Of a DNA stretch of 64,000 bases, positions 1-64,000 are shown one piece after another (positions within the stretch are counted from its first letter, which is position 1; each line of letters begins with the position of its first letter). Origin of the DNA: an uncultured Candidatus Saccharibacteria bacterium (lineage in GTDB: Bacteria; Patescibacteriota; Saccharimonadia; Saccharimonadales; JAUPVS01). The position numbers and the translations under genes are program-made. Below the pieces are notes generated by a model. It did no database searches and had not been told where the DNA came from. It saw only the letters and a list, made by a program, of their open reading frames with translations. Location of the stretch: assembly GCA_964410185.1 (NCBI GenBank), contig CAYPFM010000001.1:16860-80859 (forward strand). Reading direction: 5' to 3'.

Positions 1-273
1 ACCACAGTTGCGCGCACCCTCGAATACACCAATAAGGAGTTGTTGCAACAGGCACCGCAACATCTTGCTGGCGAGGCCAATATCTTTATGTACCCTGGCT
101 ACAAGTTTAAAGTCGTTGATATGTTGCTGACCAACTTCCACGCACCGCGCAGTACGGTGTTAATGCTCGCTGCTGCCTTTGCTGGCTGGGACCACCTCCA
201 ACACGCCTACAAGGTTGCTTTGGTTGAGCAGTACAACTTCCTCTCCTACGGCGACTCGATGCTAATCTACTAG
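1..273 (+). CDS. queA: S-adenosylmethionine:tRNA ribosyltransferase-isomerase QueA, C-terminal fragment (5' end outside window)
   Basis: Frame 1 is open from nt 1. The translated tail TTVARTLE...[32 protein letters not shown]...[11 protein letters not shown] matches the conserved QueA C-terminus. Confidence 0.85.
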
Positions 274-575
274 CTCTGGCCATCGGCCATTTTGAGCAAC
301 TCAGCGTGAACTAGATGTCGTTCACCCTGTTGGGCGACCGCCACACCAGATACAACCAGGGCGGCTCCAACCACTATCTGCAGCTTTGAGCCGGACTCCA
401 GCTGGAAGGCCGGTTCACCGTGCAAACTGGCCGCCGAGATCATCCCTGCCTCAAGATAGCTCATAACACTCCGACACAGCGGCGCAAGGCCCAACGCGAC
501 ACCGCCGATTGCTGAGGCGCCTCCGGTGATTGTTTCGATAACTCCTTTGCGGAACTCACGTTCTGGTGAAATCAT
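270..575 (-). CDS. hypothetical small Gly/Ala-rich membrane protein (101 aa)
   Basis: ORF convergent with queA (4-nt overlap). Hydrophobic G/A/V-rich segments. No recognisable family. Confidence 0.4.
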
Positions 576-663
576 CCCCTAGTTGTATACCCGCGGGCCC
601 CGCTGCGCAAGCATAAGCCATATTCGCCAACAGGGGCAGTTTGCGGTACAATAGCTCCGATGT

Positions 664-739
664 CGGGGTGTGGCGCAGTTGGTAGCGCGTACGGCTGGGG
701 GCCGTGAGGTCGCAGGTTCAAGTCCTGTCACCCCGACCA
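664..739 (+). tRNA. tRNA-Pro (anticodon GGG), CCA encoded
   Basis: Hand-folded cloverleaf. Acceptor CGGGGTG/CACCCCG, D arm GCGC-AGTTGGTA-GCGC, anticodon arm TACGG-CTGGGGG-CCGTG, T arm GCAGG-TTCAAGT-CCTGT, discriminator A, then CCA. Confidence 0.9.
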
Positions 740-918
740 AAGAAAAGCGATTCTCTTCTGAGGGTCGCTTTTCTTTGACCGGAGACAAGCTTGGTTCTGC
801 GACTCGGCTGCTTTAGCAGACGAAAGTCGCAGGGTCGCAGAGCGAAAACACGCGCAGAAGCTTGCTTCGAGCATGATTGAGCGACGGAGGCTTTAGCCGA
901 TATTCCTGTCACCCATCA
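740..918 (+). repeat. tRNA-trailer 'echo' module, Pro copy: hairpin plus conserved core plus degenerate copy of the tRNA-Pro 3' end
   Basis: 12-bp hairpin AAAGAAAAGCGA...TCGCTTTTCTTT at 741-779. Core CACGCGCAGAAGCTTGCTTCGAGCATG at 849-875 is shared with the Thr copy. It ends TCCTGTCACCCATCA (904-918), compared with the tRNA 3' end TCCTGTCACCCCGACCA. Confidence 0.6.
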
Positions 919-980
919 TTACCGCAATTAACAGATTGAATCAGGTTGACTTTTCATCACGTTTATGCTAATATAAACTA

Positions 981-1841
981 ATGAATCAGCGCCTCGCTTC
1001 TGAAATGCATAATGCCTCTTTTAACATACGGGCTTTAGGCGATGGTCAGTCCCATATTACCTTTATTGACCCATTTACAAATGAACAATTCTCACCCGAT
1101 AGAGTACCAACTTCTATTGAAACTCAGCCACATTTAAGGGAGGGCTTGGACTACCTGCGTAGCAGAAGTGCTGACATGGAGCTCTTCGTATACGGTGCCC
1201 CTCACGGTGATGGTGCGGTACATGACATGCAAGAACTAATAGACACCTTCCAGTCGCATGACGCAATTTTCCTTGAAGGGATGGGACATGATGCGCAACA
1301 GCGGGACGCCATATGGGACATTTCGGCGGGCAATAAGCAAACTCTTACAGATGACGAGGCAGAACAGTTTAATCCCTATGCTCAACGTAAGTTCGCTGCT
1401 CTGTTACGACAAAATAAACCAGTATTCTTCGCTGATGTGCCGGGTGACGGTGGTAACTTTGAGCAATCTTTTTTGGAGTGGGACAACATGCTCTCTACCC
1501 TCAAAAAGATGATTGATGGAGGTCGGGGAGACCCAAAAAACCTCAACCTAGCAATGGGCATAAACCTCACCGCCACTACAATTCTTCGAGAGTGGTACAT
1601 GCTGGCTTCTATGGGTCGTGAGCTAAAACGACTAGATGATGCAGGCTACAAGAGCAATAATCCCATGTTCCTCGTAGGCACAGTTCACGCCGAAACACTA
1701 CCTGCTAAAGCAAGCGTGTTAGGCGTCAACACTTCCGTTAATCTCCCTCGTATGCACGAAAATGGTGAAAGACGGCCCCTAGCCATACCCTTTAACTTCG
1801 TGCGAGCGGTTGGCTCATGCGCTGTTAAAACCGAATTTTAA
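981..1841 (+). CDS. hypothetical protein (286 aa); weak TraB/GumN/Tiki-like motifs only
   Basis: Long ORF followed by an intrinsic terminator. Motifs DAIFLEGMGHD and MFLVGTVHAE faintly resemble the TraB/GumN/Tiki superfamily. Visibly more A/T-rich than its neighbours (not computed). Confidence 0.7.
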   Translation: MNQRLASEMHNASFNIRALGDGQSHITFIDPFTNEQFSPDRVPTSIETQPHLREGLDYLRSRSADMELFVYGAPHGDGAVHDMQELIDTFQSHDAIFLEGMGHDAQQRDAIWDISAGNKQTLTDDEAEQFNPYAQRKFAALLRQNKPVFFADVPGDGGNFEQSFLEWDNMLSTLKKMIDGGRGDPKNLNLAMGINLTATTILREWYMLASMGRELKRLDDAGYKSNNPMFLVGTVHAETLPAKASVLGVNTSVNLPRMHENGERRPLAIPFNFVRAVGSCAVKTEF

Positions 1842-1861
1842 ACTACTTATATGGAACCAAA

Positions 1862-1890
1862 AACCCGGCACTTTCGTGTCCGGGTCTTTT
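1862..1890 (+). terminator. intrinsic terminator after the 286-aa ORF
   Basis: ACCCGGCAC-TTTC-GTGTCCGGGT stem-loop followed by CTTTTGT. Confidence 0.6.
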
Positions 1891-2062
1891 GTATAAGTTT
1901 TAGCTGGAGCCAACTTGATCACCTGCGTATAACGCAAGTGGGTGTCCTCATATGTTGATCCCCGACCAACATGGATATTGGACTCCCGATGATTAGATAT
2001 CAGATAATCATTGGGTTGGCTTCTTCCAGCGTACCTTTAGTATAAAGCTTGAGCTGGCTGGC

Positions 2063-2686
2063 CTACAAGAGCCGAGTTATAATTGCCTGGTTCATATTGG
2101 TAATAACCGGCCCGATAAATGGCATCAGCACGACCAAGATGATGATGACCGCCACGATTCCCATCTGTTCAAACCGAGCCATTACCTCTTGGACTGGCTC
2201 CGGAACCAAGGCGTAGATGAGCCGCGAACCATCCAACGGCGGAATCGGCAGCATATTAAACACAAAGAAGCCGACGTTCACCTGCACAAACACCACCAAG
2301 AAGTTGGTGAGCCACGCCGCCGAGCCAAGTGTTAGATGCGCCAAGCCGGCGCCAATCACAGCCAAAAACAGATTGGTGAATGGGCCGGCAAGACCAATTA
2401 AGGCGGCTCCAAACTCCGCGTATTTAACGCGCGATGGGTTAAATGGCACTGGTTTGGCAGCAAAAATCGGTGGTGCACCGACAATAATCAAGATGAGCGG
2501 CAACAGCACAGTTGTCAGCGCGTCGATGTGCTTTAAGGGGTTGAGCGTCAACCGGCCGGCCTCCTGAGCAGTACTATCGCCTAACCAGTGGGCCACAAAC
2601 CCGTGCATGGCCTCGTGTATTCCCATCGAGATAATAATCACCACAAAAATGAGCGCTAGGTTGGCGATGTTGAGGTCGGATGTCAT
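2063..2686 (-). CDS. site-2 protease family (M50) membrane metallopeptidase
   Basis: Multi-TM protein with HEAMHGFVAHWLGD (HExxH) in the first TM region. The architecture is typical of short M50 peptidases. Confidence 0.8.
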   Translation of the reverse strand: MTSDLNIANLALIFVVIIISMGIHEAMHGFVAHWLGDSTAQEAGRLTLNPLKHIDALTTVLLPLILIIVGAPPIFAAKPVPFNPSRVKYAEFGAALIGLAGPFTNLFLAVIGAGLAHLTLGSAAWLTNFLVVFVQVNVGFFVFNMLPIPPLDGSRLIYALVPEPVQEVMARFEQMGIVAVIIILVVLMPFIGPVITNMNQAIITRLL

Positions 2687-2762
2687 ATCTGTCTAGTATA
2701 GCATCCCGCTCATCTTGTTTAAGGGTTGACGTAACAGAGAAAGAACGGTACAATGTACCCCT

Positions 2763-2996
2763 ATGCAGAAATGTGATTTAACCGGTAAAGGCAAACAGTA
2801 TGGCAGCAATGTCAGCTTTTCGCAGCGCCACACCAAAAAGGTCTGGAAGCCCAACTTACAGAGTAAGACCCTGCTTGTTGATGGCAAAAAAGTGAAGATG
2901 AAGCTTAGCACCCAAGCCATTCGCACCCTCAAGAAGAAAAACCTTCTGATTACCCCTGCCAGTGTCGCCGCTGAAGCAGCCAAAGCTGCCAAATAA
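2763..2996 (+). CDS. rpmB: 50S ribosomal protein L28
   Basis: MQKCDLTGKGKQYGSNVSFSQRHTKKVWKPNLQ... is the canonical L28 N-terminus. A terminator follows. Confidence 0.9.
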   Translation: MQKCDLTGKGKQYGSNVSFSQRHTKKVWKPNLQSKTLLVDGKKVKMKLSTQAIRTLKKKNLLITPASVAAEAAKAAK

Positions 2997-3013
2997 CCTC
3001 TCTCGTACAAAAC

Positions 3014-3042
3014 AAAAGACCTCCACCACGGAGGTCTTTTTT
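3014..3042 (+). terminator. intrinsic terminator after rpmB
   Basis: GACCTCC-ACCAC-GGAGGTC followed by TTTTTT. Confidence 0.75.
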
Positions 3043-3058
3043 AGTTCGGCTGACTGGG

Positions 3059-3087
3059 CTGCACACCCTTGAGGCCGAAGCCGCAGG
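3059..3087. repeat. solo copy of the 'CTGCA.ACCCTTGAGG.CGAAGCCGCA' arm motif
   Basis: CTGCACACCCTTGAGGCCGAAGCCGCAGG closely matches the right arm of the 28376-28561 inverted repeat (CTGCAGACCCTTGAGGTCGAAGCCGCAAG). Confidence 0.6.
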
Positions 3088-3104
3088 AATTGGGCGTGTC
3101 TGAC

Positions 3105-3731
3105 CTAGCTTCGGCTAAGCACAACCAGCTGCATCGTCTCAGTCAAATCAGATGACTTCAACTTGAGCTTATCAACGGTTTCGCGTGGCTCCATTGCCAA
3201 AGTCTTCAGGGCTTCTTCTAAGCTGGTCTGTGGTACTGGGTAGTTCACCTTGCTGTCAGCGTAGTGTGTTGGGATGACCAGCTTTGGTTCAATCTTTTTA
3301 ATAAGCTTGAGGGCGCCAACTGGATCGAGCGTGTAGCCACTGCCACCAACTGGGATGAAGAGGACGTCGACCATACCGATGGCTTCGAGCTGTTCTTCGC
3401 TCAGTTCGGGGTAAACATGCCCCAAGACGACTACTTTGAGGTCGTCCATGATCATGCGGTAGATGACCGCTGAACGCTCACCTTCTTCTTCCATGTGGCC
3501 ACGGGTAGCAACACCACGGATGGAGACGTTAGAAACTTCGTATTCACCAGGGTAGTCGATGACCAACTTGACGTCTTTTTTGGGCTCGGTGTGGATACCA
3601 GTAAATAGGGCGATTTCGGCTGGCTTGGTAACGGCTGTCAGGCCAAGGTCTGCGAGGTTGTCGTCAAAGATGAGGCTGGCCTTCTTGTTGCTCAAGCGAA
3701 TGCAGTTAGCGCCGTAGTATTGAATGTCCAT
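3105..3731 (-). CDS. MBL-fold metallo-hydrolase (UPF0173/UlaG-like)
   Basis: MDIQYYGANCIRL... start with AGGAG upstream. The ...VLFIPVGGSGYTL...VIPTHY pattern is typical of small MBL-fold hydrolases. The ORF-track start at 3770 was rejected in favour of M14. Confidence 0.7.
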   Translation of the reverse strand: MDIQYYGANCIRLSNKKASLIFDDNLADLGLTAVTKPAEIALFTGIHTEPKKDVKLVIDYPGEYEVSNVSIRGVATRGHMEEEGERSAVIYRMIMDDLKVVVLGHVYPELSEEQLEAIGMVDVLFIPVGGSGYTLDPVGALKLIKKIEPKLVIPTHYADSKVNYPVPQTSLEEALKTLAMEPRETVDKLKLKSSDLTETMQLVVLSRS

Positions 3732-3738
3732 GGTACTC

Positions 3739-4380
3739 CTATTTGTTATCGACGGCCGCGAGGCTATCATTTTTATCGATTAATACTTGTTTCTTGGCCG
3801 CTTTGACGGTTACCAGGAAGCGGTCGTTGACTTCGTTCCGGTAGGCGTACTCGTCAGCGGTCATGTGCACGTAACGGATCTCTTTGCCCTCTTTGACTTC
3901 CAGCTCCTCAACATACTTGGTGAGCTTGGTGTGGTTGACGTCGCCAACAATCAAAAAGTCGATGCCGCTGGTTTCATCCCGGGTAAATTGACCGGTAAAT
4001 AGGGCCACCTCAACGTTGCCCAGCGCCTTAATGGCCTTGAGCTCGGAGCTGTCTTTCGTAACTGCCACAACCGGCGCTTCTTTCCCGTCTTTGCTGACCA
4101 CTTTGGCGGTCTTAGCGGTCATAACTCCACCACCGAAGATGGCGGCCAGGGCTTCGTAATACTCATATTTTTGGTTGACTTCGTAGTAGAGGCGATTGGC
4201 ATTGTCGTCGGAAGAGATGATGCCAATACTGAGCAAATTTGCGAGTTCACGACGTACAGAGTTAATTTGTTCGTCTATTTTGCGCGTGATTTCACGCACA
4301 TAAAACGAACGGTTGGGGTTGCTGTAGAACAGTTGTAACAGCTTAACCCGTGTCTTACTCCCAAATAATTGTTCAATCAC
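3739..4380 (-). CDS. winged-helix (ArsR-like) transcriptional regulator with uncharacterised C-terminal domain
   Basis: The N-terminus FGSKTRVKLLQLFYSNPNRSFYVREITRKIDEQINSVRRELANL is a wHTH signature. There is a 4-nt overlap with the miaA stop. Confidence 0.65.
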   Translation of the reverse strand: MIEQLFGSKTRVKLLQLFYSNPNRSFYVREITRKIDEQINSVRRELANLLSIGIISSDDNANRLYYEVNQKYEYYEALAAIFGGGVMTAKTAKVVSKDGKEAPVVAVTKDSSELKAIKALGNVEVALFTGQFTRDETSGIDFLIVGDVNHTKLTKYVEELEVKEGKEIRYVHMTADEYAYRNEVNDRFLVTVKAAKKQVLIDKNDSLAAVDNK

Positions 4381-5234
4381 CCCTCTATTGTAGCAGATGG
4401 TTGTTCAACAGGTGAATCCCAGTGGATATTTTTGTTTCGTTTGAACCATGTTCGCTGTCGGCGGGCATATTGCCAGGTATTTTTGATGATCAATTCTTTC
4501 GTTTTAATTAAATCTTCAGAATTGCGCGGGCCCTCAAAGTAGGCCTGCCATTCACGATAACCAATCCCCTTCATGGCCTCGGCTTCCCAGCCATATTGGG
4601 CCGCCAAAGCTTCGACTTCGGCCTCCAAACCTTGCGCCACCATAGCCTCTACCCGAGCGGCAATACGAGCTTTTAGAACGTCAGTTGGACAGTCCACGCC
4701 CAGTAGCAAGGTAGCCGGCCGGAGGGTCTGGTTCTGAGCAACTTGGCCATTAGTTTCGAGGATACGGATGAGGTGCCGCGGGTTCTGTTTGTTTTCTGGC
4801 AGTTCGAGGCCCAGTGCCAGGATACGCTCCTGCAGCTCAGCGACTGTTAGTTTTTCAAGCTGCTGGCGCAACGCGGGATTGGTGGACCGAAAGCTATAGT
4901 TGTAGATGACTGAATCGACATACAAGCCGGTGCCACCGACCATAATGGGCAACTTGCCACGCTCGTGAATGTCGGTAATGGCTTGGTTGGCTCGCTGCTG
5001 GAATTGGGCCGCTGTAAAGGTTTGGTCGGGAGTTACGATATCAAGCAAGTGATGTGGCACCAAGGCCTGCTCGACGGCAGTCGGCTTGGCAGTACCAATA
5101 TCCATGCCCTTATAGATGGTACGAGAGTCGGCGCAGATGATTTCGCCGCCATGCTCCTGGGCCAATTGCAGGGCGATACCACTCTTGCCACTGGCAGTTG
5201 GACCGACGATAATGACTAGTTTTTCGGCTGCCAT
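4377..5234 (-). CDS. miaA: tRNA dimethylallyltransferase
   Basis: P-loop GPTASGKS, then ICADSRTIYKGMDIGTAKP and the conserved MiaA core. Confidence 0.9.
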   Translation of the reverse strand: MAAEKLVIIVGPTASGKSGIALQLAQEHGGEIICADSRTIYKGMDIGTAKPTAVEQALVPHHLLDIVTPDQTFTAAQFQQRANQAITDIHERGKLPIMVGGTGLYVDSVIYNYSFRSTNPALRQQLEKLTVAELQERILALGLELPENKQNPRHLIRILETNGQVAQNQTLRPATLLLGVDCPTDVLKARIAARVEAMVAQGLEAEVEALAAQYGWEAEAMKGIGYREWQAYFEGPRNSEDLIKTKELIIKNTWQYARRQRTWFKRNKNIHWDSPVEQPSATIEG

Positions 5235-5530
5235 AGGTACTGCTCCAGCTTAATGTGGCCATTGGTAAAGACCACCCCTTCCTGTTCCAGGTTTTGCTGA
5301 TGGCCCCGGACACCACCCGGATAGCCAGCCGCCATCCCACCCTGCTTGTTAACCACCCGTTGCCATGGCAAGGACTGATCGGCGTTGTGGGCAATCCCAC
5401 CCACGATTCGGGCTGCTCGCGGGCTGCCACAGAGCGCCGCAATTTGGCCGTAGGTCATTACGCGACCTCTGGGAATTTGCGCCACTACCGCCAGCACACG
5501 ATCGCGAAACCCCTGGTCAGGTTTGACCAT
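5216..5530 (-). CDS. MGMT/ATL-family DNA-binding protein (methylated-DNA-protein-cysteine methyltransferase C-terminal-like)
   Basis: FRDRVLAVVAQIPRGRVMTYGQIAALCGSPRAARIVG is the MGMT DNA-binding helix-turn-helix region. The start was moved to M30 (MVKPDQG) to limit overlap with the upstream gene. Confidence 0.7.
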   Translation of the reverse strand: MVKPDQGFRDRVLAVVAQIPRGRVMTYGQIAALCGSPRAARIVGGIAHNADQSLPWQRVVNKQGGMAAGYPGGVRGHQQNLEQEGVVFTNGHIKLEQYLWQPKN

Positions 5531-6128
5531 TAAAGTACTCCAGAACGGCCGGCCAGTCCTTAACGCGAGTAATGCTGGCGGGGATTTTTTGGTGATTATT
5601 CCAGCCGTAGTCACCAAAAAGTAGGCATTTCACGCCTGTTGCGTCGGCGGGCAGGCAATGTTCAAGACTGTCATCAATCAGGTACTGGGCACCGATTTCC
5701 TTGGCAATAACGGTCTTGTGAACTGAGGTGCCATCCTCCTCTACCCGTTCAAAATGAACTTGCTGAAAGAGATCAGGAAAATGCTGGTCGAGCCAGGCGT
5801 GAGTTTCATCGGCATACTTTTGGCTACGCGCGGTGATAACGACCAACTCGAAGCGTTTTTGCAGCTGTTTTAAGGCGTCAACTGCCCCCTCAACAACCGT
5901 GAACCGACGCCGTGAACCAGCCGCCACAAAGGCGTCGTAGCATTCCTGGCCGCGTTGGTGGCCAACCTTCCAGACGGCATCTTCCCAATACAGCGTGTAA
6001 TGGCCCGGTGCGTTGTAGTCCTCCCAGGTATGATTAAAACCAAAATGATTGTTGGCAAAGTGCATCATGGCCAGGTTGGTGGCCGACAAGACATCGTCTA
6101 CATCAATCGCGATAATCGGCTTTTTCAT
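5517..6128 (-). CDS. HAD-superfamily 5'(3')-deoxyribonucleotidase-like hydrolase
   Basis: N-terminal IAIDVDDVLS (DxDxV/T nucleophile motif). Size and layout match NT5C-type HAD phosphatases. Confidence 0.65.
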   Translation of the reverse strand: MKKPIIAIDVDDVLSATNLAMMHFANNHFGFNHTWEDYNAPGHYTLYWEDAVWKVGHQRGQECYDAFVAAGSRRRFTVVEGAVDALKQLQKRFELVVITARSQKYADETHAWLDQHFPDLFQQVHFERVEEDGTSVHKTVIAKEIGAQYLIDDSLEHCLPADATGVKCLLFGDYGWNNHQKIPASITRVKDWPAVLEYFNGQT

Positions 6129-6132
6129 GGGG

Positions 6133-8010
6133 CTACCCGTTATGGCTGGCCTTTATGCCCTGCAGCGAGGTATGCGTGACGCGCCCTTTGGCCTCGTGCG
6201 CCACTGTTTTTAAGAATTCGCTCAGACCAACGGCTTCAGGATTGGTACCAACTTCCATATCCTTGCGGATACGTGGCGTGACCATGCCGGACTCCATCTC
6301 TTTGCCGCCAATAACAATGGTGTACGGCACCTTCATCATCTCGGCCGCCCGGATCTTCTTGCCAACCGATTCGCTGGCATTGTCGACGCTGGCGCGCAGG
6401 CCCAGCTCCTTAGCTTCGGCCAGTAGCTTATTGGCAAACTCAACAGTCTCGTCTTCTTGGTTCAAAGTCGCGATTCTGATCTGTTCGGGAGCCAACCAAA
6501 CCGGGAATTTACCGGCAGTATGCTCGATAAGCAGCATGATGAAGCGTTCGAATGAACCGAGGATGGCGCGGTGGATCATAACCGGCGTCTTGTCGGAGCC
6601 GTCAGTGTCAGTGTAGGTCAACTCAAAACGTTTTGGCATGGCAAAGTCGAGCTGAATGGTTGCCAACTGGGTTTCACGACCCAGGGCATCCTCGAACATG
6701 AAGTCCAGCTTGGGTCCGTAGATAGCTGCCTCGCCTTCCATGCGCTTGGCGTCCAGGTTAAACTTGTCCGAAACAGCCTTAAGCATGGCTTCGGCCTCGT
6801 CCCAGTCGGTTGGTTCACCGATGTAATTAGCGGCGTTTTGAGGGTCTCGCACCGATAGCGACACCCAGTGCTTGCCCCAGAGGCCAAGCTTCTCGTAGAA
6901 CTCCTGAATAATCTGGGCAATCATCGAAGCTTCTTCTTCAATCTGGTCTACCCGGCAGAAGGTGTGGCCATCGTCGACGGTAAAGCCGCGAGTACGCTGC
7001 AGGCCACCGATCTGGCCCGGTTTTTCGTCTCGATACTGCATGGTTTGTTCAACATAACGGAGTGGCAGATCACGATAACTGCGTGGGCGACCAGCATAAA
7101 TCTGGGTGTGGTGCGGGCAGTTAACCGGCTTTAGTACGAATTCTTGGTCGTAATGGCTCTTTACTCGGAATAGTTCCTCTTCGAACTTGTCGGCATGTCC
7201 GGAGATTTTATAGAGGTCAATCTTGGCTAAGTGCGGGATTGACACCTGTAACATGTCATATTGCTGGCTCATCTCCCTAAGGGCTTTCTTGAGCTCTTCG
7301 ATAATGACGGTGCCACGAGGTGTATAGAGCGGCAATCCAGCACCCACCAGGTCAGAGAAAGTAAACAAGTCGAGTTCCTGGCCCAGCTTGCGGTGATCGC
7401 GCGCCTTGGCCTCTTCTTGTTGCTGAAGATAGATACGTAAGTCTTTCTCGTTGGCGAAGGCTACACCATACACCCGTTGCATCTGTGGGTTCCCTTCTTT
7501 ACCACGCCAGTAGGCGCCTCCGACGCGCTGCAGCTGAAAGGCCCCAACCTTGCCGGTGGATTCCACGTGAGGACCACGACAGAGGTCAGTAAAGTCGCCA
7601 TTGGTGTAGAAGCTGACATTCTCTACCTTGCTGTCACCGTCTGTAATCGTACCCAGCTCGTCAGCATCCAGGTCTTTGGCTACAGTGGTGCCGGCTCGCT
7701 TAAGGTCGTTCAACAGCTCCTCCTTGTATGGCTGGCGGTGAGCCTTGGCCCAGGTGATAGCTTCATCAACTGGCTTTTCGGACTTTTCAAACGGCTGGTC
7801 GGCCTTAATGATGGCCTTCATCTCGGCTGAGAGGCGGTCAAAGTCTTCTTCGGACAGCTTTTGGTCGCCCAGATCGATGTCGTAGTAAAAGCCGTCTTTG
7901 ACGACCGGTCCAACACCGAATTTAGCCTCGGGCCAGAGGTGCTGGATGGCGTTTGCCATAATGTGGGCCAGCGAGTGGCGCATTGGATGTAGTTTGTCTT
8001 GGTCAGCCAT
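6133..8010 (-). CDS. thrS: threonine--tRNA ligase (no N-terminal TGS domain)
   Basis: HSLAHIMANAIQHLWP (editing domain), HRKLGQELDLF, and the class II core and anticodon-binding region are recognisable. The protein starts directly at the editing domain. Confidence 0.92.
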   Translation of the reverse strand: MADQDKLHPMRHSLAHIMANAIQHLWPEAKFGVGPVVKDGFYYDIDLGDQKLSEEDFDRLSAEMKAIIKADQPFEKSEKPVDEAITWAKAHRQPYKEELLNDLKRAGTTVAKDLDADELGTITDGDSKVENVSFYTNGDFTDLCRGPHVESTGKVGAFQLQRVGGAYWRGKEGNPQMQRVYGVAFANEKDLRIYLQQQEEAKARDHRKLGQELDLFTFSDLVGAGLPLYTPRGTVIIEELKKALREMSQQYDMLQVSIPHLAKIDLYKISGHADKFEEELFRVKSHYDQEFVLKPVNCPHHTQIYAGRPRSYRDLPLRYVEQTMQYRDEKPGQIGGLQRTRGFTVDDGHTFCRVDQIEEEASMIAQIIQEFYEKLGLWGKHWVSLSVRDPQNAANYIGEPTDWDEAEAMLKAVSDKFNLDAKRMEGEAAIYGPKLDFMFEDALGRETQLATIQLDFAMPKRFELTYTDTDGSDKTPVMIHRAILGSFERFIMLLIEHTAGKFPVWLAPEQIRIATLNQEDETVEFANKLLAEAKELGLRASVDNASESVGKKIRAAEMMKVPYTIVIGGKEMESGMVTPRIRKDMEVGTNPEAVGLSEFLKTVAHEAKGRVTHTSLQGIKASHNG

Positions 8011-8182
8011 GGTGTTTCTCCTTTAAAATAATAAAACGCGTCATCACATAGTTGCGATTTCGCGTCTTGGACCCCGTTATAGGGTGGTTCCACCTCGACT
8101 TATACTCTTGTAGCCTGCATTATCGTATGTCCGCTACCGTGCCCACGAGACTCCGCGGTTGGTGAGGCCGCCTCTTCATCTG
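8011..8182 (-). promoter_or_regulatory. thrS 5' leader: candidate T-box-like / terminator-attenuator
   Basis: On the minus strand there is a hairpin GGCGG-CCUCACCAA-CCGC (8151-8174) presenting ACC (a Thr codon) followed by A. There is also a GAGGUGGAACCACCC motif (8082-8096) resembling the T-box GGUGGNACC. A stem AAGACGCG...CGCGUUUU plus U-run (8024-8068) lies directly before the AAAGGAG SD. Not validated by folding. Confidence 0.3.
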
Positions 8183-8188
8183 TTAATT

Positions 8189-8217
8189 AGTATAGCCTCT
8201 TTCGATAACAGAGACAA
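8189..8217 (-). promoter_or_regulatory. putative sigma-70-type promoter for thrS leader
   Basis: Minus strand TTGTCT, 17 nt, TATACT. Confidence 0.4.
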
Positions 8218-8253
8218 ATAAAAACGAGTGATCTCGCATGTCACTCGTTTTTT
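8217..8253. terminator. bidirectional intrinsic terminator hairpin
   Basis: CGAGTGA-TCTCGCATG-TCACTCG flanked by an A-run (8217-8224) and a T-run (8248-8253). Confidence 0.6.
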
Positions 8254-8489
8254 GTTGAATTTTGCGTGGATAACCTGTTTAGGGTCATCATTGTGCGTTC
8301 CAAAGCACCCGGCAAAGCTCACCTCATCAATGAGTATACAGTAGTAGTATTATATGGCTAGTACTATCTTGTCGTCTTTTTTACACTGCGAATGGGGATA
8401 ACTAATATACCTCGTGTGGTATAAATCTGTGTATTCCCTTTTAGGGCGTAGTTTGCTATGCTGGTATCTGTTAACAGCAGCCCAAACCA

Positions 8490-8566
8490 GGGCGATTAGC
8501 TCATTTGGCTAGAGCGCCGCATTGACGTTGCGGAGGTGACAGGTTCGAATCCTGTATCGCCCACCA
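8490..8566 (+). tRNA. tRNA-Val (anticodon GAC), CCA encoded
   Basis: Acceptor GGGCGAT/ATCGCCC, anticodon arm CCGCA-TTGACGT-TGCGG, T arm ACAGG-TTCGAAT-CCTGT, discriminator A, then CCA. Confidence 0.9.
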
Positions 8567-8572
8567 ATAAAA

Positions 8573-8596
8573 CGGCCCCTTTGCGGGGCTTTTTTA
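8573..8596. terminator. bidirectional terminator shared by tRNA-Val and tgt
   Basis: GCCCC-TTTGC-GGGGC followed by TTTTTT and preceded by AAAA. Confidence 0.7.
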
Positions 8597-9709
8597 TTTG
8601 TCTCGGTATTCTTCGCAGATTCTTTGCAGGTATCTGATGTTATGAATCGACACCAAGGCACCGGCCAGTGGTTCTTTCACCTTGAACTGGTGACATAAGA
8701 AGCCGCGGCTATAGCCGGCTTGGCAGGTCGTACAATCACAGCCGGGATCAATAACTTCGGGGTCATCGATGTACTTGGCGTTGGTCAGGTGGACCTTCTT
8801 GTCGCCTTTGGCCCAGGCCACGCCGTGGCGGCCGTTGCGAGTTGGAATGACGCAGTCCAACATGTCGATGCCGTGTTCAATGCCGTAACGCAGGTCACGC
8901 GGATCACCAACACCAAGCAAGAAGCGCGGGCGGTCATCGGCGTACAACGGACCCAAGTAATCCAGCATGGCGTGCATTTCTTCGGTAGTTTCGCCCACCG
9001 ACAGGCCGCCGATGGCGATGCCGTCAACTGGCAAAGACTGAACAATATCTAGGGAGCGCTTGCGCAGGTCTTTGTCGAGCCCACCTTGGACGACACCAAA
9101 CAACAGTGGTCGTTCATCGTCTTTCATGCCCTTGGTGAGGCGCTGGAACTCAGCCAAGCTGCGTTCGAGCCAGCGGTGGGTGCGCTCAAAGGCTTCCAAC
9201 GTACGGTCACGGCCCTTCTGGTCCACCAAGGATGTAACATCGTCAAAGGCCACCATCATGTCGGCGCCCAGCTCCATCTGGATTTGAATCGATTTCTCGG
9301 GTGACAGGAAGATCTTGTCGCCATTACGGGGGTCACGGAATGTGACACCATCTTCGGTAATCTTGTTGATGTGGGCTAAAGAAAAGACCTGGAAGCCACC
9401 CGAATCAGTCAGCATTGGAAGCCTTTGGCGTGAGAACTCGTGGATACCACCAAGCTTATTAATAACTGCTTCGCCGGGCTGCAAATGCAGGTGATAGGTG
9501 TTGGCCAGAACTACGCCCACGCCCGTACTGGCCACCTGCTCTGGCGTCAGACTCTTGACCGCTCCCCTGGTGCCATCAGGCATAAAGGTGGGCGTGACAA
9601 CCGTGCCAGCGCGCGTTTTAAAAGAACCCGCACGTTGCAGGCCCTTCCTGAACTTCTCCTCAAAGACTGGCTTTATCATCTGCTGACAGTATAGCAACTC
9701 CTTAGACAT
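8594..9709 (-). CDS. tgt: queuine tRNA-ribosyltransferase (tRNA-guanine transglycosylase)
   Basis: VVTPTFMPDGTRGAVK, LANTYHL, DSGGFQV, and the zinc motif CDCTTC...H near the C-terminus. The start is ambiguous among 9736, 9709 and 9679. Position 9709 has an AAGGG 7 nt upstream, while 9679 gives the most E. coli-like N-terminal length. Confidence 0.88.
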   Translation of the reverse strand: MSKELLYCQQMIKPVFEEKFRKGLQRAGSFKTRAGTVVTPTFMPDGTRGAVKSLTPEQVASTGVGVVLANTYHLHLQPGEAVINKLGGIHEFSRQRLPMLTDSGGFQVFSLAHINKITEDGVTFRDPRNGDKIFLSPEKSIQIQMELGADMMVAFDDVTSLVDQKGRDRTLEAFERTHRWLERSLAEFQRLTKGMKDDERPLLFGVVQGGLDKDLRKRSLDIVQSLPVDGIAIGGLSVGETTEEMHAMLDYLGPLYADDRPRFLLGVGDPRDLRYGIEHGIDMLDCVIPTRNGRHGVAWAKGDKKVHLTNAKYIDDPEVIDPGCDCTTCQAGYSRGFLCHQFKVKEPLAGALVSIHNIRYLQRICEEYRDK

Positions 9710-9871
9710 GCAAAAACCCTTAGCGATGGAGAACAAGAGGAAGTGCTAATACTCGGAACTATAAAGAAACGGAACATCTGCAGACCCAAGCAAGAAATAA
9801 CTCTGGCCTATACAACAACAGAGCATCCGCAGGCTTTAGCCGAGGACGCTCTGTTTTGTGTAGCGCTAGAG

Positions 9872-10345
9872 TTATCTTGTTGCGCTGATGGTCTTACCCT
9901 GCTCGGCACCTGGTGCTGAGACGGTGATACGACCGTTGGCATTTTGGCTAATCTGGTAACCAGTATCGGTAGCTGTTCCGGTCTTTGGATCCTTAGGGAT
10001 CGAAACCAGGTACTTACCGTTGGTGGTCAGGACAGCCAAGTCAACCGTAGCTGGAGCGGAAGGACAAGCTGCGCCAGTCACACAAATGTCAGCTGCAGTA
10101 GTCGTAATCGAGGCTGGGATATTACCCTGGTTGTCGATACTGTACTGGTAAGCGGCGTTCAAAATCGTGTTCACGTCAGCCTGTCGCTGCGAGTTACGAG
10201 TGTCACCTAACTGCTTGTTAGGGTTGATGGCCAAGATAACGATACCGGCCAAGATGGCGATAATCGCGACGACCAGCAAGACTTCAATCAGGGTGAATCC
10301 CTGTTCTTGTTGGCGTAGAGTCTTTAGTTTTGTTGTTAGCTTCAT
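9872..10345 (-). CDS. type IV major pilin-like protein, copy 1 (157 aa)
   Basis: Class III signal MKLTTKLKTLRQQEQG|FTLIEVLLVVAIIAILAGIV with Glu+5. AGGAGAT RBS. Two Cys near the C-terminal half. Confidence 0.88.
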   Translation of the reverse strand: MKLTTKLKTLRQQEQGFTLIEVLLVVAIIAILAGIVILAINPNKQLGDTRNSQRQADVNTILNAAYQYSIDNQGNIPASITTTAADICVTGAACPSAPATVDLAVLTTNGKYLVSIPKDPKTGTATDTGYQISQNANGRITVSAPGAEQGKTISATR

Positions 10346-10372
10346 GTGGTTATATCTCCTAAGCCTTTCTGT

Positions 10373-10834
10373 TTAGCGGGTTGCGCTAATTGTTTTACCT
10401 TGTTCGGCGTCAGGAGCGCTAACCGTTACGCGGTTGTTGGCGTCGAGGCTAATTTGATAGTGAGTATCGGTTGTGGTGCCAGTCTTTGGATCTTTTGGCA
10501 TAGCCACAACGTACTTACCATTGGTGGTCAGCACGGTCAGATCAACTAAACCGGTACAGCTGGCGGCACCAGTTGCACAAACATCGGTTGGCGTGCTGGT
10601 AATGCCACTTGGCAAGTTACCCTGGTTATCGACGCTATATTGGTAGGTCGCGTTAAGGATAGTATTGATGTCAGCCTGACGCTGCGAGTTACGAGTGTCA
10701 CCTAACTGCTTGTTAGGGTTGATGGCCAAGATAACGATACCGGCCAAGATGGCGATAATCGCGACGACCAGCAAGACTTCAATCAGGGTGAATCCCTGTT
10801 CTTGTTGGCGTAGAGTCTTTAGTTTTGCGAACAT
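10373..10834 (-). CDS. type IV major pilin-like protein, copy 2 (153 aa)
   Basis: MFAKLKTLRQQEQG|FTLIEVLL... The start was moved to M27 of the ORF-track entry (AGAAGGAGA RBS upstream). Nt 10680-10826 are identical to 10185-10331 of copy 1. Confidence 0.88.
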   Translation of the reverse strand: MFAKLKTLRQQEQGFTLIEVLLVVAIIAILAGIVILAINPNKQLGDTRNSQRQADINTILNATYQYSVDNQGNLPSGITSTPTDVCATGAASCTGLVDLTVLTTNGKYVVAMPKDPKTGTTTDTHYQISLDANNRVTVSAPDAEQGKTISATR

Positions 10835-10924
10835 TGTGTCTCCTTCTCTGAGAGAAATGTAGTTATTATATGATTGAATAATACCGTAAGCACTAGCGTT
10901 ATACAAGCACAATGTCGCTTATGC

Positions 10925-11671
10925 TTAGTCGGCGCCGTCGGTGGTTGTCACCGGAGGAGTTGTTGGGTTGGCTGGCGTGGTTGTCGTACCATCGCTTGTG
11001 CCCCCACCAGAGGTAGGATTCGTGGTTGGTGATGTTAAGTCGGTCAGAGGAATGATAAAGATGGTGATGATCTCCCCTTGTGGATTCACCTCAATACTAA
11101 TAACAGTACCGTCCTTTGAAACACCAACAATAACGTCGCCCGTAAAGTGTTCACCATAAGGACCCTGTTGCCAGGCCGACAACTGAGCTGGCGAAACATG
11201 CCAATCCCAAGGGGTCTCGGCACTATTAAGTAGGTTGTTAATCAGGCTGCCCACGCTTTTACCGCTGACGTTCTGGTTCACGCCTGTCCGCTTAATAATG
11301 ACCCGCACATTTTTGGCGTAATACCGGTTGAGAGCATCGAAGCTCTTGCTGCCAATGGCGGTCGTCACGCCACTGTAGGTTTCGCCGGCCACGACGCCCG
11401 AAGAACCACTGGTTCCGCCCTTTTTGACGCTTGTGGCTGAGCCAGCTGCCGGGGTGTCGTCGCCGCTCTTTGCGAAGTAATGCGCCCAGGCTAAACCCGC
11501 CAGAATCATGATCATCACCGCCACGATGCCACCAAGTACGAATTGGGGGCTCAACGACCGTGTGTTTCGTTGCTTTGGCGCCTTGGTGCGTGGCCTGGCT
11601 TTGACACCTTTCTTTTTAGGAGCCTTTTTGTTGCCCGTACTGGGGTTTTGAGAGATTTTATATTGATCCAT
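10925..11671 (-). CDS. hypothetical membrane-anchored protein, Thr/Pro-rich C-terminus (248 aa)
   Basis: Basic N-terminus (KKAPKKKGVKARPRTKAPKQR), one TM helix, and a C-terminal TTNPTSGGGTSDGTTTTPANPTTPP tail. It lies within the pilus operon. Confidence 0.65.
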   Translation of the reverse strand: MDQYKISQNPSTGNKKAPKKKGVKARPRTKAPKQRNTRSLSPQFVLGGIVAVMIMILAGLAWAHYFAKSGDDTPAAGSATSVKKGGTSGSSGVVAGETYSGVTTAIGSKSFDALNRYYAKNVRVIIKRTGVNQNVSGKSVGSLINNLLNSAETPWDWHVSPAQLSAWQQGPYGEHFTGDVIVGVSKDGTVISIEVNPQGEIITIFIIPLTDLTSPTTNPTSGGGTSDGTTTTPANPTTPPVTTTDGAD

Positions 11672-11691
11672 GCTTATGATTATACAGCTCC

Positions 11692-12108
11692 TCAGGGACT
11701 GTCTTGCCAGCTGCTGACATTAATTTGCGGGGTAACCTGGTTCGTCGTCAGTGTCATGCGATGCACAAAGGTGCGCGTCCCCTGGCTAACGGTACCCGTA
11801 ACCGAAACCGTGTAGTTAGGTGACGTACCGGTAATTGTGTAGGTACAGGTGGCGCCGGTCGTGGCGTTGACGGTCTGGTTGGCGGTCGCTGGTGTGGGTG
11901 AGCTGGTGTTGGCCAGAATGGCGGATAAGCCTAGTTCGGCACAACCTGTTGCGGCCGCTTTGGCGTTCGTATTGCCCACCACACTGACGCTGGAAATACT
12001 GGCGTTTTGACCAGTTAGTAATAGGAATCCGGCAATTACCGTCACCACGGCGCCCAATATCAGCACGGTGAGAAGGACAACGTACCCATCTTCTTGCTGC
12101 TTCATCAT
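11692..12108 (-). CDS. PilX-like minor pilin / pilus-associated protein (138 aa)
   Basis: The N-terminal hydrophobic helix MMKQQEDGYVVLLTVLILGAVVTVIAGF is typical of PilX-type proteins. Operon position is among the minor pilins. Confidence 0.5.
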   Translation of the reverse strand: MMKQQEDGYVVLLTVLILGAVVTVIAGFLLLTGQNASISSVSVVGNTNAKAAATGCAELGLSAILANTSSPTPATANQTVNATTGATCTYTITGTSPNYTVSVTGTVSQGTRTFVHRMTLTTNQVTPQINVSSWQDSP

Positions 12109-12638
12109 GGTATGGTCGCCGCCCCCATAAATCGCTTGCTGACCGAGAACTCCTGCCGAGCCGAGTTAGTCCGATATGTAACCGTGAAGGCTATCAGGAC
12201 GGAGCCCTTGGTGCTTGGCAGGCTCATATTCGTAAAGGTGAGGTTCGAGACCGTTACATGGGAGTTGGTTAGGTTATTGGTGATAGCTGGGCTACCTTCG
12301 CTTATACGCAGACGGTTGGTTGTCCCATCGTTATTGATGGCAAATACGGTTGGGTTAACAGCGGCGCTGGGCATAGTTAACGAAAGGCTGGCGGCATTCG
12401 CTCCGGCCGCTGGCGTTGTTATAGCGGTGGCCTGGTGAACAGTTTGAGTGATTAATGCCATGACGGCTTCACCCTGATAATTGACGTCTGCCGTCGCCTG
12501 ACTGTTCGCCTTCTGCCCTGACGCTAAAACAGCCAGCCCAACAATCGCCCCAATCATAGTAGAAAAGATAGTTATATATATGAGTAGTTCGATCAGGCTG
12601 AAGCCGGCTTGTTGGTCGCGGAGGCGTTTGAGCTTCAT
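12105..12638 (-). CDS. prepilin-type minor pilin (177 aa)
   Basis: MKLKRLRDQQAG|FSLIELLIYITIFSTMIG. The start was moved to M50 of the ORF-track entry, directly abutting the upstream stop at 12640. Confidence 0.8.
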   Translation of the reverse strand: MKLKRLRDQQAGFSLIELLIYITIFSTMIGAIVGLAVLASGQKANSQATADVNYQGEAVMALITQTVHQATAITTPAAGANAASLSLTMPSAAVNPTVFAINNDGTTNRLRISEGSPAITNNLTNSHVTVSNLTFTNMSLPSTKGSVLIAFTVTYRTNSARQEFSVSKRFMGAATIP

Positions 12639-12639
12639 G

Positions 12640-14406
12640 TTAGTTGTCCCACCCAAAATCAAACCATTTAGCAGCCACGCTTGGCCCGTTCGCGTTATGG
12701 ATCGTCCAGGCATAGCCAGTCGGGGTTGTGTAGAACAGATTGGTTGCGCCATTATGCATAATCGAATAGAGGTTATTCTGACCATCGATAGCTAAGACCA
12801 TCGAGTCATTCAGGCCAGGCTCGGGTAGGAGCTTTGTTTTTTCAATCAGGCTGGCGGCATTGGGTGCTGCCAAGGGTGTGGCGTCCCAGGTATTCGTGCC
12901 GCTCATCCAACGCTTCAACTTGGTACTATTGCCGCCATCAGCATAAGCACTTAAACCGGTAGTCCCGATTTGATCCTGAAAGCCTAATTCCATGCTCTGC
13001 TGGCCGCCGCTCGCCGTCGGTGATGCCAAGAGTGGGTTGATTGGATTGCTGATAGTTGTTGGTGTTGCAGTGTAGCAGTAGACTTTGGGTGGGTTCACGC
13101 TATCTTTATCGCAAACCATAAAGTTAGGTGAGCCAGACACCTGTCCAGCTATCGCCACCGATAAGACAATTGAGCCGGTTGGTTGATTTGTTGACGTGAG
13201 CACCGAACCCCAACTACCCGAACCACTCCCATTAGCCGTAAAGACCCGGACACTCGGCGTTCGGTCAGTACTACCGCGGGTATAAACCAAAGCACCGTAG
13301 ATTCCACCACTTGCCTTGCTCCAAGCAAAGTCGACGTTATGAGTGCCATTGCTGGTGCCGCTACTGGCCTGGGTAGTGTAAGCCGACCATGCGTTATTGG
13401 CGTAGTATGCAGTCAAAGTTTGATACTGCTCTCCGAGCAACGCCAACATGGCTTCGTTGGTACCGGGTCGAGCCTGAATAATCATTGAGGTTGGGTTATC
13501 ACTGCTAACACCACTAATCGCGTTCATCGCCCCCTGCCCGCTCCAAGCAGTACCATCGTAGGTGTTGTACTTAGGCCGATTAGTATTATCGCTATACACC
13601 GTTAAGAACGTTCCGTTGGCCAAGAACGTACCGCTAAAGTTACCTGAGTCCAGGGCCGTGCTTGAAGTCCAACTAGAAAGTAATTGTGGCGTACCCCAGG
13701 CGGTGCCCGTCCATGGGAAGCCATAGATATACTGTTTGCTCCCATCGTAGAAGCGGGCGATGACAACTTTTTGGCTGCCGGTTTGAGCCGTATAGAGCTT
13801 AACCGAGCGAGCCACCCGGTTACTGGCTCCAACACTTGGTAATGGTAGTGGTGAGGTCCACAAACCATTCGACTGCAACAAACGAAAACTAATTAAGCTA
13901 GCCGTGGTGCCGCCGTTGGCATACACCAATAGCCCGGTTTTGACCGTGGCAGTTGTGGATGACTGCCAGCCAGTGAGGTAGGTCGTGGTCGTAATCGTAC
14001 CGTTACGCTGGGCATTCTGTTTCCATGTTACCGTCACGGTGGCCTGTCGACTGGTCCCCGGTCCATTGGCAAAGACAACGGCTGGTGTATAGATGCCGTT
14101 GATGGTGGTTGGCGTGGTCGAAAGCGCCCATTGATTGCCGCTGGTATTCAAGTAATAGGTTGTGCCGTTGGTGTAACTATTGAGGTTAGTAAACGAACTT
14201 TGCACCATGTTGTGCAGCGCTTCCACGGCAGTGTTGGCTACCTGTGCCCCTCGGCTGTTATCACCCGCTCCGCTCGTACTCTCGCGGCCATAGGTAAAGG
14301 CCGACAAAACGATGAGAGCCACAATCCCAAAAATACTGACCGCCAGCACGATCTCGATCAATAACACCCCTTTGGTATTGAGGATTTTGGGTTTGAGCGT
14401 TCTCAT
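12640..14406 (-). CDS. large pilin-headed protein with repeated [YWF]-[DN]-G-[ST]-[AS]-W motifs (588 aa); putative pilus tip/adhesin component
   Basis: Pilin-like N-terminus KGVLLIEIVLAVSIFGIVALIV, then about 520 aa with recurring ...WTGTAWGTP..., ...YDGTAWSGQ..., ...ANNAWSAY..., ...GTNTWDAT... repeats suggestive of a beta-propeller. Confidence 0.75.
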   Translation of the reverse strand: MRTLKPKILNTKGVLLIEIVLAVSIFGIVALIVLSAFTYGRESTSGAGDNSRGAQVANTAVEALHNMVQSSFTNLNSYTNGTTYYLNTSGNQWALSTTPTTINGIYTPAVVFANGPGTSRQATVTVTWKQNAQRNGTITTTTYLTGWQSSTTATVKTGLLVYANGGTTASLISFRLLQSNGLWTSPLPLPSVGASNRVARSVKLYTAQTGSQKVVIARFYDGSKQYIYGFPWTGTAWGTPQLLSSWTSSTALDSGNFSGTFLANGTFLTVYSDNTNRPKYNTYDGTAWSGQGAMNAISGVSSDNPTSMIIQARPGTNEAMLALLGEQYQTLTAYYANNAWSAYTTQASSGTSNGTHNVDFAWSKASGGIYGALVYTRGSTDRTPSVRVFTANGSGSGSWGSVLTSTNQPTGSIVLSVAIAGQVSGSPNFMVCDKDSVNPPKVYCYTATPTTISNPINPLLASPTASGGQQSMELGFQDQIGTTGLSAYADGGNSTKLKRWMSGTNTWDATPLAAPNAASLIEKTKLLPEPGLNDSMVLAIDGQNNLYSIMHNGATNLFYTTPTGYAWTIHNANGPSVAAKWFDFGWDN

Positions 14407-14837
14407 TAGTACTCCACCATCCCTTTGTTATTCACCGTGACATTAATCGTTTTGCCGTTGGCCGTCAGCCCAAACGATCCGGTTGTCGTGGGCAGGCCGT
14501 ATAACTTACTGTAGACAATCTGATTGGTACCCGACAGCTGAATCGCACTCGGCACGATATAAGTAATGTCACTAGCCGTGTCCCGGGTAGCATAGCTGGT
14601 GCCACTAAACAGCGTAATCACCTGTCCATTCACAGCCACTCCCCAACTAGTGTCGCGCGAGCGGTTGCGGCTGAAGGTCTGAGCTTGATACAAATCCTGT
14701 ACCAAAATACTACTGGCGGCATCGAGCTGATTGCTGTTATTGAGATTGGCATAGAGTGGTGCGGCCACGACCGTGATAATCATCATCACCGCCACCACCA
14801 GGAGCATTTCAATAATCGTAAAGCCTTGCTGCTTCAT
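14406..14837 (-). CDS. prepilin-type minor pilin, GspH/FimT-like (143 aa)
   Basis: MKQQG|FTIIEMLLVVAVMMIITVVAAPLY. Confidence 0.8.
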   Translation of the reverse strand: MKQQGFTIIEMLLVVAVMMIITVVAAPLYANLNNSNQLDAASSILVQDLYQAQTFSRNRSRDTSWGVAVNGQVITLFSGTSYATRDTASDITYIVPSAIQLSGTNQIVYSKLYGLPTTTGSFGLTANGKTINVTVNNKGMVEY

Positions 14838-14838
14838 G

Positions 14839-16311
14839 CTAGGCTCCGTTCAGGTTCCCAATCAGGCTATAGATTGGCAAGAAGACGGCCATGGCCACAA
14901 ACAAGACGGCGATAGCAATCAATACCAAGACAATCGGCTCCAATAAGGTTTCGAGGTTGCGGGCCGTCAGGTCGGCCTTGTCCTCGTAGTTGGTTCCGAC
15001 TTTTAGCAAGCTGGAGGACAAATTACCCGACTTCTCGGCGCTGACCACAATCTGACAGATCGTCCCAGGCAGCAACTTACGGTATTTCTTATCAGACAAA
15101 ATCTTCCCAAATGAATCACCATCGTCGACGCGATCCTTCATTTCACTGGCAAAGCGAGCGTAGCGCCGGGTCGACATCGAGGCCGCCAACGACTGCAGAG
15201 CCGTTACCACCGGCAGACCGGCATCGAGCAAGGTTCCCAGGACAAACCCAAAGCGAGAAATCTCAACTTCGAATAAGAGCTTTTTGACGCCCGGTATATG
15301 GAAGAGGATTACCTCCATGCCAGCTTTAACGGTGGTACTCTTCTTAATCAGAATACCCATAATCACCACCGTCAGCACCACGCCGGCCGCGAAAATTAAG
15401 CCGAACTTGCCAAATAAGGTGCCTACCAGGATGAGAATTTTAGTCATAATGCCGACCTGAACCTGTAGGCCATTGATAATGTTGAGGAGCTTGGGCAGCA
15501 GGAAGACGCCGATGCCGGTTCCCACCACAAACAATAAAGTAACCAGGAAGGCTGGATACAGCATGGCCGACTTAATCTTGGCATTCATGGTGTTGTTCTT
15601 ATGCATCTGGGCGGCCACCACCTTAAGGTTCTCTGGCAACTTACCGGTCGACTCACCGACCTCGATGAGAGTAATAACGGATGGGTTGAAGAGCCCGGTC
15701 TGCTCCAGTGCGGTCGCAAACGGCACGCCTTCGTCGATACTGCTCTGCATCTGAGCCATGGCGTCGCGGGTTTGCTTCTTGGGGATTTCGGCCGAGATTG
15801 AAGCAATCGCTTCACCAACCGTCACACCAGACAGCAGCAACATACTCAAACTTTCGATAATGTACTCGCTAGTGTCACGGCTAATGCCCCCAAACACTTT
15901 TTGTTTGGTCTTTTTGGGCTTTTCTTTCTCCGGTGGCGGGCCGTCGGTCGGGGTGCCACCCAGCTTGGCTTCGGACTTGCTAACATCGCCTGATTTGTTG
16001 ATGTCGGCAGCCTTGCCCACCGGATTCAGACGGATTTCATCGGGCACCGGAATATCACTCTTTGGCTGGTTGGTTAAGGGTCGAGCGGCCACTTCCTTTG
16101 GTTCGGCTGGTGCTGGCTTATTTGGGCCTACATCGCTAATCAACGGCTTAATCACGGTGTGGTGGTGTCGTAAACTTGGCATACTCCCACCGGCGCCTGG
16201 TGCCGCCGCGTGTCCATCTGACTTTGCCACCGCCTGGGCCGCTTCACTCGAAGACGGCAGACTGGTATCAGGTGCGCCAGACGGCCGAGAGTCGTCTTCG
16301 TCTGGGCTCAT
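14839..16311 (-). CDS. pilC: type IV pilus platform protein PilC (GspF family) with about 130-aa Pro/Ala/Lys-rich N-terminal extension
   Basis: Two GspF-type repeats with three TM segments (e.g. ...LSMLLLSGVTVGEAI..., ...LGTLLDAGLPVVTAL...). The N-terminal 130 aa are low complexity. Confidence 0.88.
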   Translation of the reverse strand: MSPDEDDSRPSGAPDTSLPSSSEAAQAVAKSDGHAAAPGAGGSMPSLRHHHTVIKPLISDVGPNKPAPAEPKEVAARPLTNQPKSDIPVPDEIRLNPVGKAADINKSGDVSKSEAKLGGTPTDGPPPEKEKPKKTKQKVFGGISRDTSEYIIESLSMLLLSGVTVGEAIASISAEIPKKQTRDAMAQMQSSIDEGVPFATALEQTGLFNPSVITLIEVGESTGKLPENLKVVAAQMHKNNTMNAKIKSAMLYPAFLVTLLFVVGTGIGVFLLPKLLNIINGLQVQVGIMTKILILVGTLFGKFGLIFAAGVVLTVVIMGILIKKSTTVKAGMEVILFHIPGVKKLLFEVEISRFGFVLGTLLDAGLPVVTALQSLAASMSTRRYARFASEMKDRVDDGDSFGKILSDKKYRKLLPGTICQIVVSAEKSGNLSSSLLKVGTNYEDKADLTARNLETLLEPIVLVLIAIAVLFVAMAVFLPIYSLIGNLNGA

Positions 16312-17993
16312 TTTGGCTCCGCTACCCGTTGTAATTCGGCAATGGTGGTCACGCCACGCTCAACTTTTTCAATTCCGTCATAGAACAACGTGTGGTCACC
16401 CTGTTTGTGTGCTAGTTCGGCAATGGCCGTAGCCGAGGGGTTGGTCAGCACCAGTTCCTGCATTTCCTTGGTCATGGTCACCAATTCAAAGATAGCGATA
16501 CGCCCGTGGTAACCAGTAAAGTTACAGGCCTCACAGCCCCTCCCCTTATACAACGTCACCGTCGGACCCTTAAAATACTCGTCGGCGTTGGGCAGGGTCT
16601 TTTTGAGATCCTCGAGTTGTATCTGATAACTAGTGCGACAGACCGGGTGAATCATGCGCACCAGGCGCTGGGCGATCACCAAGTTCAAAGTACTGGCCAG
16701 TAGAAAGGGTTCAACGCCCATATCCAGCAAACGCGGGATGGCGCTGGCGGCGTCGTTGGCGTGAAAGGTCGAGAACAATAAGTGCCCAGTCAGAGCCGCA
16801 TTCACGGCCAGGGTGGCTGTTTCTTCGTCACGAATCTCACCGACCAGAATCACATCAGGGTCCTGCCGCACCAAGGCTCGCAAGCCATCGCTAAAGGTTA
16901 GACCGGTCTGGTTATTCACCTGAATTTGGTTGACGCCGATAATTTTGTATTCAACCGGGTCCTCGATAGTGGTGACGTTAATTTCGGGATTATTAATCAT
17001 TTTGAGCAAAGAATACAGGGTGGTAGTCTTCCCCGATCCAGTTGGCCCGGTGGTCATAATCATGCCGTGTGGTCGGTGGATCTGCTGATCAAAAATCTCC
17101 TTATCGCGGCGCGACAGACCCAGACCTTTGACATTCAAGCCCTTAGAATACTCGGCCAGCAAACGCAGGGCGACTTTTTCGCCATCCAGGGTTGGCACCA
17201 CCGAGATACGAACGTTGACTGGCTTGCCGTCCACCTCATAGCGGATAGCCCCATCCTGGCTGACGTTGTGCTCGTCGATACGCATGTGCGACTGCACCTT
17301 TAGGCGGTTCAAAATATTGTCGTAGTATTGCTTGGGGAGCTGGCCAGCTTCGTGCAGCACACCATCGATACGGAAGCGAATCAGCACGATCGATTCCTGC
17401 GGCTCAAAGTGGATGTCCGACACCTTGTAGGCGGTGGCATCCTTGATGATTTCATCAATGATTTCCGGCGCGATTCTACCCTGCTGCTGAATAATCTGAT
17501 TGAAGCGGGTCACCAATGGTTTACGATAGTGAATCAGCGTTTCGTTGAGTTCATCAGGTAGGGCGTAGCAAATCTTGACGGTTTTGGGGGCGGGAAAGAT
17601 TTTAGCCATGGCATCAACCAAACCAGCTTTTTTGGGATTGTCGGTGGCGATCATAACCTGATTGCCATGGGTTTCGTAGACCACGGCCCGGTATGCCATC
17701 CCCAGGTCAGCCGGAATCAGCCCAATGTGCTCTTTGGTTGGCTGATAGATGTCGAGGTCAACAAAGTCGGAGCCATAGTACTGGGCCATGGCCTGACCAA
17801 GCCGGTCGTAAGCCACCACATCCTGGTTCATGAAGTATTCAAAGAGGCTGATGTGATGCGTCGCGACGTAACTACGCGCCAGCTTGAGCTCTTCCTCGGT
17901 AATAAACTGGCCCTTCGTTAAAATCGAAACCAGCAAATCATCATCGAACTCGCTCTGTGCTTCAGGCGTTTGTGTTTTACTATCGTCTGCCAT
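16308..17993 (-). CDS. pilB: type IV pilus assembly ATPase PilB (GspE family)
   Basis: Walker A GPTGSGKTTT, Asp box, Walker B ILVGEIRD, His box, and a tetracysteine motif C..C...C..C. The start was chosen at MADDSKT (17993) rather than the ORF-track 18062. Confidence 0.9.
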   Translation of the reverse strand: MADDSKTQTPEAQSEFDDDLLVSILTKGQFITEEELKLARSYVATHHISLFEYFMNQDVVAYDRLGQAMAQYYGSDFVDLDIYQPTKEHIGLIPADLGMAYRAVVYETHGNQVMIATDNPKKAGLVDAMAKIFPAPKTVKICYALPDELNETLIHYRKPLVTRFNQIIQQQGRIAPEIIDEIIKDATAYKVSDIHFEPQESIVLIRFRIDGVLHEAGQLPKQYYDNILNRLKVQSHMRIDEHNVSQDGAIRYEVDGKPVNVRISVVPTLDGEKVALRLLAEYSKGLNVKGLGLSRRDKEIFDQQIHRPHGMIMTTGPTGSGKTTTLYSLLKMINNPEINVTTIEDPVEYKIIGVNQIQVNNQTGLTFSDGLRALVRQDPDVILVGEIRDEETATLAVNAALTGHLLFSTFHANDAASAIPRLLDMGVEPFLLASTLNLVIAQRLVRMIHPVCRTSYQIQLEDLKKTLPNADEYFKGPTVTLYKGRGCEACNFTGYHGRIAIFELVTMTKEMQELVLTNPSATAIAELAHKQGDHTLFYDGIEKVERGVTTIAELQRVAEPK

Positions 17994-18121
17994 GATTATT
18001 TTGTGAGCCCACCCTTTTGTTATCTCTCCAGAATCACGCTCAACACGATGCAGTTTCCCCACCGTGCCGTAACCATAACTATTATACCCGAATCATTCCG
18101 TTTACGGTATGCTAGAACGAG

Positions 18122-18718
18122 ATGAAACGAGACTTTTCCCCACATGGCTTCGCCGCCCCTGTTGTTTTACTCGGGCTGGTGGTGCTTTTTGTGATTGGTG
18201 GCATTGGCGCCTACCTCTATAGCCAGCAAAACCACACCGTTAAAAAGCCAACCACCGCTGTTAAGCTGGCCACGCCCGACGGCCAAAGCACCTCCCCCGG
18301 CGGCGTTCCAGTTGGAGCCAATAGCTCACCGGCTGCAGCCGCCCCTTCTAACGGCGATACCACTATTACGGTCAGCGGCGCCGGCTTCCAAATCACGGTA
18401 CCGGCTTCCCTGAAAGATTTAACCTACCACGTTAACGGCGGTAATGTTACCTTCTCGACCACTACCCTGACGGCCGCCATCCCGGCCTGCAGTGCCAACA
18501 GCGGTAGCGGTGCTTTTGAAACCATCACCCGAGGGACTGGCACCTACAAGCCGCCCACCAACGCCGCCAACGGGAGCCTTTTGAAGCAATATGGTGATTA
18601 CTACCTGGCTTATACCCTGCGAACCGGACCTTGCGCCAAGGGGCTGTCGGTCGCCAACCAGAATCTTTTAGACGACCAGACCCAAGCCTTTTACGGGGCG
18701 TTGAGCACCGTACGATAG
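18122..18718 (+). CDS. hypothetical membrane-anchored secreted protein (198 aa)
   Basis: N-terminal TM helix, then a Ser/Thr/Ala-rich linker and a Cys-containing domain. No family recognised. Confidence 0.6.
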   Translation: MKRDFSPHGFAAPVVLLGLVVLFVIGGIGAYLYSQQNHTVKKPTTAVKLATPDGQSTSPGGVPVGANSSPAAAAPSNGDTTITVSGAGFQITVPASLKDLTYHVNGGNVTFSTTTLTAAIPACSANSGSGAFETITRGTGTYKPPTNAANGSLLKQYGDYYLAYTLRTGPCAKGLSVANQNLLDDQTQAFYGALSTVR

Positions 18719-19094
18719 AGGTTAGGTTGCGACAACTGCGTTAAGCACAACCAGTAACAGGGGTGGCACCCATTGACACGCCACCGCGGATGTGTTAGCA
18801 TTACCAGGTTAAACGAGGCTTGTGTGTGAGTACCACCCGTACGAGTTCCCTTGAGAACTTTAAGTTGTTCTACGAAGAGCTTAAGTTCATCAAACCAACC
18901 CATCACCGAATCCGTCGCAACCGCGTCGTTTTGGTGACAAAGTAAGCAAATCAACCCAGTAGTATTATTCGTCCTGCGTCCTCGGCCTTGGGCCTGCGGA
19001 TGCAGCACTCACAACACTGCTGGGTTTTTCTTTTCCCCAATTTTTAGAGGCTTTTCCACTGGCATTTTCTCCACCGTCATGTCAATATGTTGTC

Positions 19095-19499
19095 ATGGTT
19101 TGTATATACTGCGGCAGCAAAACGAGCATCACTAATTCGCGCCCCCAAAAGCGGGCCCACGCCACCTGGCGCCGGCACCACTGTTCGAGCTGTGGTGCCA
19201 CGTTTACCACCCAAGAGCGGGTTGATTTAGCCGCTTCTGTGGCATTTGTTGGCGCAAATGGCATCGATGTACCCTTCAGCCGTGAAAAACTCCTACAAAG
19301 CCTATATGACAGCCTCAAGCACCGCGCCGACCCCCTATCGGAAGCGCTTCACCTAACCGATACGGTTATTAGCAAACTCATCCCCCAGGTCAACCAAGCC
19401 AGCCTATCGCGTGACGTTGTCGTACGCACCGCGCACCAGGTCTTAGGCCGCTTTAATACGGCCGCGGCGGTCTCGTACCGGGCTTTCCATCCCTACTAG
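19095..19499 (+). CDS. nrdR: transcriptional repressor NrdR
   Basis: Zinc ribbon MVCIYCGSKTSITNSRPQ...HHCSSCGATFTTQERV followed by a short ATP-cone-like region (VPFSREKLLQSL). Confidence 0.85.
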   Translation: MVCIYCGSKTSITNSRPQKRAHATWRRHHCSSCGATFTTQERVDLAASVAFVGANGIDVPFSREKLLQSLYDSLKHRADPLSEALHLTDTVISKLIPQVNQASLSRDVVVRTAHQVLGRFNTAAAVSYRAFHPY

Positions 19500-21097
19500 G
19501 CTTTGTCTTTGTGCTCAACAACGGCTTTTTCGGTGACGTCGAATTTGTCGATGTAGCGGCCAAACATCAGGCGCGTCTGCGCCGTCAAACCAGATAGACC
19601 GTTATAAATAATGGTTGTGAACGGCAGATAAACCCATTGTAGCGTCATCCAAATGTGGCGATGCTTTTTATAGCGGGCTGGCTTGGGTGGCAGCAGCAAG
19701 ATACTGAGGAAGAAGGTGATCACAATCCCTGTTAGCGCTACCGTCTCAATCCGGCTGGCCACCGTTGGCAACTGATTGGCAGCGTAGCTGTTCGGGTGGA
19801 ATATGGCCGGAATAAAGGCTGTAACAGCTACCAGTAAGGCCGCCGTGGCCCAGCTAATATGGCCTTCAAACAAACGCCAGAACTTGGCAATTAAGTCGAG
19901 TTTGGGCAGTTTGTTCTTGCGGAAGAAGCCAAACTCGGCGACATAGGCAATATCGCTACAGCCCCAGGCCCAACGACGGAGCTGGATGAACTGGGCTTTG
20001 AGGGTGCGGCGATAGGTGGCCGACAAAACAGCGTCCTGGTAGATGGGTGCGAAGATTGGATACACCTCGTAATCGCCATCAAACGCGAAGTAACTGCGCC
20101 AGAACTGGTGGCCATCTTCGACAATCGTCCGAGCGCTCCAAAAATCAGTTTCGATTAAAGCGGCTAGGGGCTGGGCGTGCGATGAAAAGTTACGCAACGC
20201 ATGCAAACGAGTCGCGGCCACCACTTGGAAAAACGAGTTACCAGTGGCGATAACCCGCATAGGCGCTGGCACGTCCCAGATGTTCTGGGTATAGAGAGCG
20301 ATTGGCTGATAGGACGTGTGCAAGGGATTTGGTGAAGCGGCAAACGTGTAGCTCAGCGCAGCTAAGTAGTTAACGTGCGGGCGATTATCGGAATCGAGCG
20401 TCGTAACGTTGACATGCAAGGGGTTGATGCCCTGTTCCTCAACATACTTTTGCAGGGCACGACCGGCGTAATTAATGTTGCCGCCCTTGCCTCTCACTTC
20501 TCCCTCGGTCAGGGGGTGTTTGGTAGCAAAAGCGTGCATAAACTGGTCACCATACTCCTTAGTCAGCGCCAACGCCGCTTCCTCGGACTGGGCGCCATCG
20601 CGACCCTCGTAGGCCAGCACTAAAATAACCCGTTTCATATCGTAGGCACACTGCAAAACCGACTGAATGGTTGGCTCCAAAACCTCACGGCCTTCGTTGT
20701 AGGCGGCGATAATAATGGCATGATAGACCTCGCTTGGCTTGATGACCAAGGGCTGCACCTGTGATCGCAACAAGTTCTCGTAGTGCCACTTAGGGCGGAC
20801 CGCGTTTGGATCAGTCACCTCGCCCGACTCCAGCTCCAGCAATAGTTGTGGCCAATCAAGCTTTTGCTGGGCCTGCAATTTACGCCAGCCTTCGATGACC
20901 CGCACGTTCATACCAATAGCTTTAGCAAACCAAATCAACAGATAGACAATTAACGCGTACACCAGAGCTGTGGGCCAAAAAATACTCAAGATAAATGGCG
21001 AAAGCAGGATGCTCCAACTGACCATGCCCGGTAGTTTTTCAAAGAACAGATAGCGCTTACTGCGGTCTTCTTTGAATGGAATCTCGATGTTTTTCAT
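19496..21097 (-). CDS. membrane-embedded family 2 glycosyltransferase (processive, cellulose/PNAG-synthase-like)
   Basis: N- and C-terminal TM bundles flank a GT-A domain with TTLDSDN (DxD) and FIQLRRWAWG (QxxRW). Confidence 0.8.
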   Translation of the reverse strand: MKNIEIPFKEDRSKRYLFFEKLPGMVSWSILLSPFILSIFWPTALVYALIVYLLIWFAKAIGMNVRVIEGWRKLQAQQKLDWPQLLLELESGEVTDPNAVRPKWHYENLLRSQVQPLVIKPSEVYHAIIIAAYNEGREVLEPTIQSVLQCAYDMKRVILVLAYEGRDGAQSEEAALALTKEYGDQFMHAFATKHPLTEGEVRGKGGNINYAGRALQKYVEEQGINPLHVNVTTLDSDNRPHVNYLAALSYTFAASPNPLHTSYQPIALYTQNIWDVPAPMRVIATGNSFFQVVAATRLHALRNFSSHAQPLAALIETDFWSARTIVEDGHQFWRSYFAFDGDYEVYPIFAPIYQDAVLSATYRRTLKAQFIQLRRWAWGCSDIAYVAEFGFFRKNKLPKLDLIAKFWRLFEGHISWATAALLVAVTAFIPAIFHPNSYAANQLPTVASRIETVALTGIVITFFLSILLLPPKPARYKKHRHIWMTLQWVYLPFTTIIYNGLSGLTAQTRLMFGRYIDKFDVTEKAVVEHKDKA

Positions 21098-21466
21098 CTA
21101 GCGCAGGACCAGTAAGGCATTGCTAACAATCAGGGTGAGTGTCAGAAGAATGGTGCCAAAACCGAGGACGATCAGCGCGATGTCCCGGCGCTGCGGGAAG
21201 ATACGCACACTAATGAGGGTGTGAAAAACGAGCACAAAAATCGCTAGCAAAATAAAGCCGAGCAGCGAGACAAAACTTCCCACCTGGTAGGCGTTAAGAC
21301 CAAGGTTGGCACGATACTGGATGAAATAGCCATCGCTACGGCTAGTGTCGAGCCTCAACAAGATTAAGACTGTTGTGACCAACGCTAAAAAGCCGTTGAC
21401 GGTAATCAATAACAATACAAAACGGTCGTGCAAATATTTCTTAGGTATGTCCATATTTCCGCTCAT
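21098..21466 (-). CDS. hypothetical 4-TM membrane protein (122 aa), directly downstream of and abutting the glycosyltransferase
   Basis: The ORF's stop directly abuts the GT2 start (21097/21098), so it lies upstream of GT2 on the minus strand. Four hydrophobic helices. Confidence 0.65.
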   Translation of the reverse strand: MSGNMDIPKKYLHDRFVLLLITVNGFLALVTTVLILLRLDTSRSDGYFIQYRANLGLNAYQVGSFVSLLGFILLAIFVLVFHTLISVRIFPQRRDIALIVLGFGTILLTLTLIVSNALLVLR

Positions 21467-21510
21467 TATAGACCAAAACTAGGATGTTTGGGACGATACT
21501 TTTTTGGCTG

Positions 21511-21649
21511 CTATGGTTTTTGGAGCGCGATTTAACCAGAACTTAAGAATTCAGATTAAACGAGTTAAGAATTCTACTCCTGTTAAGATTCTTAACTTAA
21601 TTCATCTGAATCATTAAAAACCCATTAAATCGTGCTCCAAAAACCATAG
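21511..21649. mobile_element. MITE-like palindromic element, copy 1 (139 bp)
   Basis: Terminal inverted repeats CTATGGTTTTTGGAGC...GCTCCAAAAACCATAG. The arms pair imperfectly over about 65 bp, with internal TTAAGAATTCAGATTAAA. A second copy lies at 62269-62398. Both are just 3' of a tRNA gene. Confidence 0.7.
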
Positions 21650-21670
21650 TCTACAAAAATGAATGAATGG

Positions 21671-21745
21671 TGGTGCGAGTAGAGAGAATCGAACTCTCCT
21701 CTCAGCCTTGGGAAGGCTGCATAATAGCCACTATACGATACTCGC
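21671..21745 (-). tRNA. tRNA-Gly (anticodon CCC), CCA encoded
   Basis: Reverse complement: acceptor GCGAGTA/TACTCGC, anticodon arm CAGCC-TTCCCAA-GGCTG, T arm GAGAG-TTCGATT-CTCTC, 4-nt variable loop, discriminator A, then CCA. Confidence 0.88.
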
Positions 21746-21836
21746 GAGTAAGGGACGGCATCGACGTGCTTGCACGGAGATGTCTCACGGCGAGCGAGTG
21801 CCAAGCCGCAGGCTTGGATCCTCGCGAAACAATAAT

Positions 21837-21998
21837 TGGAGCCACCTAGCAGGAGAACGCTGCGCTACCCCCTGCGGGCCATGCTCGAAGTAAACTTCTG
21901 CGCGTGGCTCTGGTGGTCGAACTGCGGCTACGCCGGACAGTTCGCTCCTTCTTGGTTGTTAAATCTTAAAGTACTGCCAAACGGCAATACTTTAAGAT
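21837..21998 (-). repeat. tRNA-trailer 'echo' module, Thr copy: hairpin plus conserved core plus exact 18-nt copy of the tRNA-Thr 3' end
   Basis: In tRNA sense, a hairpin ATCTTAAAGTA.TGCC/GGCA.TACTTTAAGAT (21962-21998) comes first. Next come CGGC-GTA-GCCG, GTTCGA, CACGCGCAGAAG-TTTA-CTTCGAGCATG (21880-21906) and GTAGCGCAGCGTTC. The module ends in TCCTGCTAGGTGGCTCCA (21837-21854), which is identical to 21999-22016. Confidence 0.7.
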
Positions 21999-22074
21999 TG
22001 GAGCCACCTAGCAGGATCGAACTGCTGACCTACACGTTACGAATGTGTCGCTCTACCAACTGAGCTAAGGTGGC
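21999..22074 (-). tRNA. tRNA-Thr (anticodon CGT), CCA encoded, discriminator U
   Basis: Reverse complement: acceptor GCCACCT/AGGTGGC, D arm GCTC-AGTTGGTA-GAGC, anticodon arm ACACA-TTCGTAA-CGTGT, T arm AGCAG-TTCGATC-CTGCT. Confidence 0.9.
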
Positions 22075-22087
22075 ATTCAAGAAGAGT

Positions 22088-22204
22088 TTAGTGCCAGATG
22101 ATGATAAAAACAAGGACAAGCGATATCAAGATAACCACGAGCAGCTCGAGGAGTGTGAAGCCTTGTTGGTTGTTTTGCAACGTTCTCACCGTTTTACCCA
22201 CCAT
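22088..22204 (-). CDS. 38-aa prepilin-like mini-ORF (class III signal peptide plus hydrophobic helix only)
   Basis: Hand translation: MVGKTVRTLQNNQQG|FTLLELLVVILISLVLVFIIIWH*. It is below the ORF-track length cutoff. AAAGG lies 8 nt upstream of the ATG. It may be a truncated pilin remnant. Confidence 0.4.
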   Translation of the reverse strand: MVGKTVRTLQNNQQGFTLLELLVVILISLVLVFIIIWH

Positions 22205-22306
22205 ATTAATACCTTTAGAATAGGAGGAGTTGGGCTATCTAGTCAACTTCTGGTGGCAAAACTGGTACAATAAATCCTGAAAAGCAATAACGTGGTAGGG
22301 ACAGAA

Positions 22307-23152
22307 ATGCAAAGCTTGGCGAAAACAAAACTTGGGGGTCGTACTGGCCGATGGTTTTTGGCTTTTACGCTGTTAGTTGCCCTCTTGGCAACGCCGCTGG
22401 CTGTCCATGCTGTCACGCTTATCTCGCAAGGCTATCTGTCCGATGGCGTCCTGCCAGTGGGCGCGATTGTAAGTCTTAAAAAAGACACCGTCGATTTTGT
22501 AGAGAGTACCACCTCTAACACCACCAATAATATTCTTGGGGTAGTTATTAACAACGGGGGCTCACAGGTGTCGGTGGCATCCGAAAAGAGTAATCAAGTC
22601 CAGGTGGCCACGAACGGACTGGAACCGGTGCTGGTTTCGAACATCAATGGCGACGTGGCTGTTGGTGACGCTATTACCGGTTCACCGATTGATGGCGTGG
22701 GCATGAAGGCCACTGGCAACGCCAAAGTAATCGGTATCGCCCAGGATACGCTGCCCAACAATAACAGTAGCAAGCAGACCTACAAGGATAAGTCTGGTCA
22801 ACAGCACGACGTCATCATCGGCACCGTACCAGTACTGGTGAACGTGGCCTACTTCTACAAGCAACCCGATAAAACCCTCTTCCCTTCGGCTGTTCAAAAC
22901 ATTGCGAATGCCCTGGCGGGCAAACCTGTCAGTGCCCTACCGATTATTATTTCCATCGGTATTTTTATCGTTACTTTGATCTTGGTGGTGAGCATTGTGT
23001 ATTCGCTTATCAAGAGCAGTATTATCTCGGTGGGACGCAATCCGATGGCCCAAGCCGCGGTCTACCGTAATGTTATTCAGTTGTCTCTGTTGGTGCTGAT
23101 TATTTTAGCGGCCGCGGTGGCGTCGATTTACCTCGTTTTAAGGCGGTTTTAA
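22307..23152 (+). CDS. exported protein with C-terminal two-helix hairpin resembling an ATP synthase c subunit (loop GRNP) but lacking the carboxylate; first gene of the atp operon
   Basis: Signal peptide ...LLATPLAVHA, an extracytoplasmic domain of about 190 aa, then LPIIISIGIFIVTLILVVSIVYSLIKSSIISVGRNPMAQAAVYRNVIQLSLLVLIILAAAVASIYLVL. Its stop is 3 nt before the b-like gene. The ATG at 22307 was preferred over the GTG at 22292. Confidence 0.7.
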   Translation: MQSLAKTKLGGRTGRWFLAFTLLVALLATPLAVHAVTLISQGYLSDGVLPVGAIVSLKKDTVDFVESTTSNTTNNILGVVINNGGSQVSVASEKSNQVQVATNGLEPVLVSNINGDVAVGDAITGSPIDGVGMKATGNAKVIGIAQDTLPNNNSSKQTYKDKSGQQHDVIIGTVPVLVNVAYFYKQPDKTLFPSAVQNIANALAGKPVSALPIIISIGIFIVTLILVVSIVYSLIKSSIISVGRNPMAQAAVYRNVIQLSLLVLIILAAAVASIYLVLRRF

Positions 23153-23155
23153 ATT

Positions 23156-23770
23156 ATGTGGGTGGCATTCTTACAGATCTTTATCCTCGTCGATGTTTTG
23201 ATTATTGGCCTACTGGCGCCGTACTTATATCGCCACGCCCGTGCCCACTTTAAGCCCGAGGAGCACGACGCCCATGCCGAAAACACCGACGCCGCCCTGC
23301 CCGCCGCCGTTAAAGCCCGGATTCTCAAAGACTCCGAAGTAAAGTTCGAAGCCGTGGTGACACACTCCATCACCGAACTGCAGCATAATCTTCAGCACAC
23401 CAACAACGAGGTCAATACCATGATCAAGAAGCTGTCGGTTAACGTGGTGAACAACGAGTTGGAGCAATATCGTGATGGCCTGGCAAAGCTTCACACCCAA
23501 GCCGAGAAGGATTTGGGCGACTTTAAGCAGAAGATGGAAGGCCACGAAGCCGAGATGAAACAGAAGTTGGCCGAAGAAATGGCCGTCGAGAAACAGCGGC
23601 TGGTGAAGCAGCTCGACACCAAGCTGGCCGATGCCGTCAGTTCTTTCTTGCTTGATACCCTGCAGCATAATGTCGACCTGGGCAGCCAGAGCACCTACCT
23701 CCTGTCGGTACTCGAGGAGCATAAAGCCGAGTTTATCAAGGAGGTCAGCGATGAAGCTCCAGCTGCATGA
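23156..23770 (+). CDS. atpF: ATP synthase subunit b-like stalk protein (204 aa)
   Basis: A single N-terminal TM helix followed by a long charged coiled-coil. Position is immediately upstream of atpH. Confidence 0.55.
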   Translation: MWVAFLQIFILVDVLIIGLLAPYLYRHARAHFKPEEHDAHAENTDAALPAAVKARILKDSEVKFEAVVTHSITELQHNLQHTNNEVNTMIKKLSVNVVNNELEQYRDGLAKLHTQAEKDLGDFKQKMEGHEAEMKQKLAEEMAVEKQRLVKQLDTKLADAVSSFLLDTLQHNVDLGSQSTYLLSVLEEHKAEFIKEVSDEAPAA

Positions 23771-24233
23771 TGACGTGATTTCGCTGCAAGACCTCAAGTC
23801 GGTAACACTGGAGGTTCGTCAGTACGCCAAATGGTATTCGCAGTACGCCATTAAGACGCGGGTTACCAGTGGCAAGTCTGCCCCGCCACCAGCCGTATCG
23901 CCAGCTGCCGCCACCCTCATCAAAGCCTGGGCCGATGACAAGCCCGATCAAAAGGGTCTCGATGAACTGTTAGCCGCCCTCGGTGAGCTAGAAACTAAAT
24001 CGCCCCGCGTCACCATCACCTTGGCCGCACCAGCACCAGGTAGCCTGCAGCGAACCTTGGTAGATTGGTGTCGCAAGAACATTGCCGCCAACATTTTGGT
24101 CACCTTCCGTTTTAACGCGACTATTCTGGGTGGCCTGGTTGTCCAGCATGGCAGCCACATTTACGATTGGTCGTTCCGCCGGCAAATCCTGTCGGCTCGC
24201 GGTAACTTCCCAGAGGTGCTACGTCGTGTTTGA
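23751..24233 (+). CDS. atpH: ATP synthase subunit delta (OSCP)
   Basis: AAGGAGG RBS. The C-terminus ...VTFRFNATILGGLVVQHGSHIYDWSFRRQI matches the delta/OSCP signature (liGG..v..g....D.S). The start was moved to M41 of the ORF-track entry. Confidence 0.75.
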   Translation: MKLQLHDDVISLQDLKSVTLEVRQYAKWYSQYAIKTRVTSGKSAPPPAVSPAAATLIKAWADDKPDQKGLDELLAALGELETKSPRVTITLAAPAPGSLQRTLVDWCRKNIAANILVTFRFNATILGGLVVQHGSHIYDWSFRRQILSARGNFPEVLRRV

Positions 24234-25726
24234 TGACCAAACCTTTCAAAAACTGGTTGAGGCCGACAATCTCACCGGCGAAGTGGTGGCTTCTAACAGC
24301 TTTATTATCGAAGTAAAGGGTTTGGAAGGGGTGCGGTTAGGTGCCGAGGTCCTGTTTGAGGACGGCCAGCATGGCCTGGTGCGCGAGGCCTACGGTGACC
24401 GCGTCATCTTGTTCAACATTACCTCCGAAAAAATGAAGCCGGGTACCCTCGCGGTAGTGGCCAGTGACCTCCTCAGTGTGCCAGTTGGCAAGGAATTGGT
24501 TGGCCGGGTGGTTTCGCCGATGGGTGAACCGCTCGACGGCAAGGGTCCGATTAGCGCCAAGGCACGTTCGGGCGTCTTTAACCCAGCTCCCGGCATCATG
24601 GCTCGAAGTATGCTGAACGAGCAGCTGGCCAGCGGCGTGGCTGCCGTCGACATGTTCTTCCCAGTGGTGCTGGGCCAGCGTATTGCCATCCTGGGCGATA
24701 GTAAATCTGGTAAAAGTACCTTTTTGAGTCAGCTGAGCGCCAACCAGCAAGGCTCCGACCGTATTGTTGTTTACGTTCTGATTGGTAAGCGCAAGATTGA
24801 TATTGAGACACTGCTCGGAGGCCTGGAGGAATCCGGCGCTATGGATCACACCATCGTCGTGTTGGCCGATATTTTCGATTCGCTGACGCTGTCATACCTC
24901 GCCCCATACGCCGCCTGTTCCATGGCCGAATACCTCTGGAAGAACGGCCAAGATACCGTCATTATCTACGACGACCTCAGTAGCCACGCCGAGGCCTACC
25001 GTCAATTGTCTTTGCTGCAAGAAGTCGACCCTGGTCGTGACTCCTACCCAGGTGACATGTTCTATGCCCACTCTTCCCTGTTAGAGCGAGCCGGCAAGCT
25101 GAAAAGTAACATGAAGACGCTAACCTCTTTGCCAGTTATCGTCACGCCCAACGACGATATTACCGCCTATCTGTCGACCAGTATTATGTCGATTACCGAT
25201 GGTCAGATTATCTTTGACTTGGGTGTCTTCCGTAAGGGTATCCGCCCGGCTGTTAACGCCGGTCTGTCTGTGTCGCGTGTTGGTGGTCAAGCTCAAACTG
25301 GACGGCAAAAACGTCTGTCGGGTACACTCTTCAAAAAACTGGCTCGCTACCACCAGGCCGAAGAGTTCTCGCACTTCGGCTCCAGCCTGTCTTTCGAAGC
25401 CAGTATTGACCTGCTGATTGGTCAGCAAATTTATGATGCCCTGCAACAACCACCGTCCGAACGCCACTCCCTGGTTGAGCAGCAGCTGATTCTGGAAACC
25501 ATTATTCTGGGTGGCGGCAAAATGAATATTGACGTGGCTGGCCTCAAGATTGAAGCCCACACTGTCGCTGACCAAATTAAAGACGAGAAGGATTTTGACG
25601 CCCACGAGGAAGCCCTGCTGAAGAAGTTTGGCACCCCTATTGAACCACCCAAGAAGCCCGGCGAGAAAAAGGATGAGGCGGCGGCTGCACCGGCTCCGCA
25701 AGCTGCCAAGCCAGAGGAGGCCACCC

Positions 25727-25740
<14 letters not shown>
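24226..25740 (+). CDS. atpA: ATP synthase F1 subunit alpha, with about 40-aa Pro/Ala/Lys-rich C-terminal tail
   Basis: Walker A GDSKSGKST, plus typical alpha blocks (IIYDDLSSHAEAYRQLSLL, PGDMFYAHSSLLERA). A GTG start at 24226 overlaps the atpH stop, with GAGGTG upstream. The exact start is uncertain. Confidence 0.9.
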
Positions 25741-28352
<2,612 letters not shown>

Positions 28353-28375
28353 GGGCCTGAAGAATATCCCCAGGT

Positions 28376-28561
28376 ACTGCGGCTTCGGCCTCAAGGGCCT
28401 GCAGATGCAGTGCAGGAGGACATTCTTCATCCTGCGGGCGTTCGGCGTTCGGCCTACGATCTGCAGATGCAGCATGCAGCTACCCTTGCTACGCTGCTAT
28501 TTTGTACGAAGCAACATCACTTTTGCTTGCATCTGCAGACCCTTGAGGTCGAAGCCGCAAG
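28376..28561. repeat. about 34-bp inverted repeat pair enclosing about 118 bp (MITE-like or structured element) in the atpC / 28581 convergent gap
   Basis: The left arm ACTGCGGCTTCGGCCTCAAGGGCCTGCAGATGCA (28376-28409) pairs with the right arm TGCATCTGCAGACCCTTGAGGTCGAAGCCGCAAG (28528-28561). There are 2 mismatches. Internal hairpins are GCAGGA...TCCTGC and AAGCAA...TTGCTT. Confidence 0.7.
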
Positions 28562-28580
28562 CAAAAATGATGTTGTGAAG

Positions 28581-29642
28581 TTATTGCATGACGATGTAGT
28601 TGAGCGCATAGCCGCCCGGTGGCAGATTACAGCCATCACCGACACTAAAGCCAGCAACTGTCAGATTAAGCACATAGAACGTGCAGGCAGCGCCAACTGG
28701 GGTAATTACCACACGAGGGGGGCTTGCGTATTGCGTCTTAAAAGCAATGTTTGCAAGCGTGCCCGTGCCGGCTCCCGTCCCAATGTTGATAGCAATAGTC
28801 CCAGCGGCATCGTTGCCGCTAATCGACACTGTCCCGTTGTTGCCAAGCGCACTCCCGCCCTTGCCGATACTTGGGCTCTGCCCACTGGTTACGACGTGAC
28901 CACCGATTGATAGTGTCCCAGTTGAGGTGAGGCTGCTGGCGCTAAAGGTTTTGGCCGAGAATGTGCCACCAACCGATATATTACCAATCACGATCAGGCT
29001 GTTGTTCAGGGTTACTAGTTGGTTGGCGGTTACAGGACCTTGGAGTTGGGATGAACCGGTTACAACCAAACCATTGCGTAGATTAAGGTTATTTAGGGTG
29101 CCATTGCCACTGACATTCAGGTCACTAAATGACACCTTGCCAGCTTCGAGCTGGGTAATACTGGCTTCTGAGGCAGTAAATTTACTATTGAGTTTTAGCT
29201 GGCCACCAACGCTGACATCGCCTGCCACCACCACCTTGCTCTTGAATTCGGTGCTGGGACCGATCGTCAACACCACGCCCGAGTCACCGACACTGTTACT
29301 ATTAACGCCAACCTTGCTCAGAGCGGCCTTACTGATCGTCACCTGATCACTGGATTGATTATTGCTCTGGTTCTTCCCCTTTAAAACAAAAGCCAGCACT
29401 GCTGCGTTAATAGTCAGAATGGCAATCACGGCGGCTAGCCCTAAAAAGGTGGCTTTGTGGCTCGGGCGATAGGTTCGTTTATGATGGAACTTACCAACCT
29501 GGGCTGGGCCAGAAGGTACTGCGGGGGGTGGCGTGGCTGCTCCCGATTCTGGGGTGCCATCATCCGTCCGAGCAACCAGGGTCTCGGGCTCGGGTGTTGC
29601 ACTTGCAGCAGTATTCGTCTCAGGAGATGGTTTCTTATCCAT
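28581..29642 (-). CDS. membrane-anchored surface protein with beta-helix-like G/V/S/T repeats (353 aa)
   Basis: Pro-rich cytoplasmic N-terminus, one TM helix (FLGLAAVIAILTINAAVLAFVL), then repetitive ...V.G.L.L... segments such as GDVSVGGQLKL and GNISVGGTFSA. Confidence 0.7.
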   Translation of the reverse strand: MDKKPSPETNTAASATPEPETLVARTDDGTPESGAATPPPAVPSGPAQVGKFHHKRTYRPSHKATFLGLAAVIAILTINAAVLAFVLKGKNQSNNQSSDQVTISKAALSKVGVNSNSVGDSGVVLTIGPSTEFKSKVVVAGDVSVGGQLKLNSKFTASEASITQLEAGKVSFSDLNVSGNGTLNNLNLRNGLVVTGSSQLQGPVTANQLVTLNNSLIVIGNISVGGTFSAKTFSASSLTSTGTLSIGGHVVTSGQSPSIGKGGSALGNNGTVSISGNDAAGTIAINIGTGAGTGTLANIAFKTQYASPPRVVITPVGAACTFYVLNLTVAGFSVGDGCNLPPGGYALNYIVMQ

Positions 29643-29720
29643 CTGGCATTATTCCTCAATTCTGACACTTATTATACCGCTTAGGCTTAATTTGAGGTAA
29701 TTGTCTTTTGCAAAACGTTT

Positions 29721-30509
29721 ATGGCTTATAATATAAGCGTGTTTGCAGACTGGAAACTATTTGTACGGTTGTTGGGAGGGCGATTCGCCCGCTTGTTTTT
29801 GCGCGTCGCAAGTATTGGGGTGACTGTTTTTGTACTCTGCCCAAGTCTGGTTGCGGTTGCCGCACCACTGACTTCCAACAATTTTATCTTCCAGGAAACA
29901 TCCTTAGGCGGTGTTGGTAATTCGGGCGCCGCATCGGCCAACTTCCAGTCCAGCACCTCTGGTGAAACTATTGGTAACACCAATTCGGCCAGCTCAAACT
30001 TCCAAGTTAATGCCGGTAACACGACCACCAACGACCCCACCCTCGCCTTCAGTATCGTGTCTGGAACGGCTAGTTTCCCTGACTTTTCACCTGGCGCGGC
30101 CGTCACCGCCACGACCACCTTCCAGGTGGCCGATTACACCAGTTATGGCTACGTCGTACAGATAGTCGGTAACCCACCGAGTAATGGTACGCATACTCTG
30201 AATGCCATGTCAGTAACCAGCGCCTCACAGGCTGGTAACGAGCAGTTTGGCATCAATCTTGTCGCCAATACTTCCCCTGTTTCAGTGGGAGCAAACCCCG
30301 ACCATGGCCAGTTTGGCTTCGGCTCGGCCGCAACCAACTACGGAATTACCAACAACTATCGCTACGCCAGTGGCGAAACGATTGTGACTGGGCCCAAGAG
30401 TTCGGGAGTGACACTTTATACGATCAGCTACATTATTAATGTGAGTAGTTTGACGCCCGGTGGGCTCTATACGGGTGGACAGACACTTATTTGTACCGGC
30501 ACCTACTAA
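29721..30509 (+). CDS. secreted fibre-subunit-like protein, short paralogue (262 aa)
   Basis: Signal/TM region, then an S/T/N/G-rich beta-type sequence. Shares GNEQFGINLVAN and the C-terminal ...YTISYIINVSSLTPGGLYTGGQTLICTGTY pattern with the four downstream paralogues. Confidence 0.75.
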   Translation: MAYNISVFADWKLFVRLLGGRFARLFLRVASIGVTVFVLCPSLVAVAAPLTSNNFIFQETSLGGVGNSGAASANFQSSTSGETIGNTNSASSNFQVNAGNTTTNDPTLAFSIVSGTASFPDFSPGAAVTATTTFQVADYTSYGYVVQIVGNPPSNGTHTLNAMSVTSASQAGNEQFGINLVANTSPVSVGANPDHGQFGFGSAATNYGITNNYRYASGETIVTGPKSSGVTLYTISYIINVSSLTPGGLYTGGQTLICTGTY

Positions 30510-30651
30510 ACAGAGTTATCCACAGCTACCGTCGGCCAATCCCTTGGTAAAATTATTGACAATGCCATAAGCAGCTTGGTACCATCTGAACATAAAGTAT
30601 TAATTTTGCTGACACATAAAGTGTTAAGCGAAGAAACAAAAACAAAAAAAC

Positions 30652-31770
30652 ATGTTTAAAAAATTAAATCGAGCCCTCGCATTAACAGCCGCAATCGCCC
30701 TGATTGTTGGTTTAGTGGTTGAAGTACCAACTCCCCACTCCGTATCAGCCGCCCAAATTAATAACCGGAGTATCACCTTGCAAGCCGGTGCCACTGATGG
30801 TGGTTCTATGCCCGGTGGCGTCGTGAATCACCTCTTCCAGTTTGATGTTGGTAGTACGGCCAGTGTTGGTTCAATCGACTTCCAGTACTGCACCTTGGCA
30901 ATTGGTACTTGTACAACGCCAACTGGTCTATCAACTACATCTGCAACTATGGGTACGCAAGCTGGTGCGACTGGCTTCTCGCTCGTGAACACCACCAACG
31001 GCGCACCATATCTTACCCGTACGGCGGCCAGCATTAACTCTGGTACCACGCTGTCGTATCAATTACTCAGCGTTACGAACCCAACTACGACGAACCTAAC
31101 CTTCTTTGTTCGTATCAATACCTACGCTTCTACTAATGCCACCGGTAGCCCAATTGACAGCGGTAACGTGGCTGCAAGTACGGCTACTCAGATCGTTCTC
31201 ACCGGAACTATGCCTGAATCGCTCGTCTTCTGTGCTGGTGGCACTATTAGTACCACTGGTGGTGTGCCAGATTGTGCCACCGCAACCTCTGGTGCCGTTA
31301 GCTTTAACCAGCTCTTCTCGCCAACCGATACGGCGACCGCTCTATCGCAGCTCAGCGCCTCGACGAACGCTGGTTCTGGGTATGCCATTACCGTTAATGG
31401 TCCGACCCTGACTTCTGGTAGCAATACCGTCTCGGCTATGGGTGCCTCAACGGCCGGCGTCCATGGTGTCAGTCAGTTTGGCTTGAACCTCAAGGCTAAC
31501 ACCACGGCTACATCGACGATTGCCGTCGGAACTGAAGTTGCTCCAACCTCAAACGGTACCAACTATCGTGGGCAAGCAATCACTGGCTACTCCACCGTCG
31601 ACGCTTTCAAGTTTGTTACTGGCGATACCGTCGCTAACAGTGCCCAAGGTGGTGCTGGTGGTTCGGATGCCCAGATCTTTACGGTTGCTTACATCGTCAA
31701 CGTGCCTGGTAGTCAGCCAGCTGGTACCTACACAACGACCCTTACATACATCTGTACTCCAACCTTCTAA
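30652..31770 (+). CDS. secreted fibre-subunit-like protein, paralogue 2 (372 aa)
   Basis: Signal peptide ending VSA|AQINNRS. Conserved Cys pairs (YCTLAIGTCTTP; FCAGGTISTTGGVPDC). C-terminus FTVAYIVNVPGSQPAGTYTTTLTYICTPTF. Confidence 0.85.
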   Translation: MFKKLNRALALTAAIALIVGLVVEVPTPHSVSAAQINNRSITLQAGATDGGSMPGGVVNHLFQFDVGSTASVGSIDFQYCTLAIGTCTTPTGLSTTSATMGTQAGATGFSLVNTTNGAPYLTRTAASINSGTTLSYQLLSVTNPTTTNLTFFVRINTYASTNATGSPIDSGNVAASTATQIVLTGTMPESLVFCAGGTISTTGGVPDCATATSGAVSFNQLFSPTDTATALSQLSASTNAGSGYAITVNGPTLTSGSNTVSAMGASTAGVHGVSQFGLNLKANTTATSTIAVGTEVAPTSNGTNYRGQAITGYSTVDAFKFVTGDTVANSAQGGAGGSDAQIFTVAYIVNVPGSQPAGTYTTTLTYICTPTF

Positions 31771-31802
31771 ATAGTCTTTTCCACAAAAAGTTCTTATTCT
31801 TT

Positions 31803-31832
31803 TTGACTATCGCTAAAAGCTAATGGTAGTAT
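31803..31832 (+). promoter_or_regulatory. putative promoter giving a leaderless or near-leaderless mRNA for paralogue 3
   Basis: TTGACT, 18 nt, (TGG)TAGTAT, then only TGAGCC before the ATG at 31839. No Shine-Dalgarno sequence. Confidence 0.45.
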
Positions 31833-31838
31833 TGAGCC

Positions 31839-32957
31839 ATGAGCTTCAATAGAAGGGTGCGCGCATCGATTAGTGCTGTTGTTGGCATAGTCTTTGTGCT
31901 GGCGATAAGTTTAATGTCCACCGTCTCTGTTTCTGCGGCCCAAATTAATAACCGTAGCCTAACGCTGCAGGCTGGCGCCACTGATGGTGGCTCCAAGCCC
32001 GGCGGTGTCGTGAATCACCTCTTCCAGTTCGATACCGGTAGCACAAACAGCGTTGGTTCAATTAAATTCGAATACTGTACCTTGGCAATTGGTACTTGTA
32101 CAACGCCAACTGGCCTGGACACAACGTCCGCAACCATGGGTACGCAAGCTGGTGCGACTGGCTTCTCGCTGGTCAATACCACCAACGGCTCACCCTACCT
32201 CACTCGCACAGCAGCCAGCATTACTATTGGTACAACTTTGTCATACCAGCTCTTGAGCGTTACCAATCCAACCACCACGAACCAGACGTTCTTTGTCCGG
32301 ATTAGCACTTACACCGCTACCAACGCAACCGGTAGTGCCCTCGACAGTGGTGTCGTGGCTGCTAGTACGGCAACCCAGGTAGTACTATCGGGGACTATGC
32401 CTGAATCACTCGTCTTCTGTGCTGGTGGCACTATTAGTACCACTGGTGGTGTGCCCGACTGTGCTACTGCCACGAGTGGTGCGGTTAGTTTTAATCAGCT
32501 CTTCTCGCCAACCGATACAGCTACGGCGACATCGCAACTGAGTGCTTCAACCAATGCCGGCTCTGGGTATGCCATTACCGTTAATGGTCCGACCCTGACT
32601 TCTGGTGCTAACACAGTTACCGCTATGGCTTCTGCAACCGCTGGCGTCCATGGTGTCAGCCAGTTTGGCTTGAACCTCAAGGCTAATACCACGGCTACTT
32701 CAACCGTAGCAGTTGGTACTGAAGTTGCTCCCGTATCGAACGGTACCAACTATCGCGGTCAGGCAATCACTGGGTATTCAACAGTTGATGCGTTTAAATT
32801 CGTGTCGGGCAACACCGTCGCCAACAGCGCCCAAGGTGGTGCTGGTGGTTCGGACGCCCAGATCTTTACCGTCGCTTACATCGTTAATGTCCCTGGTAGT
32901 CAGCCAGCGGGTACCTACACAACGACTCTTACATACATCTGTACTCCAACATTCTAG
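31839..32957 (+). CDS. secreted fibre-subunit-like protein, paralogue 3 (372 aa)
   Basis: Near-identical to paralogue 2 over most of its length, including long identical nucleotide runs. Same C-terminal 30 aa. Confidence 0.85.
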   Translation: MSFNRRVRASISAVVGIVFVLAISLMSTVSVSAAQINNRSLTLQAGATDGGSKPGGVVNHLFQFDTGSTNSVGSIKFEYCTLAIGTCTTPTGLDTTSATMGTQAGATGFSLVNTTNGSPYLTRTAASITIGTTLSYQLLSVTNPTTTNQTFFVRISTYTATNATGSALDSGVVAASTATQVVLSGTMPESLVFCAGGTISTTGGVPDCATATSGAVSFNQLFSPTDTATATSQLSASTNAGSGYAITVNGPTLTSGANTVTAMASATAGVHGVSQFGLNLKANTTATSTVAVGTEVAPVSNGTNYRGQAITGYSTVDAFKFVSGNTVANSAQGGAGGSDAQIFTVAYIVNVPGSQPAGTYTTTLTYICTPTF

Positions 32958-32983
32958 CCACCACCCAAAACGTGAGCGGTTTC

Positions 32984-33013
32984 TTTGACGAGCGCTAAAA
33001 GCTAATGGTAGTA
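32984..33013 (+). promoter_or_regulatory. putative promoter giving a leaderless or near-leaderless mRNA for paralogue 4
   Basis: TTGACG, 18 nt, TAGTAT, TGAGCC, then ATG (33021). The block GCTAAAAGCTAATGGTAGTATTGAGCCATGAG is repeated verbatim from paralogue 3. Confidence 0.45.
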
Positions 33014-33020
33014 TTGAGCC

Positions 33021-34139
33021 ATGAGAGTGAGCGGGAGAATACACGCCTGGACTAGTGCTGTTTTTGGCATTATTTTTGTGGTGCTCCTGGCACTTATCCC
33101 AACCAGACCAGTCTTAGCCGCCCAAATTACTGACCGTAGCTTAACTTTGCAGGCTGGCGTCAGTGATGGTGGTTCTAAACCTGGTGGTGTCGTCGATCAC
33201 CTGTTTGCCTTCACCATTGGTTCGACCGCCAGTGTTGGCTCGATTCAGTTTCAGTACTGCACCATCGCCGTTGGTACTTGCACGACACCAACCGGCCTGG
33301 TAACCACCGGCGCCAGTATGGGAACCCAGGCTGGAGCTACTGGTTTTACACTCGTGAACACGACCAATGGCGCACCATACATCACTCGCACAGCAGCAAG
33401 CATATCCAGTAGCACGGCCGTAAGTTACCAGCTTGTAACCGTCACCAACCCGACCACCACCAACCAGACCTTCTTTGTTCGTATCAATACTTACGCCTCG
33501 ACAAATGCCACTGGTAGCCCAATTGACACCGGTGTCGTCGCCGCGAGTACCTCCACGCAGGTAGTTCTGTCGGGGGTGATGCCTGAATCCTTGATCTTTT
33601 GCACCGGTGGAACCGTCAGCACAACTGGGGGCATACCAGACTGCTCAACAGCCACGAGCGGTGCGGTTAGCTTTAATCAGCTCTTCTCGCCTACCTCAGC
33701 GGCCACAGCGACGTCGCAGATGGCTGCCTCGACAAATGCTAGTGCTGGCTATGTTATTAGCGTTAACGGGGCCACAATGACGTCAGGAGCCAATACTATT
33801 ACTGCCCTGACTGCGGCGACAGCAGCTGCGATTGGTAACGGACAGTTTGGGTTGAACCTCGTCACCAATACTACGGCGGCTTCTAGCCCTGCCGTTGGTG
33901 CTGGTATTGCCCCTACCTCAAACGGAACAGACCTCAAAGGTCAGCCACTATCTGGGTACAACACTGCTGATACTTTTAAGTTTAATTCTGGTGATACCAT
34001 CGCCAATAGTGCCGTCAGTGGCGCCGGGCCAACCAATGCGCAGATCTATACAACTTCTTACATCGTCAACGTGCCTGGTAGTCAGCCAGCTGGTACCTAT
34101 ACAACGACATTGACCTATATTTGTACTCCAACATTTTAG
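33021..34139 (+). CDS. secreted fibre-subunit-like protein, paralogue 4 (372 aa)
   Basis: Same architecture and the same C-terminus ...VPGSQPAGTYTTTLTYICTPTF. The middle region is more diverged. Confidence 0.85.
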   Translation: MRVSGRIHAWTSAVFGIIFVVLLALIPTRPVLAAQITDRSLTLQAGVSDGGSKPGGVVDHLFAFTIGSTASVGSIQFQYCTIAVGTCTTPTGLVTTGASMGTQAGATGFTLVNTTNGAPYITRTAASISSSTAVSYQLVTVTNPTTTNQTFFVRINTYASTNATGSPIDTGVVAASTSTQVVLSGVMPESLIFCTGGTVSTTGGIPDCSTATSGAVSFNQLFSPTSAATATSQMAASTNASAGYVISVNGATMTSGANTITALTAATAAAIGNGQFGLNLVTNTTAASSPAVGAGIAPTSNGTDLKGQPLSGYNTADTFKFNSGDTIANSAVSGAGPTNAQIYTTSYIVNVPGSQPAGTYTTTLTYICTPTF

Positions 34140-34185
34140 AAATATTTTCTAAAATACCCCTGTTCATAAAATAGTGGTTATTCTT

Positions 34186-34215
34186 TTGACTATCGCTAAA
34201 TGCTCATGGTAGTAT
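34186..34215 (+). promoter_or_regulatory. putative promoter giving a leaderless or near-leaderless mRNA for paralogue 5
   Basis: TTGACT, 18 nt, TAGTAT, TGAGCC, then ATG (34222). Confidence 0.45.
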
Positions 34216-34221
34216 TGAGCC

Positions 34222-35343
34222 ATGAGAGTGAACGGACGAGGGTTTCTTAGTGTTAGTGCGGCTTTTTCTGCACTACTCTTCGTTATTATGCTAATAACGC
34301 TTCCGATTCAGGCTGCGGCCGCTACACAGATTACTAACCGGAGTTTGACGCTCATAGCCGGCGCCAGCGATGGTGGTTCCAAGCCAAGCGGTGTTGTTAA
34401 CCACTCCTTCACCTTTACCGTTCCTACCGGTGGTAGTGTCGGTTCAATCCAGTTCTTGTACTGTACAACTCCTAGCATTGCCGCCTGTGTCACCCCAACC
34501 GGCTTATCAACAACATCGGCTACCCTAAGCAGCCAGACCGGTGCTACGGGCTTCACGATGGTTAATGGTACTAACGGCGCTCCTTATATTACTCGCACCG
34601 CAGCAACTATTACCGGTGGCACGACGCTCACCTACCAATTAAACACCATCACCAACCCATCCACTGTTGGTCAATTCTTCGTCCGTATTTCGACCTTTAC
34701 CGCGACAAATGCTACTGGTAGTGCAATTGACGCCGGTAGTGTCGCAGCCAGTACGGCTGCTCAGATTGTGCTAACCGGAACCATGCCTGAATCGATTATC
34801 TTCTGTGCTGGCGGTACTATTAGTACTACTTCTGGCATCCCTGACTGTACCACTGCTACCAGTGGTTCAATCACCTTTGCAAACCTGTTCTCCCCGTCTT
34901 CTACAGAAACCGCTACCTCACAAATGGCGGCGTCAACAAATGCCAGCGCGGGGTATGTCATAACCGTCAACGGGGCCACTATGACGTCAGGATCTGCCAC
35001 CATACCCGCCATGAGTACGGCGACAGGCTCGGTTGTGGGAACCAGTCAGTTTGGAATGAACCTGGTAGCGAATACAACTGCCACGTCCACACCAGCGGTC
35101 GGAGCGGCTATCACGGCTGCTTCTAACGGAACCACCTTGAAGGGACAGGCCCTTACCGGTTACAATACTGCTGATGTCTTTAAGTTTGCGTCGGGTGATA
35201 GTGTAGCCAACAGTGCCGTCAGTGGCGCCGGGCCAACCAACTCACAGATTTATACTGCATCTTATATCATTAACGTGAGTGGTGGTCAGCTCGCTGGCAC
35301 CTATACAACAACATTAACTTACATATGTACGGCAACATTTTAA
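34222..35343 (+). CDS. secreted fibre-subunit-like protein, paralogue 5 (373 aa)
   Basis: Same architecture. The C-terminus is diverged to ...VSGGQLAGTYTTTLTYICTATF. Confidence 0.85.
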   Translation: MRVNGRGFLSVSAAFSALLFVIMLITLPIQAAAATQITNRSLTLIAGASDGGSKPSGVVNHSFTFTVPTGGSVGSIQFLYCTTPSIAACVTPTGLSTTSATLSSQTGATGFTMVNGTNGAPYITRTAATITGGTTLTYQLNTITNPSTVGQFFVRISTFTATNATGSAIDAGSVAASTAAQIVLTGTMPESIIFCAGGTISTTSGIPDCTTATSGSITFANLFSPSSTETATSQMAASTNASAGYVITVNGATMTSGSATIPAMSTATGSVVGTSQFGMNLVANTTATSTPAVGAAITAASNGTTLKGQALTGYNTADVFKFASGDSVANSAVSGAGPTNSQIYTASYIINVSGGQLAGTYTTTLTYICTATF

Positions 35344-35345
35344 CT

Positions 35346-36410
35346 ATGAAAAAAACTATACAATCAACTCTACTCCTGGCCGTATTCACCCTTAGCTTGA
35401 TGTTCGCCAACACCGCCGGTGCTTTGGCAGCAACCGCCCCCAAGGCTCCCGCGGCCGCAAACCCCGCCAACAACGGTCAAGCACTTGAAATCGCCCCACC
35501 GGTCATTTACCTAACGGTCAGTCCTGGCCAAACCGTTAATACCCAGATCCTGATTCGCGATATTTCAAGTGGTTCACTATTAGTTACCGGTCAAGTTAAC
35601 GACTTTGTTGCCTCCGGACAAGACGGTACACCAAAAGTAATCCTCGATAACGACACCAATAACCCCTACGGAATGAAGAATTGGGTCGCCCCGCTACCAA
35701 AACTCCTATTGGTACCTCGTGAAATTAAGAGTCTGCCGGTTACCATCAAGGTCCCTGCTGACGCTTCGCCAGGTGGCCACTACGGCGTTGTCCGCTTTAC
35801 TGCCACCGCTCCATCACTCGAAGGTAACGGCGTGTCCCTGTCTGCTAGTCTTGGCTCACTCATTCTACTAACTGTTAGTGGCAAGACGACCCAGAGCCTA
35901 TCAACCCAGTCCTTTACGGTGAGCAAGGGCGATAAGACCGGTAAGCTATTCGAATCTGGTCCAGTCAGCTTTACTGAAGTACTAAAGAACAATGGTAACG
36001 TCCATGTTCAGCCAGTTGGTCAAGTAACAGTCACTGACTTGTTTGGCAAAAAGCTGGCGGCAGTCAACGTTAATACTCCTCCGGGCAACATTCTGCCAGG
36101 TAGTACCCGTAAATTCACCCAAAAGCTCGACAGCAGTGTTATTGGCAATAAGCACCTATTCGGCCGCTACAAGGCCGTTATGAAGGTCACGTACGGCACA
36201 AACAAGCAGGTTCTCACCAGCACCACCACCTTCTGGGTGATTCCATACAAGCTTATCGGCATCGTCATCCTCATTCTCATCGTTCTCTTCTTCCTGATAC
36301 GCTTCCTCCTCCGCCGCTATAACCGGTACATCCTCAAGCAGGGTGGTCGACAAAAGACTCCAAAGAATCCGCCAACAACACCACAACCACCGCAACACCC
36401 TCAGCAGTAA
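35346..36410 (+). CDS. CscA / WxL-interacting-protein-like cell-surface protein (DUF916+DUF3324-type layout, C-terminal TM anchor; 354 aa)
   Basis: Signal peptide. LEIAPPVIYLTVSPGQTVNTQILIRDISSG...VPADASPGGHYGVVRF in the first half, and a second beta-rich half ending ...TTFWVIPYKLIGIVILILIVLFFLIRFLLRRYNR (TM plus basic stop-transfer). The start is 2 nt after the paralogue 5 stop. Confidence 0.6.
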   Translation: MKKTIQSTLLLAVFTLSLMFANTAGALAATAPKAPAAANPANNGQALEIAPPVIYLTVSPGQTVNTQILIRDISSGSLLVTGQVNDFVASGQDGTPKVILDNDTNNPYGMKNWVAPLPKLLLVPREIKSLPVTIKVPADASPGGHYGVVRFTATAPSLEGNGVSLSASLGSLILLTVSGKTTQSLSTQSFTVSKGDKTGKLFESGPVSFTEVLKNNGNVHVQPVGQVTVTDLFGKKLAAVNVNTPPGNILPGSTRKFTQKLDSSVIGNKHLFGRYKAVMKVTYGTNKQVLTSTTTFWVIPYKLIGIVILILIVLFFLIRFLLRRYNRYILKQGGRQKTPKNPPTTPQPPQHPQQ

Positions 36411-36462
36411 CCCCTGTTAGCCACCAGACTCCACATCGTTAGCATAAGTGCTATAATAATCG

Positions 36463-37485
36463 ATGATGTACTATGCCTCATTTGATAAAAAATCAAAAAC
36501 AAAACTGATTAGCTCCAAACATAGTGGACGCTTGCGCCCCCATGAGCATACTGCCTACCTCCCCTTAGCCTTCTTGGTGTTTGCGGTGGGCGTAATACTG
36601 GCCGGCTACTCAGTTATATCGATGTCGTCGGTTCTTGCTGACCACCCAGCGCCACAGTCGGGTTCGGTGAGCCTCACTGGGGCGGTGCCTGCTGCGCCCC
36701 CCAAAGTAGCTGCCACCATCACCTCTCCAACCTCCAACCAGCACTTTAATGTATCGACCATCACCATTACTGGAACCTGCCCAAAAGGAACTTTGGTTGA
36801 AATATTTAAAAACAGTATCTTTGCCGGCTCGACGCCGTGCGAAGACAATGGCAAGTACACCATCAACATTGACCTACTGTATGGGCAGAATTCTATTACC
36901 GCGCAGGTCTATGACACGCTCAACCAAGCTGGTCCGCCATCCACGGCCATAATTGTGTACTACGATGCTTCACAATTGCAGGGCGCGGCACTAGAGCAGC
37001 TCAATTTTAATGGTTCGCAATTACTGCTTAATACCGATGCTGTCTACCGCGGAAGCTTCCCCGGACAGACGCTCAATGTGCCCGTCACAATCATTGGTGG
37101 CAGCGCACCATATGCTGTTAACGTGGTGTGGGGTGACTCGAACAACAAAATTATACCTCGCGGCGACAGCACCCTTTTTAACGCCTCACATGCCTACGAC
37201 AAGCCCGGTACCTACAAAATCACCTTGGCCGGAACAGATAGCAAACAGCAAGTTGCCTTCCTAACTGTGGCTGCAATCGTTAACGGACAGCCGAATGGAA
37301 CCGGTGCTGGCGGGACCCAAAATAACGACAAAAAAACCATATTGAACAAATTATTTGTTCTCTGGCCGCTCTATGCTGTGAGTGCCACAATGGTCATAAG
37401 TTTCTGGTTGGGCGAGCGCCGCGAGAAGAAAATCATTGGCGATCCTGACAAAAAAACACCACCCCTTGGAATTGGCCAACATTAA
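36463..37485 (+). CDS. bitopic membrane protein with Ig-like/PKD-like domains (340 aa)
   Basis: N-terminal TM, PKD-type motif NASHAYDKPGTYKITLAGTD, and a C-terminal TM (LFVLWPLYAVSATMVISFWL). Confidence 0.65.
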   Translation: MMYYASFDKKSKTKLISSKHSGRLRPHEHTAYLPLAFLVFAVGVILAGYSVISMSSVLADHPAPQSGSVSLTGAVPAAPPKVAATITSPTSNQHFNVSTITITGTCPKGTLVEIFKNSIFAGSTPCEDNGKYTINIDLLYGQNSITAQVYDTLNQAGPPSTAIIVYYDASQLQGAALEQLNFNGSQLLLNTDAVYRGSFPGQTLNVPVTIIGGSAPYAVNVVWGDSNNKIIPRGDSTLFNASHAYDKPGTYKITLAGTDSKQQVAFLTVAAIVNGQPNGTGAGGTQNNDKKTILNKLFVLWPLYAVSATMVISFWLGERREKKIIGDPDKKTPPLGIGQH

Positions 37486-37624
37486 TCTGTAAAAAATGCT
37501 TGCAATCTTGTCTATAAAGCTTATAGTTATAGCTATAGAGATAGACTAGATGCGAATAAAAGAGTAGAACAAGCGTCTTCCCTAAGCACCAGCAAATAAA
37601 AAATTAAAACAGATACAAACAAAC

Positions 37625-40600
37625 ATGGATTTGGGTTTTCTAAAAACATTCCGGCGGCTTTTGGTATTGGCCATCCTTATGGGTGTCTTTTTTGTGTCCC
37701 TGACCTCTGGTACACGACCGGCTCATGCCTCAACCGGAACCAACCAAACCATTAACTTCCAGGGACGCCTGCTCACCTCGAGTGGCGCGGCCGTACCTGA
37801 TGGCTACTACAACATCCAGTTCAAAATCTACCAAGACGGTGATGGCGCCTCTGTTGGTGATACGACCGGTTCCCCAACAGGGACACTGAAGTGGACCGAA
37901 AACTATCTAAACGTTAATTCCCAAGGTGTCAGAGTCTTTAACGGCTACATGTCTGTCTCGCTCGGTTCAGTCAACCCCTTTGGTAGTAGCGTCGACTGGA
38001 ACCAAAACACCTTGTGGCTGTCGATGAACATCGGTAACACCAATGTATCGTGTGCCAGCTTCGCGGTTTGTTCGCCCGATGGTGAAATGACGCCGATGCA
38101 ACCACTGACGTCAGCCGTTTACGCGCTGAACTCCAACCAACTGGGTGGCTTAACCGCCGCCGCGTTTGGCCAACTGGCTGCTAGCCAGACGTTTGTGGGT
38201 GCTAATATCTTCCAGCCAACCACCAATGTAACAGGGGTAAAAGTAATTCAGAGCTCGGCTGGCGCACCCACTGCCGACATTTTTAATGTTCAGTCGGCCA
38301 ACAATACTAACCTCATCCAAGTAACTGGGCCCGCGGCCAATAGTGCGGCCATAACGCTCAGATCGATAGGCACCGGTAACGCCATTACACTCAATTCGGC
38401 TGGTGCGCTTAGTTTCACCGGAGCCGCGGCTTCGGTTTGGGATATCGGGAATAATACCCTTTCCCTGCAAACCACTAATAATGGCGCCATTACCACCGGT
38501 AGTGGCCTTTTGACTGTTGGGGGAAGCCAAACTTTCTCTGGTGCCAACCCTGTTATCAGCACCAGCACCACTAATACCAACATGACCATTCAAACCAACG
38601 GAACCGGTACGTTAACCCTCAATACCACTGGGGCAGGTACTGTTAACGTTGGTACAACCAACACCACCACCGTCGGAATCGGTAACAATACCTCGGGGAC
38701 AGTCGACACCATCACCGGTGGCTCCACCGCTGTAACCGTTGCCAACGGTGGGACTACTGTTAAAACCAGTACCAACAGCACCACCGCCTTCCAAGTCCAA
38801 AACGCCAGCAACGCCGCTGCCCTGTCGGTCGACACCACCTCACAGCGTGTAGGCATTAACAACTCTGCACCAGGGGCCGCCCTCGAGGTTACCGGTGACA
38901 TCTACCTGACCAAAGAAGCCAACCGCGTCATTAAGGTTGATGCCAGTACCACCGCCAGTACTGCCGGTGGTTCCCTTACCCTAGCCGGTGGAACCGGAAA
39001 CGCCGCAGTTGGTGGTGCTGTGAACATTAACGGTGGTACCGCTATTAATAGCGTCGGTGGAGGTGGCGGTGTGAACATTATTGCCGGTAACGCTGCTTCG
39101 GGTAGTGTCAACGCTGGTGGTAGCGTGGTTATTAATAGTGGTGTTGGGGTAACTGCCGGCGCAATCACCTTACAAACCGCCAACTTCTCTTCTACCTTTG
39201 GTGCCACCAACATCAATACCGGTGGTGGTAAGGTACTCATTGGGAGCGCCAACAACGGCGTCCAGATTGATACTGGACAAAACATTAAAACCAACGGTAC
39301 AAACATTACAGCTAACGCCCTGGCCACTCCTGTTATTAGCACCGGTTCGACTGGTTCAAGCTTCTATTACGGAGTTACAGCAGTTAATGGCCAGGGCGAA
39401 ACAATCCTGAGCAACACCGTTGGTATGGCCAGTAGCAGCGCTACAATCTCTTGGGCAGTAGTACCAGGTGCTACCAGCTATAAAGTCTACCGCAACTCTT
39501 CCAACGTTTTTACTAGCGGTTCATTATTTAGAGCGTCAACCGCGAACGGTTTAACCCTGTCCTACACCGACGACGGCACCGCTACCACCGCGGGTCTCCC
39601 GCCTACTTCGGTAACCGGCACAAAACTAACGGTACAGGGTTGGGCCAGCCAAACAGCCAACCTGCAAGAATGGCAAAACTCGGCCGGATCTGCTCTAGCA
39701 GTAGTCGATATCTCTGGCAACATTACCGCTGCCCGTTTCCGCAGCGATGTCTGGCAAGATACAAACAATAACTCTTGGGCTAGTATTACGGGCACCAGCC
39801 CAAGTAGAACTTTGGCATTTGGTAATGCGAGCATTTCTACTATTTCTATCACCCCAAAGAGTGGCGGCGATATCCAATTAGCTGGTGCAACCAAAGTGAA
39901 TTCAACTGGTACTGCTGGTACAGTCGAGAAATTCCGAGTAAATACCCCGACCACTGTCGATAACAGTGCCGCCTCTATCTTGGCGACCGGTGCCACCACG
40001 AGCAAGGGGCTTGTTATCCAAGGTGCCGCCAGCCAAACAGCCAACCTGCAAGAATGGCAAACCAGCGCTGGTGCTAATATGGTCAGCATTACTGCCGCTG
40101 GCGCCCTGCAGGGTGGCAACGCTTCTGGTACTGATGTTGCTGGTACGACCCTCACCATTGCTGGTGGGCAAGGTACTGGTACCGGTAACGGTGGTAACAT
40201 TCTGTTCCGTTATGCTGCTCCGGGCACCACCGGTGCCAGCAACAACGCTCTTGTTACTGCCTGTACTATTTCTGGCACCAATGGCAGCTTTAGCTGTACG
40301 GGGGCTGGTGCTAGTAGCGAACGCTTTGGAGCTGGTTCAACCGCAGCAGGAACAAGTTCAGTTGCGGTGGGCAACACCGCAGGGGCTTCGGGTAACAACT
40401 CCATCGGAATCGGTGCCGGCAGCAGTGCGTCTTCTACAAACAGCATTTCAATTGGTGCTAGCTCTATTGCACTCAATGGTGGTGGCGCTGGTAATATCGC
40501 TATCGGTAGCAGTGCCACGGCCGGCTGTCTGTTCAGTTGTCCTGGTTCAGTTCGTGACATGATAACCCTTGGTTCTAGTTCAACCACCCAGGGTGACTAC

Positions 40601-43600
40601 GGCATCACCATCGGTAACAGTGCTAGCAACACCGGCTTCAACGGCAGCATCGTCATTGGTACGGGCGCCAGTAACACAGCCGGCAATCAACTGGTAATTG
40701 GTTCTAATACTTCATCGATAACAACTGGCTATATTGGTAATGGCGTAACCAACGCGGCACCTGTTGGGTTTACTTTGAATGCCACCGGTAGCAGCACAGC
40801 CGGCACAACTGGCGGGGCGTTGTCGATTGTTGCTGGGGCGGGCACGAATGCTACTACCGGTAGCAATGGTGGCGCCTTGAACCTACAGGGTGGTGCAGCC
40901 GATAGCTCTAGTGGCACTGGTCGCACCGGTGGCGCCGTCAATATTAACGGTGGCGTTGGTTCACGCAACTTGGCTGGTGGAGCTATTAACTTAACTGGCG
41001 GAACTGGCGGAACTAGTGCCAGCGGTTCTGGCGGTAACGTAGTTATTAACGGTGGTGCGGCCGGTGGTGGTGGTGCTGGTGGTAGCGTTAGTCTACAGGG
41101 TGGCGCAGGCACAACCGGTATTGGCGGTAACTTTACAATTACATCTGGTAACAGCAGCTCAGCGGCCAGTGGCAACCTTTCGCTTGATGTTGGTACGGCT
41201 GGCACAACCACTGGAAGTATCTCAATCGGAGCCAACAACACTAATACTATAGGAATAGGAAACGCGACAGCCGCTACTGCTATTACCATTCAGGGCGGCA
41301 CTGGCTCCAGTGCAATCTCGATCATGTCTGGCGCCGCAGGAACGATTAGGATCGGCGATAATGGCGTCGCCAGCACCGTCCAGATTGGTAATACGACTGG
41401 CGCAGTGACCCAGACAGTTAACATCGGTACTAACCCGACAGCGAGCTCGCAGACAAACGTGACAATCGGCTCAACCATTGGAGCTTCGGCAACCACCATC
41501 ATAAGTGGTACGGGCAACTTGAACCTACAAACGCAAGGTACGGGCAACTTAAACATTGGTGCCAATGCCATCGCCCAAAACATCATTATCGGCAATAGCA
41601 CCGGTGGAACCAATGTTTCCATTAACTGTGGTACCGGCACCTGTGGTCTTGGTACTAACGCAACCGATCACTCCACGACCGTTGGATCGACCACTGGTGT
41701 GTCACTAACGACCATTCAGGGCGGTTCGGCCGGCATCTCGCTGAATGGTGCAGTTTCAACTTCTGGTGCCATAAACGGCGTTACCCTCAGCGCCAGTGCC
41801 CTCACCTTCTCTGGTGCCAACCCAGTTATTGGTGCCAGCACCACTGATACTGGTGTCACACTGCAATCGAATGGAACTGGTACCCTCACCCTGAACTCAT
41901 CTGGCGCCGGTACGGTAAACCTTGGTACCACCAATACCACTACGATCGGCATTGGTAACTCAACTGCGGCCACTGCCGTTACATCAACCGGTGGCGCAAC
42001 CGTACAGACCGTTGCCAACACTGGGGTTACCATCAAAACAAATACCAATAGCATCTCAGCCCTACAAGTTAAGGACAGCAGCAACAACGTTGCCTTTAAT
42101 GTTGATACCACCACTGGCGCCGTTGGCACCGTCAGCACTAGCGCAGCCAGCACGGCTTCACGCGCACTGTTGCTACAGAGTGGTTCCGTCACCGGCACAA
42201 CTTCTAACTCTGGCGATGTAACCCTGCAATCTGGTGGGTCAAGTACTTCTGGTAACAGTGGTGCATTGGCGTTGAAGACCGGTGACGCCGGGGTTGGTAA
42301 CTCTGGTGCCATTAGTCTCGATGTTGGTTCGGCTCCTTCGGGCACGGTTGGCACCATTTCAATTGGTACCAGCAACGCCCGCTCAATCACTATTGGTAAT
42401 ACCTCTAGCGGCACTTCGACCGTTATCAACGGCGGCACGGGCGTTGCTGGAGTTTCGATTCAGTCAGCTGCCAGCGGCGGCATCAGTATTGGTACCAGCG
42501 CTAATACATCTATCTTGTTTGGTACCGGTGCAGTTGGTGGCACTATCAAGATTGGTGGCACCACCCAGACAGGCACAATTACACTCGGCCAATCAACTGC
42601 CAGCAACATCATCGAAATCGGTGGCGGCACCACTAGCAGTGGCAACATTCAGACCGTTAACATTGCTAACGGCACCGGCGCTGGCACAGCTACTAATGTA
42701 AACATCCTCTCGGGTGTTGGGACGGCCGGCACCGGCACCTTGTCACTTGGTAATAATACCCGTGTCACCCAAATCGACCTCGGCAACGTCGCTGCCGCTG
42801 CCGCTAGAACTATCAACGTTGGCACTGGAGCTAATACTGTCGGTATCGACACCATTAATATCGGCACCGGTAGTACTTCGGTGGCTAGCGGTAAGACCAT
42901 CCATATTGGTGATACCGCCCCAACTGGCTCCGGCACCAACGTCCTCACGCTTGGTACTACCGTTAATGCCTCAACCACGACTATTCAGGGTGGTACGGGC
43001 GCTTCGGCCATCGCTCTGACCCAAGCTACCGGTGGTGGCATTGTGATTGGTGGAAGTGGCGCGGCCTCCACCGTATCTGTCCTTTGTGGCGCTGGTACGG
43101 CCACAAGCTGTGGTTTTGCTAATAACGCTACCGACCACAGTACCTATATTGGTTCTGGCACCGGTGTTTCGGTCACCACCATTCAAGGTGGTAGCGGTGG
43201 TGTGGTCATCAACAGCAATACTGCCATTAATGGCACCATTAATAGCAATACCTTTGACGCCAGCACCCTCACCTTCTCTGGTGCTAACCCAGTTATTAGC
43301 GCCAGCACCACAAACACCGGCATCTCCGTCCAAGCCAATGGGACTGGTACGCTGACGCTTAATACTACCGGCGCCGGTACGGTTAATGTTGGCACCACCA
43401 ACACCACCACTGTTGGCATTGGTAACAATACTGCCGCAACTAGTACCACCATTACCGGTGGTACTGGGGCTAACGCCGTTTCAATTCAAACTGGTACGGG
43501 CGGTACCATTAGCTTGGGCACGACTGGTATCGCGAGCACCATCCAAATCGGTACAACCACTGCGGTTGCCACTCAAACCATTGGCATCGGTAACAATGCG

Positions 43601-46600
43601 ACCGCAACTTCTGTTAACAACATCACTATCGGTAACCTGCTGGGCTCTAGCAACACGCTTGTCCAGGGTGGCACCGGCGCCTCAGCCATTGTGTTAGCAC
43701 AAGGCACAGGTGGTGGCGTTGTCATCGGTACCACCGGTGCTGGTTCAACCGTTTCCGTCCAGTGTGGTGCCGGCACGGCAACCACCTGTGGTTTTGCTAA
43801 TAACGCTACCGACCACAGCACCTACGTTGGTTCAGTCAGCGGCGTTTCGGCCACCAACATCCAGAGTGGTACCGGCGGCATTACCTTGAGCGGCAACACC
43901 AGCGTAACGGGCACCTTAGGTACGACTGGCACCATTAATGGTGACACCCTGTCTACCACTGCCCTGACCTTCACCGGCGCCAACCCTGTCATCAGCACGA
44001 CCTCAACAAACTCGGGCTTCACATTACAGGCCAATGGCACTGGTACATTGACCCTGAACACGAGCGGCTCGGGCACCGTCAATGTTGGTACCACCAACAC
44101 CACCACTGTTGCAGTTGGTAATACGGGTGGTGGTGCGACCGTTACTCTGACCGGTGGCGCCACCACAACGACTATTGCCAACTCTGGCGAAACCATTAAG
44201 ACCTCAACCAATAGCAGTACCGCCTTCCAGGTCCAAAATAACGCCGGTGCGGCAATTCTGGCCGTTAATACCAGCACACCGCAAGTATCCTTTACTGCTA
44301 CAGCTGCCAACGCCACAAACGGTACTCCTCTGGTTAATACCAGCTACACCAACACCAGCACCACGGCCGCTCTAGAAGTTGCACAGCAAATTACCCTCAG
44401 TGATACAGGCGTAGTTACTACTGGGCAAGACGAAGCAAACGGAATGGCAATATCCGTAACTCATACTGGCCAAACCGGTGGCACTATATTAACGAAAGGA
44501 ATCTCCGTAACGAGCACCGGCGATAACGCTGGCTCTGGTACATCGGCCAACTGGGCAATCAACGGGTTGGCGGTTGGCTCATCAGATGCTGGCACTGGTG
44601 TTGCCGGCGGCTTTTTGGCGGCTGGTAGTGGCACCACGACTAGTGCCATTGGAACAAGTGGTGGCGTTGGCACATATTTGTTCACTGGGAACGTCGTCAC
44701 TGCAATTGGTGTTCAGGGGGCTATTAGCGCAACCGGTGGCGCCGGTACTATTAGCACGGCTTACGGCATGCAGGTTTCATCTGCTGCTGTCGGCGCCGGC
44801 GGCGCCATTGGAGCCAACTATGGTATTCAAGTTCAGACCCAGACCGTCGGTACCACAAACTATGGTGTTTCGATCGGTACTGCCTCAACCCAAACCCTGC
44901 GAGTTGGCGATGATGCTGATGGAACGACCGCCAATGCCGGCATCAGCTTTGGTGCCACGGCCGGCACGGCTGCAAACCTGTATCGTGGTGGTAACAACCA
45001 GCTCAAGACCGACAGTGACTTCCTGGTAAAATCAGGCACAAACTCAACCTCTGCCCTGTCCGTGCAGAACTCAAGCGGCACTAATATCTTCGCCGTTGAC
45101 ACCATTAACGGCACAGTTGGTACTGTTAAAACTACAACAGCTAGTACAAACTCGCAGGTTCTGACTCTGCAAAGTGGTACCGTGGTTGGCACTGGCTCCA
45201 CCTCCGGTGCAGTCATCCTTCAATCTGGTGCTTCAACAGTATCTGGTGGAACTGGTAACCTTACCCTAGCAACCGGCAACGCTACATCAGGCAGCTCAGG
45301 TAGCATTACCTTAGACGTTGGTTCGGCTACTGGTACATTTGGAAACATAAGCATCGGCACCGTCAATGGCCGAACTATTGGTGTAGGTAATACAACAGCT
45401 GCAACAGCAGTTACTATCCAGGGTGGTACCGGATCATCGGCAATTATCATGAGTCAAGGCGCTGGCGGGGCCATTACCATCGGCGGCTCAGGTGCTGCTT
45501 CCACCGTAGCAGTCCTTTGTGGCGCTGGCACCTCAACAAACTGTGGTTTTGCTAACAACGCTACTGATCACACAACCGTCGTCGGCTCGACTACCGGAAC
45601 CTCTACCACCACTGTTCAGGGCGGGTCTGGCGGCATCACTTTGGCCGCTGGCTCAATCGGCTTGAATGCGGCCACAATCTCAACAAATCAATCAAGCGTT
45701 AGCTTTATGGATACAACAGTTACAACCGTGACGGCTCTCCAATCAGCCACGTCAATCACCATGGGCGCAACTTCTGGCACGCTCACACTGCGCAATGCGG
45801 CCATTACTTTAGGCAGCGCTGCTGGCTCCGGATCGTTCACAAATAATGGTGGAACAACAAATATAACCTTGCCGTTGGGTGACTTCCCAGCCGGCGGTTC
45901 AATTGGAACAAATAGTAGTACAGTTGATATCTACACGTCGATTAGCATCAACCAATCAACGGCTGGCCGAACACTCACCATCCCAACCCCAAGTGCCAAC
46001 ATTACCTATGGTCGCCTGCTCTACTTGTCCAACATTGGTTCGGCCAGCTTTACGCTTGGCAGCGCCACCATTAGTGCCGGCACAACCGCTACCTTGGTTT
46101 GGGCAAACACAACGGGCGGCGCCAGCTGGCAATTTGCCGGTGCTGACGCAGCCTCGATTCTCAACCAAAACAGCATCGACCAAACCGCTAACTTCCGAAT
46201 TAGTGGTACTGGCCGAGCTAATACCAGCTTCACGGCTCCATTATTCGATTCAATCACTGGTGCGGTAGGTGTTGGTACATCGACTGCCTCAGGCGTAAAC
46301 ATTGGTAATGGTACCTCTGGAACCTCAGTTTCGGCCAGTTGTGGTGCCACCGCTACTTGTGGTTTTGGTAATAATGCCACCGACCACACAACTGCCGTCG
46401 GTTCGGCATCCGGTACTTCGGCCACCACTATCAACGCCGGTAGCGCTGGGGTCCTGGCAAAATCAACCAGCACAACTGGCTTCCAGGTACAGAACGCCAG
46501 TGGTACCAGTGTCTTGATTGTCGACACCACCAACCGCCAGCTCAAAGTTATGGAAAATGCTGGTAGCACCAACTACGCCCTGATTTACTACGACACCGCT

Positions 46601-48103
46601 ACCACCACCGCCAACTATACCGCCAGCTCCGGTACGGTCGCCGTTGGTACTGGTGCCGGTGCTATCTCCATCGTGGCCGGTACAAGTTCAAGTATTACTA
46701 TCACTAGTAACGCCGCTTCCCTATGGCGCACCACCGCTGGTACGCTGACACTGCAAAGTGGTACGAACTCGAACTTAGTCCTGACCCCATCGGGTACCGG
46801 CATGGCCACCATTAGCGGCTCGGCCAAGTTTGTACTCGGTCAAAATGCTGGTGACCCCGCCACCTGTACGGTTGGTGCGTTGATCTACAACACAACCTCT
46901 AACACACTCCGCGGTTGTCAGGGTTCAACCCCAACCTGGAACGATGTTATCAATGTTACGACCCCAACCACCCAGGCTACCTACACCGCTTCGACCGGTG
47001 GTACCACTGCCGAAATCAAGCTCGACACCACCCGTGGCGCACTTGATGTTCAGGGTGATAACGCTGGCGCCGTCACCGACTTGTTCAACGTCCGCGCCGG
47101 TACGGCTTCTGGTCTTGGCCAGAGTGTCTTTGATGTCGCCAGCTCTGGTAACGTTACCATTCAGACATCGGCTGGTGTTGCAGTTATGGACACGACTGGT
47201 ACAAGCATTGAAGTTGGCCAGGGCGCCACTGCTCACTCCACCAACCCAATCGTCCTTGTCCTCGACAACTACCAACCTATCACGGCTGGCTCAGCCCCAA
47301 CTGAGCAAGATGGTGCCATGTACTACAACGCCGACCAAAACATCTTTATGTGTGGCTTAAACGGCACCTGGACCAACTGTGCCATTAACTCCATCCAAAG
47401 TTCATATGTGTTTGAAGATGAGTTCTTGGGCGGTACAACTTCGGCCGCCACCGGTACCAGCTTCCAGGGTGTTGGCGCGCTGGGTTGGAACGTCAACGCC
47501 ACTACCTCTTGTGCTGCCGCCTACAACCAAACCGGCCCTGCCCTAGCCCATGATCACCCTGGTACTCTGCGCCTGACAGCCGGCAACGCCAGTGGTAATG
47601 GCTGTGCCATGACCCAAGCCGGAACTGCTGCCGGAACTGCCACCCTCAGCCAGATTATTGGTGCTGGCGACGTCTTTAAGACCAACGTCGCGATTGGTGC
47701 GCAAACTGGTACCATGCGTGTCGGTTGGACCAACCAAACTTCTAACACGGCTCCTACCTCTGGTGCGTGGTGGGAATATAACACCACGGCAGACGCCACT
47801 CACCTCCGTTACTGCTACGCCAACAACACTACTGCCGTCTGTGCCGCCGGCCCTGTCATCGCCGCCAACACGTGGGCTGAACTCGAAATCTACATCAACA
47901 GCGCCAGCAACATCACCTTCGTCACGAACATCAACGGCACCCCTACCAGCGTTACTACCACCAGCGCCTTCGATACTGGTGCCACCAACAAGCTTGGCCC
48001 AGGCGCCACCTGCTATGCCTCAACCACCACAGCCCTGAACTGTTACATCGACTACATCCAATGGAGTGGCGTCAACACCAGCACCCACGGTATTAGGGAC
48101 TAG
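37625..48103 (+). CDS. giant repetitive surface fibre protein (3,492 aa) with FN3-like insert and C-terminal lectin/LamG-like domain
   Basis: A single uninterrupted ORF. Signal peptide ...TRPAHA|STGTNQ. G/T/S/A/N-rich beta-solenoid-type repeats. Four LTF(S/T)GANPVI...NGTGTLTLN...GTVNVGTTNTTT modules. Five C-x(3-6)-C-G-[FL]-x-[TN]-N-A-T-D-H motifs. ATSYKVYRNS (FN3-like). A non-repetitive C-terminal region of about 330 aa. Confidence 0.9.
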   Translation: MDLGFLKTFRRLLVLAILMGVFFVSLTSGTRPAHASTGTNQTINFQGRLLTSSGAAVPDGYYNIQFKIYQDGDGASVGDTTGSPTGTLKWTENYLNVNSQGVRVFNGYMSVSLGSVNPFGSSVDWNQNTLWLSMNIGNTNVSCASFAVCSPDGEMTPMQPLTSAVYALNSNQLGGLTAAAFGQLAASQTFVGANIFQPTTNVTGVKVIQSSAGAPTADIFNVQSANNTNLIQVTGPAANSAAITLRSIGTGNAITLNSAGALSFTGAAASVWDIGNNTLSLQTTNNGAITTGSGLLTVGGSQTFSGANPVISTSTTNTNMTIQTNGTGTLTLNTTGAGTVNVGTTNTTTVGIGNNTSGTVDTITGGSTAVTVANGGTTVKTSTNSTTAFQVQNASNAAALSVDTTSQRVGINNSAPGAALEVTGDIYLTKEANRVIKVDASTTASTAGGSLTLAGGTGNAAVGGAVNINGGTAINSVGGGGGVNIIAGNAASGSVNAGGSVVINSGVGVTAGAITLQTANFSSTFGATNINTGGGKVLIGSANNGVQIDTGQNIKTNGTNITANALATPVISTGSTGSSFYYGVTAVNGQGETILSNTVGMASSSATISWAVVPGATSYKVYRNSSNVFTSGSLFRASTANGLTLSYTDDGTATTAGLPPTSVTGTKLTVQGWASQTANLQEWQNSAGSALAVVDISGNITAARFRSDVWQDTNNNSWASITGTSPSRTLAFGNASISTISITPKSGGDIQLAGATKVNSTGTAGTVEKFRVNTPTTVDNSAASILATGATTSKGLVIQGAASQTANLQEWQTSAGANMVSITAAGALQGGNASGTDVAGTTLTIAGGQGTGTGNGGNILFRYAAPGTTGASNNALVTACTISGTNGSFSCTGAGASSERFGAGSTAAGTSSVAVGNTAGASGNNSIGIGAGSSASSTNSISIGASSIALNGGGAGNIAIGSSATAGCLFSCPGSVRDMITLGSSSTTQGDYGITIGNSASNTGFNGSIVIGTGASNTAGNQLVIGSNTSSITTGYIGNGVTNAAPVGFTLNATGSSTAGTTGGALSIVAGAGTNATTGSNGGALNLQGGAADSSSGTGRTGGAVNINGGVGSRNLAGGAINLTGGTGGTSASGSGGNVVINGGAAGGGGAGGSVSLQGGAGTTGIGGNFTITSGNSSSAASGNLSLDVGTAGTTTGSISIGANNTNTIGIGNATAATAITIQGGTGSSAISIMSGAAGTIRIGDNGVASTVQIGNTTGAVTQTVNIGTNPTASSQTNVTIGSTIGASATTIISGTGNLNLQTQGTGNLNIGANAIAQNIIIGNSTGGTNVSINCGTGTCGLGTNATDHSTTVGSTTGVSLTTIQGGSAGISLNGAVSTSGAINGVTLSASALTFSGANPVIGASTTDTGVTLQSNGTGTLTLNSSGAGTVNLGTTNTTTIGIGNSTAATAVTSTGGATVQTVANTGVTIKTNTNSISALQVKDSSNNVAFNVDTTTGAVGTVSTSAASTASRALLLQSGSVTGTTSNSGDVTLQSGGSSTSGNSGALALKTGDAGVGNSGAISLDVGSAPSGTVGTISIGTSNARSITIGNTSSGTSTVINGGTGVAGVSIQSAASGGISIGTSANTSILFGTGAVGGTIKIGGTTQTGTITLGQSTASNIIEIGGGTTSSGNIQTVNIANGTGAGTATNVNILSGVGTAGTGTLSLGNNTRVTQIDLGNVAAAAARTINVGTGANTVGIDTINIGTGSTSVASGKTIHIGDTAPTGSGTNVLTLGTTVNASTTTIQGGTGASAIALTQATGGGIVIGGSGAASTVSVLCGAGTATSCGFANNATDHSTYIGSGTGVSVTTIQGGSGGVVINSNTAINGTINSNTFDASTLTFSGANPVISASTTNTGISVQANGTGTLTLNTTGAGTVNVGTTNTTTVGIGNNTAATSTTITGGTGANAVSIQTGTGGTISLGTTGIASTIQIGTTTAVATQTIGIGNNATATSVNNITIGNLLGSSNTLVQGGTGASAIVLAQGTGGGVVIGTTGAGSTVSVQCGAGTATTCGFANNATDHSTYVGSVSGVSATNIQSGTGGITLSGNTSVTGTLGTTGTINGDTLSTTALTFTGANPVISTTSTNSGFTLQANGTGTLTLNTSGSGTVNVGTTNTTTVAVGNTGGGATVTLTGGATTTTIANSGETIKTSTNSSTAFQVQNNAGAAILAVNTSTPQVSFTATAANATNGTPLVNTSYTNTSTTAALEVAQQITLSDTGVVTTGQDEANGMAISVTHTGQTGGTILTKGISVTSTGDNAGSGTSANWAINGLAVGSSDAGTGVAGGFLAAGSGTTTSAIGTSGGVGTYLFTGNVVTAIGVQGAISATGGAGTISTAYGMQVSSAAVGAGGAIGANYGIQVQTQTVGTTNYGVSIGTASTQTLRVGDDADGTTANAGISFGATAGTAANLYRGGNNQLKTDSDFLVKSGTNSTSALSVQNSSGTNIFAVDTINGTVGTVKTTTASTNSQVLTLQSGTVVGTGSTSGAVILQSGASTVSGGTGNLTLATGNATSGSSGSITLDVGSATGTFGNISIGTVNGRTIGVGNTTAATAVTIQGGTGSSAIIMSQGAGGAITIGGSGAASTVAVLCGAGTSTNCGFANNATDHTTVVGSTTGTSTTTVQGGSGGITLAAGSIGLNAATISTNQSSVSFMDTTVTTVTALQSATSITMGATSGTLTLRNAAITLGSAAGSGSFTNNGGTTNITLPLGDFPAGGSIGTNSSTVDIYTSISINQSTAGRTLTIPTPSANITYGRLLYLSNIGSASFTLGSATISAGTTATLVWANTTGGASWQFAGADAASILNQNSIDQTANFRISGTGRANTSFTAPLFDSITGAVGVGTSTASGVNIGNGTSGTSVSASCGATATCGFGNNATDHTTAVGSASGTSATTINAGSAGVLAKSTSTTGFQVQNASGTSVLIVDTTNRQLKVMENAGSTNYALIYYDTATTTANYTASSGTVAVGTGAGAISIVAGTSSSITITSNAASLWRTTAGTLTLQSGTNSNLVLTPSGTGMATISGSAKFVLGQNAGDPATCTVGALIYNTTSNTLRGCQGSTPTWNDVINVTTPTTQATYTASTGGTTAEIKLDTTRGALDVQGDNAGAVTDLFNVRAGTASGLGQSVFDVASSGNVTIQTSAGVAVMDTTGTSIEVGQGATAHSTNPIVLVLDNYQPITAGSAPTEQDGAMYYNADQNIFMCGLNGTWTNCAINSIQSSYVFEDEFLGGTTSAATGTSFQGVGALGWNVNATTSCAAAYNQTGPALAHDHPGTLRLTAGNASGNGCAMTQAGTAAGTATLSQIIGAGDVFKTNVAIGAQTGTMRVGWTNQTSNTAPTSGAWWEYNTTADATHLRYCYANNTTAVCAAGPVIAANTWAELEIYINSASNITFVTNINGTPTSVTTTSAFDTGATNKLGPGATCYASTTTALNCYIDYIQWSGVNTSTHGIRD

Positions 48104-48108
48104 CCTCC

Positions 48109-48864
48109 TTACTTAGTAGCTTGTTGGAACGATCGCGAAATTGTCTCGAGTTGAGGAATGACGTTTTTAGCATCTGTATTAATAAGAATCCACACATTAT
48201 TGCTGGTCTGGATGCTAGCGATGCTACTTGCCCCGACCTGGCCCGCCACGACCGAGCCAACATTAGTGGTATATAAGTCAGGTTTTTGAAACTTACTATT
48301 AAAAGCGCTGAAGTTAAACGCCGCTGGTAGTTTTTGCAGGGTGACGTGATAGATATTACCGGCTGGGTCCGTAATTGAATAGTACAGAACATCCTCTTTT
48401 ATAACTTTGATGTCTTTATTATAGGTATACCCAACTGGTAGATTCGATGGATAATACAACGGGAAGCTAATGCCCGGGATAGTTGGTGTACTGGCGGCTG
48501 TACTCTGATTGTTTTTTGACTGCACATATCGTGGCCTGACCAGGAACCAGCCAGCAGCCGCAAGACCAGCTAACACCAAAATAACTGTCATTATAATAAT
48601 GAATATAATTATCCGTTTTTTACGCTTGGGGCGCCGTTGCTTTGGTGGTTTAGGTGGTTTGGGCAATTTGGGTTGCTTAATTGGCGTTGGTTCGGGCTCC
48701 TGCACAGGAATAACCGGCGGCGGTGATACTTTTTCAACAGGGGCAGCCGATGGAAGTGTGGGTTTTGGGCGCGGCTTAGCAACCGGCCGCACATGCCCTG
48801 TGGCCGACTGTGCACGCCGCGTGTAATCCGTCCGCCGAAACCGGTTCCGTAACTCCTCATCCAT
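48109..48864 (-). CDS. hypothetical bitopic membrane protein, Pro/Lys-rich cytoplasmic region (251 aa)
   Basis: MDEELRNRF..., PKPPKPPKQRRPKRKKR before the TM helix IIIFIIIMTVILVLAGLAAAGWFLV, and an extracytoplasmic beta-rich domain. The ATG at 48864 was preferred over the GTG at 48897. Confidence 0.65.
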   Translation of the reverse strand: MDEELRNRFRRTDYTRRAQSATGHVRPVAKPRPKPTLPSAAPVEKVSPPPVIPVQEPEPTPIKQPKLPKPPKPPKQRRPKRKKRIIIFIIIMTVILVLAGLAAAGWFLVRPRYVQSKNNQSTAASTPTIPGISFPLYYPSNLPVGYTYNKDIKVIKEDVLYYSITDPAGNIYHVTLQKLPAAFNFSAFNSKFQKPDLYTTNVGSVVAGQVGASSIASIQTSNNVWILINTDAKNVIPQLETISRSFQQATK

Positions 48865-48962
48865 ACTTACAAAATAGCCCAGCCACTGGCTTAACACAAG
48901 CGTGTTTACCCTTTTGGGTGATTCTGTTAAGCTTATATAAGATACGGAGCGTGGAAGTCTTC

Positions 48963-51554
48963 ATGAGAATACAAATTCGAAAAGTATACAATTCTTGGCC
49001 CAAAAAACTCATACTCATAACCCTCCTGTTGGTGGCGCTATCATTAGGGTTCTACTTTAAGTTTGCCAGCGCGGCTTTCACTGGGAATAACGGTAACATT
49101 GCCTGGGGTGATGCCACCGCCGGGCGCGTCAGGGTTAGTGCCTACACTTTTGGCGCGCCGGGCAGTTTTGCTACCAGTTTCCGCCCCACAACCGCTCCTT
49201 CGGCCAGCACTATCCAATTTGTTGTCAACAAGCATGCGCCAAACAGGAACGAACGGCTTATTGGCACCCAGTTAACCAACGGCAACATGGTGATTGCGAA
49301 ATGTGCCAGTACTTGTACGGCCGTCGCCAACCTAACTTCGAACATCGCTCTCGTGACCATTCGGGGGACGAACGTCGTAAACCGGGCATTTGATATCGCC
49401 TACGAACAAAGTACTGGCCGAGCCATGGTAGTCTACGCCGGTAACCAAACCGGTTACTTATTCTACTGTATATATGACGGCGGCAGCTGGGGCCCGGTTA
49501 GTAACTGCGCGCCAACTGTTGGCACCAACAGTATTGCCTTAGATGATGGAACCACAGCTCTCACCGGCACGCCTGCCTGGGTGCGCCTGGTCCCCCAGGG
49601 GGAACAATTTGGCGCACTGCGCACCAACAATATGCTACTAGCAGTTCAAGATACCAACCAAGACATATACACGACCAGTTGGAACGGTTCAGCCTGGTCA
49701 ACTACCGATGACCAAACCCTTACTACCACCGGTGGCGCCAGTGTTGCGACCACTAACAGTGGCACCCAGTTTGGAGCGGCCTTTGATATTGGCTACGAGA
49801 GTGTCTCGGGCCAGGAAATGGCCGTTTACGCCGACGGTACGGCCTTGAAGTACCGAACCAGCACTGGTAGTGGCTGGAGCGGCACCACGACCATTGCCAC
49901 CTACGCCACTGCGGCTCAATGGGTTAGATTAGCCTCCGATTCTTTAAGTAATCGTATGAGTTTGATCACTGCTTTTGGGTCAACCGGAACCGTCGGCTCA
50001 ACTGCCACAGCCACCCCGTATATCTGGAAAACAGACGGCACGACCGCTGGCTTTACCAACTACACTACTCTGACCATGGCTCAGGATGCTGGTCAGAACA
50101 TTAGCACCGCCTGGGAAAAAGCTAACCTTGGTACACCCAAAGCACTGTTTAGCGCTTCGGCCAACGCCAACACACAGCAGCCCGATTGGTCCTCCTGGAC
50201 GCAAGGTGGTGGCTTTGTAGCTTGGGCGGCTCTCACTACCACCTCTGGAGACATTATCGTCAATAATGAGCTTATCCCCTCGCCCAACTCCGACATTATG
50301 ACGCTCACCCAAAGTAACCGTGATGGCAAGATTCGCGCCAGAACCTTCAACGGTACTGCCTGGGGAGCCTTGTTGACTACCAGCCTTCCGACGACAGCCG
50401 TTACCACAACGACCGGTAATACCGCCAACACAACCTACATGCAAAAACCGCACCAATATGCCTACAAACCCTACGCCCCTTGGTCGCAGAACTGGCGCAT
50501 ATATAGTGACTACACCGCTACCGGCAACCCAACCGTTCCTTTGGCCAACGATAATAATACGGCCACCGTGCAACCAAATGCCATCGTACGCTTACGCATG
50601 GCATATGCCGAGCTGGCCGGTGGCTCAACCAGTGATACCCGCAAAAAACTGCAATACAGTAGTGGTGCCGGCTGCCCCGACTCTTCCTCTTGTACCTGGA
50701 CAGATGTCGGTGCTCCAGGCAGTGGTACCATCTGGCGCTATTCAACCGCTGGTGGCTTGGCCGACAACGCCGCCGTTCCTTCGACCACCCTAGTTGGCGC
50801 GACTGCCACTGGCTACTCAGTTACCAACGGCACCGCCACTGTAACTGGTGATACTCAGACTGGTAACTCCGTTCAAGAATACGATTACACCCTGCAAAAC
50901 AACTCGGCTCCAACTGGTGTCACCTACTACTTCCGCGGGTACGACATCGGTACCAGCACCTCCACCAGCAGCAGCATCACCAACCTCAACCCCATTCTGC
51001 GCCAGCAAAATACCAACGCGGCTGGTGTCGAGCAGGATAACTGTAATGACGGCACCAATGCACTGCCATGCACTTACCCCTCCATCTTCTCCAACTCCAC
51101 GGCGCCAAACCCACCAACCTTCTTCTTCCCGCTCAACGGTAGCTCTAACTCCACCAGCACACCTACCATTCAGCTCAAGTCGGCCGATGTCTTGGGCAAC
51201 TACCTACAGTATGTAATTGAGTGGTGTCCAACTAACTCCTGGCCATGCCCTTCTGGTGGTGGTAGCTTCGACCAAGTATCCAGCCAAACCAACTGGACTG
51301 GGCAGGATGCCAACAGCGGACTTGCCTACATTGCTCAGCAAAACGAGGCGCTTTCGACAATGGGTCAGTATACAGTTGATCCCGGAATATTCGCCCCCAA
51401 TACCACCTACTATCTACGCGCGCGGGCCTATGATCCTGGGGGCACGGCTACCTACAGCTCGTATTCGTCAACGGTTGGATTTACGACCTCGGCCCTGAGT
51501 GTCCTCATCCAAGGTGGCACCAATATCAGGGGTGGCACCATCATTGCCAACTAA
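48963..51554 (+). CDS. large secreted/anchored protein with [YWF]-[DN]-G-[ST]-[AS]-W repeats and a C-terminal FN3-like domain (863 aa)
   Basis: MRIQIRKVYNSWPKKLILITLLLVALSLGFYF anchor. Repeats YDGGSWGPV, WNGSAWSTT, GSGWSGTT, FNGTAWGAL. C-terminal ...YYLRARAYDPGGTATYSSYS. The start was moved to M52 of the ORF-track entry. Confidence 0.8.
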   Translation: MRIQIRKVYNSWPKKLILITLLLVALSLGFYFKFASAAFTGNNGNIAWGDATAGRVRVSAYTFGAPGSFATSFRPTTAPSASTIQFVVNKHAPNRNERLIGTQLTNGNMVIAKCASTCTAVANLTSNIALVTIRGTNVVNRAFDIAYEQSTGRAMVVYAGNQTGYLFYCIYDGGSWGPVSNCAPTVGTNSIALDDGTTALTGTPAWVRLVPQGEQFGALRTNNMLLAVQDTNQDIYTTSWNGSAWSTTDDQTLTTTGGASVATTNSGTQFGAAFDIGYESVSGQEMAVYADGTALKYRTSTGSGWSGTTTIATYATAAQWVRLASDSLSNRMSLITAFGSTGTVGSTATATPYIWKTDGTTAGFTNYTTLTMAQDAGQNISTAWEKANLGTPKALFSASANANTQQPDWSSWTQGGGFVAWAALTTTSGDIIVNNELIPSPNSDIMTLTQSNRDGKIRARTFNGTAWGALLTTSLPTTAVTTTTGNTANTTYMQKPHQYAYKPYAPWSQNWRIYSDYTATGNPTVPLANDNNTATVQPNAIVRLRMAYAELAGGSTSDTRKKLQYSSGAGCPDSSSCTWTDVGAPGSGTIWRYSTAGGLADNAAVPSTTLVGATATGYSVTNGTATVTGDTQTGNSVQEYDYTLQNNSAPTGVTYYFRGYDIGTSTSTSSSITNLNPILRQQNTNAAGVEQDNCNDGTNALPCTYPSIFSNSTAPNPPTFFFPLNGSSNSTSTPTIQLKSADVLGNYLQYVIEWCPTNSWPCPSGGGSFDQVSSQTNWTGQDANSGLAYIAQQNEALSTMGQYTVDPGIFAPNTTYYLRARAYDPGGTATYSSYSSTVGFTTSALSVLIQGGTNIRGGTIIAN

Positions 51555-51581
51555 TTTAGTTGAATACTTTTTGTGTTCGTT

Positions 51582-52082
51582 TTACTTAGTGATGACTTGA
51601 TTGCCAACCACGACACCAGTTCGACCATTATATGCACAGGTTACTTTTACCGTGCCCGTTCCGGGGGCAACCGAAGCGCCAATTGTCCACGTCCAGGTGA
51701 CTGAACCATAATCATCAGCCTGTTTGGGAGCAAGCCCTGAGTCGGTACTGATTCCGTTGGCATAGGTTACAACTATGGTGCACTTTGAGCCAGCAGTGGT
51801 GGCAATACTGGCAGAAGCATTGGTACCAATTGCAACGGGCGTCGTTAAGGCATTAATCGCCACACCCACCGGAGCATTCGGGCCAGGCTTAACTGGTTTT
51901 GGTAGTGGGCTTGAATCCTCGGTATTGGCCACTGTTTGTGGCTCTTCTTGTTTGGGGATATTCTTACCAGTCAAGTAGACATAGCCTACCCCTCCCGCTA
52001 TAGATAATATCAGCAGCACAATTACCGTAATAATGATTCGTTTTAGGGTTTTAGGGAAACGACGTCGCTGCAGCACTTTCAT
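51582..52082 (-). CDS. hypothetical membrane-anchored protein (166 aa)
   Basis: Basic N-terminus, one TM helix, and a small beta-rich ectodomain with two Cys. Confidence 0.6.
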   Translation of the reverse strand: MKVLQRRRFPKTLKRIIITVIVLLILSIAGGVGYVYLTGKNIPKQEEPQTVANTEDSSPLPKPVKPGPNAPVGVAINALTTPVAIGTNASASIATTAGSKCTIVVTYANGISTDSGLAPKQADDYGSVTWTWTIGASVAPGTGTVKVTCAYNGRTGVVVGNQVITK

Positions 52083-53026
52083 GCCACCTCTGCCTTTTGT
52101 GACTGCTTATAGTCATGGAATTTTATCTCTGTTGGCGTTATCTGCAAGGCAACGTAGCCGTCTTCGTGAATGGTAGTAACCGGCGGTAACAAGGCATTAT
52201 CGCCGTATAAGCGAAGTTTGACCAGCTTGGCAATGATGGCTTGACGCGTCTCGGCATCGTTGACAACCTCGGCCTCGCCCCGCATTTGCACAGTTTGGGC
52301 GGTTTGTTCATCAAAAATAGTCAGAGCAACCTGTTCGTGGCCAAACATATCGCGGGCTTTTTGGGTGCCGGCCTTGGTAACCATACAGATCCGGTTGTCC
52401 ATGTTCAAAAAGTAGTAAATTGCGGCACCGTGCAAAACACCGGTTCGATCAATGGTCGAAAGCACGCCAACCTCGTGATCGTGTAAAAACTTAATCGCGG
52501 CTGGCTCGGGAACAACTGGTTGGCCGGGCTGTGGGTTTGGCGTAGCCACCGGCACCGGTGTTGGCGGTACTGTGACGGTAGACACCCTCTCCTGCCCCGT
52601 GGCGCCCACGTTCTTGAGCCGAGATTCAATGTACTGGACAAAAATTTTGGCGGCCTTAAGGCTAACAAAGCGAACGGTGTACTCAGCCACGCGGGTGTGG
52701 AGTGTGACTGTACAAAACATGCCGTTAGTGGCTTCTTTAACGCCAGCCACAACATCGTAGGTAATTTCGTCCAGCGATGTAAAACCGGGCTTGTGGTCCA
52801 AAAATACGACTCGTTGGTCGGTAGCCACCAGCATGCCTGAACTAAAGTTAAGCAAACCGCTATCTTCCTTGTAGCGTCCGTACACGACCCCTGTAATATG
52901 CTCGTCTGGGTGAATAACATTCGGCAAATAATGGCTGGCAAACTTAACCGCGCCATAGCCACCAGCACCAACTTCGCGCAACTCGGCGGCGATACGATCA
53001 TTATGTTCAGAACTTATTTTGGACAT
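52079..53026 (-). CDS. fusion protein: bacterial PH (YokE-like) domain plus pyridoxamine 5'-phosphate oxidase-family FMN-binding domain
   Basis: N-terminus ...HITGVVYGRYKE...GMLVATDQRVVFLDHKPGF...(PH-like). A Pro-rich linker. C-terminus ...FLHDHEVGVLSTIDRTGVLHGAAIYYF...VALTIFDEQTAQTVQMRGEAEVV (PNPOx-like split barrel). Confidence 0.65.
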   Translation of the reverse strand: MSKISSEHNDRIAAELREVGAGGYGAVKFASHYLPNVIHPDEHITGVVYGRYKEDSGLLNFSSGMLVATDQRVVFLDHKPGFTSLDEITYDVVAGVKEATNGMFCTVTLHTRVAEYTVRFVSLKAAKIFVQYIESRLKNVGATGQERVSTVTVPPTPVPVATPNPQPGQPVVPEPAAIKFLHDHEVGVLSTIDRTGVLHGAAIYYFLNMDNRICMVTKAGTQKARDMFGHEQVALTIFDEQTAQTVQMRGEAEVVNDAETRQAIIAKLVKLRLYGDNALLPPVTTIHEDGYVALQITPTEIKFHDYKQSQKAEVA

Positions 53027-53084
53027 GTCGGTCTCTCCTCTACCTCAAGTATAGTTGAGTTTGGGCGTCAATGTAAGTTAAAGG

Positions 53085-53312
53085 TTAGTGCTGGCTCGGA
53101 TCGTTCGGCTGAGGCAGCGCTTTAATACCTTGCAATACCTTTGTAAGTACCTCCTCGCTGGGAGGTGGCGTATCTACAGGCAGGCTATCCAAAAGATCAA
53201 CTCCGGACGGCTGCCCTTCGGTTTGCCCTACATCCGGGACTAGACCGGATTCTGGCTCCTGTGGTGGCCGCGGTCCTTCGTCCCAGGGATTACGACGCTG
53301 AAGATCTTCCAT
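53085..53312 (-). CDS. hypothetical small acidic Pro-rich protein (75 aa)
   Basis: ORF only. No family recognised. Confidence 0.35.
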   Translation of the reverse strand: MEDLQRRNPWDEGPRPPQEPESGLVPDVGQTEGQPSGVDLLDSLPVDTPPPSEEVLTKVLQGIKALPQPNDPSQH

Positions 53313-53375
53313 TTCATTATTAAATCACCTCGTTGCCGTGTATGCCAGACTCTTGTGCAAATTTAGGTAGTTTTA

Positions 53376-53792
53376 CTACTGTTTGGTGGCGTGGCCAATA
53401 TTAACCAGCCAGTGGATGCCGTACTTGTCGGTAACCATACCAAAAATGTCGCCCCAAACCTGCTTTTCGAGCGGAGCAAAAACATCGCCGCCCTCGGCCA
53501 GACCATTAAAGTAGCCGGTTAGTTGCTCGACATCATCGCCAGCGAGCGACATATTAACGCTGTCACCAAATGTAACAGCGCGGCCAGGCATGCCGTCGCT
53601 CGCCATGAAGGTCAGCTGACCATTGTCGAGCGTCGAGTGCATAACACCTTTGGGCGCTTCCTCGCCCGGCTTGGAAAAGTCCGAAAAGTGACTAATCTCC
53701 AGCTTGCCGCCAAAGATACTTTGATAAAACTTCATGGCTTCTTCGCAGTTACCATCGAAGTTGAGATAGGGTTGGAGTTGTGATTGATTCAT
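53376..53792 (-). CDS. VOC/glyoxalase-superfamily protein (PhnB/YjdN-like)
   Basis: MNQSQLQPYLNFDGNCEEAMKFYQSIFGG...WGDIFGMVTDKYGIHW is typical of PhnB-like proteins. The start was moved to M17. Confidence 0.7.
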   Translation of the reverse strand: MNQSQLQPYLNFDGNCEEAMKFYQSIFGGKLEISHFSDFSKPGEEAPKGVMHSTLDNGQLTFMASDGMPGRAVTFGDSVNMSLAGDDVEQLTGYFNGLAEGGDVFAPLEKQVWGDIFGMVTDKYGIHWLVNIGHATKQ

Positions 53793-53868
53793 ACTTTTAT
53801 TGTACTCTGCTTTGGCAATTTTACTGAACAGTGACACCACTGCTACAATAACCCCCGTGGCAGCAAAA

Positions 53869-54555
53869 ATGTTTCGACTTCAAGAATTCGGTACCGATAA
53901 CCGCAAAGTAGTGTTCTTTTTTGCGGGCATGGGCACGCGCACCTGGATGTATAAGCGGCCCATAAAACGCATGGTGGCCGATGGTTTTCGCGTCTTTGCC
54001 TACGACTTCGACCCTTTACTCGTACATAAAGGCGATGCCGACAGTTACCTCGCCGTTGCCAACACCACCTTCGATGACGTCAGCGCCAAGGTGCAGTCAC
54101 TAAAAGCGGCTGGCTTTACTGATTTTAGTAGCTTTGGTTTTAGCATGGGCACGATTTTAGCCATTAAGACAGCTGCTGAGTTACCAGAGATTACGCGAAC
54201 AATCATCATGCTCACCTACGGCAGTATCGCCGAGAATATCTGGACTTGGTGGTTCATTCATCCCGCCAAACGACGCGCCATTCGCCAAGGGTATACCATG
54301 GAGTCACTTGATAAAAAACTGGCACCAATCTCCCCAATTCCGAACGCCCCCAAATTAAAAGGTAAGAAGATTCTCCTCTACATCGCCTTCCGCGACAAAA
54401 TTCTGGTATACAAGCAATCACATCAATTCCAAGAGGCCCTCGACCGGGCCGGTGTCGACTACCAACTGGTAGAAAATACCAAACATGGACACAATCTTTC
54501 GGCCTACGAAAACTTCCGTCAGCATTCGCATTGGCTTACGTTTCTGAATTCTTAG
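53869..54555 (+). CDS. alpha/beta hydrolase
   Basis: Nucleophile elbow GFSMGT and a His near the C-terminus (NTKHGHN). The start was moved to MFRLQEFG. Confidence 0.65.
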   Translation: MFRLQEFGTDNRKVVFFFAGMGTRTWMYKRPIKRMVADGFRVFAYDFDPLLVHKGDADSYLAVANTTFDDVSAKVQSLKAAGFTDFSSFGFSMGTILAIKTAAELPEITRTIIMLTYGSIAENIWTWWFIHPAKRRAIRQGYTMESLDKKLAPISPIPNAPKLKGKKILLYIAFRDKILVYKQSHQFQEALDRAGVDYQLVENTKHGHNLSAYENFRQHSHWLTFLNS

Positions 54556-54565
54556 GGATTGGCCC

Positions 54566-54823
54566 TTAAAGGCCCATCTCGTCCATAATCACAAAGACTT
54601 CGCTCGTTGTTGGGGGCTTTCCAGATACAGGTGCAGTGGCCGCTGCCTTTAGTTGATCGGCAACGGAATTGGCTAAGGCGCACTCGCCTACCATTAGGCA
54701 GGTTGCCTCGCAGGTTCCATTCGTAAATTCTAAGCAGGCTTCGCGGTTAATGGTTGATCCACCTTCGGGCGAGCCAACTCTGATGTGGACTGCATTATCG
54801 GTCACTGGCCATCCGTCTTTCAT
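54566..54823 (-). CDS. hypothetical Cys-containing small protein (85 aa)
   Basis: ORF only. Confidence 0.35.
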   Translation of the reverse strand: MKDGWPVTDNAVHIRVGSPEGGSTINREACLEFTNGTCEATCLMVGECALANSVADQLKAAATAPVSGKPPTTSEVFVIMDEMGL

Positions 54824-54867
54824 AAAACCATTGTAGCAATAAAGCTGCCCAGAGAAACTGTTAGTGC

Positions 54868-55464
54868 TTACGTAAGTCGCCGCGAAACGGCGTGTGCAAC
54901 TAAGCTCTGCGCCAAACGCAAGTCATTTGCCAACGAGGCGTCAATAAAGTCTTTAATGTTCATCTCGGCTCGAATTTCTGGGCTGTCGGGTTCATCTGCC
55001 TGCCGAATGTGCGAGTAAATTCCGTAGGTACTGACATCACCCGGCAAGGAGTTTGCCATAACAAAATCATGCTGCATGCCAAGCTTGGGTGGCAGTGCGT
55101 CACGGAACGCCTCATACTCCTCGGGGACAATTGGCCGCCATCCCGCAAAACTCATGGTCCCCTCTTGGATATTGCGGGCCTGGGCCAGCTCGTCTAGTCC
55201 CAGTTTGCGGAACCTGGCAGCGAACGGAGAAATTGGCTCACCTGTTTCGGGATGTAAGGTAAGGAACTTATGAATCGTGAACGGCTGGCCGGCCTTCCCG
55301 ACCCGTTCTTGGTCAAAGATATGACTATCGGTAATACCTGCCGAAGCAACATACTGTTTCACCACCAACTCGGCCGCCGCAACCGCCGGAAAAGTAAGCA
55401 CCAGCAAGGCACGATCAAGCCGTCGCTTCTCTGTTGAGCCTAGATATTCAGCACCTCGCTTCAT
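54868..55464 (-). CDS. divergent bacterial sugar transferase (polyprenyl-phosphate glycosyl-1-phosphate transferase family)
   Basis: KRRLDRALLVLTFPA..., FDQERVGKAGQPFTIHKFLT..., LGLDELAQARNIQEGTMSFAGWRP matches the KR.fD / Q.RvG..G..F...KF.TM / lDELPQ..NVl.G.MS.VGPRP pattern. Confidence 0.6.
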   Translation of the reverse strand: MKRGAEYLGSTEKRRLDRALLVLTFPAVAAAELVVKQYVASAGITDSHIFDQERVGKAGQPFTIHKFLTLHPETGEPISPFAARFRKLGLDELAQARNIQEGTMSFAGWRPIVPEEYEAFRDALPPKLGMQHDFVMANSLPGDVSTYGIYSHIRQADEPDSPEIRAEMNIKDFIDASLANDLRLAQSLVAHAVSRRLT

Positions 55465-55503
55465 TGGTCAAAGGTACCATGGATCAGGTTTTATGGGTAT
55501 TGC

Positions 55504-56835
55504 TTACGCTTCTCTGGCAAGCCGTTCCAGTTCAAGGAACTTGGCTTCTGCATTGCGGGCAGGCGCATAGACATCTTCGCCGAAACTATAACCCTCGTAC
55601 AGCATAGTCATGGTCAGTGGCTCCATCTGGCCGCCCAAGGCGCCTGTTTGCCACACCCACGTTTCCATATAATCAGCATACCTGCCGGTACGCATAGCTT
55701 GCCTGTAAACCGAAGCCCGGAGGCTTGAAGCTGGCTCGGCATGCTGGCCAAGGTCGGGCAGAATATCGGCGATTAAGTCCCATGTTTTTTTGACACTTTC
55801 TAGATCGCTTGGGTTGTCGGGCGTAAACCTGACATCAGTGTCTGTAACTTCCACATTCAACGCTGCGAGACGAATTTTTGAATTATCATCAATCGGCGTC
55901 CTAATATCCATAACTTGGTCAACGTGATCATGACCCCAGAAGCCCGAAGACCCGGTGTTATAGCCTTTTCGTCGCATCAGCATTGCCGCATCGCGAACCT
56001 GGGGCTCAATCTCTTCTTTATAGGCACCCATATTCCATTCCTCATCAGTGGGCACAGGATTATTGGCAACTCTGTCCCCCAAAGCGCGAAACTGTTCAAT
56101 AAACGTACGCTCGCGTACAGCACTAGCCGCATCGGGCGAGAATGAATCTTCAATAGCAGCCAACGGATCACGCTCCCGAACATACTTGGTGCCAACCATA
56201 TCGAGCACGCCGTTTGGCATGTAAAAATCAAGTAGCGTCCCTGCTTCCGCTGCTTCACGGAAGGCAACGGCATTGCCAAACATTGCCGGTCCGACCGGCT
56301 CACCCCGATCTGGTAAAATGCTCGCCAGAAAATCCCAAGTCTGCTTTATGCTGTCCAGGTCCGCGGTATCTTCTGGCTGAAAGCTAAGCTGATTATCTTC
56401 GACCACGAAACCATTTTGCTCCAAGAGTGCAACCTCTTCGACGGAGAGCGGAGTAACAAGGTCAACTTTCTGCTCCTCTTGACGATCTACACTGAAGCCG
56501 GCATGAATAACATTGCCAACGTCGTAACCTTTGTCCCACATTTGCAGAACAGCGTCACGTACTTGCGGCTGAATTTCTTCTACATAGACGCCAATTTCCA
56601 TTTCCTCACGAGTCGGACAAGGGTTGGTTAAAAGTCGTTGGCCAAGTTCTTCATGCATTTGCTGGGCAGCTTCATGCATTACATGCGCGGGCGTTTCTCT
56701 GAACTGAGCGAGGTCAGGCCCATTTTGGATAAAATCATTTGGCCCGGCCTGGAGGTCGGGAGTAGGAATATCAGACAAAGGGCCATGCTGAGGCTGTTCC
56801 TCTGGTCCCTGTCCTGGATATATCTCCTGAGACAT
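55504..56835 (-). CDS. hypothetical protein built from two tandem homologous halves of about 200 aa (443 aa)
   Basis: EEMEIGVYVEEIQPQVRDAVLQMWDKGYDVGN...SIKQTWDFLASILPDRGEP is repeated as EEWNMGAYKEEIEPQVRDAAMLMRRKGYNTGS...SVKKTWDLIADILPDLGQH. Confidence 0.7.
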   Translation of the reverse strand: MSQEIYPGQGPEEQPQHGPLSDIPTPDLQAGPNDFIQNGPDLAQFRETPAHVMHEAAQQMHEELGQRLLTNPCPTREEMEIGVYVEEIQPQVRDAVLQMWDKGYDVGNVIHAGFSVDRQEEQKVDLVTPLSVEEVALLEQNGFVVEDNQLSFQPEDTADLDSIKQTWDFLASILPDRGEPVGPAMFGNAVAFREAAEAGTLLDFYMPNGVLDMVGTKYVRERDPLAAIEDSFSPDAASAVRERTFIEQFRALGDRVANNPVPTDEEWNMGAYKEEIEPQVRDAAMLMRRKGYNTGSSGFWGHDHVDQVMDIRTPIDDNSKIRLAALNVEVTDTDVRFTPDNPSDLESVKKTWDLIADILPDLGQHAEPASSLRASVYRQAMRTGRYADYMETWVWQTGALGGQMEPLTMTMLYEGYSFGEDVYAPARNAEAKFLELERLAREA

Positions 56836-56879
56836 ATCTATATTCTATCATTTTTATTGACTTTAGTCAATTGTTTGGT

Positions 56880-57300
56880 CTACTGCCAATCCTCAATATT
56901 GCCGCTCGAAAGCCCGGGTTGGGGCATTTTGGTACTGAAACCCTGCTCTTCGAGGCTTCGGGCATAGGCTTGCCACATCAGCACACCGACTACGCTCCCC
57001 TCCAGGGCGGTTGCCAGTAGTGTCTCTGTGTCGTAAGCGTCCTTAGCATAGGAAGCGTGAAGACTCAGGATGGCTAGTCCCGGCTGCCTTATCTTGCAAC
57101 CACAAGGCAAAGGCCACCTTGGCGTTGGCCTGAAGCGCCCCACTCACCATAATTGGTTCTTTCACTTCTTCAAGCGCGCTATTTGCCTGTAAAAATCGGT
57201 GCCAGTAACCGCCCATAAAACCAAACACTGATTGGGCATCACTGGGATCGCGGGCTAACCGAACGAGTTTTTCTTTGACTGGAAATTGCTCCAAGGACAT
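56880..57300 (-). pseudogene. possible frameshifted gene (two overlapping ORFs in different frames)
   Basis: ORFs 57043-57300 and 56880-57143 overlap by 101 nt in frames offset by one. A single indel near 57060-57100 would join them into a protein of about 140 aa. Confidence 0.3.
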
Positions 57301-57321
57301 AAGGAAATACTACCACAGGTA

Positions 57322-58131
57322 CTACTGAGGGTTTGCCAGAATTGGTTTGCCCAGTGGGCCGCCGGTGATGCAGGCAACCGAAAAGTTCTTGGGCGAGATG
57401 GTATCGGCAGTCTCGAGGCTAAGGGCTTGCCCCGTTTGGTGATCAAAGGTTCCGATCTGCGGGCCAACTAAATACCAAGTGGCTGGCTGCCCTTCATGAC
57501 CCGGATATTCTCCATAGCCAATTCCCGTAACAATCATGCCCCGCTCTTGAGTTTCGAGATCACCGTTGGCGTCAAGCTTGTGGTAAAGGAAAGAGACGAC
57601 ATCTAAAAGTTCGCCGTAATGGTCATACCAGCCCCTGGGGTGTACGCCAGGTAGCCAAGGTGGTCGGTAGTTTGCCGACCCACCGTTTTCAAAAAGGTGG
57701 AGCTGACCGTTGGCCAGACTTAATGACTCACTCTTGCCTGCCACTAGCTCGTACGCACCACGCGCAACTTCTGCAGACTTACCTACTAAGGGAGGAAACG
57801 GTGCTTCGGCAGCAAGGTGCTGGAGGGCAACCTGGGCCAGTGGATTACGAACCTTGTATGTCTCAAGCATTCTGGCAATCGCACCAGTTCCTTCGGGTTG
57901 AATTGGCTTGCCCCGGTACGGTCGACCATTATATGAGTGGTGAGCTTCCGTCTGAATAGTGGTAACCGTGCTGTGCTCTTGACCCGGTTGCTTCACAACA
58001 ACGGTAATTTGCGGTGGCTGAACTGTTTTATTGAGAACTCGCATGACAAAACCTTTGCCGTCTTGCCCCTCGAGCTCTCGAAAAGTAACACCTTCTCGTT
58101 TGAGCGTATTTCTTGGTCCACGATTCTTCAT
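57322..58131 (-). CDS. hypothetical protein (269 aa)
   Basis: Long ORF. No motif recognised. Confidence 0.6.
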   Translation of the reverse strand: MKNRGPRNTLKREGVTFRELEGQDGKGFVMRVLNKTVQPPQITVVVKQPGQEHSTVTTIQTEAHHSYNGRPYRGKPIQPEGTGAIARMLETYKVRNPLAQVALQHLAAEAPFPPLVGKSAEVARGAYELVAGKSESLSLANGQLHLFENGGSANYRPPWLPGVHPRGWYDHYGELLDVVSFLYHKLDANGDLETQERGMIVTGIGYGEYPGHEGQPATWYLVGPQIGTFDHQTGQALSLETADTISPKNFSVACITGGPLGKPILANPQ

Positions 58132-58194
58132 AAACCAAAAATACCATGATTTGGGCGTCTTGAAAATTGGTTATGGTAGCAGAAGTGTAGAGTT

Positions 58195-58782
58195 TTACTT
58201 TTTCAGGAGTGTAACAACATCTGCCTCGGCGTGTTTTTGAGCCTTAAATGCTCGTCTCTCAACTGGGTGAAAGCGGTAACCCCACATGGTCGTACCAACG
58301 ATTGCAAGTGTAGCGAGGCTCAGATAGGGCCCTGCTGCAACTGAACGAGCGACTTCGCTACCCGTGAGAGCTGTGACCCATACGGCTGCATCCACGCAAA
58401 CTACCCCATAAAATACCGGTAGACTTTTTACCCCAATCCTAGAACGCAGTGGCTGTTCGTCCAACGTACCATGGGAGTGATCAGCCGCATGCTGTAGCTC
58501 GTGAGCAAGTGCAGTGTTAGCTTTATTGCCAGCACCCAAAACAATTGTATTCTCGTCCCCGCTAAAGAAAGCACCTACGGGTGAATACTTGGAGACATCG
58601 ACAACTTCTATACTTAGTGCTGCCCTGTCCTCGGGTGACATTTCAAAACCCTCTGCTTGTTGGTCAAATTTGGCATAATCGAAATCGACAAAAGCATACT
58701 TTTGGCCAAGACCAATATCAAATGACACTTCTGGTAGATGCTCTGGAAGCGCAAGAACAGGGGGCGCAGGAGTAGTTGACAT
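58195..58782 (-). CDS. putative membrane-associated zinc metallopeptidase (HExxH)
   Basis: ALAHELQHAADHSHG, followed by two hydrophobic helices (LPVFYGVVCVDAAVWVTAL; YLSLATLAIVGTTMWGY). Confidence 0.5.
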   Translation of the reverse strand: MSTTPAPPVLALPEHLPEVSFDIGLGQKYAFVDFDYAKFDQQAEGFEMSPEDRAALSIEVVDVSKYSPVGAFFSGDENTIVLGAGNKANTALAHELQHAADHSHGTLDEQPLRSRIGVKSLPVFYGVVCVDAAVWVTALTGSEVARSVAAGPYLSLATLAIVGTTMWGYRFHPVERRAFKAQKHAEADVVTLLKK

Positions 58783-58956
58783 AACATGTATATTTTAGCA
58801 TAAGCATGTTGGTTTGTCAACTGAGCGTAATGGTTCAGTTGTTTGGAATCACCTAACTCAGGGAGCAATGAGCTATTCAACCCAGTTTTGCCACTCTCGT
58901 CGTATCGTTGCTATCGATGTTGTGAGTCACTCCGTCTAAGTAAACAGCGTGACTCG

Positions 58957-58977
58957 CTATGTAAACCCTATGTCTAC
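58957..58977. repeat. two CTATGT(A/C)(A/T)AC direct repeats at the 3' end of the regulator gene
   Basis: CTATGTAAAC (58957-58966) and CTATGTCTAC (58968-58977), the same motif as the array at 60053-60100. Confidence 0.5.
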
Positions 58978-60026
58978 ATATGAGCTGTTGAGTGCGCGCG
59001 TTTAATCATGAATTCTACGTTATCGTTCATATTGACGCAGCGGATTTCAATCTCGGGGTGTTTTGCGCCAAAAACCCTGATGATTTCATCGGCAAAGGCC
59101 TGCCCAATAGTTGGCACATTATCGAAATCCAGGATAATCACTTTGAACTTCTTTTCGACATTACTCAGCACGCGCCGCGCCTGTGAGCGTGAAACATATA
59201 CGGTCCCCATGGTGTATAACTTGATCATAATGAGGGTTTTGTCAAAAGCAAAACTCTGAGGATCGGAGTAGTATTGTTGAAAAATATTGCTAAGGTGTCG
59301 GTTGCTGTGCAAATTTATTCTAAACGTTACTTGCGTGCCCTTCAGGCCTCTGTCTCTTGATTCGACAAAGACATCGTCGATTGTATTGTCAACTCGTAGC
59401 CGAGTAGCAAAACTTTCTAGTATAAATTCGTCGGCGCTTTTAGAGGTAAAGAAGATGCCTTCGCCCGAGTGTGCTTTTGGTGCTGTGGTTGTTTTACCTT
59501 TTAAAAGCTCCTGGATGGCTTCGAGATCGGAACTGAGATTGTACTTCTTTTTAACATTCTCAAACACACCAACGCCAAAGTCTCTGATAGTGAAAACCAA
59601 ATCGCGGCCGTCCCGATACAATTCAACTTTGATACGGTCAGAATGGGAGTGTTCAATAGCGTTATTGAGCATTTCGGTAAAGGCAAAATTGACAATACTA
59701 CTGGTGTTATCGTTGAGTTTTTTTGCCAATACGGCCTTTGAGGTTAGTTCCTCATAAACCAGATGATCCGACAAGCCATTATTTTGCAAAATGCGAGTTT
59801 CTTTATCAATTAAGGTGTCAGCTTTGCTTGGCAAAGAGTAGAACGTGAAGCGCTTTGAGCCAGCAACCACAAGCTCACCCCTTGTTACGAGGTCGCTGAG
59901 AATACCGGATACATACTGACGACTAGCGAACTTTGGGTCAAGTTGCGCCAAGACCTGTGATACCTGAATTTTGTCCAAACTTTTGGCGAGCCGTAGGATT
60001 ACTTTCTCGATCTCTTGACGTTTCAT
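58974..60026 (-). CDS. wHTH plus GHKL-type ATPase-like plus STAS-like (DUF4325-type) regulator
   Basis: The N-terminal wHTH-like 70 aa, FAFTEMLNNAIEHSHS...FTIRDFGVGVF (HATPase_c N and G boxes), and C-terminal ILDFDNVPTIGQAFADEIIRVF, typical of DUF4325. Confidence 0.65.
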   Translation of the reverse strand: MKRQEIEKVILRLAKSLDKIQVSQVLAQLDPKFASRQYVSGILSDLVTRGELVVAGSKRFTFYSLPSKADTLIDKETRILQNNGLSDHLVYEELTSKAVLAKKLNDNTSSIVNFAFTEMLNNAIEHSHSDRIKVELYRDGRDLVFTIRDFGVGVFENVKKKYNLSSDLEAIQELLKGKTTTAPKAHSGEGIFFTSKSADEFILESFATRLRVDNTIDDVFVESRDRGLKGTQVTFRINLHSNRHLSNIFQQYYSDPQSFAFDKTLIMIKLYTMGTVYVSRSQARRVLSNVEKKFKVIILDFDNVPTIGQAFADEIIRVFGAKHPEIEIRCVNMNDNVEFMIKRAHSTAHM

Positions 60027-60052
60027 AGCGGTGATTATAGCTTCATATTGTT

Positions 60053-60100
60053 TCTATGTCAACTACTTAATTTTCTATGTAAACTCTATGTCGACTATGT
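60053..60100. promoter_or_regulatory. iteron/operator-like array of TCTATGT(C/A)(A/G)AC direct repeats upstream of the regulator gene
   Basis: Repeats start at 60053, 60074 and 60085, with a partial fourth at 60096. Spacing is 21 and 11 nt (helical phasing). Confidence 0.45.
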
Positions 60101-60101
60101 T

Positions 60102-60269
60102 TGGCGGGCCCGACCGGGTGAACGCTGCGCTACTGCCCTGCACCTGGTCTCGGAATGAATTCCTGCGAGCAGGTTTGGCCATCGAACCGGGGCTTCGCCC
60201 TATCCGGTTCAAATCTAGGCGGGAGTCAGCAAAGAAAAAACACCAACATTGCTGCTGGTGTTTTTTCTT
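60102..60269 (-). repeat. tRNA-trailer 'echo' module, Asp copy: hairpin plus conserved core plus exact 16-nt copy of the tRNA-Asp 3' end
   Basis: In tRNA sense, a hairpin AAAGAAAAAACACC...GGTGTTTTTTCTTTG comes first. Next come GGGC-GAA-GCCC, GTTCGA, CTCGCAGGAA-TTCA-TTCCGAG and GTAGCGCAGCGTTC. The module ends in CCGGTCGGGCCCGCCA (60102-60117), identical to 60270-60285. Confidence 0.7.
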
Positions 60270-60347
60270 TGGCGGGCCCGACCGGATTCGAACCGGCGAT
60301 CTCCTCCGTGACAGGGAGGCGTGTTAGGCCAGCTACACCACGGGCCC
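60270..60347 (-). tRNA. tRNA-Asp (anticodon GTC), CCA encoded
   Basis: Reverse complement: acceptor GGGCCCG/CGGGCCC, anticodon arm CCTCC-CTGTCAC-GGAGG, T arm GCCGG-TTCGAAT-CCGGT, discriminator G, then CCA. Confidence 0.9.
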
Positions 60348-60419
60348 CTACCAATAATTTGTAAAGAACAGGGGTAAGTTTAGCAAGAAAACGCCTAAAA
60401 AGCAATTCCTTGTTGGTAG

Positions 60420-61475
60420 CTAGTTGATGTAGGTGTGGGCGGCGTGTTTTTCTTTGAGATCGTTGATGTAGCCAGCGATTGGTCGGAAGTTGAAGTCGAT
60501 GTGGGCGCCCTTGATCTTGCCGTCGGCGCTGGTTTCATTATTCTTGAGGATTTGCAGGCTGTAACCGGTGTTAATGATACCGGATAACTGGCCTGGCTTG
60601 AGCTTAAATAAGGCATCTGTGGTGATGGGACTGAGGTCACGATTGGCTGGGTCAACCACTACGCCAAAGTCACCACCTGTCGCCTTACTGCTAGCGTCAT
60701 CGGAGTACTTGGCCACGGTAGCATTAAAGTCGGCACCGGCTTTTAGTTCAGCTAGAGCAGCTTCGGCGCGTTTGTGGGTTGCCTGGTCCATAGCCGAGAC
60801 AACTTTTTGTTCAAGTAGCTGTTGCTTGATGACGCGACGGAAGTCGTCGGTTGACCAGCCAAAGTTCTGGCGCAGGGCATCAATGTAGGCCTGCTCACTT
60901 CCACCCAATCTGTTCTGGCGACGTAAAATGGTGATTTCATCACTCACCTCTTGGTTGCTGACGGTCACCTTATTCTTGCTGGCCAGCTGCTTAATGTAGG
61001 CGTCATTAATCACCTTCTCTAATGCCCGCTTTTTGTAATCGGCGAGTTGCTGCTTGCCGGCCGTGGTCTTAAAATCAAGTTTTTGCTGGTTTTCGTAGAA
61101 GTACATGTAGTGGCGCAACTCGAACAGGTAGTTTTCGTACGACACATAGCTCGAACCGGCTTTGGCAACTGGGAACGGAATCACCTGCGTCACCCGGTAC
61201 AAGAACGAATTAGTACCGTCCAAGCGGTAGAGCGAAACCACCGAGTAGCCCATAAAGAACACGAAGGCTGCAATGATCAGACTGGTGGTAATGACCACGA
61301 TGCGGTGCTTGGAGTGTTGCAAGGGGTAGATATACTTGCGCGCGCTGGAAAGCACCTCTTCACGGTGAGCCGAAACGTTATCGTTGGTAATTCGCGGCGC
61401 GTCGGTCGGTTCAGATGGGGTCTTTTCGACCTTCTGCTTGGCGTACTTGTGGAGCTTTTTGAGCTTACGATTCAT
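60420..61475 (-). CDS. membrane-anchored peptidyl-prolyl cis-trans isomerase (parvulin/PpiC type, PrsA/SurA-like)
   Basis: N-terminal TM, a SurA-N-like helical region, and a parvulin core ...SKATGGDFGVVVDPANRDLSPI...FKLKPGQLSGIINTGYSLQILK. Confidence 0.75.
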   Translation of the reverse strand: MNRKLKKLHKYAKQKVEKTPSEPTDAPRITNDNVSAHREEVLSSARKYIYPLQHSKHRIVVITTSLIIAAFVFFMGYSVVSLYRLDGTNSFLYRVTQVIPFPVAKAGSSYVSYENYLFELRHYMYFYENQQKLDFKTTAGKQQLADYKKRALEKVINDAYIKQLASKNKVTVSNQEVSDEITILRRQNRLGGSEQAYIDALRQNFGWSTDDFRRVIKQQLLEQKVVSAMDQATHKRAEAALAELKAGADFNATVAKYSDDASSKATGGDFGVVVDPANRDLSPITTDALFKLKPGQLSGIINTGYSLQILKNNETSADGKIKGAHIDFNFRPIAGYINDLKEKHAAHTYIN

Positions 61476-62088
61476 CTGGTTCTGGTTCCTCTTCTGTTAC
61501 GGGCATAATGCTGCCATTGGCGCCAGCTGGATAACTGCTGGCCATGACGCCCTGTTCGCGCAAAATCCCTAACAATTTCTTCTGGATCTTAGCCGGATGG
61601 TGAATATCATGAATAATTAAGTCACCAAGATAGGTTTGCATCATTATTGTACCAAATCCGAGCAGGGTTTCCTGCAATCCGGCGACTTCGTAGTTTACCA
61701 TTTGAATCTGAGAAAGACCTATATCCACCACACTTCGGTGAAACAGCCCTTTTTGAGTAATTTGGATGAGTCTTTGGTCGGTAACAATAAAAACGCTGTA
61801 GAACCAGCCAATCCAGCTGGGAAAGTAAACAATGGCGCCCAAAACAGCGCTGAGCAATAATGACATAAAGAAGAACTGGACCGTCGGATAGCTATTCGGC
61901 TTGAGATACGTCAACGACAAGGTGTAAAGCGGACCAATTAACAGCGCCAACATGCCCAAAATAAGCCCCTTGCGCATGACAATTGGGTGTTTGCGGAAAA
62001 CGAACAGGACATTTTCGTCATCCATTTGGTCGGCAAAGTACTTGGGCGTTGTGCGCTCCTTGGCCGCCGGTTTTGGCTTTTTGGACAT
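61465..62088 (-). CDS. membrane protein with bacterial PH (YdbS/YdbT-like) domain
   Basis: ENVLFVFRKHPIVMRKGLILGMLALLIGPL..., two TM helices, then a PH-like domain. The start was moved to MSKKPKP so the gene does not run into tRNA-Arg. Confidence 0.65.
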   Translation of the reverse strand: MSKKPKPAAKERTTPKYFADQMDDENVLFVFRKHPIVMRKGLILGMLALLIGPLYTLSLTYLKPNSYPTVQFFFMSLLLSAVLGAIVYFPSWIGWFYSVFIVTDQRLIQITQKGLFHRSVVDIGLSQIQMVNYEVAGLQETLLGFGTIMMQTYLGDLIIHDIHHPAKIQKKLLGILREQGVMASSYPAGANGSIMPVTEEEPEPDES

Positions 62089-62156
62089 AGCATTAGCGTA
62101 AAGCTTTTTGGGGACGGTGTCCAGAGGCGCTATACTGGTGGCGTGCCTTTGCACAC

Positions 62157-62231
62157 GTCCCCATAGTTCAATGGATAGAATAACTCCGTCCTAAGGAGCA
62201 GATCCGTGTTCGAATCGCGGTGGGGACACCA
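62157..62231 (+). tRNA. tRNA-Arg (anticodon CCT), CCA encoded
   Basis: Acceptor GTCCCCA/TGGGGAC, D arm GTTC-AATGGATA-GAAT, anticodon arm ACTCC-GTCCTAA-GGAGC, T arm CCGTG-TTCGAAT-CGCGG, discriminator A, then CCA. Confidence 0.85.
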
Positions 62232-62268
62232 AGTACCTACCCGAGGGCAGAACCACAAGACGTGGGCA

Positions 62269-62398
62269 CTGCTATGGTTTTTGGAGCATGACTTAACGAG
62301 TTTTTAAGAATTCAGATTAAATAACTTCAGAATGTTATTAACTTAGTTAATCTGAATTCTTACCTTTTGGTTAAATGGCGCTCCAAAAACCATAGCAG
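62269..62398. mobile_element. MITE-like palindromic element, copy 2 (about 130 bp)
   Basis: 19-bp perfect terminal inverted repeats CTGCTATGGTTTTTGGAGC...GCTCCAAAAACCATAGCAG. Inner palindrome AAGAATTCAGATTAA...TTAATCTGAATTCTT. It lies 38 nt 3' of tRNA-Arg. Confidence 0.7.
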
Positions 62399-62431
62399 GC
62401 AAAAACAACCTAGCGAAGCAATCCTTGGCGG

Positions 62432-62944
62432 TTACTTTTTGCGGTTCTTCGCCTGGGTGTACACCTCGTGTACGGTTTCGTAGCTATATAGTTCGCTCTC
62501 GGAGAACCAGTGAGCGATTTCTAGCTTGGCTTCGTCGGCATCACCTGAGGCATGAACGATGTTCGGCACGCCAATCTTCTCTTTGTTGGAGTGTTCAAAG
62601 CCCATATGAGCATAGTCGCCGCGGATGGTGCCAGGGGCAGCCTTTTGTGGTTCGGTGTCCCCAACCATTTTGCGCACCAGCGAGGCTGAGTTGATGCCTT
62701 CCAAAACAACCAGTACGACCGGGCCTTCTTCCATGAATTCAAGGGTTACGTCAAAGGCTTCTTGGCCACGACGAGTGACCATTTTACCGATGTTTTCGTA
62801 GTGCTCGTAAAATTCGTCGTAGCTGGGCTTGAGCATTTTGGTACCGACGATTTTGAGGCCGGCTCGCTCGAAGCGGCTAAGCACTTCACCGACAATCCCA
62901 CGTTTGACGGCGTCTGGCTTGAGAATAATGAGGGTTCGTTCCAT
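62432..62944 (-). CDS. ndk: nucleoside-diphosphate kinase
   Basis: MERTLIILKPDAVKRGIVGEVLSRFERAGLKIVG..., with the active-site region NIVHASGD. Confidence 0.9.
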   Translation of the reverse strand: MERTLIILKPDAVKRGIVGEVLSRFERAGLKIVGTKMLKPSYDEFYEHYENIGKMVTRRGQEAFDVTLEFMEEGPVVLVVLEGINSASLVRKMVGDTEPQKAAPGTIRGDYAHMGFEHSNKEKIGVPNIVHASGDADEAKLEIAHWFSESELYSYETVHEVYTQAKNRKK

Positions 62945-63018
62945 GAATTTCCTTTGCTTATTTCGCCTTATTGTAACAGGTACGGCTGGGGCTGGACAAT
63001 GTGTCGTACAATATAGTT

Positions 63019-63939
63019 ATGCTATTCGCCAAAGCCAAGACCGATTTTTTGGAATACCTTGAGATTGAACAAAACCGCTCCCAAAAAACCATCGCCAATT
63101 ATGACCACTACCTCACCCGCTTGAGTGACTTTGCCGGCGATATTAAAGTGTCCGACATTGACGGCGAGCTGATTCGCAAATGGCGCCTTTGGCTCAACCG
63201 GCTTGGTACCAATACCTCTGATGAACTGCAAAAAACCACCCAAAACTACCATTTAATTGCCTTGCGGAGTTTTTTGAAGTTTTGCAGCAAGCGCGACATC
63301 CCTGCCCTGGCCCCCGACAAAATCGAACTGGCAAAGACGGTCCGTAAGCAAGTAACCTTTTTGAACCCACAGGAGCTGGAGCGGCTGTTTGATCAGCCCG
63401 ATATCAGTGGATTGGCCGGCCTCCGTGACCGGGCCATCCTGGAACTATTATTTAGCAGCGGCCTGCGTGTGTCGGAACTGGTGGGCCTAGACCGGGACCA
63501 CATTAACCTGAAGCGCCGCGAGTTTATGGTGCGTGGTAAGGGTCAAAAGGATCGGCCCATCTTTATTAGCCTCGAAGCGGCCGACTGGGTGCAAAAGTAC
63601 CTTGATGAGCGCCAAGACACCGCCCCGCCCCTATTCGTCCGTTACAGCGGCTCTAAACAGGTCGATACCAGTGGTAATTTTAGCCGCCTGACGGCCCGCA
63701 GCGTCCAGCGACTGGTTGCCCAGTATGCCCGACTGGCCGGCATCACAAAGCATGTGTCGCCGCACACGCTCCGACACTCGTTCGCGACCGATCTATTAAT
63801 GAACGGTGCTGACTTGCGTTCTGTCCAAGCCATGCTCGGCCACAGCAACATTGCCACGACCCAGATTTACACCCACGTTACCGACCCCCACCTCAAAGCA
63901 GTGCACGAAAAGTTTCATCACGCCAAAGACAAAGACTAG
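63019..63939 (+). CDS. tyrosine recombinase XerC/XerD family
   Basis: N-terminal SAM-like core-binding domain. Catalytic region ...RDRAILELLFSSGLRVSEL...HTLRHSFATDLLMNGADLRSVQAMLGHSNIATTQIYTHV (R..HxxR..Y). The ATG at 63019 was preferred (TACAAT -10-like upstream). Confidence 0.85.
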   Translation: MLFAKAKTDFLEYLEIEQNRSQKTIANYDHYLTRLSDFAGDIKVSDIDGELIRKWRLWLNRLGTNTSDELQKTTQNYHLIALRSFLKFCSKRDIPALAPDKIELAKTVRKQVTFLNPQELERLFDQPDISGLAGLRDRAILELLFSSGLRVSELVGLDRDHINLKRREFMVRGKGQKDRPIFISLEAADWVQKYLDERQDTAPPLFVRYSGSKQVDTSGNFSRLTARSVQRLVAQYARLAGITKHVSPHTLRHSFATDLLMNGADLRSVQAMLGHSNIATTQIYTHVTDPHLKAVHEKFHHAKDKD

Positions 63940-64000
63940 AGATCCGAAGCCACGCCAGTACAAGCCGATGGCATGGTTGTGCTGCCATTAACAGATGGGA

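Follow-up and report, generated by a model that had tools for sequence, protein, structure and literature searches.

A gene-free module of about 160 bases behind tRNA genes of Saccharimonadales, closed by a copy of the tRNA's own 3' end

What is the DNA that separates an intact tRNA-Thr gene from a second, exact copy of its own 3' end? In the window (the whole 64,000-nt stretch analysed here), TCCTGCTAGGTGGCTCCA occurs exactly twice, at the 3' end of tRNA-Thr(cgt) (21999-22016) and at 21837-21854, against 0.03 matches in shuffles. The first-pass annotation had reported that such an 18-nt copy closes the 162-nt stretch after the gene, and that the break between unique and repeated sequence falls inside the T-loop. 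Both statements hold: the copy is highly non-random, and the repeat begins at nt 59 of the tRNA. The copied part, nt 59-76, is called the echo below and comprises two T-loop bases, the 3' strand of the T-stem, the 3' strand of the acceptor stem, the discriminator and CCA. The sequence of tRNA-Thr(cgt) itself is unchanged in the relatives L116, L118 and L124. Read from the tRNA onward, the locus consists of the following parts.

21999-22074, reverse strand: tRNA-Thr(cgt), intact (ARAGORN; Rfam tRNA, 62.2 bits)
21963-21998, reverse strand: H1, a 36-nt hairpin directly 3' of CCA, ATCTTAAAGTATTGCCG-TTT-GGCAGTACTTTAAGAT (sequence and fold)
21937-21962, reverse strand: 5' arm, a decayed inverted copy of the 3' part of the tRNA (read from the sequence)
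21925-21935, reverse strand: apical hairpin A, CGGC-GTA-GCCG (sequence and fold)
21918-21924, reverse strand: CAGTTCG, the T-stem 5' strand and the start of the T-loop copied in direct orientation (sequence)
21855-21917, reverse strand: core, 63 nt, subtype b (pattern match)
21887-21898, reverse strand: hairpin B, GAAG-TTTA-CTTC, within the core
21837-21854, reverse strand: echo, an exact copy of tRNA-Thr nt 59-76 (exact-match search)
21746-21836, reverse strand: older Thr-Gly spacer, outside the module, homologous to the sequence directly after tRNA-Thr in relatives that lack the module

The echo is not the only piece of the tRNA in this stretch. The 5' arm AGGAGCGAACTG corresponds to AGGATCGAACTG, the reverse complement of the T-arm, and its inner part pairs with CAGTTCG to form the stem S1; across the family, the arms align to the reverse complement of the cognate tRNA. 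A second degenerate tRNA copy in direct orientation was considered for this arm and rejected, as it matches the reverse complement of the T-arm and not the D-arm. Together with its flanking bases, CAGTTCG gives GCAGTTCGA, nine nucleotides identical to tRNA-Thr that form the left border of the core. Within the core are found P2 (GCCAC/ATGGC), an internal loop (C-GCA-G / C-GA-G), hairpin B and the 3' segment GCAGGGGGTAGCGCAGCGTTC. In general, a module opens behind the tRNA with a hairpin of the terminator type. Next come part of the T-arm region in inverted orientation, the small apical hairpin and the T-stem 5' strand copied in direct orientation together with GTTCG; the core and tRNA nt 58/59-76 complete the module. 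This order places the core exactly inside the T-loop of a partial tRNA copy. The direct T-stem copy, the inverted T-arm copy, the placement in the T-loop and the strand symmetry of the core described below are all absent from the first-pass annotation.

The same architecture recurs twice in the window, as had been proposed, behind tRNA-Asp(gtc) and tRNA-Pro(ggg).

60102-60269, reverse strand: second family member, behind tRNA-Asp(gtc); H1 at 60232-60269, GTTCG at 60183-60187, core at 60118-60182, echo at 60102-60117
740-918, forward strand: third family member, behind tRNA-Pro(ggg), subtype c; H1 at 740-777, GGTCG at 833-837, core at 838-903, decayed echo at 904-914

The Asp echo is exact over 16 nt (60102-60117), and that of Pro is reduced to 11 nt, TCCTGTCACCC. 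All three copies have GKTCG-N15-CGCAG-stem-tetraloop-stem-CGAG in common. Hairpins A and B read as first given, hairpin A of the Asp copy being GGGC-GAA-GCCC, and GGCGNAGCC is seen again in modules behind other tRNAs. The 14-mer GTAGCGCAGCGTTC does stand immediately before the tail in both the Thr and the Asp core; its GCGCAGCG variant was not seen in the subtype-b cores of other genomes.

Beyond the window, the search brought the family to more than 114 loci, nearly all of them in Saccharibacteria. The family is present in more than 110 Saccharimonadales genomes and almost nowhere else. A tRNA on the same strand precedes 88 of the 116 pattern hits, and these tRNAs represent 17 amino-acid specificities; with Ala from an HMM search and Gly from a variant core, the number rises to at least 19. 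The distance from the end of the tRNA to the end of the echo varies little (median 171 nt, range 143-192). Among 85 related modules, the tail is identical to the cognate tRNA at 18 of 18 positions in 30 cases and at 15 or more in 50, and non-cognate controls reach at most 15. The longest echo measures 19 nt and starts at A58, with the exception of one 22-nt match. Cognate-specific copies in the left flank, up to 13 nt long in other modules, reach at least 8 nt in 32 of the 85 modules vs. two of 425 controls. Roughly 35% of the echoes are badly decayed beside intact cores. Echo identity correlates neither with the core score (rho 0.16, p 0.14, in a test biased by the choice of cores by pattern) nor with the length of the left-flank copy, and hence no common "age" signal emerges. 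Tandem arrays occur, and a small ORF cargo can lie between modules; L097 is an array with cargo, and the tandem units of L078 are 98.9% identical.

Comparison of orthologous loci reveals that the module is an insertion. It follows tRNA-Thr in the window and in L118, and the empty sites at tRNA-Thr(cgt) that the first-pass annotation had proposed to look for do exist, in L116, L120 and L122. In the first two, tRNA-Gly starts 2-5 nt after an identical tRNA-Thr(cgt); in L122, the homologue of the older spacer follows the tRNA directly. H1 is missing at all three empty sites, so at the Thr locus, it belongs to the inserted DNA. A second case is provided by L125, which carries a module, and its close relatives L124 and L127, which carry none. 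A first metagenome search pattern for the L124/L125 junction gave no hits, and a second one gave a single locus, L127. The 87-nt spacers of L124 and L127 differ from that of L125 at two and zero positions, respectively (read by eye). At both loci, CCA is followed by AA and a decaying 12-nt remnant of the echo; the unit is absent and part of the echo is still there. Two close relatives have thus gained or lost the unit at identical boundaries. The borders of gain and loss are reproducible, the left one just after CCA and the right one at the junction of core and echo, and the DNA between CCA and the second copy of tRNA nt 58/59-76 is inserted relative to the orthologous loci.

Tyrosine integrases that target T-loops classically leave a direct repeat of this kind, 18-19 nt that extend from the T-loop to the 3' end. 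The attP core of mycobacteriophage Ms6 matches the 3' end of a tRNA-Ala and can be retargeted (PMC1762012). The modules could accordingly be read as the outer (attR) ends of ordinary large tRNA-integrated islands or prophages with a deleted interior, one of the cases that, according to the first-pass annotation, would overturn its proposal; the arrays with cargo, as in L097, fit this reading. It is largely refuted by the uniform size of the modules and by the lack of integrase remnants in about 130 loci, to which the lack of copies on viral contigs can be added. Modules of at least 19 tRNA types have one architecture in common, what they conserve is a covarying hairpin and not arm-type sites, and the unit can be lost with the echo kept. 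Ordinary islands are thus a very improbable origin.

The conserved part of the module is its core, 62-95 nt long across the family. In 114 cores, 86.3% of the cells at paired positions are indeed paired, compared to 61.5% in shuffles, and the covariation score is 0.61 vs. 0.18, a value reached by none of 500 shuffles (slid controls, 0.08-0.15). The fold of the core is an imperfect rod whose internal loops are constant: asymmetric loops (GCA/GA, AA/GCA) are conserved over more than 100 cores. Subtypes b and c consist of a rod and a 3' hairpin, and subtype a is a single rod. The pairing is symmetric with respect to the strand, with 38 G·U against 31 A·C and minimum free energies of -17.98 (sense) and -17.90 kcal/mol (antisense) (p 0.9), while tRNA controls are strongly sense-biased (-30.8 vs. 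-28.2). Palindrome-correcting template switches, or a requirement for folding of both strands, could also generate this symmetry.

The core is located at the junction of nt 57 and 58 in the T-loop of the partial tRNA copy, flanked on the left by the variable loop, the T-stem 5' strand and GTTCG and on the right by A58 through CCA. The left flank always ends in GKTCG, which is part of the search pattern, and the best-preserved copies show no duplicated base at the borders. The type of the 3' junction tracks that of the T-loop, ...GAT|AGTCC being found with TTCAAGT loops.

Exchange of this cassette takes place both among modules of different tRNAs and across distant genomes. The Leu core of L078 and the Glu core of L086, which lie between GGTTCG and ATTCC, show 97.5% identity over 80 nt in loci whose coding DNA is only 70-71% identical. 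The Glu modules of L086 and L040, in turn, have common arms and different core subtypes, and exchange is confined to the core of 62-95 nt. Within one MAG, L047 (Arg) and L062 (Met) are 93% identical; here, gene conversion could be an alternative source of the identity.

The flanking hairpins differ from the core in having a strand bias of the RNA type. Taken over the family, H1 folds with far greater stability on the tRNA strand (G·U 89 vs. 5; -19.1 vs. -14.3 kcal/mol, p 1e-9). The arms have the same bias, to a degree comparable to real tRNAs (G·U 51 vs. 22; -16.1 vs. -14.2 kcal/mol, p 2.5e-4). A promoter scan of the Thr-Gly unit detected a single promoter-like site, upstream of tRNA-Thr, and none inside the module. 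As the module lies within this unit, it is probably co-transcribed in the Thr-Gly operon. The tRNA-mimic sRNA with a CCA end that had been suggested is not supported by the core, which has no G·U excess, no strand bias and no promoter of its own; the flanking hairpins and the probable co-transcription are more in line with it.

These data bear on the possibility that the module is a functional trailer RNA, read through from the tRNA promoter, folded as H1, H2/S1 and rod, and kept by selection at the level of the host. Such an RNA would present the tRNA's own 3' sequence, possibly as a decoy, as a processing or quality-control element or as a sponge for tRNA-3'-end factors. Besides the position in the Thr-Gly unit and the signature of arms and H1, the compensatory changes that maintain the rod are in line with it. 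The Thr modules of the window and L118, probably orthologous, both have a perfect echo, although H1 has diverged beyond alignment, which hints at selection on the echo. The Pro module is likewise conserved, being 83% identical over 133 nt to its orthologue in L008, a value that suggests long-term retention over turnover. On the other hand, the conserved core lacks the G·U excess and strand bias of an RNA, cores are swapped among loci and genomes, and Rfam contains no match. The echo appears dispensable in view of its frequent decay beside intact cores and of its identity, uncorrelated with the core score (with the bias of pattern-selected cores noted above); the whole module is missing at the same tRNA in several close relatives. 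Moreover, H1 looks like an efficient terminator, placed upstream of the remaining module at most loci. On balance, a functional trailer RNA is unlikely, though it deserves some weight.

A search for an enzyme that could move the modules found none. Clustering of the ORFs within 4 kb of about 119 modules revealed no shared enzyme and no recurrent recombinase, and at about 130 modules, a linked gene for a transposase, an integrase, a reverse transcriptase or Cas1 is lacking throughout. Pfam scans of 40 ORFs of the window yielded housekeeping genes and one Xer-like recombinase (63001-63939), with no integrase adjoining the three copies; no Y1 HUH transposase TnpA was seen within the 64 kb either. 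The core pattern gave no hits in viral contigs, and a full-length parent element was not found. An exact-protein search with the neighbouring 122-aa gene returned the same strain only. By inspection of the sequences, not a formal search, the unit has no terminal inverted repeats: it begins with the A-rich start of H1, and the cores end in ...GTTC, ...CATT or ...GAT. At the gathering score, Rfam 15 finds only tRNAs, and at permissive thresholds (E up to 10), the Thr, Asp and L078 modules return tRNAs and noise.

Several known arrangements were compared with the module and rejected. The 18-nt echo is the exact span that a reverse transcriptase copies up to m1A58. A retroviral-type primer-binding site does not apply, as the echo is in tRNA sense, the inverted arm continues past nt 58 and a reverse transcriptase was not seen. 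The module also has a superficial likeness to a guide RNA, with a scaffold followed by 18-19 nt and TTCG as a would-be TAM. An omega RNA of the TnpB type or a Cas12-type guide would find its perfect target in the adjacent, essential tRNA gene (self-targeting); many tails are decayed, and a linked gene for a TnpB-like nuclease is lacking. The analogy with the bridge RNA of IS110 fails for want of a recombinase gene. The geometry of an archaeal-type bulge-helix-bulge intron, a K-turn or domain V of a group II intron does not fit, by eye. A MITE derived from a DDE transposon is not supported either: no terminal inverted repeats are apparent by inspection, and the repeat consists of 18-19 nt of tRNA.

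The failure to find an enzyme also agrees with a mechanism that requires none, namely template switching during replication at tRNA hairpins, combined with gene conversion. In this scheme, a growing strand would exit at CCA or the terminator, use microhomology in the T-loop (GGTTC ... ATCC) to copy a template with a core elsewhere and return to the tRNA at nt 58. Such switching yields direct-inverted-direct partial triplications, and palindrome-correcting switches preserve the complementarity of hairpins. The layout of direct, inverted and direct copies, with hairpins (H1, apical) at the turning points, matches this expectation, and at L013, L063 and L078, H1 resembles the terminator that follows the echo. 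The borders are the only sequences common to all tRNAs; the 3' junction that follows the type of T-loop, the strand-symmetric pairing and the near-identical tandem units of L078 point in the same direction. However, the process leaves unexplained why asymmetric internal loops are conserved in more than 100 cores, how cores can be 97.5% identical between genomes that are 70% identical elsewhere, and why modules are restricted to one order when T-loops are universal. Among 181 tRNAs, partial copies without a core were encountered only as the remnants in L124 and L127. The enzyme-free origin is, hence, rather improbable.

A non-autonomous mobile DNA module whose hairpin cassette in the T-loop can be swapped is the most likely explanation. 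More specifically, the chances are about even that the family represents lineage-specific, gene-free, miniature mobile insertions at tRNA 3' ends in Saccharimonadales, of which this region is one copy. The earlier proposal of miniature non-autonomous elements that target T-loops and duplicate the att core agrees with the empty sites, with the repeat from nt 58/59 to CCA, with the multiple copies behind at least 19 tRNA types and with the movement of cores between loci and genomes. Its label of CIME or MITE fits less well: no integrase or transposase is linked, terminal inverted repeats were not seen, the loss of the unit in L124 and L127 leaves an echo, and exchange is limited to the core.

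The rod would act as folded DNA, a single-strand hairpin or a cruciform, since its pairs are kept by strictly Watson-Crick compensation without strand bias, and an enzyme from another locus of the genome may recognise it. The putative target is the universally conserved T-loop (GGTTCG | A-N-TCC) with the CCA end, which would explain that one family is found behind every kind of tRNA. The echo would always be cognate because it derives from the target and is not carried by the element. H1 and the arms would be transcribed with the tRNA and, as terminators or RNA structures, may preserve the function of the real tRNA. Candidate mechanisms are HUH-type single-strand transposition 3' of TTCG, recombination by a T-loop integrase, or copy-choice on T-loop/CCA microhomology. 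About one-third of the modules have tRNA-specific left copies, and inverted arms are present in addition; both speak against a simple transposon, as such an element would not bring them to a new tRNA. A more daring, tentative version regards the core as a selfish, T-loop-homing hairpin cassette that inserts between nt 57 and 58, its folded strand being read by a putative enzyme. Partial tRNA copies generated at the 3' ends of tRNA genes would be sacrificial, and the cassette would persist only there because insertion into a real tRNA is lethal.

The family of modules of about 160 bases that trail tRNA genes is previously undescribed: the first-pass annotation knew of no described element of this organisation, and none is found in Rfam or in the literature searched. 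If the preferred reading is true, an order of ultra-small, host-dependent bacteria harbours a pervasive, unnoticed element family behind most of its tRNA genes. The modules may point to a single-strand DNA recombinase or transposase that reads the universal T-loop/CCA signature and can be retargeted to any tRNA or, alternatively, to an enzyme-free spread of hairpins on universal tRNA microhomology. They would also explain contig breaks and odd "tRNA fragments" in Saccharibacteria assemblies and could serve as a marker for insertion polymorphism at the strain level. If the version with the homing cassette is true, most tRNA genes of the order carry a structured, partly transcribed appendix that repeats their own 3' end; under the RNA reading, the modules would instead be a new class of tRNA-linked regulatory RNA. 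The family also gives reason for caution in calling the echoes prophage att sites.

Among known systems, the tRNA-targeting integrative elements and CIMEs share with the modules the position at the 3' part of a tRNA that is left intact, the displaced copy of the tRNA 3' end from the T-loop that marks the far border (cf. mycobacteriophage Ms6), tandem accretion and empty sites in relatives. The modules differ in being gene-free, 145-190 bp long and without a linked integrase, and one family covers essentially all tRNA species. In addition, their loss can leave both copies of the repeat, and instead of arm-type binding sites, they hold a conserved hairpin cassette inside a T-loop copy.

As far as the core is concerned, there is a likeness to IS200/IS605 and PATE and to REP/REPIN with RAYT: it stands directly 3' of a fixed TTCG without target duplication, lacks terminal inverted repeats and has a fixed orientation to the target. 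Imperfect hairpins with conserved unpaired bases are kept at the DNA level, and the multi-copy, gene-free units would be mobilised in trans. However, no gene for TnpA, TnpB or RAYT was seen; subtype a is a single rod from two halves and not separate left-end and right-end hairpins; and the modules occur only in partial tRNA copies, inserted as a whole with a repeat of 18-19 nt.

IS91 elements, 1.5-2 kb long with a Y2 HUH transposase, insert beside GTTC/CTTG tetranucleotides without target duplication. The resemblance is limited to this tetranucleotide, as the T-loop provides GTTC and TTCAAGT loops also CAAG; neither a Y2 HUH gene nor IS91 ends were seen with the modules. Casposons integrate at the 3' ends of tRNA genes with a target duplication of 14-15 bp, and tandem modules resemble the repeat-insert-repeat arrays of Cas1 integration, but neither Cas1 nor terminal inverted repeats were seen, the modules are 100-fold smaller and their repeat is 18-19 nt long. 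Functional tRNA trailers, such as the 3'ETS-leuZ sponge of E. coli, also follow a tRNA directly and share its transcription unit, and the RNA-type strand bias of the flanking hairpins is reminiscent of trailers and tRNA-like RNAs. Unlike these trailers, the module belongs to no Rfam family, has a strand-symmetric and exchangeable core, holds a copy of the tRNA's own 3' end and is polymorphic for insertion.

The tRNA-Thr(cgt) gene is directly followed by a gene-free module, which closes with a copy of the tRNA's own 3' end (the echo, or tail). Similar modules are found behind tRNA-Asp and tRNA-Pro:

21999-22074, minus strand: tRNA-Thr(cgt), called by ARAGORN
21998-21837, minus strand: Thr module, 162 nt 3' of tRNA-Thr, terminating in TCCTGCTAGGTGGCTCCA
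60102-60269: Asp module, closing with 16 nt that repeat the tRNA-Asp end exactly
740-918: Pro module, with 11 nt of echo left

The exact 18-nt repeat described in the first-pass annotation is real: in the window, the 18-mer is found at two places only, tRNA-Thr nt 59-76 and the module end, against 0.03 matches in shuffles. Its claim of the same architecture behind tRNA-Asp and, more decayed, tRNA-Pro holds as well, the three copies being alignable with the common pattern GKTCG-N15-CGCAG-(4 bp)-(tetraloop)-(4 bp)-CGAG; so does that of a sequence common to Thr and Asp directly before the tail (GTAGCGCAGCGTTC). The window's remaining tRNAs, one each for Val, Gly and Arg, were examined and are without a module.

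A core-pattern scan of one genome per species returned at least 114 loci, with about two chance matches expected; the matches listed are nearly all from Saccharibacteria/Saccharimonadales MAGs. A same-strand tRNA ends 63-105 nt upstream of the GKTCG box in 88 of the 116 matches listed, representing 17 amino-acid specificities, and most matches without an upstream tRNA are cut off by locus ends. A core HMM matched behind 97 of the 151 tRNAs of the loci listed and added tRNA-Ala. In several further modules, one of them behind a tRNA-Gly, CGCACAG replaces CGCAG or the core is unrelated. No Rfam family matches the module at any threshold, and no description of the family was found in the searched literature.

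The tail is cognate to the upstream tRNA. Among 85 modules, the echo agrees with the last 18 nt of its own tRNA at 18/18 positions in 30 and at 15 or more in 50, while non-cognate tRNA tails reach a maximum score of 15. Exact echoes extend up to 19 nt, beginning at A58, with a single 22-nt exception. Echo-type insertions also occur outside the CGCAG-hairpin family, as three loci from other genomes combine a hairpin, an inverted T-arm piece and a perfect echo of 17-22 nt in this order with unrelated or very short cores (L065, 5498-5680; L108, downstream of tRNA-Pro-cgg; L032, 1865-2090).

The upstream tRNA is not intact for some modules. In L054 (~2790-2870), L079 (~5350-5430) and L095 (~7560-7640), a conserved piece of ~75 nt, ending in ...GGTTCGTGACCTGTATGGGGAGCCA and with a CTGTTAA anticodon-like loop, occupies the expected place of tRNA-Asn upstream of Asn-type modules. 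It is called a tRNA by neither ARAGORN nor Rfam and may be an aberrant or degenerate tRNA-Asn.

Six parts make up the module, in order from the tRNA:

Part 1, H1, first after the tRNA: terminator-type hairpin, 5' flank A-rich, 3' flank U-rich
Part 2, 5' arm, after H1: inverted copy of the tRNA 3' part in many copies
Part 3, apical hairpin, after the 5' arm: often GGCGNAGCC
Part 4, before the core: direct copy of variable loop, T-stem 5' strand and GTTCG, matching the cognate tRNA exactly over as much as 13 nt
Part 5, core: 62-95 nt
Part 6, echo: tRNA nt 58/59-76

The inner section of the 5' arm is the reverse complement of about nt 41-57, sometimes perfectly so (17 nt in L002); further out, every copy is decayed or has a small hairpin, H2, instead. 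A left-flank direct copy of at least 8 nt was detected in 32/85 modules vs. 2/425 controls. The direct tRNA-derived pieces border the core exactly at the T-loop nt 57/58 junction, and the best-preserved copies have zero duplicated bases at the core junctions. Three core subtypes were told apart from the 3' portion:

Subtype a: ...GCAGAUGUGCAUU/AUCC
Subtype b: ...GCAGGGAGUAGCGAAGCGUUC/AUCC; includes the window Thr and Asp copies
Subtype c: GGUCG..., an additional 3' hairpin, ...GAU/AGUCC; includes the window Pro copy

Subtype c accompanies tRNAs with a TTCAAGT T-loop. A mini-module 3' of tRNA-Gly(ccc) (L118, 2543-2620; L120, 2154-2230) consists of a hairpin, ~30 nt (TGGGAGAGTAGAG...GCAGCGAGT) similar to subtype-b cores at their 3' end, and an echo perfect over 19 nt (ATTCTCGTATCTCGCACCA); it looks like an internally deleted module.

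Orthologous tRNA-Thr loci, retrieved through the neighbouring glycosyltransferase, are polymorphic for the insertion, and the tRNA-Thr(cgt) gene itself differs little or not at all between them. In L122, a spacer homologous to the window sequence 3' of the echo directly follows the CCA; hence, the window and this empty locus differ by 162 nt, including one copy of the 18-nt repeat. tRNA-Gly(ccc) begins 5 and 2 nt after tRNA-Thr in L116 and L120, respectively, a tight pair also encountered in L012, L087 and L094. The closest relative, L118 (84% protein identity), also carries a Thr module, with a 19/19 echo, arms and rod (the core hairpin) related to those of the window, and a completely different H1.

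In L125, a subtype-b core is followed by a truncated echo (TCCTGCTAGGT) and a spacer. Its close relatives L124 and L127 have the same 87-nt spacer, read by eye with 2 differences in L124 and 0 in L127, and the order tRNA-CCA, AA, ATCCTGCTCGGT or ACCTGCAAGGC, spacer. The unit from H1 to core thus comes and goes between identical borders in two lineages, and where it is absent, an echo remnant stays and decays. The downstream sequence groups L124 with L125, which implies either two independent losses of the unit or one loss and one regain. Among 181 tRNAs, a set that does not include L127, only L124 has an echo footprint without the unit. The contig of the module-bearing strain begins within the core (L125, position 1), which suggests that metagenome assemblies are interrupted by the module repeats, or by polymorphism in their presence.

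Cores are also exchanged across tRNAs and genomes. Those of L078 (tRNA-Leu-caa) and L086 (tRNA-Glu-ctc) are 97.5% identical over 80 nt, a block lying between GGTTCG and ATTCC; the arms around them are unrelated, and the protein-coding DNA common to both loci is 70-71% identical. The L086 arms are homologous to those of the L040 Glu-ctc module, with compensated changes in H2, and the core subtypes differ. The Arg module L047 and the Met module L062 belong to a single MAG and are 93% identical over generic arm and core. In L021, the cores of the two Leu modules are identical and the tails and outer arms tRNA-specific, and the window Thr and Asp cores have a common 14-mer, whose GCGCAGCG variant was not seen in subtype-b cores of other genomes. 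Some of this within-genome identity could be gene conversion, which, confined to one genome, cannot explain the L078/L086 case. From these alignments, the core appears to move independently of the arms.

Tandem units are present in L078 (98.9% identical), L002 and L093. L097 holds an array in the order tRNA, module, 79-aa ORF, partial echo, module, module. The ORF, a putative membrane protein (2715-2954, between the echo of module A and the partial echo preceding modules B and C), appears to be cargo inside the array. LOOT RNA (RF03000) matches above the gathering score were obtained at L078 1-94 (minus strand), directly downstream of two tandem modules, and at L069 1795-1919.

The core folds into a rod composed of P1, an AA/GCA loop, P2, a C/A mismatch, 2 bp, a GCA/GA loop and hairpin B. 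When 114 distinct cores are aligned without gaps, pairing holds in 86.3% of rod cells vs. 61.5% in shuffles, and the covariation score is 0.61 vs. 0.18 (0/500 shuffles as high), falling to 0.08-0.15 when the model is slid by 1-3 columns. Two of the pairs lay outside the constraints of the search pattern: columns 18/42 (GC 42, UA 35, AU 32) and 20/40 (GC 51, UA 45, AU 9, CG 5). The three compensated pairs noticed at first in the window therefore generalise to the 114 cores. G·U (38) is no commoner in the rod than A·C (31). The pairing of the core is strand-symmetric, whereas that of the flanks is not:

Core: MFE sense -17.98, antisense -17.90 kcal/mol (p 0.9); G·U 70 vs. 68
Adjacent tRNAs: MFE sense -30.8, antisense -28.2 kcal/mol (p 1e-5); G·U 116 vs. 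50
H1: MFE sense -19.1, antisense -14.3 kcal/mol (p 1e-9); G·U 89 vs. 5
Arms: MFE sense -16.1, antisense -14.2 kcal/mol (p 2.5e-4); G·U 51 vs. 22

On the tRNA strand, H1 and the arms would thus be formed as RNA structures, with terminator and trailer roles. The core would be kept as DNA (single-strand hairpin or cruciform), or both strands must fold; composition effects and palindrome-correcting mutation could contribute to its symmetry. A functional trailer RNA is a serious rival explanation of the whole module, because the flanks carry this RNA-type signature, co-transcription is probable in the Thr-Gly unit and the echo is perfect in two diverged, probably orthologous copies. A scan found no promoter-like sites on either strand inside the three window modules; one (22129-22101, 10/12 matches) lies just upstream of tRNA-Thr.

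The best-supported reading is that the module is a non-autonomous mobile DNA element, with the T-loop-inserted hairpin cassette as its exchangeable heart. The universal T-loop and CCA sequences would act as target or microhomology, and the echo would originate from the target tRNA. We infer DNA-level recognition by a trans-acting enzyme and, likewise, how the partial tRNA copies, inverted and direct, arose. Candidate mechanisms are an IS200/IS605-like single-strand insertion 3' of TTCG without duplication, a T-loop integrase that uses a folded site, or enzyme-free copy-choice. For the integrase, phage Ms6 offers a precedent, as its attP core determines which tRNA is used (PMC1762012).

Near the modules, no protein family is found repeatedly, and viral contigs contain zero copies. 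The possibility raised by the first-pass annotation, that the modules are outer ends of deleted ordinary tRNA-integrated islands, was not supported. The window carries genes for type IV pilus and secretion-ATPase proteins, ATP synthase subunits, ThrRS, MiaA and TGT. A single recombinase is encoded there, a Xer-type tyrosine recombinase ~0.8 kb from tRNA-Arg:

63001-63939, plus strand: 312 aa, Phage_integrase and SAM-like N domain

Directly 3' of the Asp echo (60034-60100, minus strand), four ACATAG(A) repeats overlap a perfect sigma-70 promoter (TTGACA-17-TATAAT, 12/12 consensus match), predicted to drive a 350-aa HATPase and STAS-like (DUF4325) gene at 58974-60026. Another miniature element, ~125-155 bp long and unrelated to the module, with ~25-bp terminal inverted repeats (CTATGGTTTTTGGAGCrCGAyTTAA ... 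TTAAATsGCGCTCCAAAAACCATAG), is located just downstream of tRNA-Gly (~21495-21650) and of tRNA-Arg (~62272-62396), and looks like a classical MITE. Four paralogous ORFs of ~372 aa stand in tandem, with a repeated promoter-like leader before each, and a 3492-aa internally repetitive ORF follows (30652-35343 and 37625-48103, plus strand); all five have zero Pfam matches and are probably surface proteins.

It is less likely than not, but with a substantial probability, that the core is a new type of element. Small gene-free mobile insertions at tRNA genes with a 3'-end repeat are already known as a general kind. Undescribed in Rfam or the searched literature are the architecture of the module, how it extends through the clade behind all types of tRNA, and the cassette in the T-loop.

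Follow-up and report, generated by a model that had tools for sequence, protein, structure and literature searches.

In the window (the whole stretch of 64,000 nucleotides analyzed here), an intact tRNA-Asp(GTC) gene with an encoded CCA end lies on the minus strand at 60347..60270, where it is called by ARAGORN and matches Rfam RF00005 with 63.7 bits. A palindromic hairpin composed of an A-tract, a stem and a T-tract (60230..60271, minus strand; 19-nt inverted repeat, 95% complementary) begins directly at the end of this gene and takes in its terminal CA, as its arms (60230-60248 and 60253-60271) form the minus-strand palindrome CA-AAGAAAAAACACCAGCA / GCAA / TGTTGGTGTTTTTTCTT-TG. This hairpin looks like a terminator and would be part of the left end of the cassette proposed below; a simple terminator scan did not call it. 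The next 112 nt, in minus-strand reading, separate the hairpin from the tail of the module. They contain a degenerate inverted copy of the 3' part of tRNA-Asp (60204..60225, minus strand; CCGGTTCAAATCTAGGCGGGAG on the plus strand), which was detected as an inverted repeat of the T-arm and acceptor, plus-strand positions 60204-60223 (CCGGTTCAAATCTAGGCGGG) being 80% identical to the tRNA sequence CCGGTTCGAATCCGGTCGGG over 20 nt. The last 7 nt of this inverted copy are the 5' arm of hairpin A (60184..60210, minus strand), which in MFE folds shows an outer stem GAACCGG/CCGGTTC and an inner mini-hairpin GGC-GAA-GCC. There is also a direct copy of tRNA positions 50-58 (CCGGTTCGA; 60182..60190, minus strand), whose last base corresponds exactly to A58, followed by a 62-nt conserved insert, or type 1 core (60120..60181, minus strand), which is matched by covariance model R1 and supported by covariation. 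Within this insert, we found hairpin B (60142-60174, minus strand; ACCTG-C-TC-GCA-GGAA-TTCA-TTCC-GA-GA-C-CAGGT) and the 14-mer GTAGCGCAGCGTTC (60120-60133, minus strand), which contains a GCGCAGC mini-hairpin.

The module ends in a tail (60102..60119, minus strand) that copies positions 59-76 of tRNA-Asp at 17/18 nt, the last 16 of them (60102-60117) exactly, and that we interpret as an att-type duplicate. The window contains exactly two minus-strand copies of CCGGTCGGGCCCGCCA (60270-60285 and 60102-60117) and no others, and the direct repeat spans 18 nt on the plus strand (TTTGGCGGGCCCGACCGG). If up to 3 mismatches are allowed, chance alone would give only 0.66 matches to CCGGTCGGGCCCGCCA in the whole window, so that two perfect copies spaced by 168 nt cannot be put down to chance. 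The repeats are separated by 152 bp (repeat offset of 168 nt), with no gene filling this space. The only mismatch is at position 60, where the T of the tRNA (ATCCGG...) is a C in the copy (ACCCGG...). The initial annotation had described this layout, in which a hairpin and a conserved core precede a perfect 16-nt repeat of the tRNA 3' end, and ARAGORN, Rfam and the sequence repeats all bear it out; the outer hairpin ends AAAGAAAA/TTTTCTTTG, said to be common to the Asp and Pro copies, are indeed present in both. The break had been placed in the T-loop; as the match is 17/18 over positions 59-76, it lies here at the border between T-loop and T-stem, and for the family as a whole it lies between positions 58 and 59 (58|59). 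The window does not contain a third copy of the tail that could delimit a larger island, a search proposed in the initial annotation, the next-best matches showing 3-4 mismatches and lying inside ORFs.

The first gene beyond the tail (60026..58974, minus direction) encodes a wHTH-HATPase_c-DUF4325 protein, according to Pfam. It is preceded by a 12/12 sigma-70 promoter (60062..60034), which is overlapped by three repeats TCTATGT(C/A)(A/G)ACT (TCTATGTNNACT; 60053-60097). These repeats had been taken for an iteron-like array, but they are operator-like repeats over the promoter of this gene, and they are not part of the module because other modules do not carry them. The genes located at 53-60 kb are, as proposed, of an accessory type, with a sugar transferase, a hydrolase, VOC and PNPOx-bPH proteins and unknowns among their products, but no second copy of the tail bounds this block at whose edge the module would sit. 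With the exception of a 269-aa ORF (50% identity in locus L012), these genes have no counterpart downstream of the tRNA-Asp of relatives.

The window carries two sibling modules. One follows tRNA-Thr(CGT) at 21837..21998 (minus strand) and consists of a hairpin, a core and an 18/18 tail, TCCTGCTAGGTGGCTCCA. The other follows tRNA-Pro(GGG) at 740..915 (plus strand) and has a type 2 core and a decayed tail, of which only TCCTGTCACCC is left. A degenerate pattern derived from the three window copies was used to search metagenomes and returned 61 loci (designated by L numbers), about 58 of which are clearly homologous. Covariance model R1 was built from 50 metagenomic modules, window sequences being excluded. 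In the window, it matches the Asp site (60111-60201; 58.8 bits, E 2.9e-14), the Thr module (21846-21936; 62.8 bits) and the Pro module (819-910; 72.9 bits), and no other position. At this site, the R1 motif begins 100 nt past the tRNA-Asp end, and all features of the family are found: a core with hairpin B, a position behind a hairpin after the tRNA gene and on its strand, a 59-76 tail and hairpin A. In the metagenomic loci, R1 finds many further copies (for example, five in the 5.6-kb locus L064), and the layout is constant over about 55 loci and 12 tRNA types. Searches against Rfam 15 (gathering cutoffs and E<=10) returned only tRNAs for the window and 20 module-bearing loci, the best non-tRNA matches being far under cutoff. 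A scan of genome contigs with hairpin B and the exact 14-mer gave 4 chance matches, none of them near a tRNA. Three scans of viral contigs gave zero matches, and there is therefore no sign of a phage origin. A literature search combining Saccharibacteria with partial tRNA, island or integrase returned nothing relevant. The module is a widespread and, so far, apparently undescribed repeat of Saccharibacteria.

The order of parts is the same throughout the family: a tRNA gene with encoded CCA, the hairpin, the inverted copy, hairpin A with the direct copy, the insert and the tail. The A-tract/stem/T-tract hairpin begins at or inside the CCA, and every unit has its own, the hairpins differing from one another in arrays. 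It is often followed by TGGNN (the complement of NNCCA) and then by the degenerate inverted copy of the tRNA 3' part, such copies being general in the family. In hairpin A, the outer stem consists of the 5' strand of the T-stem and TTCG, paired with their complement, and the inner mini-hairpin has a C(GNA)G cap. The 3' arm of hairpin A is the direct copy, which corresponds to tRNA positions ~45-58 and terminates at 57 or 58 in most of 35 modules. The insert measures ~60 nt. Its hairpin B shows a variable stem of 4-6 bp, C-N-C/G-A-G, a GCA/GA internal loop, a 4-bp stem and a tetraloop, beyond which type 1 inserts (Asp, Thr) continue to ...GCAGGSAGTAGCGNAGCGTTN and type 2 inserts (Pro) to ...GAGCGGARGAGGC-loop-GCCGAY. 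Module junctions read GCGTTN|ATCC or GCCGAY|ATCC. From this layout, a module holds tRNA positions ~45-76, split at 58|59 by the insert, plus an inverted copy. Unit size is uniform, at about 154-189 nt.

In 22 modules, taken from the window and from metagenomes and representing 10 tRNA types, the tail reproduces the final 15-19 nt of the tRNA that precedes the module; in 12 modules, it is identical to this tRNA at 18/18 over positions 59-76. It even follows lineage-specific variants of the acceptor stem (for example, GAGCCC in L067), and the tRNA-Asp modules of L046 and L054 have the full 18/18 tail, ATCCGGTCGGGCCCGCCA. The core is thus shared while the tail tracks the neighbouring tRNA, exactly as had been claimed. 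The tail is not the only tRNA-specific part, since the direct copy of positions ~45-58 and the inverted copy are specific too. The whole module must therefore have been tRNA-specific before insertion, which fits a carried att-type site better than a target-site duplication. The earlier view that the tail is generated or selected locally was right in spirit, its best-supported form being an att-type duplication within a hitherto uncatalogued family of mini-cassettes anchored on tRNA genes. A near-identical module is the tRNA-Gln module of L072, whose insert is 94% identical to the Asp insert and whose hairpin and hairpin A are also homologous to those of Asp, but with the T-stem bases of tRNA-Gln. 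Positions 59-60 are AC in the window tail and AT in the tRNA, and the resulting junction, ...GCGTTCAC|CCGG, is also found in the L072 module. Such a shared junction fits a site borne by the cassette, with the crossover to its right. Tails have decayed in the Pro and L072 modules, while their cores persist.

The structures of hairpins A and B are under selection. For hairpin B, 94.5% of the cells are paired among 22 type 1 sequences (25-45% in slid controls) and 97.8% among 30 type 2 sequences (23-42% in slid controls); in both sets, 0/500 shuffles reached the score. In the type 1 set, 57 cells are changed on both sides, versus 19.6+-3.6 in shuffles. The search pattern restricted two of the four inner pairs of hairpin B to R/Y, while the outer stem, on which the pattern set no restriction, varies freely (GC/CG/UA/AU). 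Similarly, 35 modules have a two-tier hairpin A, whose pairing persists where its sequence diverges from that of the tRNA: 98 cells are compensatory (for example, GGCTC/GAGCC in L046). A kink-turn or a bulge-helix-bulge in hairpin B, considered by eye, was rejected, as the covarying register unites GCA and GA in a single internal loop.

Loop types are confined to one strand. On the tRNA-sense strand, there are 36 C(GNA)G mini-hairpins and 45 exact GCGNAGC motifs, against a single occurrence on the other strand and 5.2+-2.2 in shuffles. GCGNAGC/GCGNNAGC is known as a motif of "extraordinarily stable mini-hairpin DNA" (PMC13037366), and the 4-nt loop variants GTCA, GTTA and GATA are not of the GNRA type. 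This is a hint, not a proof, that the folded species is DNA, in the form of a single-stranded site. Folding energies carry no information here: relative to shuffles, z is +0.69 for the Asp core and -2.6 for the Thr core, which forms a closed multi-branch fold, and z averages about -1 for either strand under RNA as well as DNA parameters, which gives no clear strand signal. G.T and A.C mismatches are about equally frequent in the insert helices. Covariation itself cannot separate single-stranded DNA from RNA.

Units occur singly, in tandem arrays or at the far end of small blocks of accessory genes. In arrays, they are arranged head to tail, each of them opening with positions 59-76 and its own hairpin and closing in a tail. 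For example, L017 shows tRNA-Arg followed by three units, L073 shows tRNA-Asn followed by two units and, beyond a 96-aa ORF, by a third one, and L026, L035, L057 and L064 have two units each. At eleven loci, there is no tRNA within 0.8-5 kb upstream of the module, and accessory genes are found there instead (VOC, alpha/beta hydrolase, Zn-ADH, TetR, HxlR, NUDIX, HIT, DUF2726 and Hypoth_Ymh). Cargo is located between the left hairpin and the right arm in L065/L063 (VOC, hydrolase, ADH and TetR), L061, L049 and L073; cargo genes have mixed orientations, often with their own regulators.

The units occur patchily among relatives. The locus Xer-NDK-tRNA-Arg-PPIase-tRNA-Asp is orthologous in the module bearers L019/27, L026, L046 and L067. 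Behind its tRNA-Asp there is one module in the window, in L046 and in L067, and two modules in L026. L006 carries a 3.6-kb large serine recombinase (LSR) element and then two modules with cargo between them, L081 carries an LSR element only and no module, and the site is empty in L010 and L012. When relatives are ordered by Xer identity, empty sites are found among the closest (91-93%), and the sites of more remote relatives (82% and 69%) are filled. The tRNA-Thr site is also empty in L067, where the Thr and Gly genes are only 29 nt apart; the Thr-Gly spacer of L026, compared as a possible homologue of the module, is not one. In all relatives, the region downstream of tRNA-Asp is hypervariable and the upstream side is syntenic. 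In L006, the outer tail GGGCGCGCCA matches the tRNA-Asp variant of the L026 lineage and not the tRNA of L006 itself, which suggests exchange between lineages. The only exact-protein match of the window PPIase is one 1.6-kb contig, Logan contigs end inside tRNA-Asp, and the data set contains neither a precise empty/filled pair with identical flanks nor an excised circle.

None of about 60 loci shows a recombinase linked to its modules. In the window, tblastn with Xer and LSR queries detected none at 53-60 kb, and Pfam searches of the eight ORFs downstream also revealed no recombinase. The Asp site has the tRNA 3' direct repeats and the presence/absence among relatives that are expected of an integrase island, but not the recombinase between the repeats. 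The neighbouring Xer-like gene was not supported as a marker of the system, because relatives that lack modules have it in the same syntenic place as those that bear them. Its product, the only tyrosine recombinase in reach, is of the generic XerC/D/XerA type and scores 128.5 bits on the integron-integrase model TIGR02249, for a cutoff of 265.

What we observed directly is a conserved anatomy, the tail rule, the covariation of the hairpins, arrays and cargo, and presence/absence among orthologous loci. Taken together, modules most likely mark the site-specific insertion of small DNA cassettes. We give a probability of roughly 55% to the reading that the 168 bp behind tRNA-Asp are one cargo-less unit of a family of non-autonomous integrative cassettes, the tail being an att-type duplicate of the tRNA end. 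Such cassettes would use the 3' end of tRNA genes as attachment sites in Saccharibacteria. Their left end would bring a replacement for tRNA positions 59(61)-76 together with the hairpin that now ends the tRNA gene, and their right end would be a structured arm of the recombination site, made of the inverted copy, hairpin A and the ~60-nt insert with hairpin B. Site-specific recombination inside the shared 16-18 bp would leave the tRNA intact and push the resident 3' end downstream, where it would form the tail as an attL/attR-type duplicate. Repeated events would produce tandem arrays and small accessory-gene blocks behind tRNAs. The recombinase would presumably act in trans. The arm may work as a folded single strand of tRNA-sense DNA that mimics the duplex T-arm/acceptor part of the tRNA gene, in which case the inverted copy would lie opposite positions 50-58 and 59-72 and the insert would branch off at 58|59. 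That the duplicate was made by recombination rather than by another copying process is what we infer.

The attL/attR logic of integration at tRNA sites is classical, is known from tycheposons too, and explains the arrays. What is unusual is that the unit can be gene-less and as small as 170 bp, that one family serves at least 12 tRNAs through a few swapped bases, and that the arm on the cassette side is structured. Against this reading, no recombinase accompanies the modules and, to our knowledge, a pseudo T-arm split by an insert has no precedent among att sites. A folded single-strand arm would resemble the folded attC of integrons (PMC8946536) and the folded attP of CTX phage, and would plausibly fit an organism that takes up single-stranded DNA, and Saccharibacteria are naturally competent (PMC10633639).

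Three other explanations deserve consideration. The direct repeats could be a conventional scar, that is, the attL and attR arms left in tRNA-Asp by the internal deletion of an island or prophage bearing an integrase. tRNA-Asp is a proven integration hot spot, as LSR elements are found directly after it in L006 and also in L081-85, and decaying islands typically leave partial tRNA copies in arrays, tycheposons being an example (bioRxiv 10.1101/2020.12.28.424599). Random deletions would not, however, yield uniform units with a covarying core over 12 tRNA types and more than 50 loci. Moreover, the same core is found on different tRNAs, no integrase remnant lies beside any module, and serine-recombinase elements have different junctions. 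For a conventional scar, the initial annotation had expected relatives to carry the duplicate invariably as the attR of a large, integrase-bearing island, but the modules of L046, L054 and L067 are cargo-less at tRNA-Asp and the site is empty in L010 and L012. We thus consider a scar unlikely. The module may instead encode a structured RNA, read through from the tRNA or cargo genes, which would mimic a tRNA-like acceptor/T-arm with a 3' CCA and would serve in processing or stability of the cognate tRNA or as a decoy for it. The terminator-like hairpin in front of the module, with no promoter-like site between the two, argues against such a transcript. Rfam contains no matching family, tails decay while cores persist (Pro and L072), and presence/absence in close relatives together with tandem arrays suit a mobile DNA unit. 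It is true that the hairpins covary, that the tail retains the acceptor 3' strand, the discriminator base and CCA, and that pairing between the 5' TGGNN and the NNCCA end is frequent. The closed multi-branch fold of the Thr module (z -2.6) would also suit an RNA, but the Asp copy (z +0.69) folds no better than shuffles and the mean z is about -1; likewise, loop types are restricted to the tRNA-sense strand, but GNA/GNNA loops (GTCA, GTTA and GATA) fit DNA mini-hairpins better than GNRA (PMC13037366). On balance, an RNA function appears improbable.

We find it very doubtful that the ~60-nt insert is itself the mobile entity, a MITE- or intron-like element that would land at 58|59 and survive only in dispensable partial tRNA copies. 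In its favour, the T-loop of a full-length tRNA-Ser(CGA) in L048 is split by a type 2 insert, and this gene has no intact copy next to it; the arrangement can, however, also arise by recombination between two 45-58 repeats. One insert (94% identity) is found in both the Asp and the Gln contexts, but there the hairpin, the hairpin A loop and the layout are homologous as well, so that the whole module, and not the insert alone, is the conserved unit. L047/L055 contain two tandem inserts, insert types differ between the window and L006 within one hairpin-A lineage, and the insert 3' end (GCGTTC / GCCGAY) resembles the left half of the T-loop, all of which would suit a mobile insert. By contrast, an uninterrupted partial copy (45-76) is found in none of the arrays examined, no known self-splicing intron is as small as 60 nt, nor is a transposase known for units of this kind. 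The intron version was not supported, as removal of the insert in silico restored a full-length tRNA at only 1/65 sites. A transposon generating target-site duplications (MITE or casposon-like) is not supported either, because the hairpin at the left end and the GCGTTC at the right end bear no relation to each other, without terminal inverted repeats, and because the element carries target-specific internal segments.

Among known systems, the cassettes proposed here most resemble elements that integrate at one site and accumulate there. Tycheposons of Prochlorococcus (bioRxiv 10.1101/2020.12.28.424599) also attach to tRNA 3' ends, are flanked by a full tRNA and a partial copy, push older units outward by successive integrations at the same site, include cargo-only and degraded units, and live in a streamlined host genome. 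The units described here differ in that they can be ~170 bp long and devoid of integrase, that the partial copy is a fixed 18 nt (59-76), that a covarying ~60-nt core splits a pseudo T-arm at 58|59 and is accompanied by an inverted tRNA copy, and that at least 12 tRNA types are used. Integron attC cassettes (PMC8946536, PMC12614218) are likewise small, mostly integrase-less and stacked in arrays. They end in an imperfect palindrome of 60-140 nt with conserved structure, variable sequence and strand-specific features, the next unit supplies the few bases that follow the crossover, and single-stranded DNA entering by transformation is a known substrate. However, neither an integron integrase nor an attI/Pc platform was found here, and the anchor is a tRNA gene; the mixed orientation of the cargo genes, many of them with regulators of their own, is a further difference. 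The integron core RYYYAAC ... GTTRRRY is absent from module junctions. CTX phage and related Xer-dependent IMEX use a folded single-strand attP and target dif. They have tandem accumulation at one site in common with the modules and would also share the folded strand that mimics a duplex target and the host recombinase working in trans that are proposed here, but their target is dif and not a tRNA, modules have no dif-like arms, and nothing here ties Xer to the modules.

The ssoA origins of rolling-circle plasmids (PMC5703833, PMC4598088) are strand-specific structured single-stranded DNA elements of about 160 nt, and type 1 cores contain TAGCG(T/A/C), as in CS-6 (TAGCGT), while some contain CCGAGAAA, as in RS_B. 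Homology was not supported: R1 gave no match to palA on pT181, with a best E of 1.1 elsewhere, and TAGCG is restricted to type 1 cores and CGAGAAA to some modules, so that neither is conserved across module types. A tRNA-primed retroelement with an 18-nt PBS would agree with the 18-nt length and the 58|59 boundary, but the copy always adjoins the tRNA gene that it matches, and the inspected loci showed no RT.

The likeness to integrons can tentatively be taken further, and we consider it possible, if speculative, that Saccharibacteria perform integron-like gene capture on tRNA genes, with single-stranded DNA cassettes (empty or carrying accessory or defence genes) arriving or circulating through competence or conjugation-type transfer. 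The ~130-nt module would fold with its GNA mini-hairpins to mimic the T-arm/acceptor duplex, whereupon the cassette would be placed in the cognate tRNA gene, at its T-loop/3' end, by a recombinase that the host provides in trans. If so, the choice of target would be set by a few re-programmable bases in the T-stem and acceptor strand, pointing to a recombination system with its target written in a few bases of a structured site. Saccharibacteria and other CPR have tiny genomes with few recognised mobile elements, and their gain of accessory genes is poorly explained. A family located at the 3' side of at least 12 tRNA genes, which stacks and closes accessory blocks, would explain the origin of variable regions, and model R1 would serve as a sequence tag for such regions in metagenomes. 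As cultivated Saccharibacteria are transformable (PMC10633639), the idea is directly testable, and a tool for integration at tRNA sites could follow.

Finally, large serine recombinases also use the tRNA-Asp site. Besides the 3.6-kb element located directly after tRNA-Asp in L006, LSR elements are present in the distant loci L081-85, and their relatives carry Saccharimonadales names in public records, as does the PPIase next to the tRNA-Asp of the window; the host belongs to this order. In L006 and L081, the junction lies within the last ~9 nt of the tRNA, and the far end has no 18-nt repeat. Because both junction and far end differ from those of the modules, these elements are not supported as mobilisers and were treated as a separate user of the site. 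As a side observation, the sequence GCAGTAGCAAAG at the right end of the L006 LSR element resembles the type 1 14-mer.

In distant Saccharibacteria, genes for large serine recombinases (LSRs) are convergent with tRNA-Asp and abut its 3' end, always at the PPIase-tRNA-Asp locus. They belong to a large family (854 matches at E<1e-30), and the loci compared here are L006 (11169-14806), L075-L080, L081-L085 (8001-9548) and L064 (1588-2991), the last of which abuts tRNA-Ser(CGA) rather than tRNA-Asp. The final codons of the LSR ORF are antisense to the tRNA. Besides the LSR gene, the 3.6-kb L006 element has three ORFs: one of 76 aa, one that is small-terminase-like and one that is Fic-like. At its right end (L006 14760-14806), GCAGTAGCAAAG agrees at 11/12 positions with the region of the 14-mer conserved in type 1 modules, and a degenerate tail, TTCCGCTAAGGCCCGCCA, is found about 20 nt beyond this match.

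At the same locus, the outermost tail (L006 16327-16342) has the acceptor variant GGGCGCG, which fits the tRNA-Asp of L026, a locus from another lineage (5' GCGCCCG), and not the tRNA of L006 itself. Foreign tRNA 3' ends may arrive through the traffic of cassettes, the proposed mobile units carrying the module, and such traffic could push compensatory change in acceptor stems.

Several loci have one module with two inserts, directly in tandem or nested (L047 183-340; L055; L074 510-700; L033/L069). The second insert starts immediately 3' of the GCGTC end of the first, and it looks as if the 3' end of an insert can itself be a target.

At another locus, a type 2 insert splits the T-loop of a full-length tRNA-Ser(CGA) gene (L048, minus strand, approximately 5470-5660; 7210-7370 when oriented). 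No intact copy is present alongside this split gene, and the region upstream of it is AT-rich and promoter-like. The split gene is either a dead gene resulting from recombination between the 45-58 repeats (the tRNA itself and its direct copy in the module), or evidence that the insert is removable from RNA.

The length of the spacer that separates tRNA-Gly from tRNA-Thr, or from the module of tRNA-Thr, varies between 29 nt in L067 (6269-6297) and about 250 nt, the other spacers compared being those of the window (21746-21837), L046 (1-200) and L026 (6915-7164). These spacers hold unrelated inserts, which are GC-rich and structured-looking. The 92-nt spacer of the window opens with CGCGAG, similar to the 5' end of tRNA-Gly, and the 5' side of this tRNA may be used by a different element. 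At tRNA-Asp, four Logan contigs of close relatives (L005, L007, L009, and L011), which are independent short-read assemblies, all stop inside the gene at the same point (...CTAACACGCC), as would be expected if the sequence beyond the break point were repeated or polymorphic in the population.

Within the window, at 60034-60097, three TCTATGT(C/A)(A/G)ACT repeats overlap a 12/12 TTGACA-17-TATAAT promoter belonging to a wHTH-HATPase_c-DUF4325 gene on the minus strand (58974-60026); the repeats are probably an autoregulatory operator. Elsewhere, the ORF list gives five or six tandem ORFs of approximately 361-373 aa (30652-36410), followed by a 3492-aa ORF (37625-48103), all on the plus strand.
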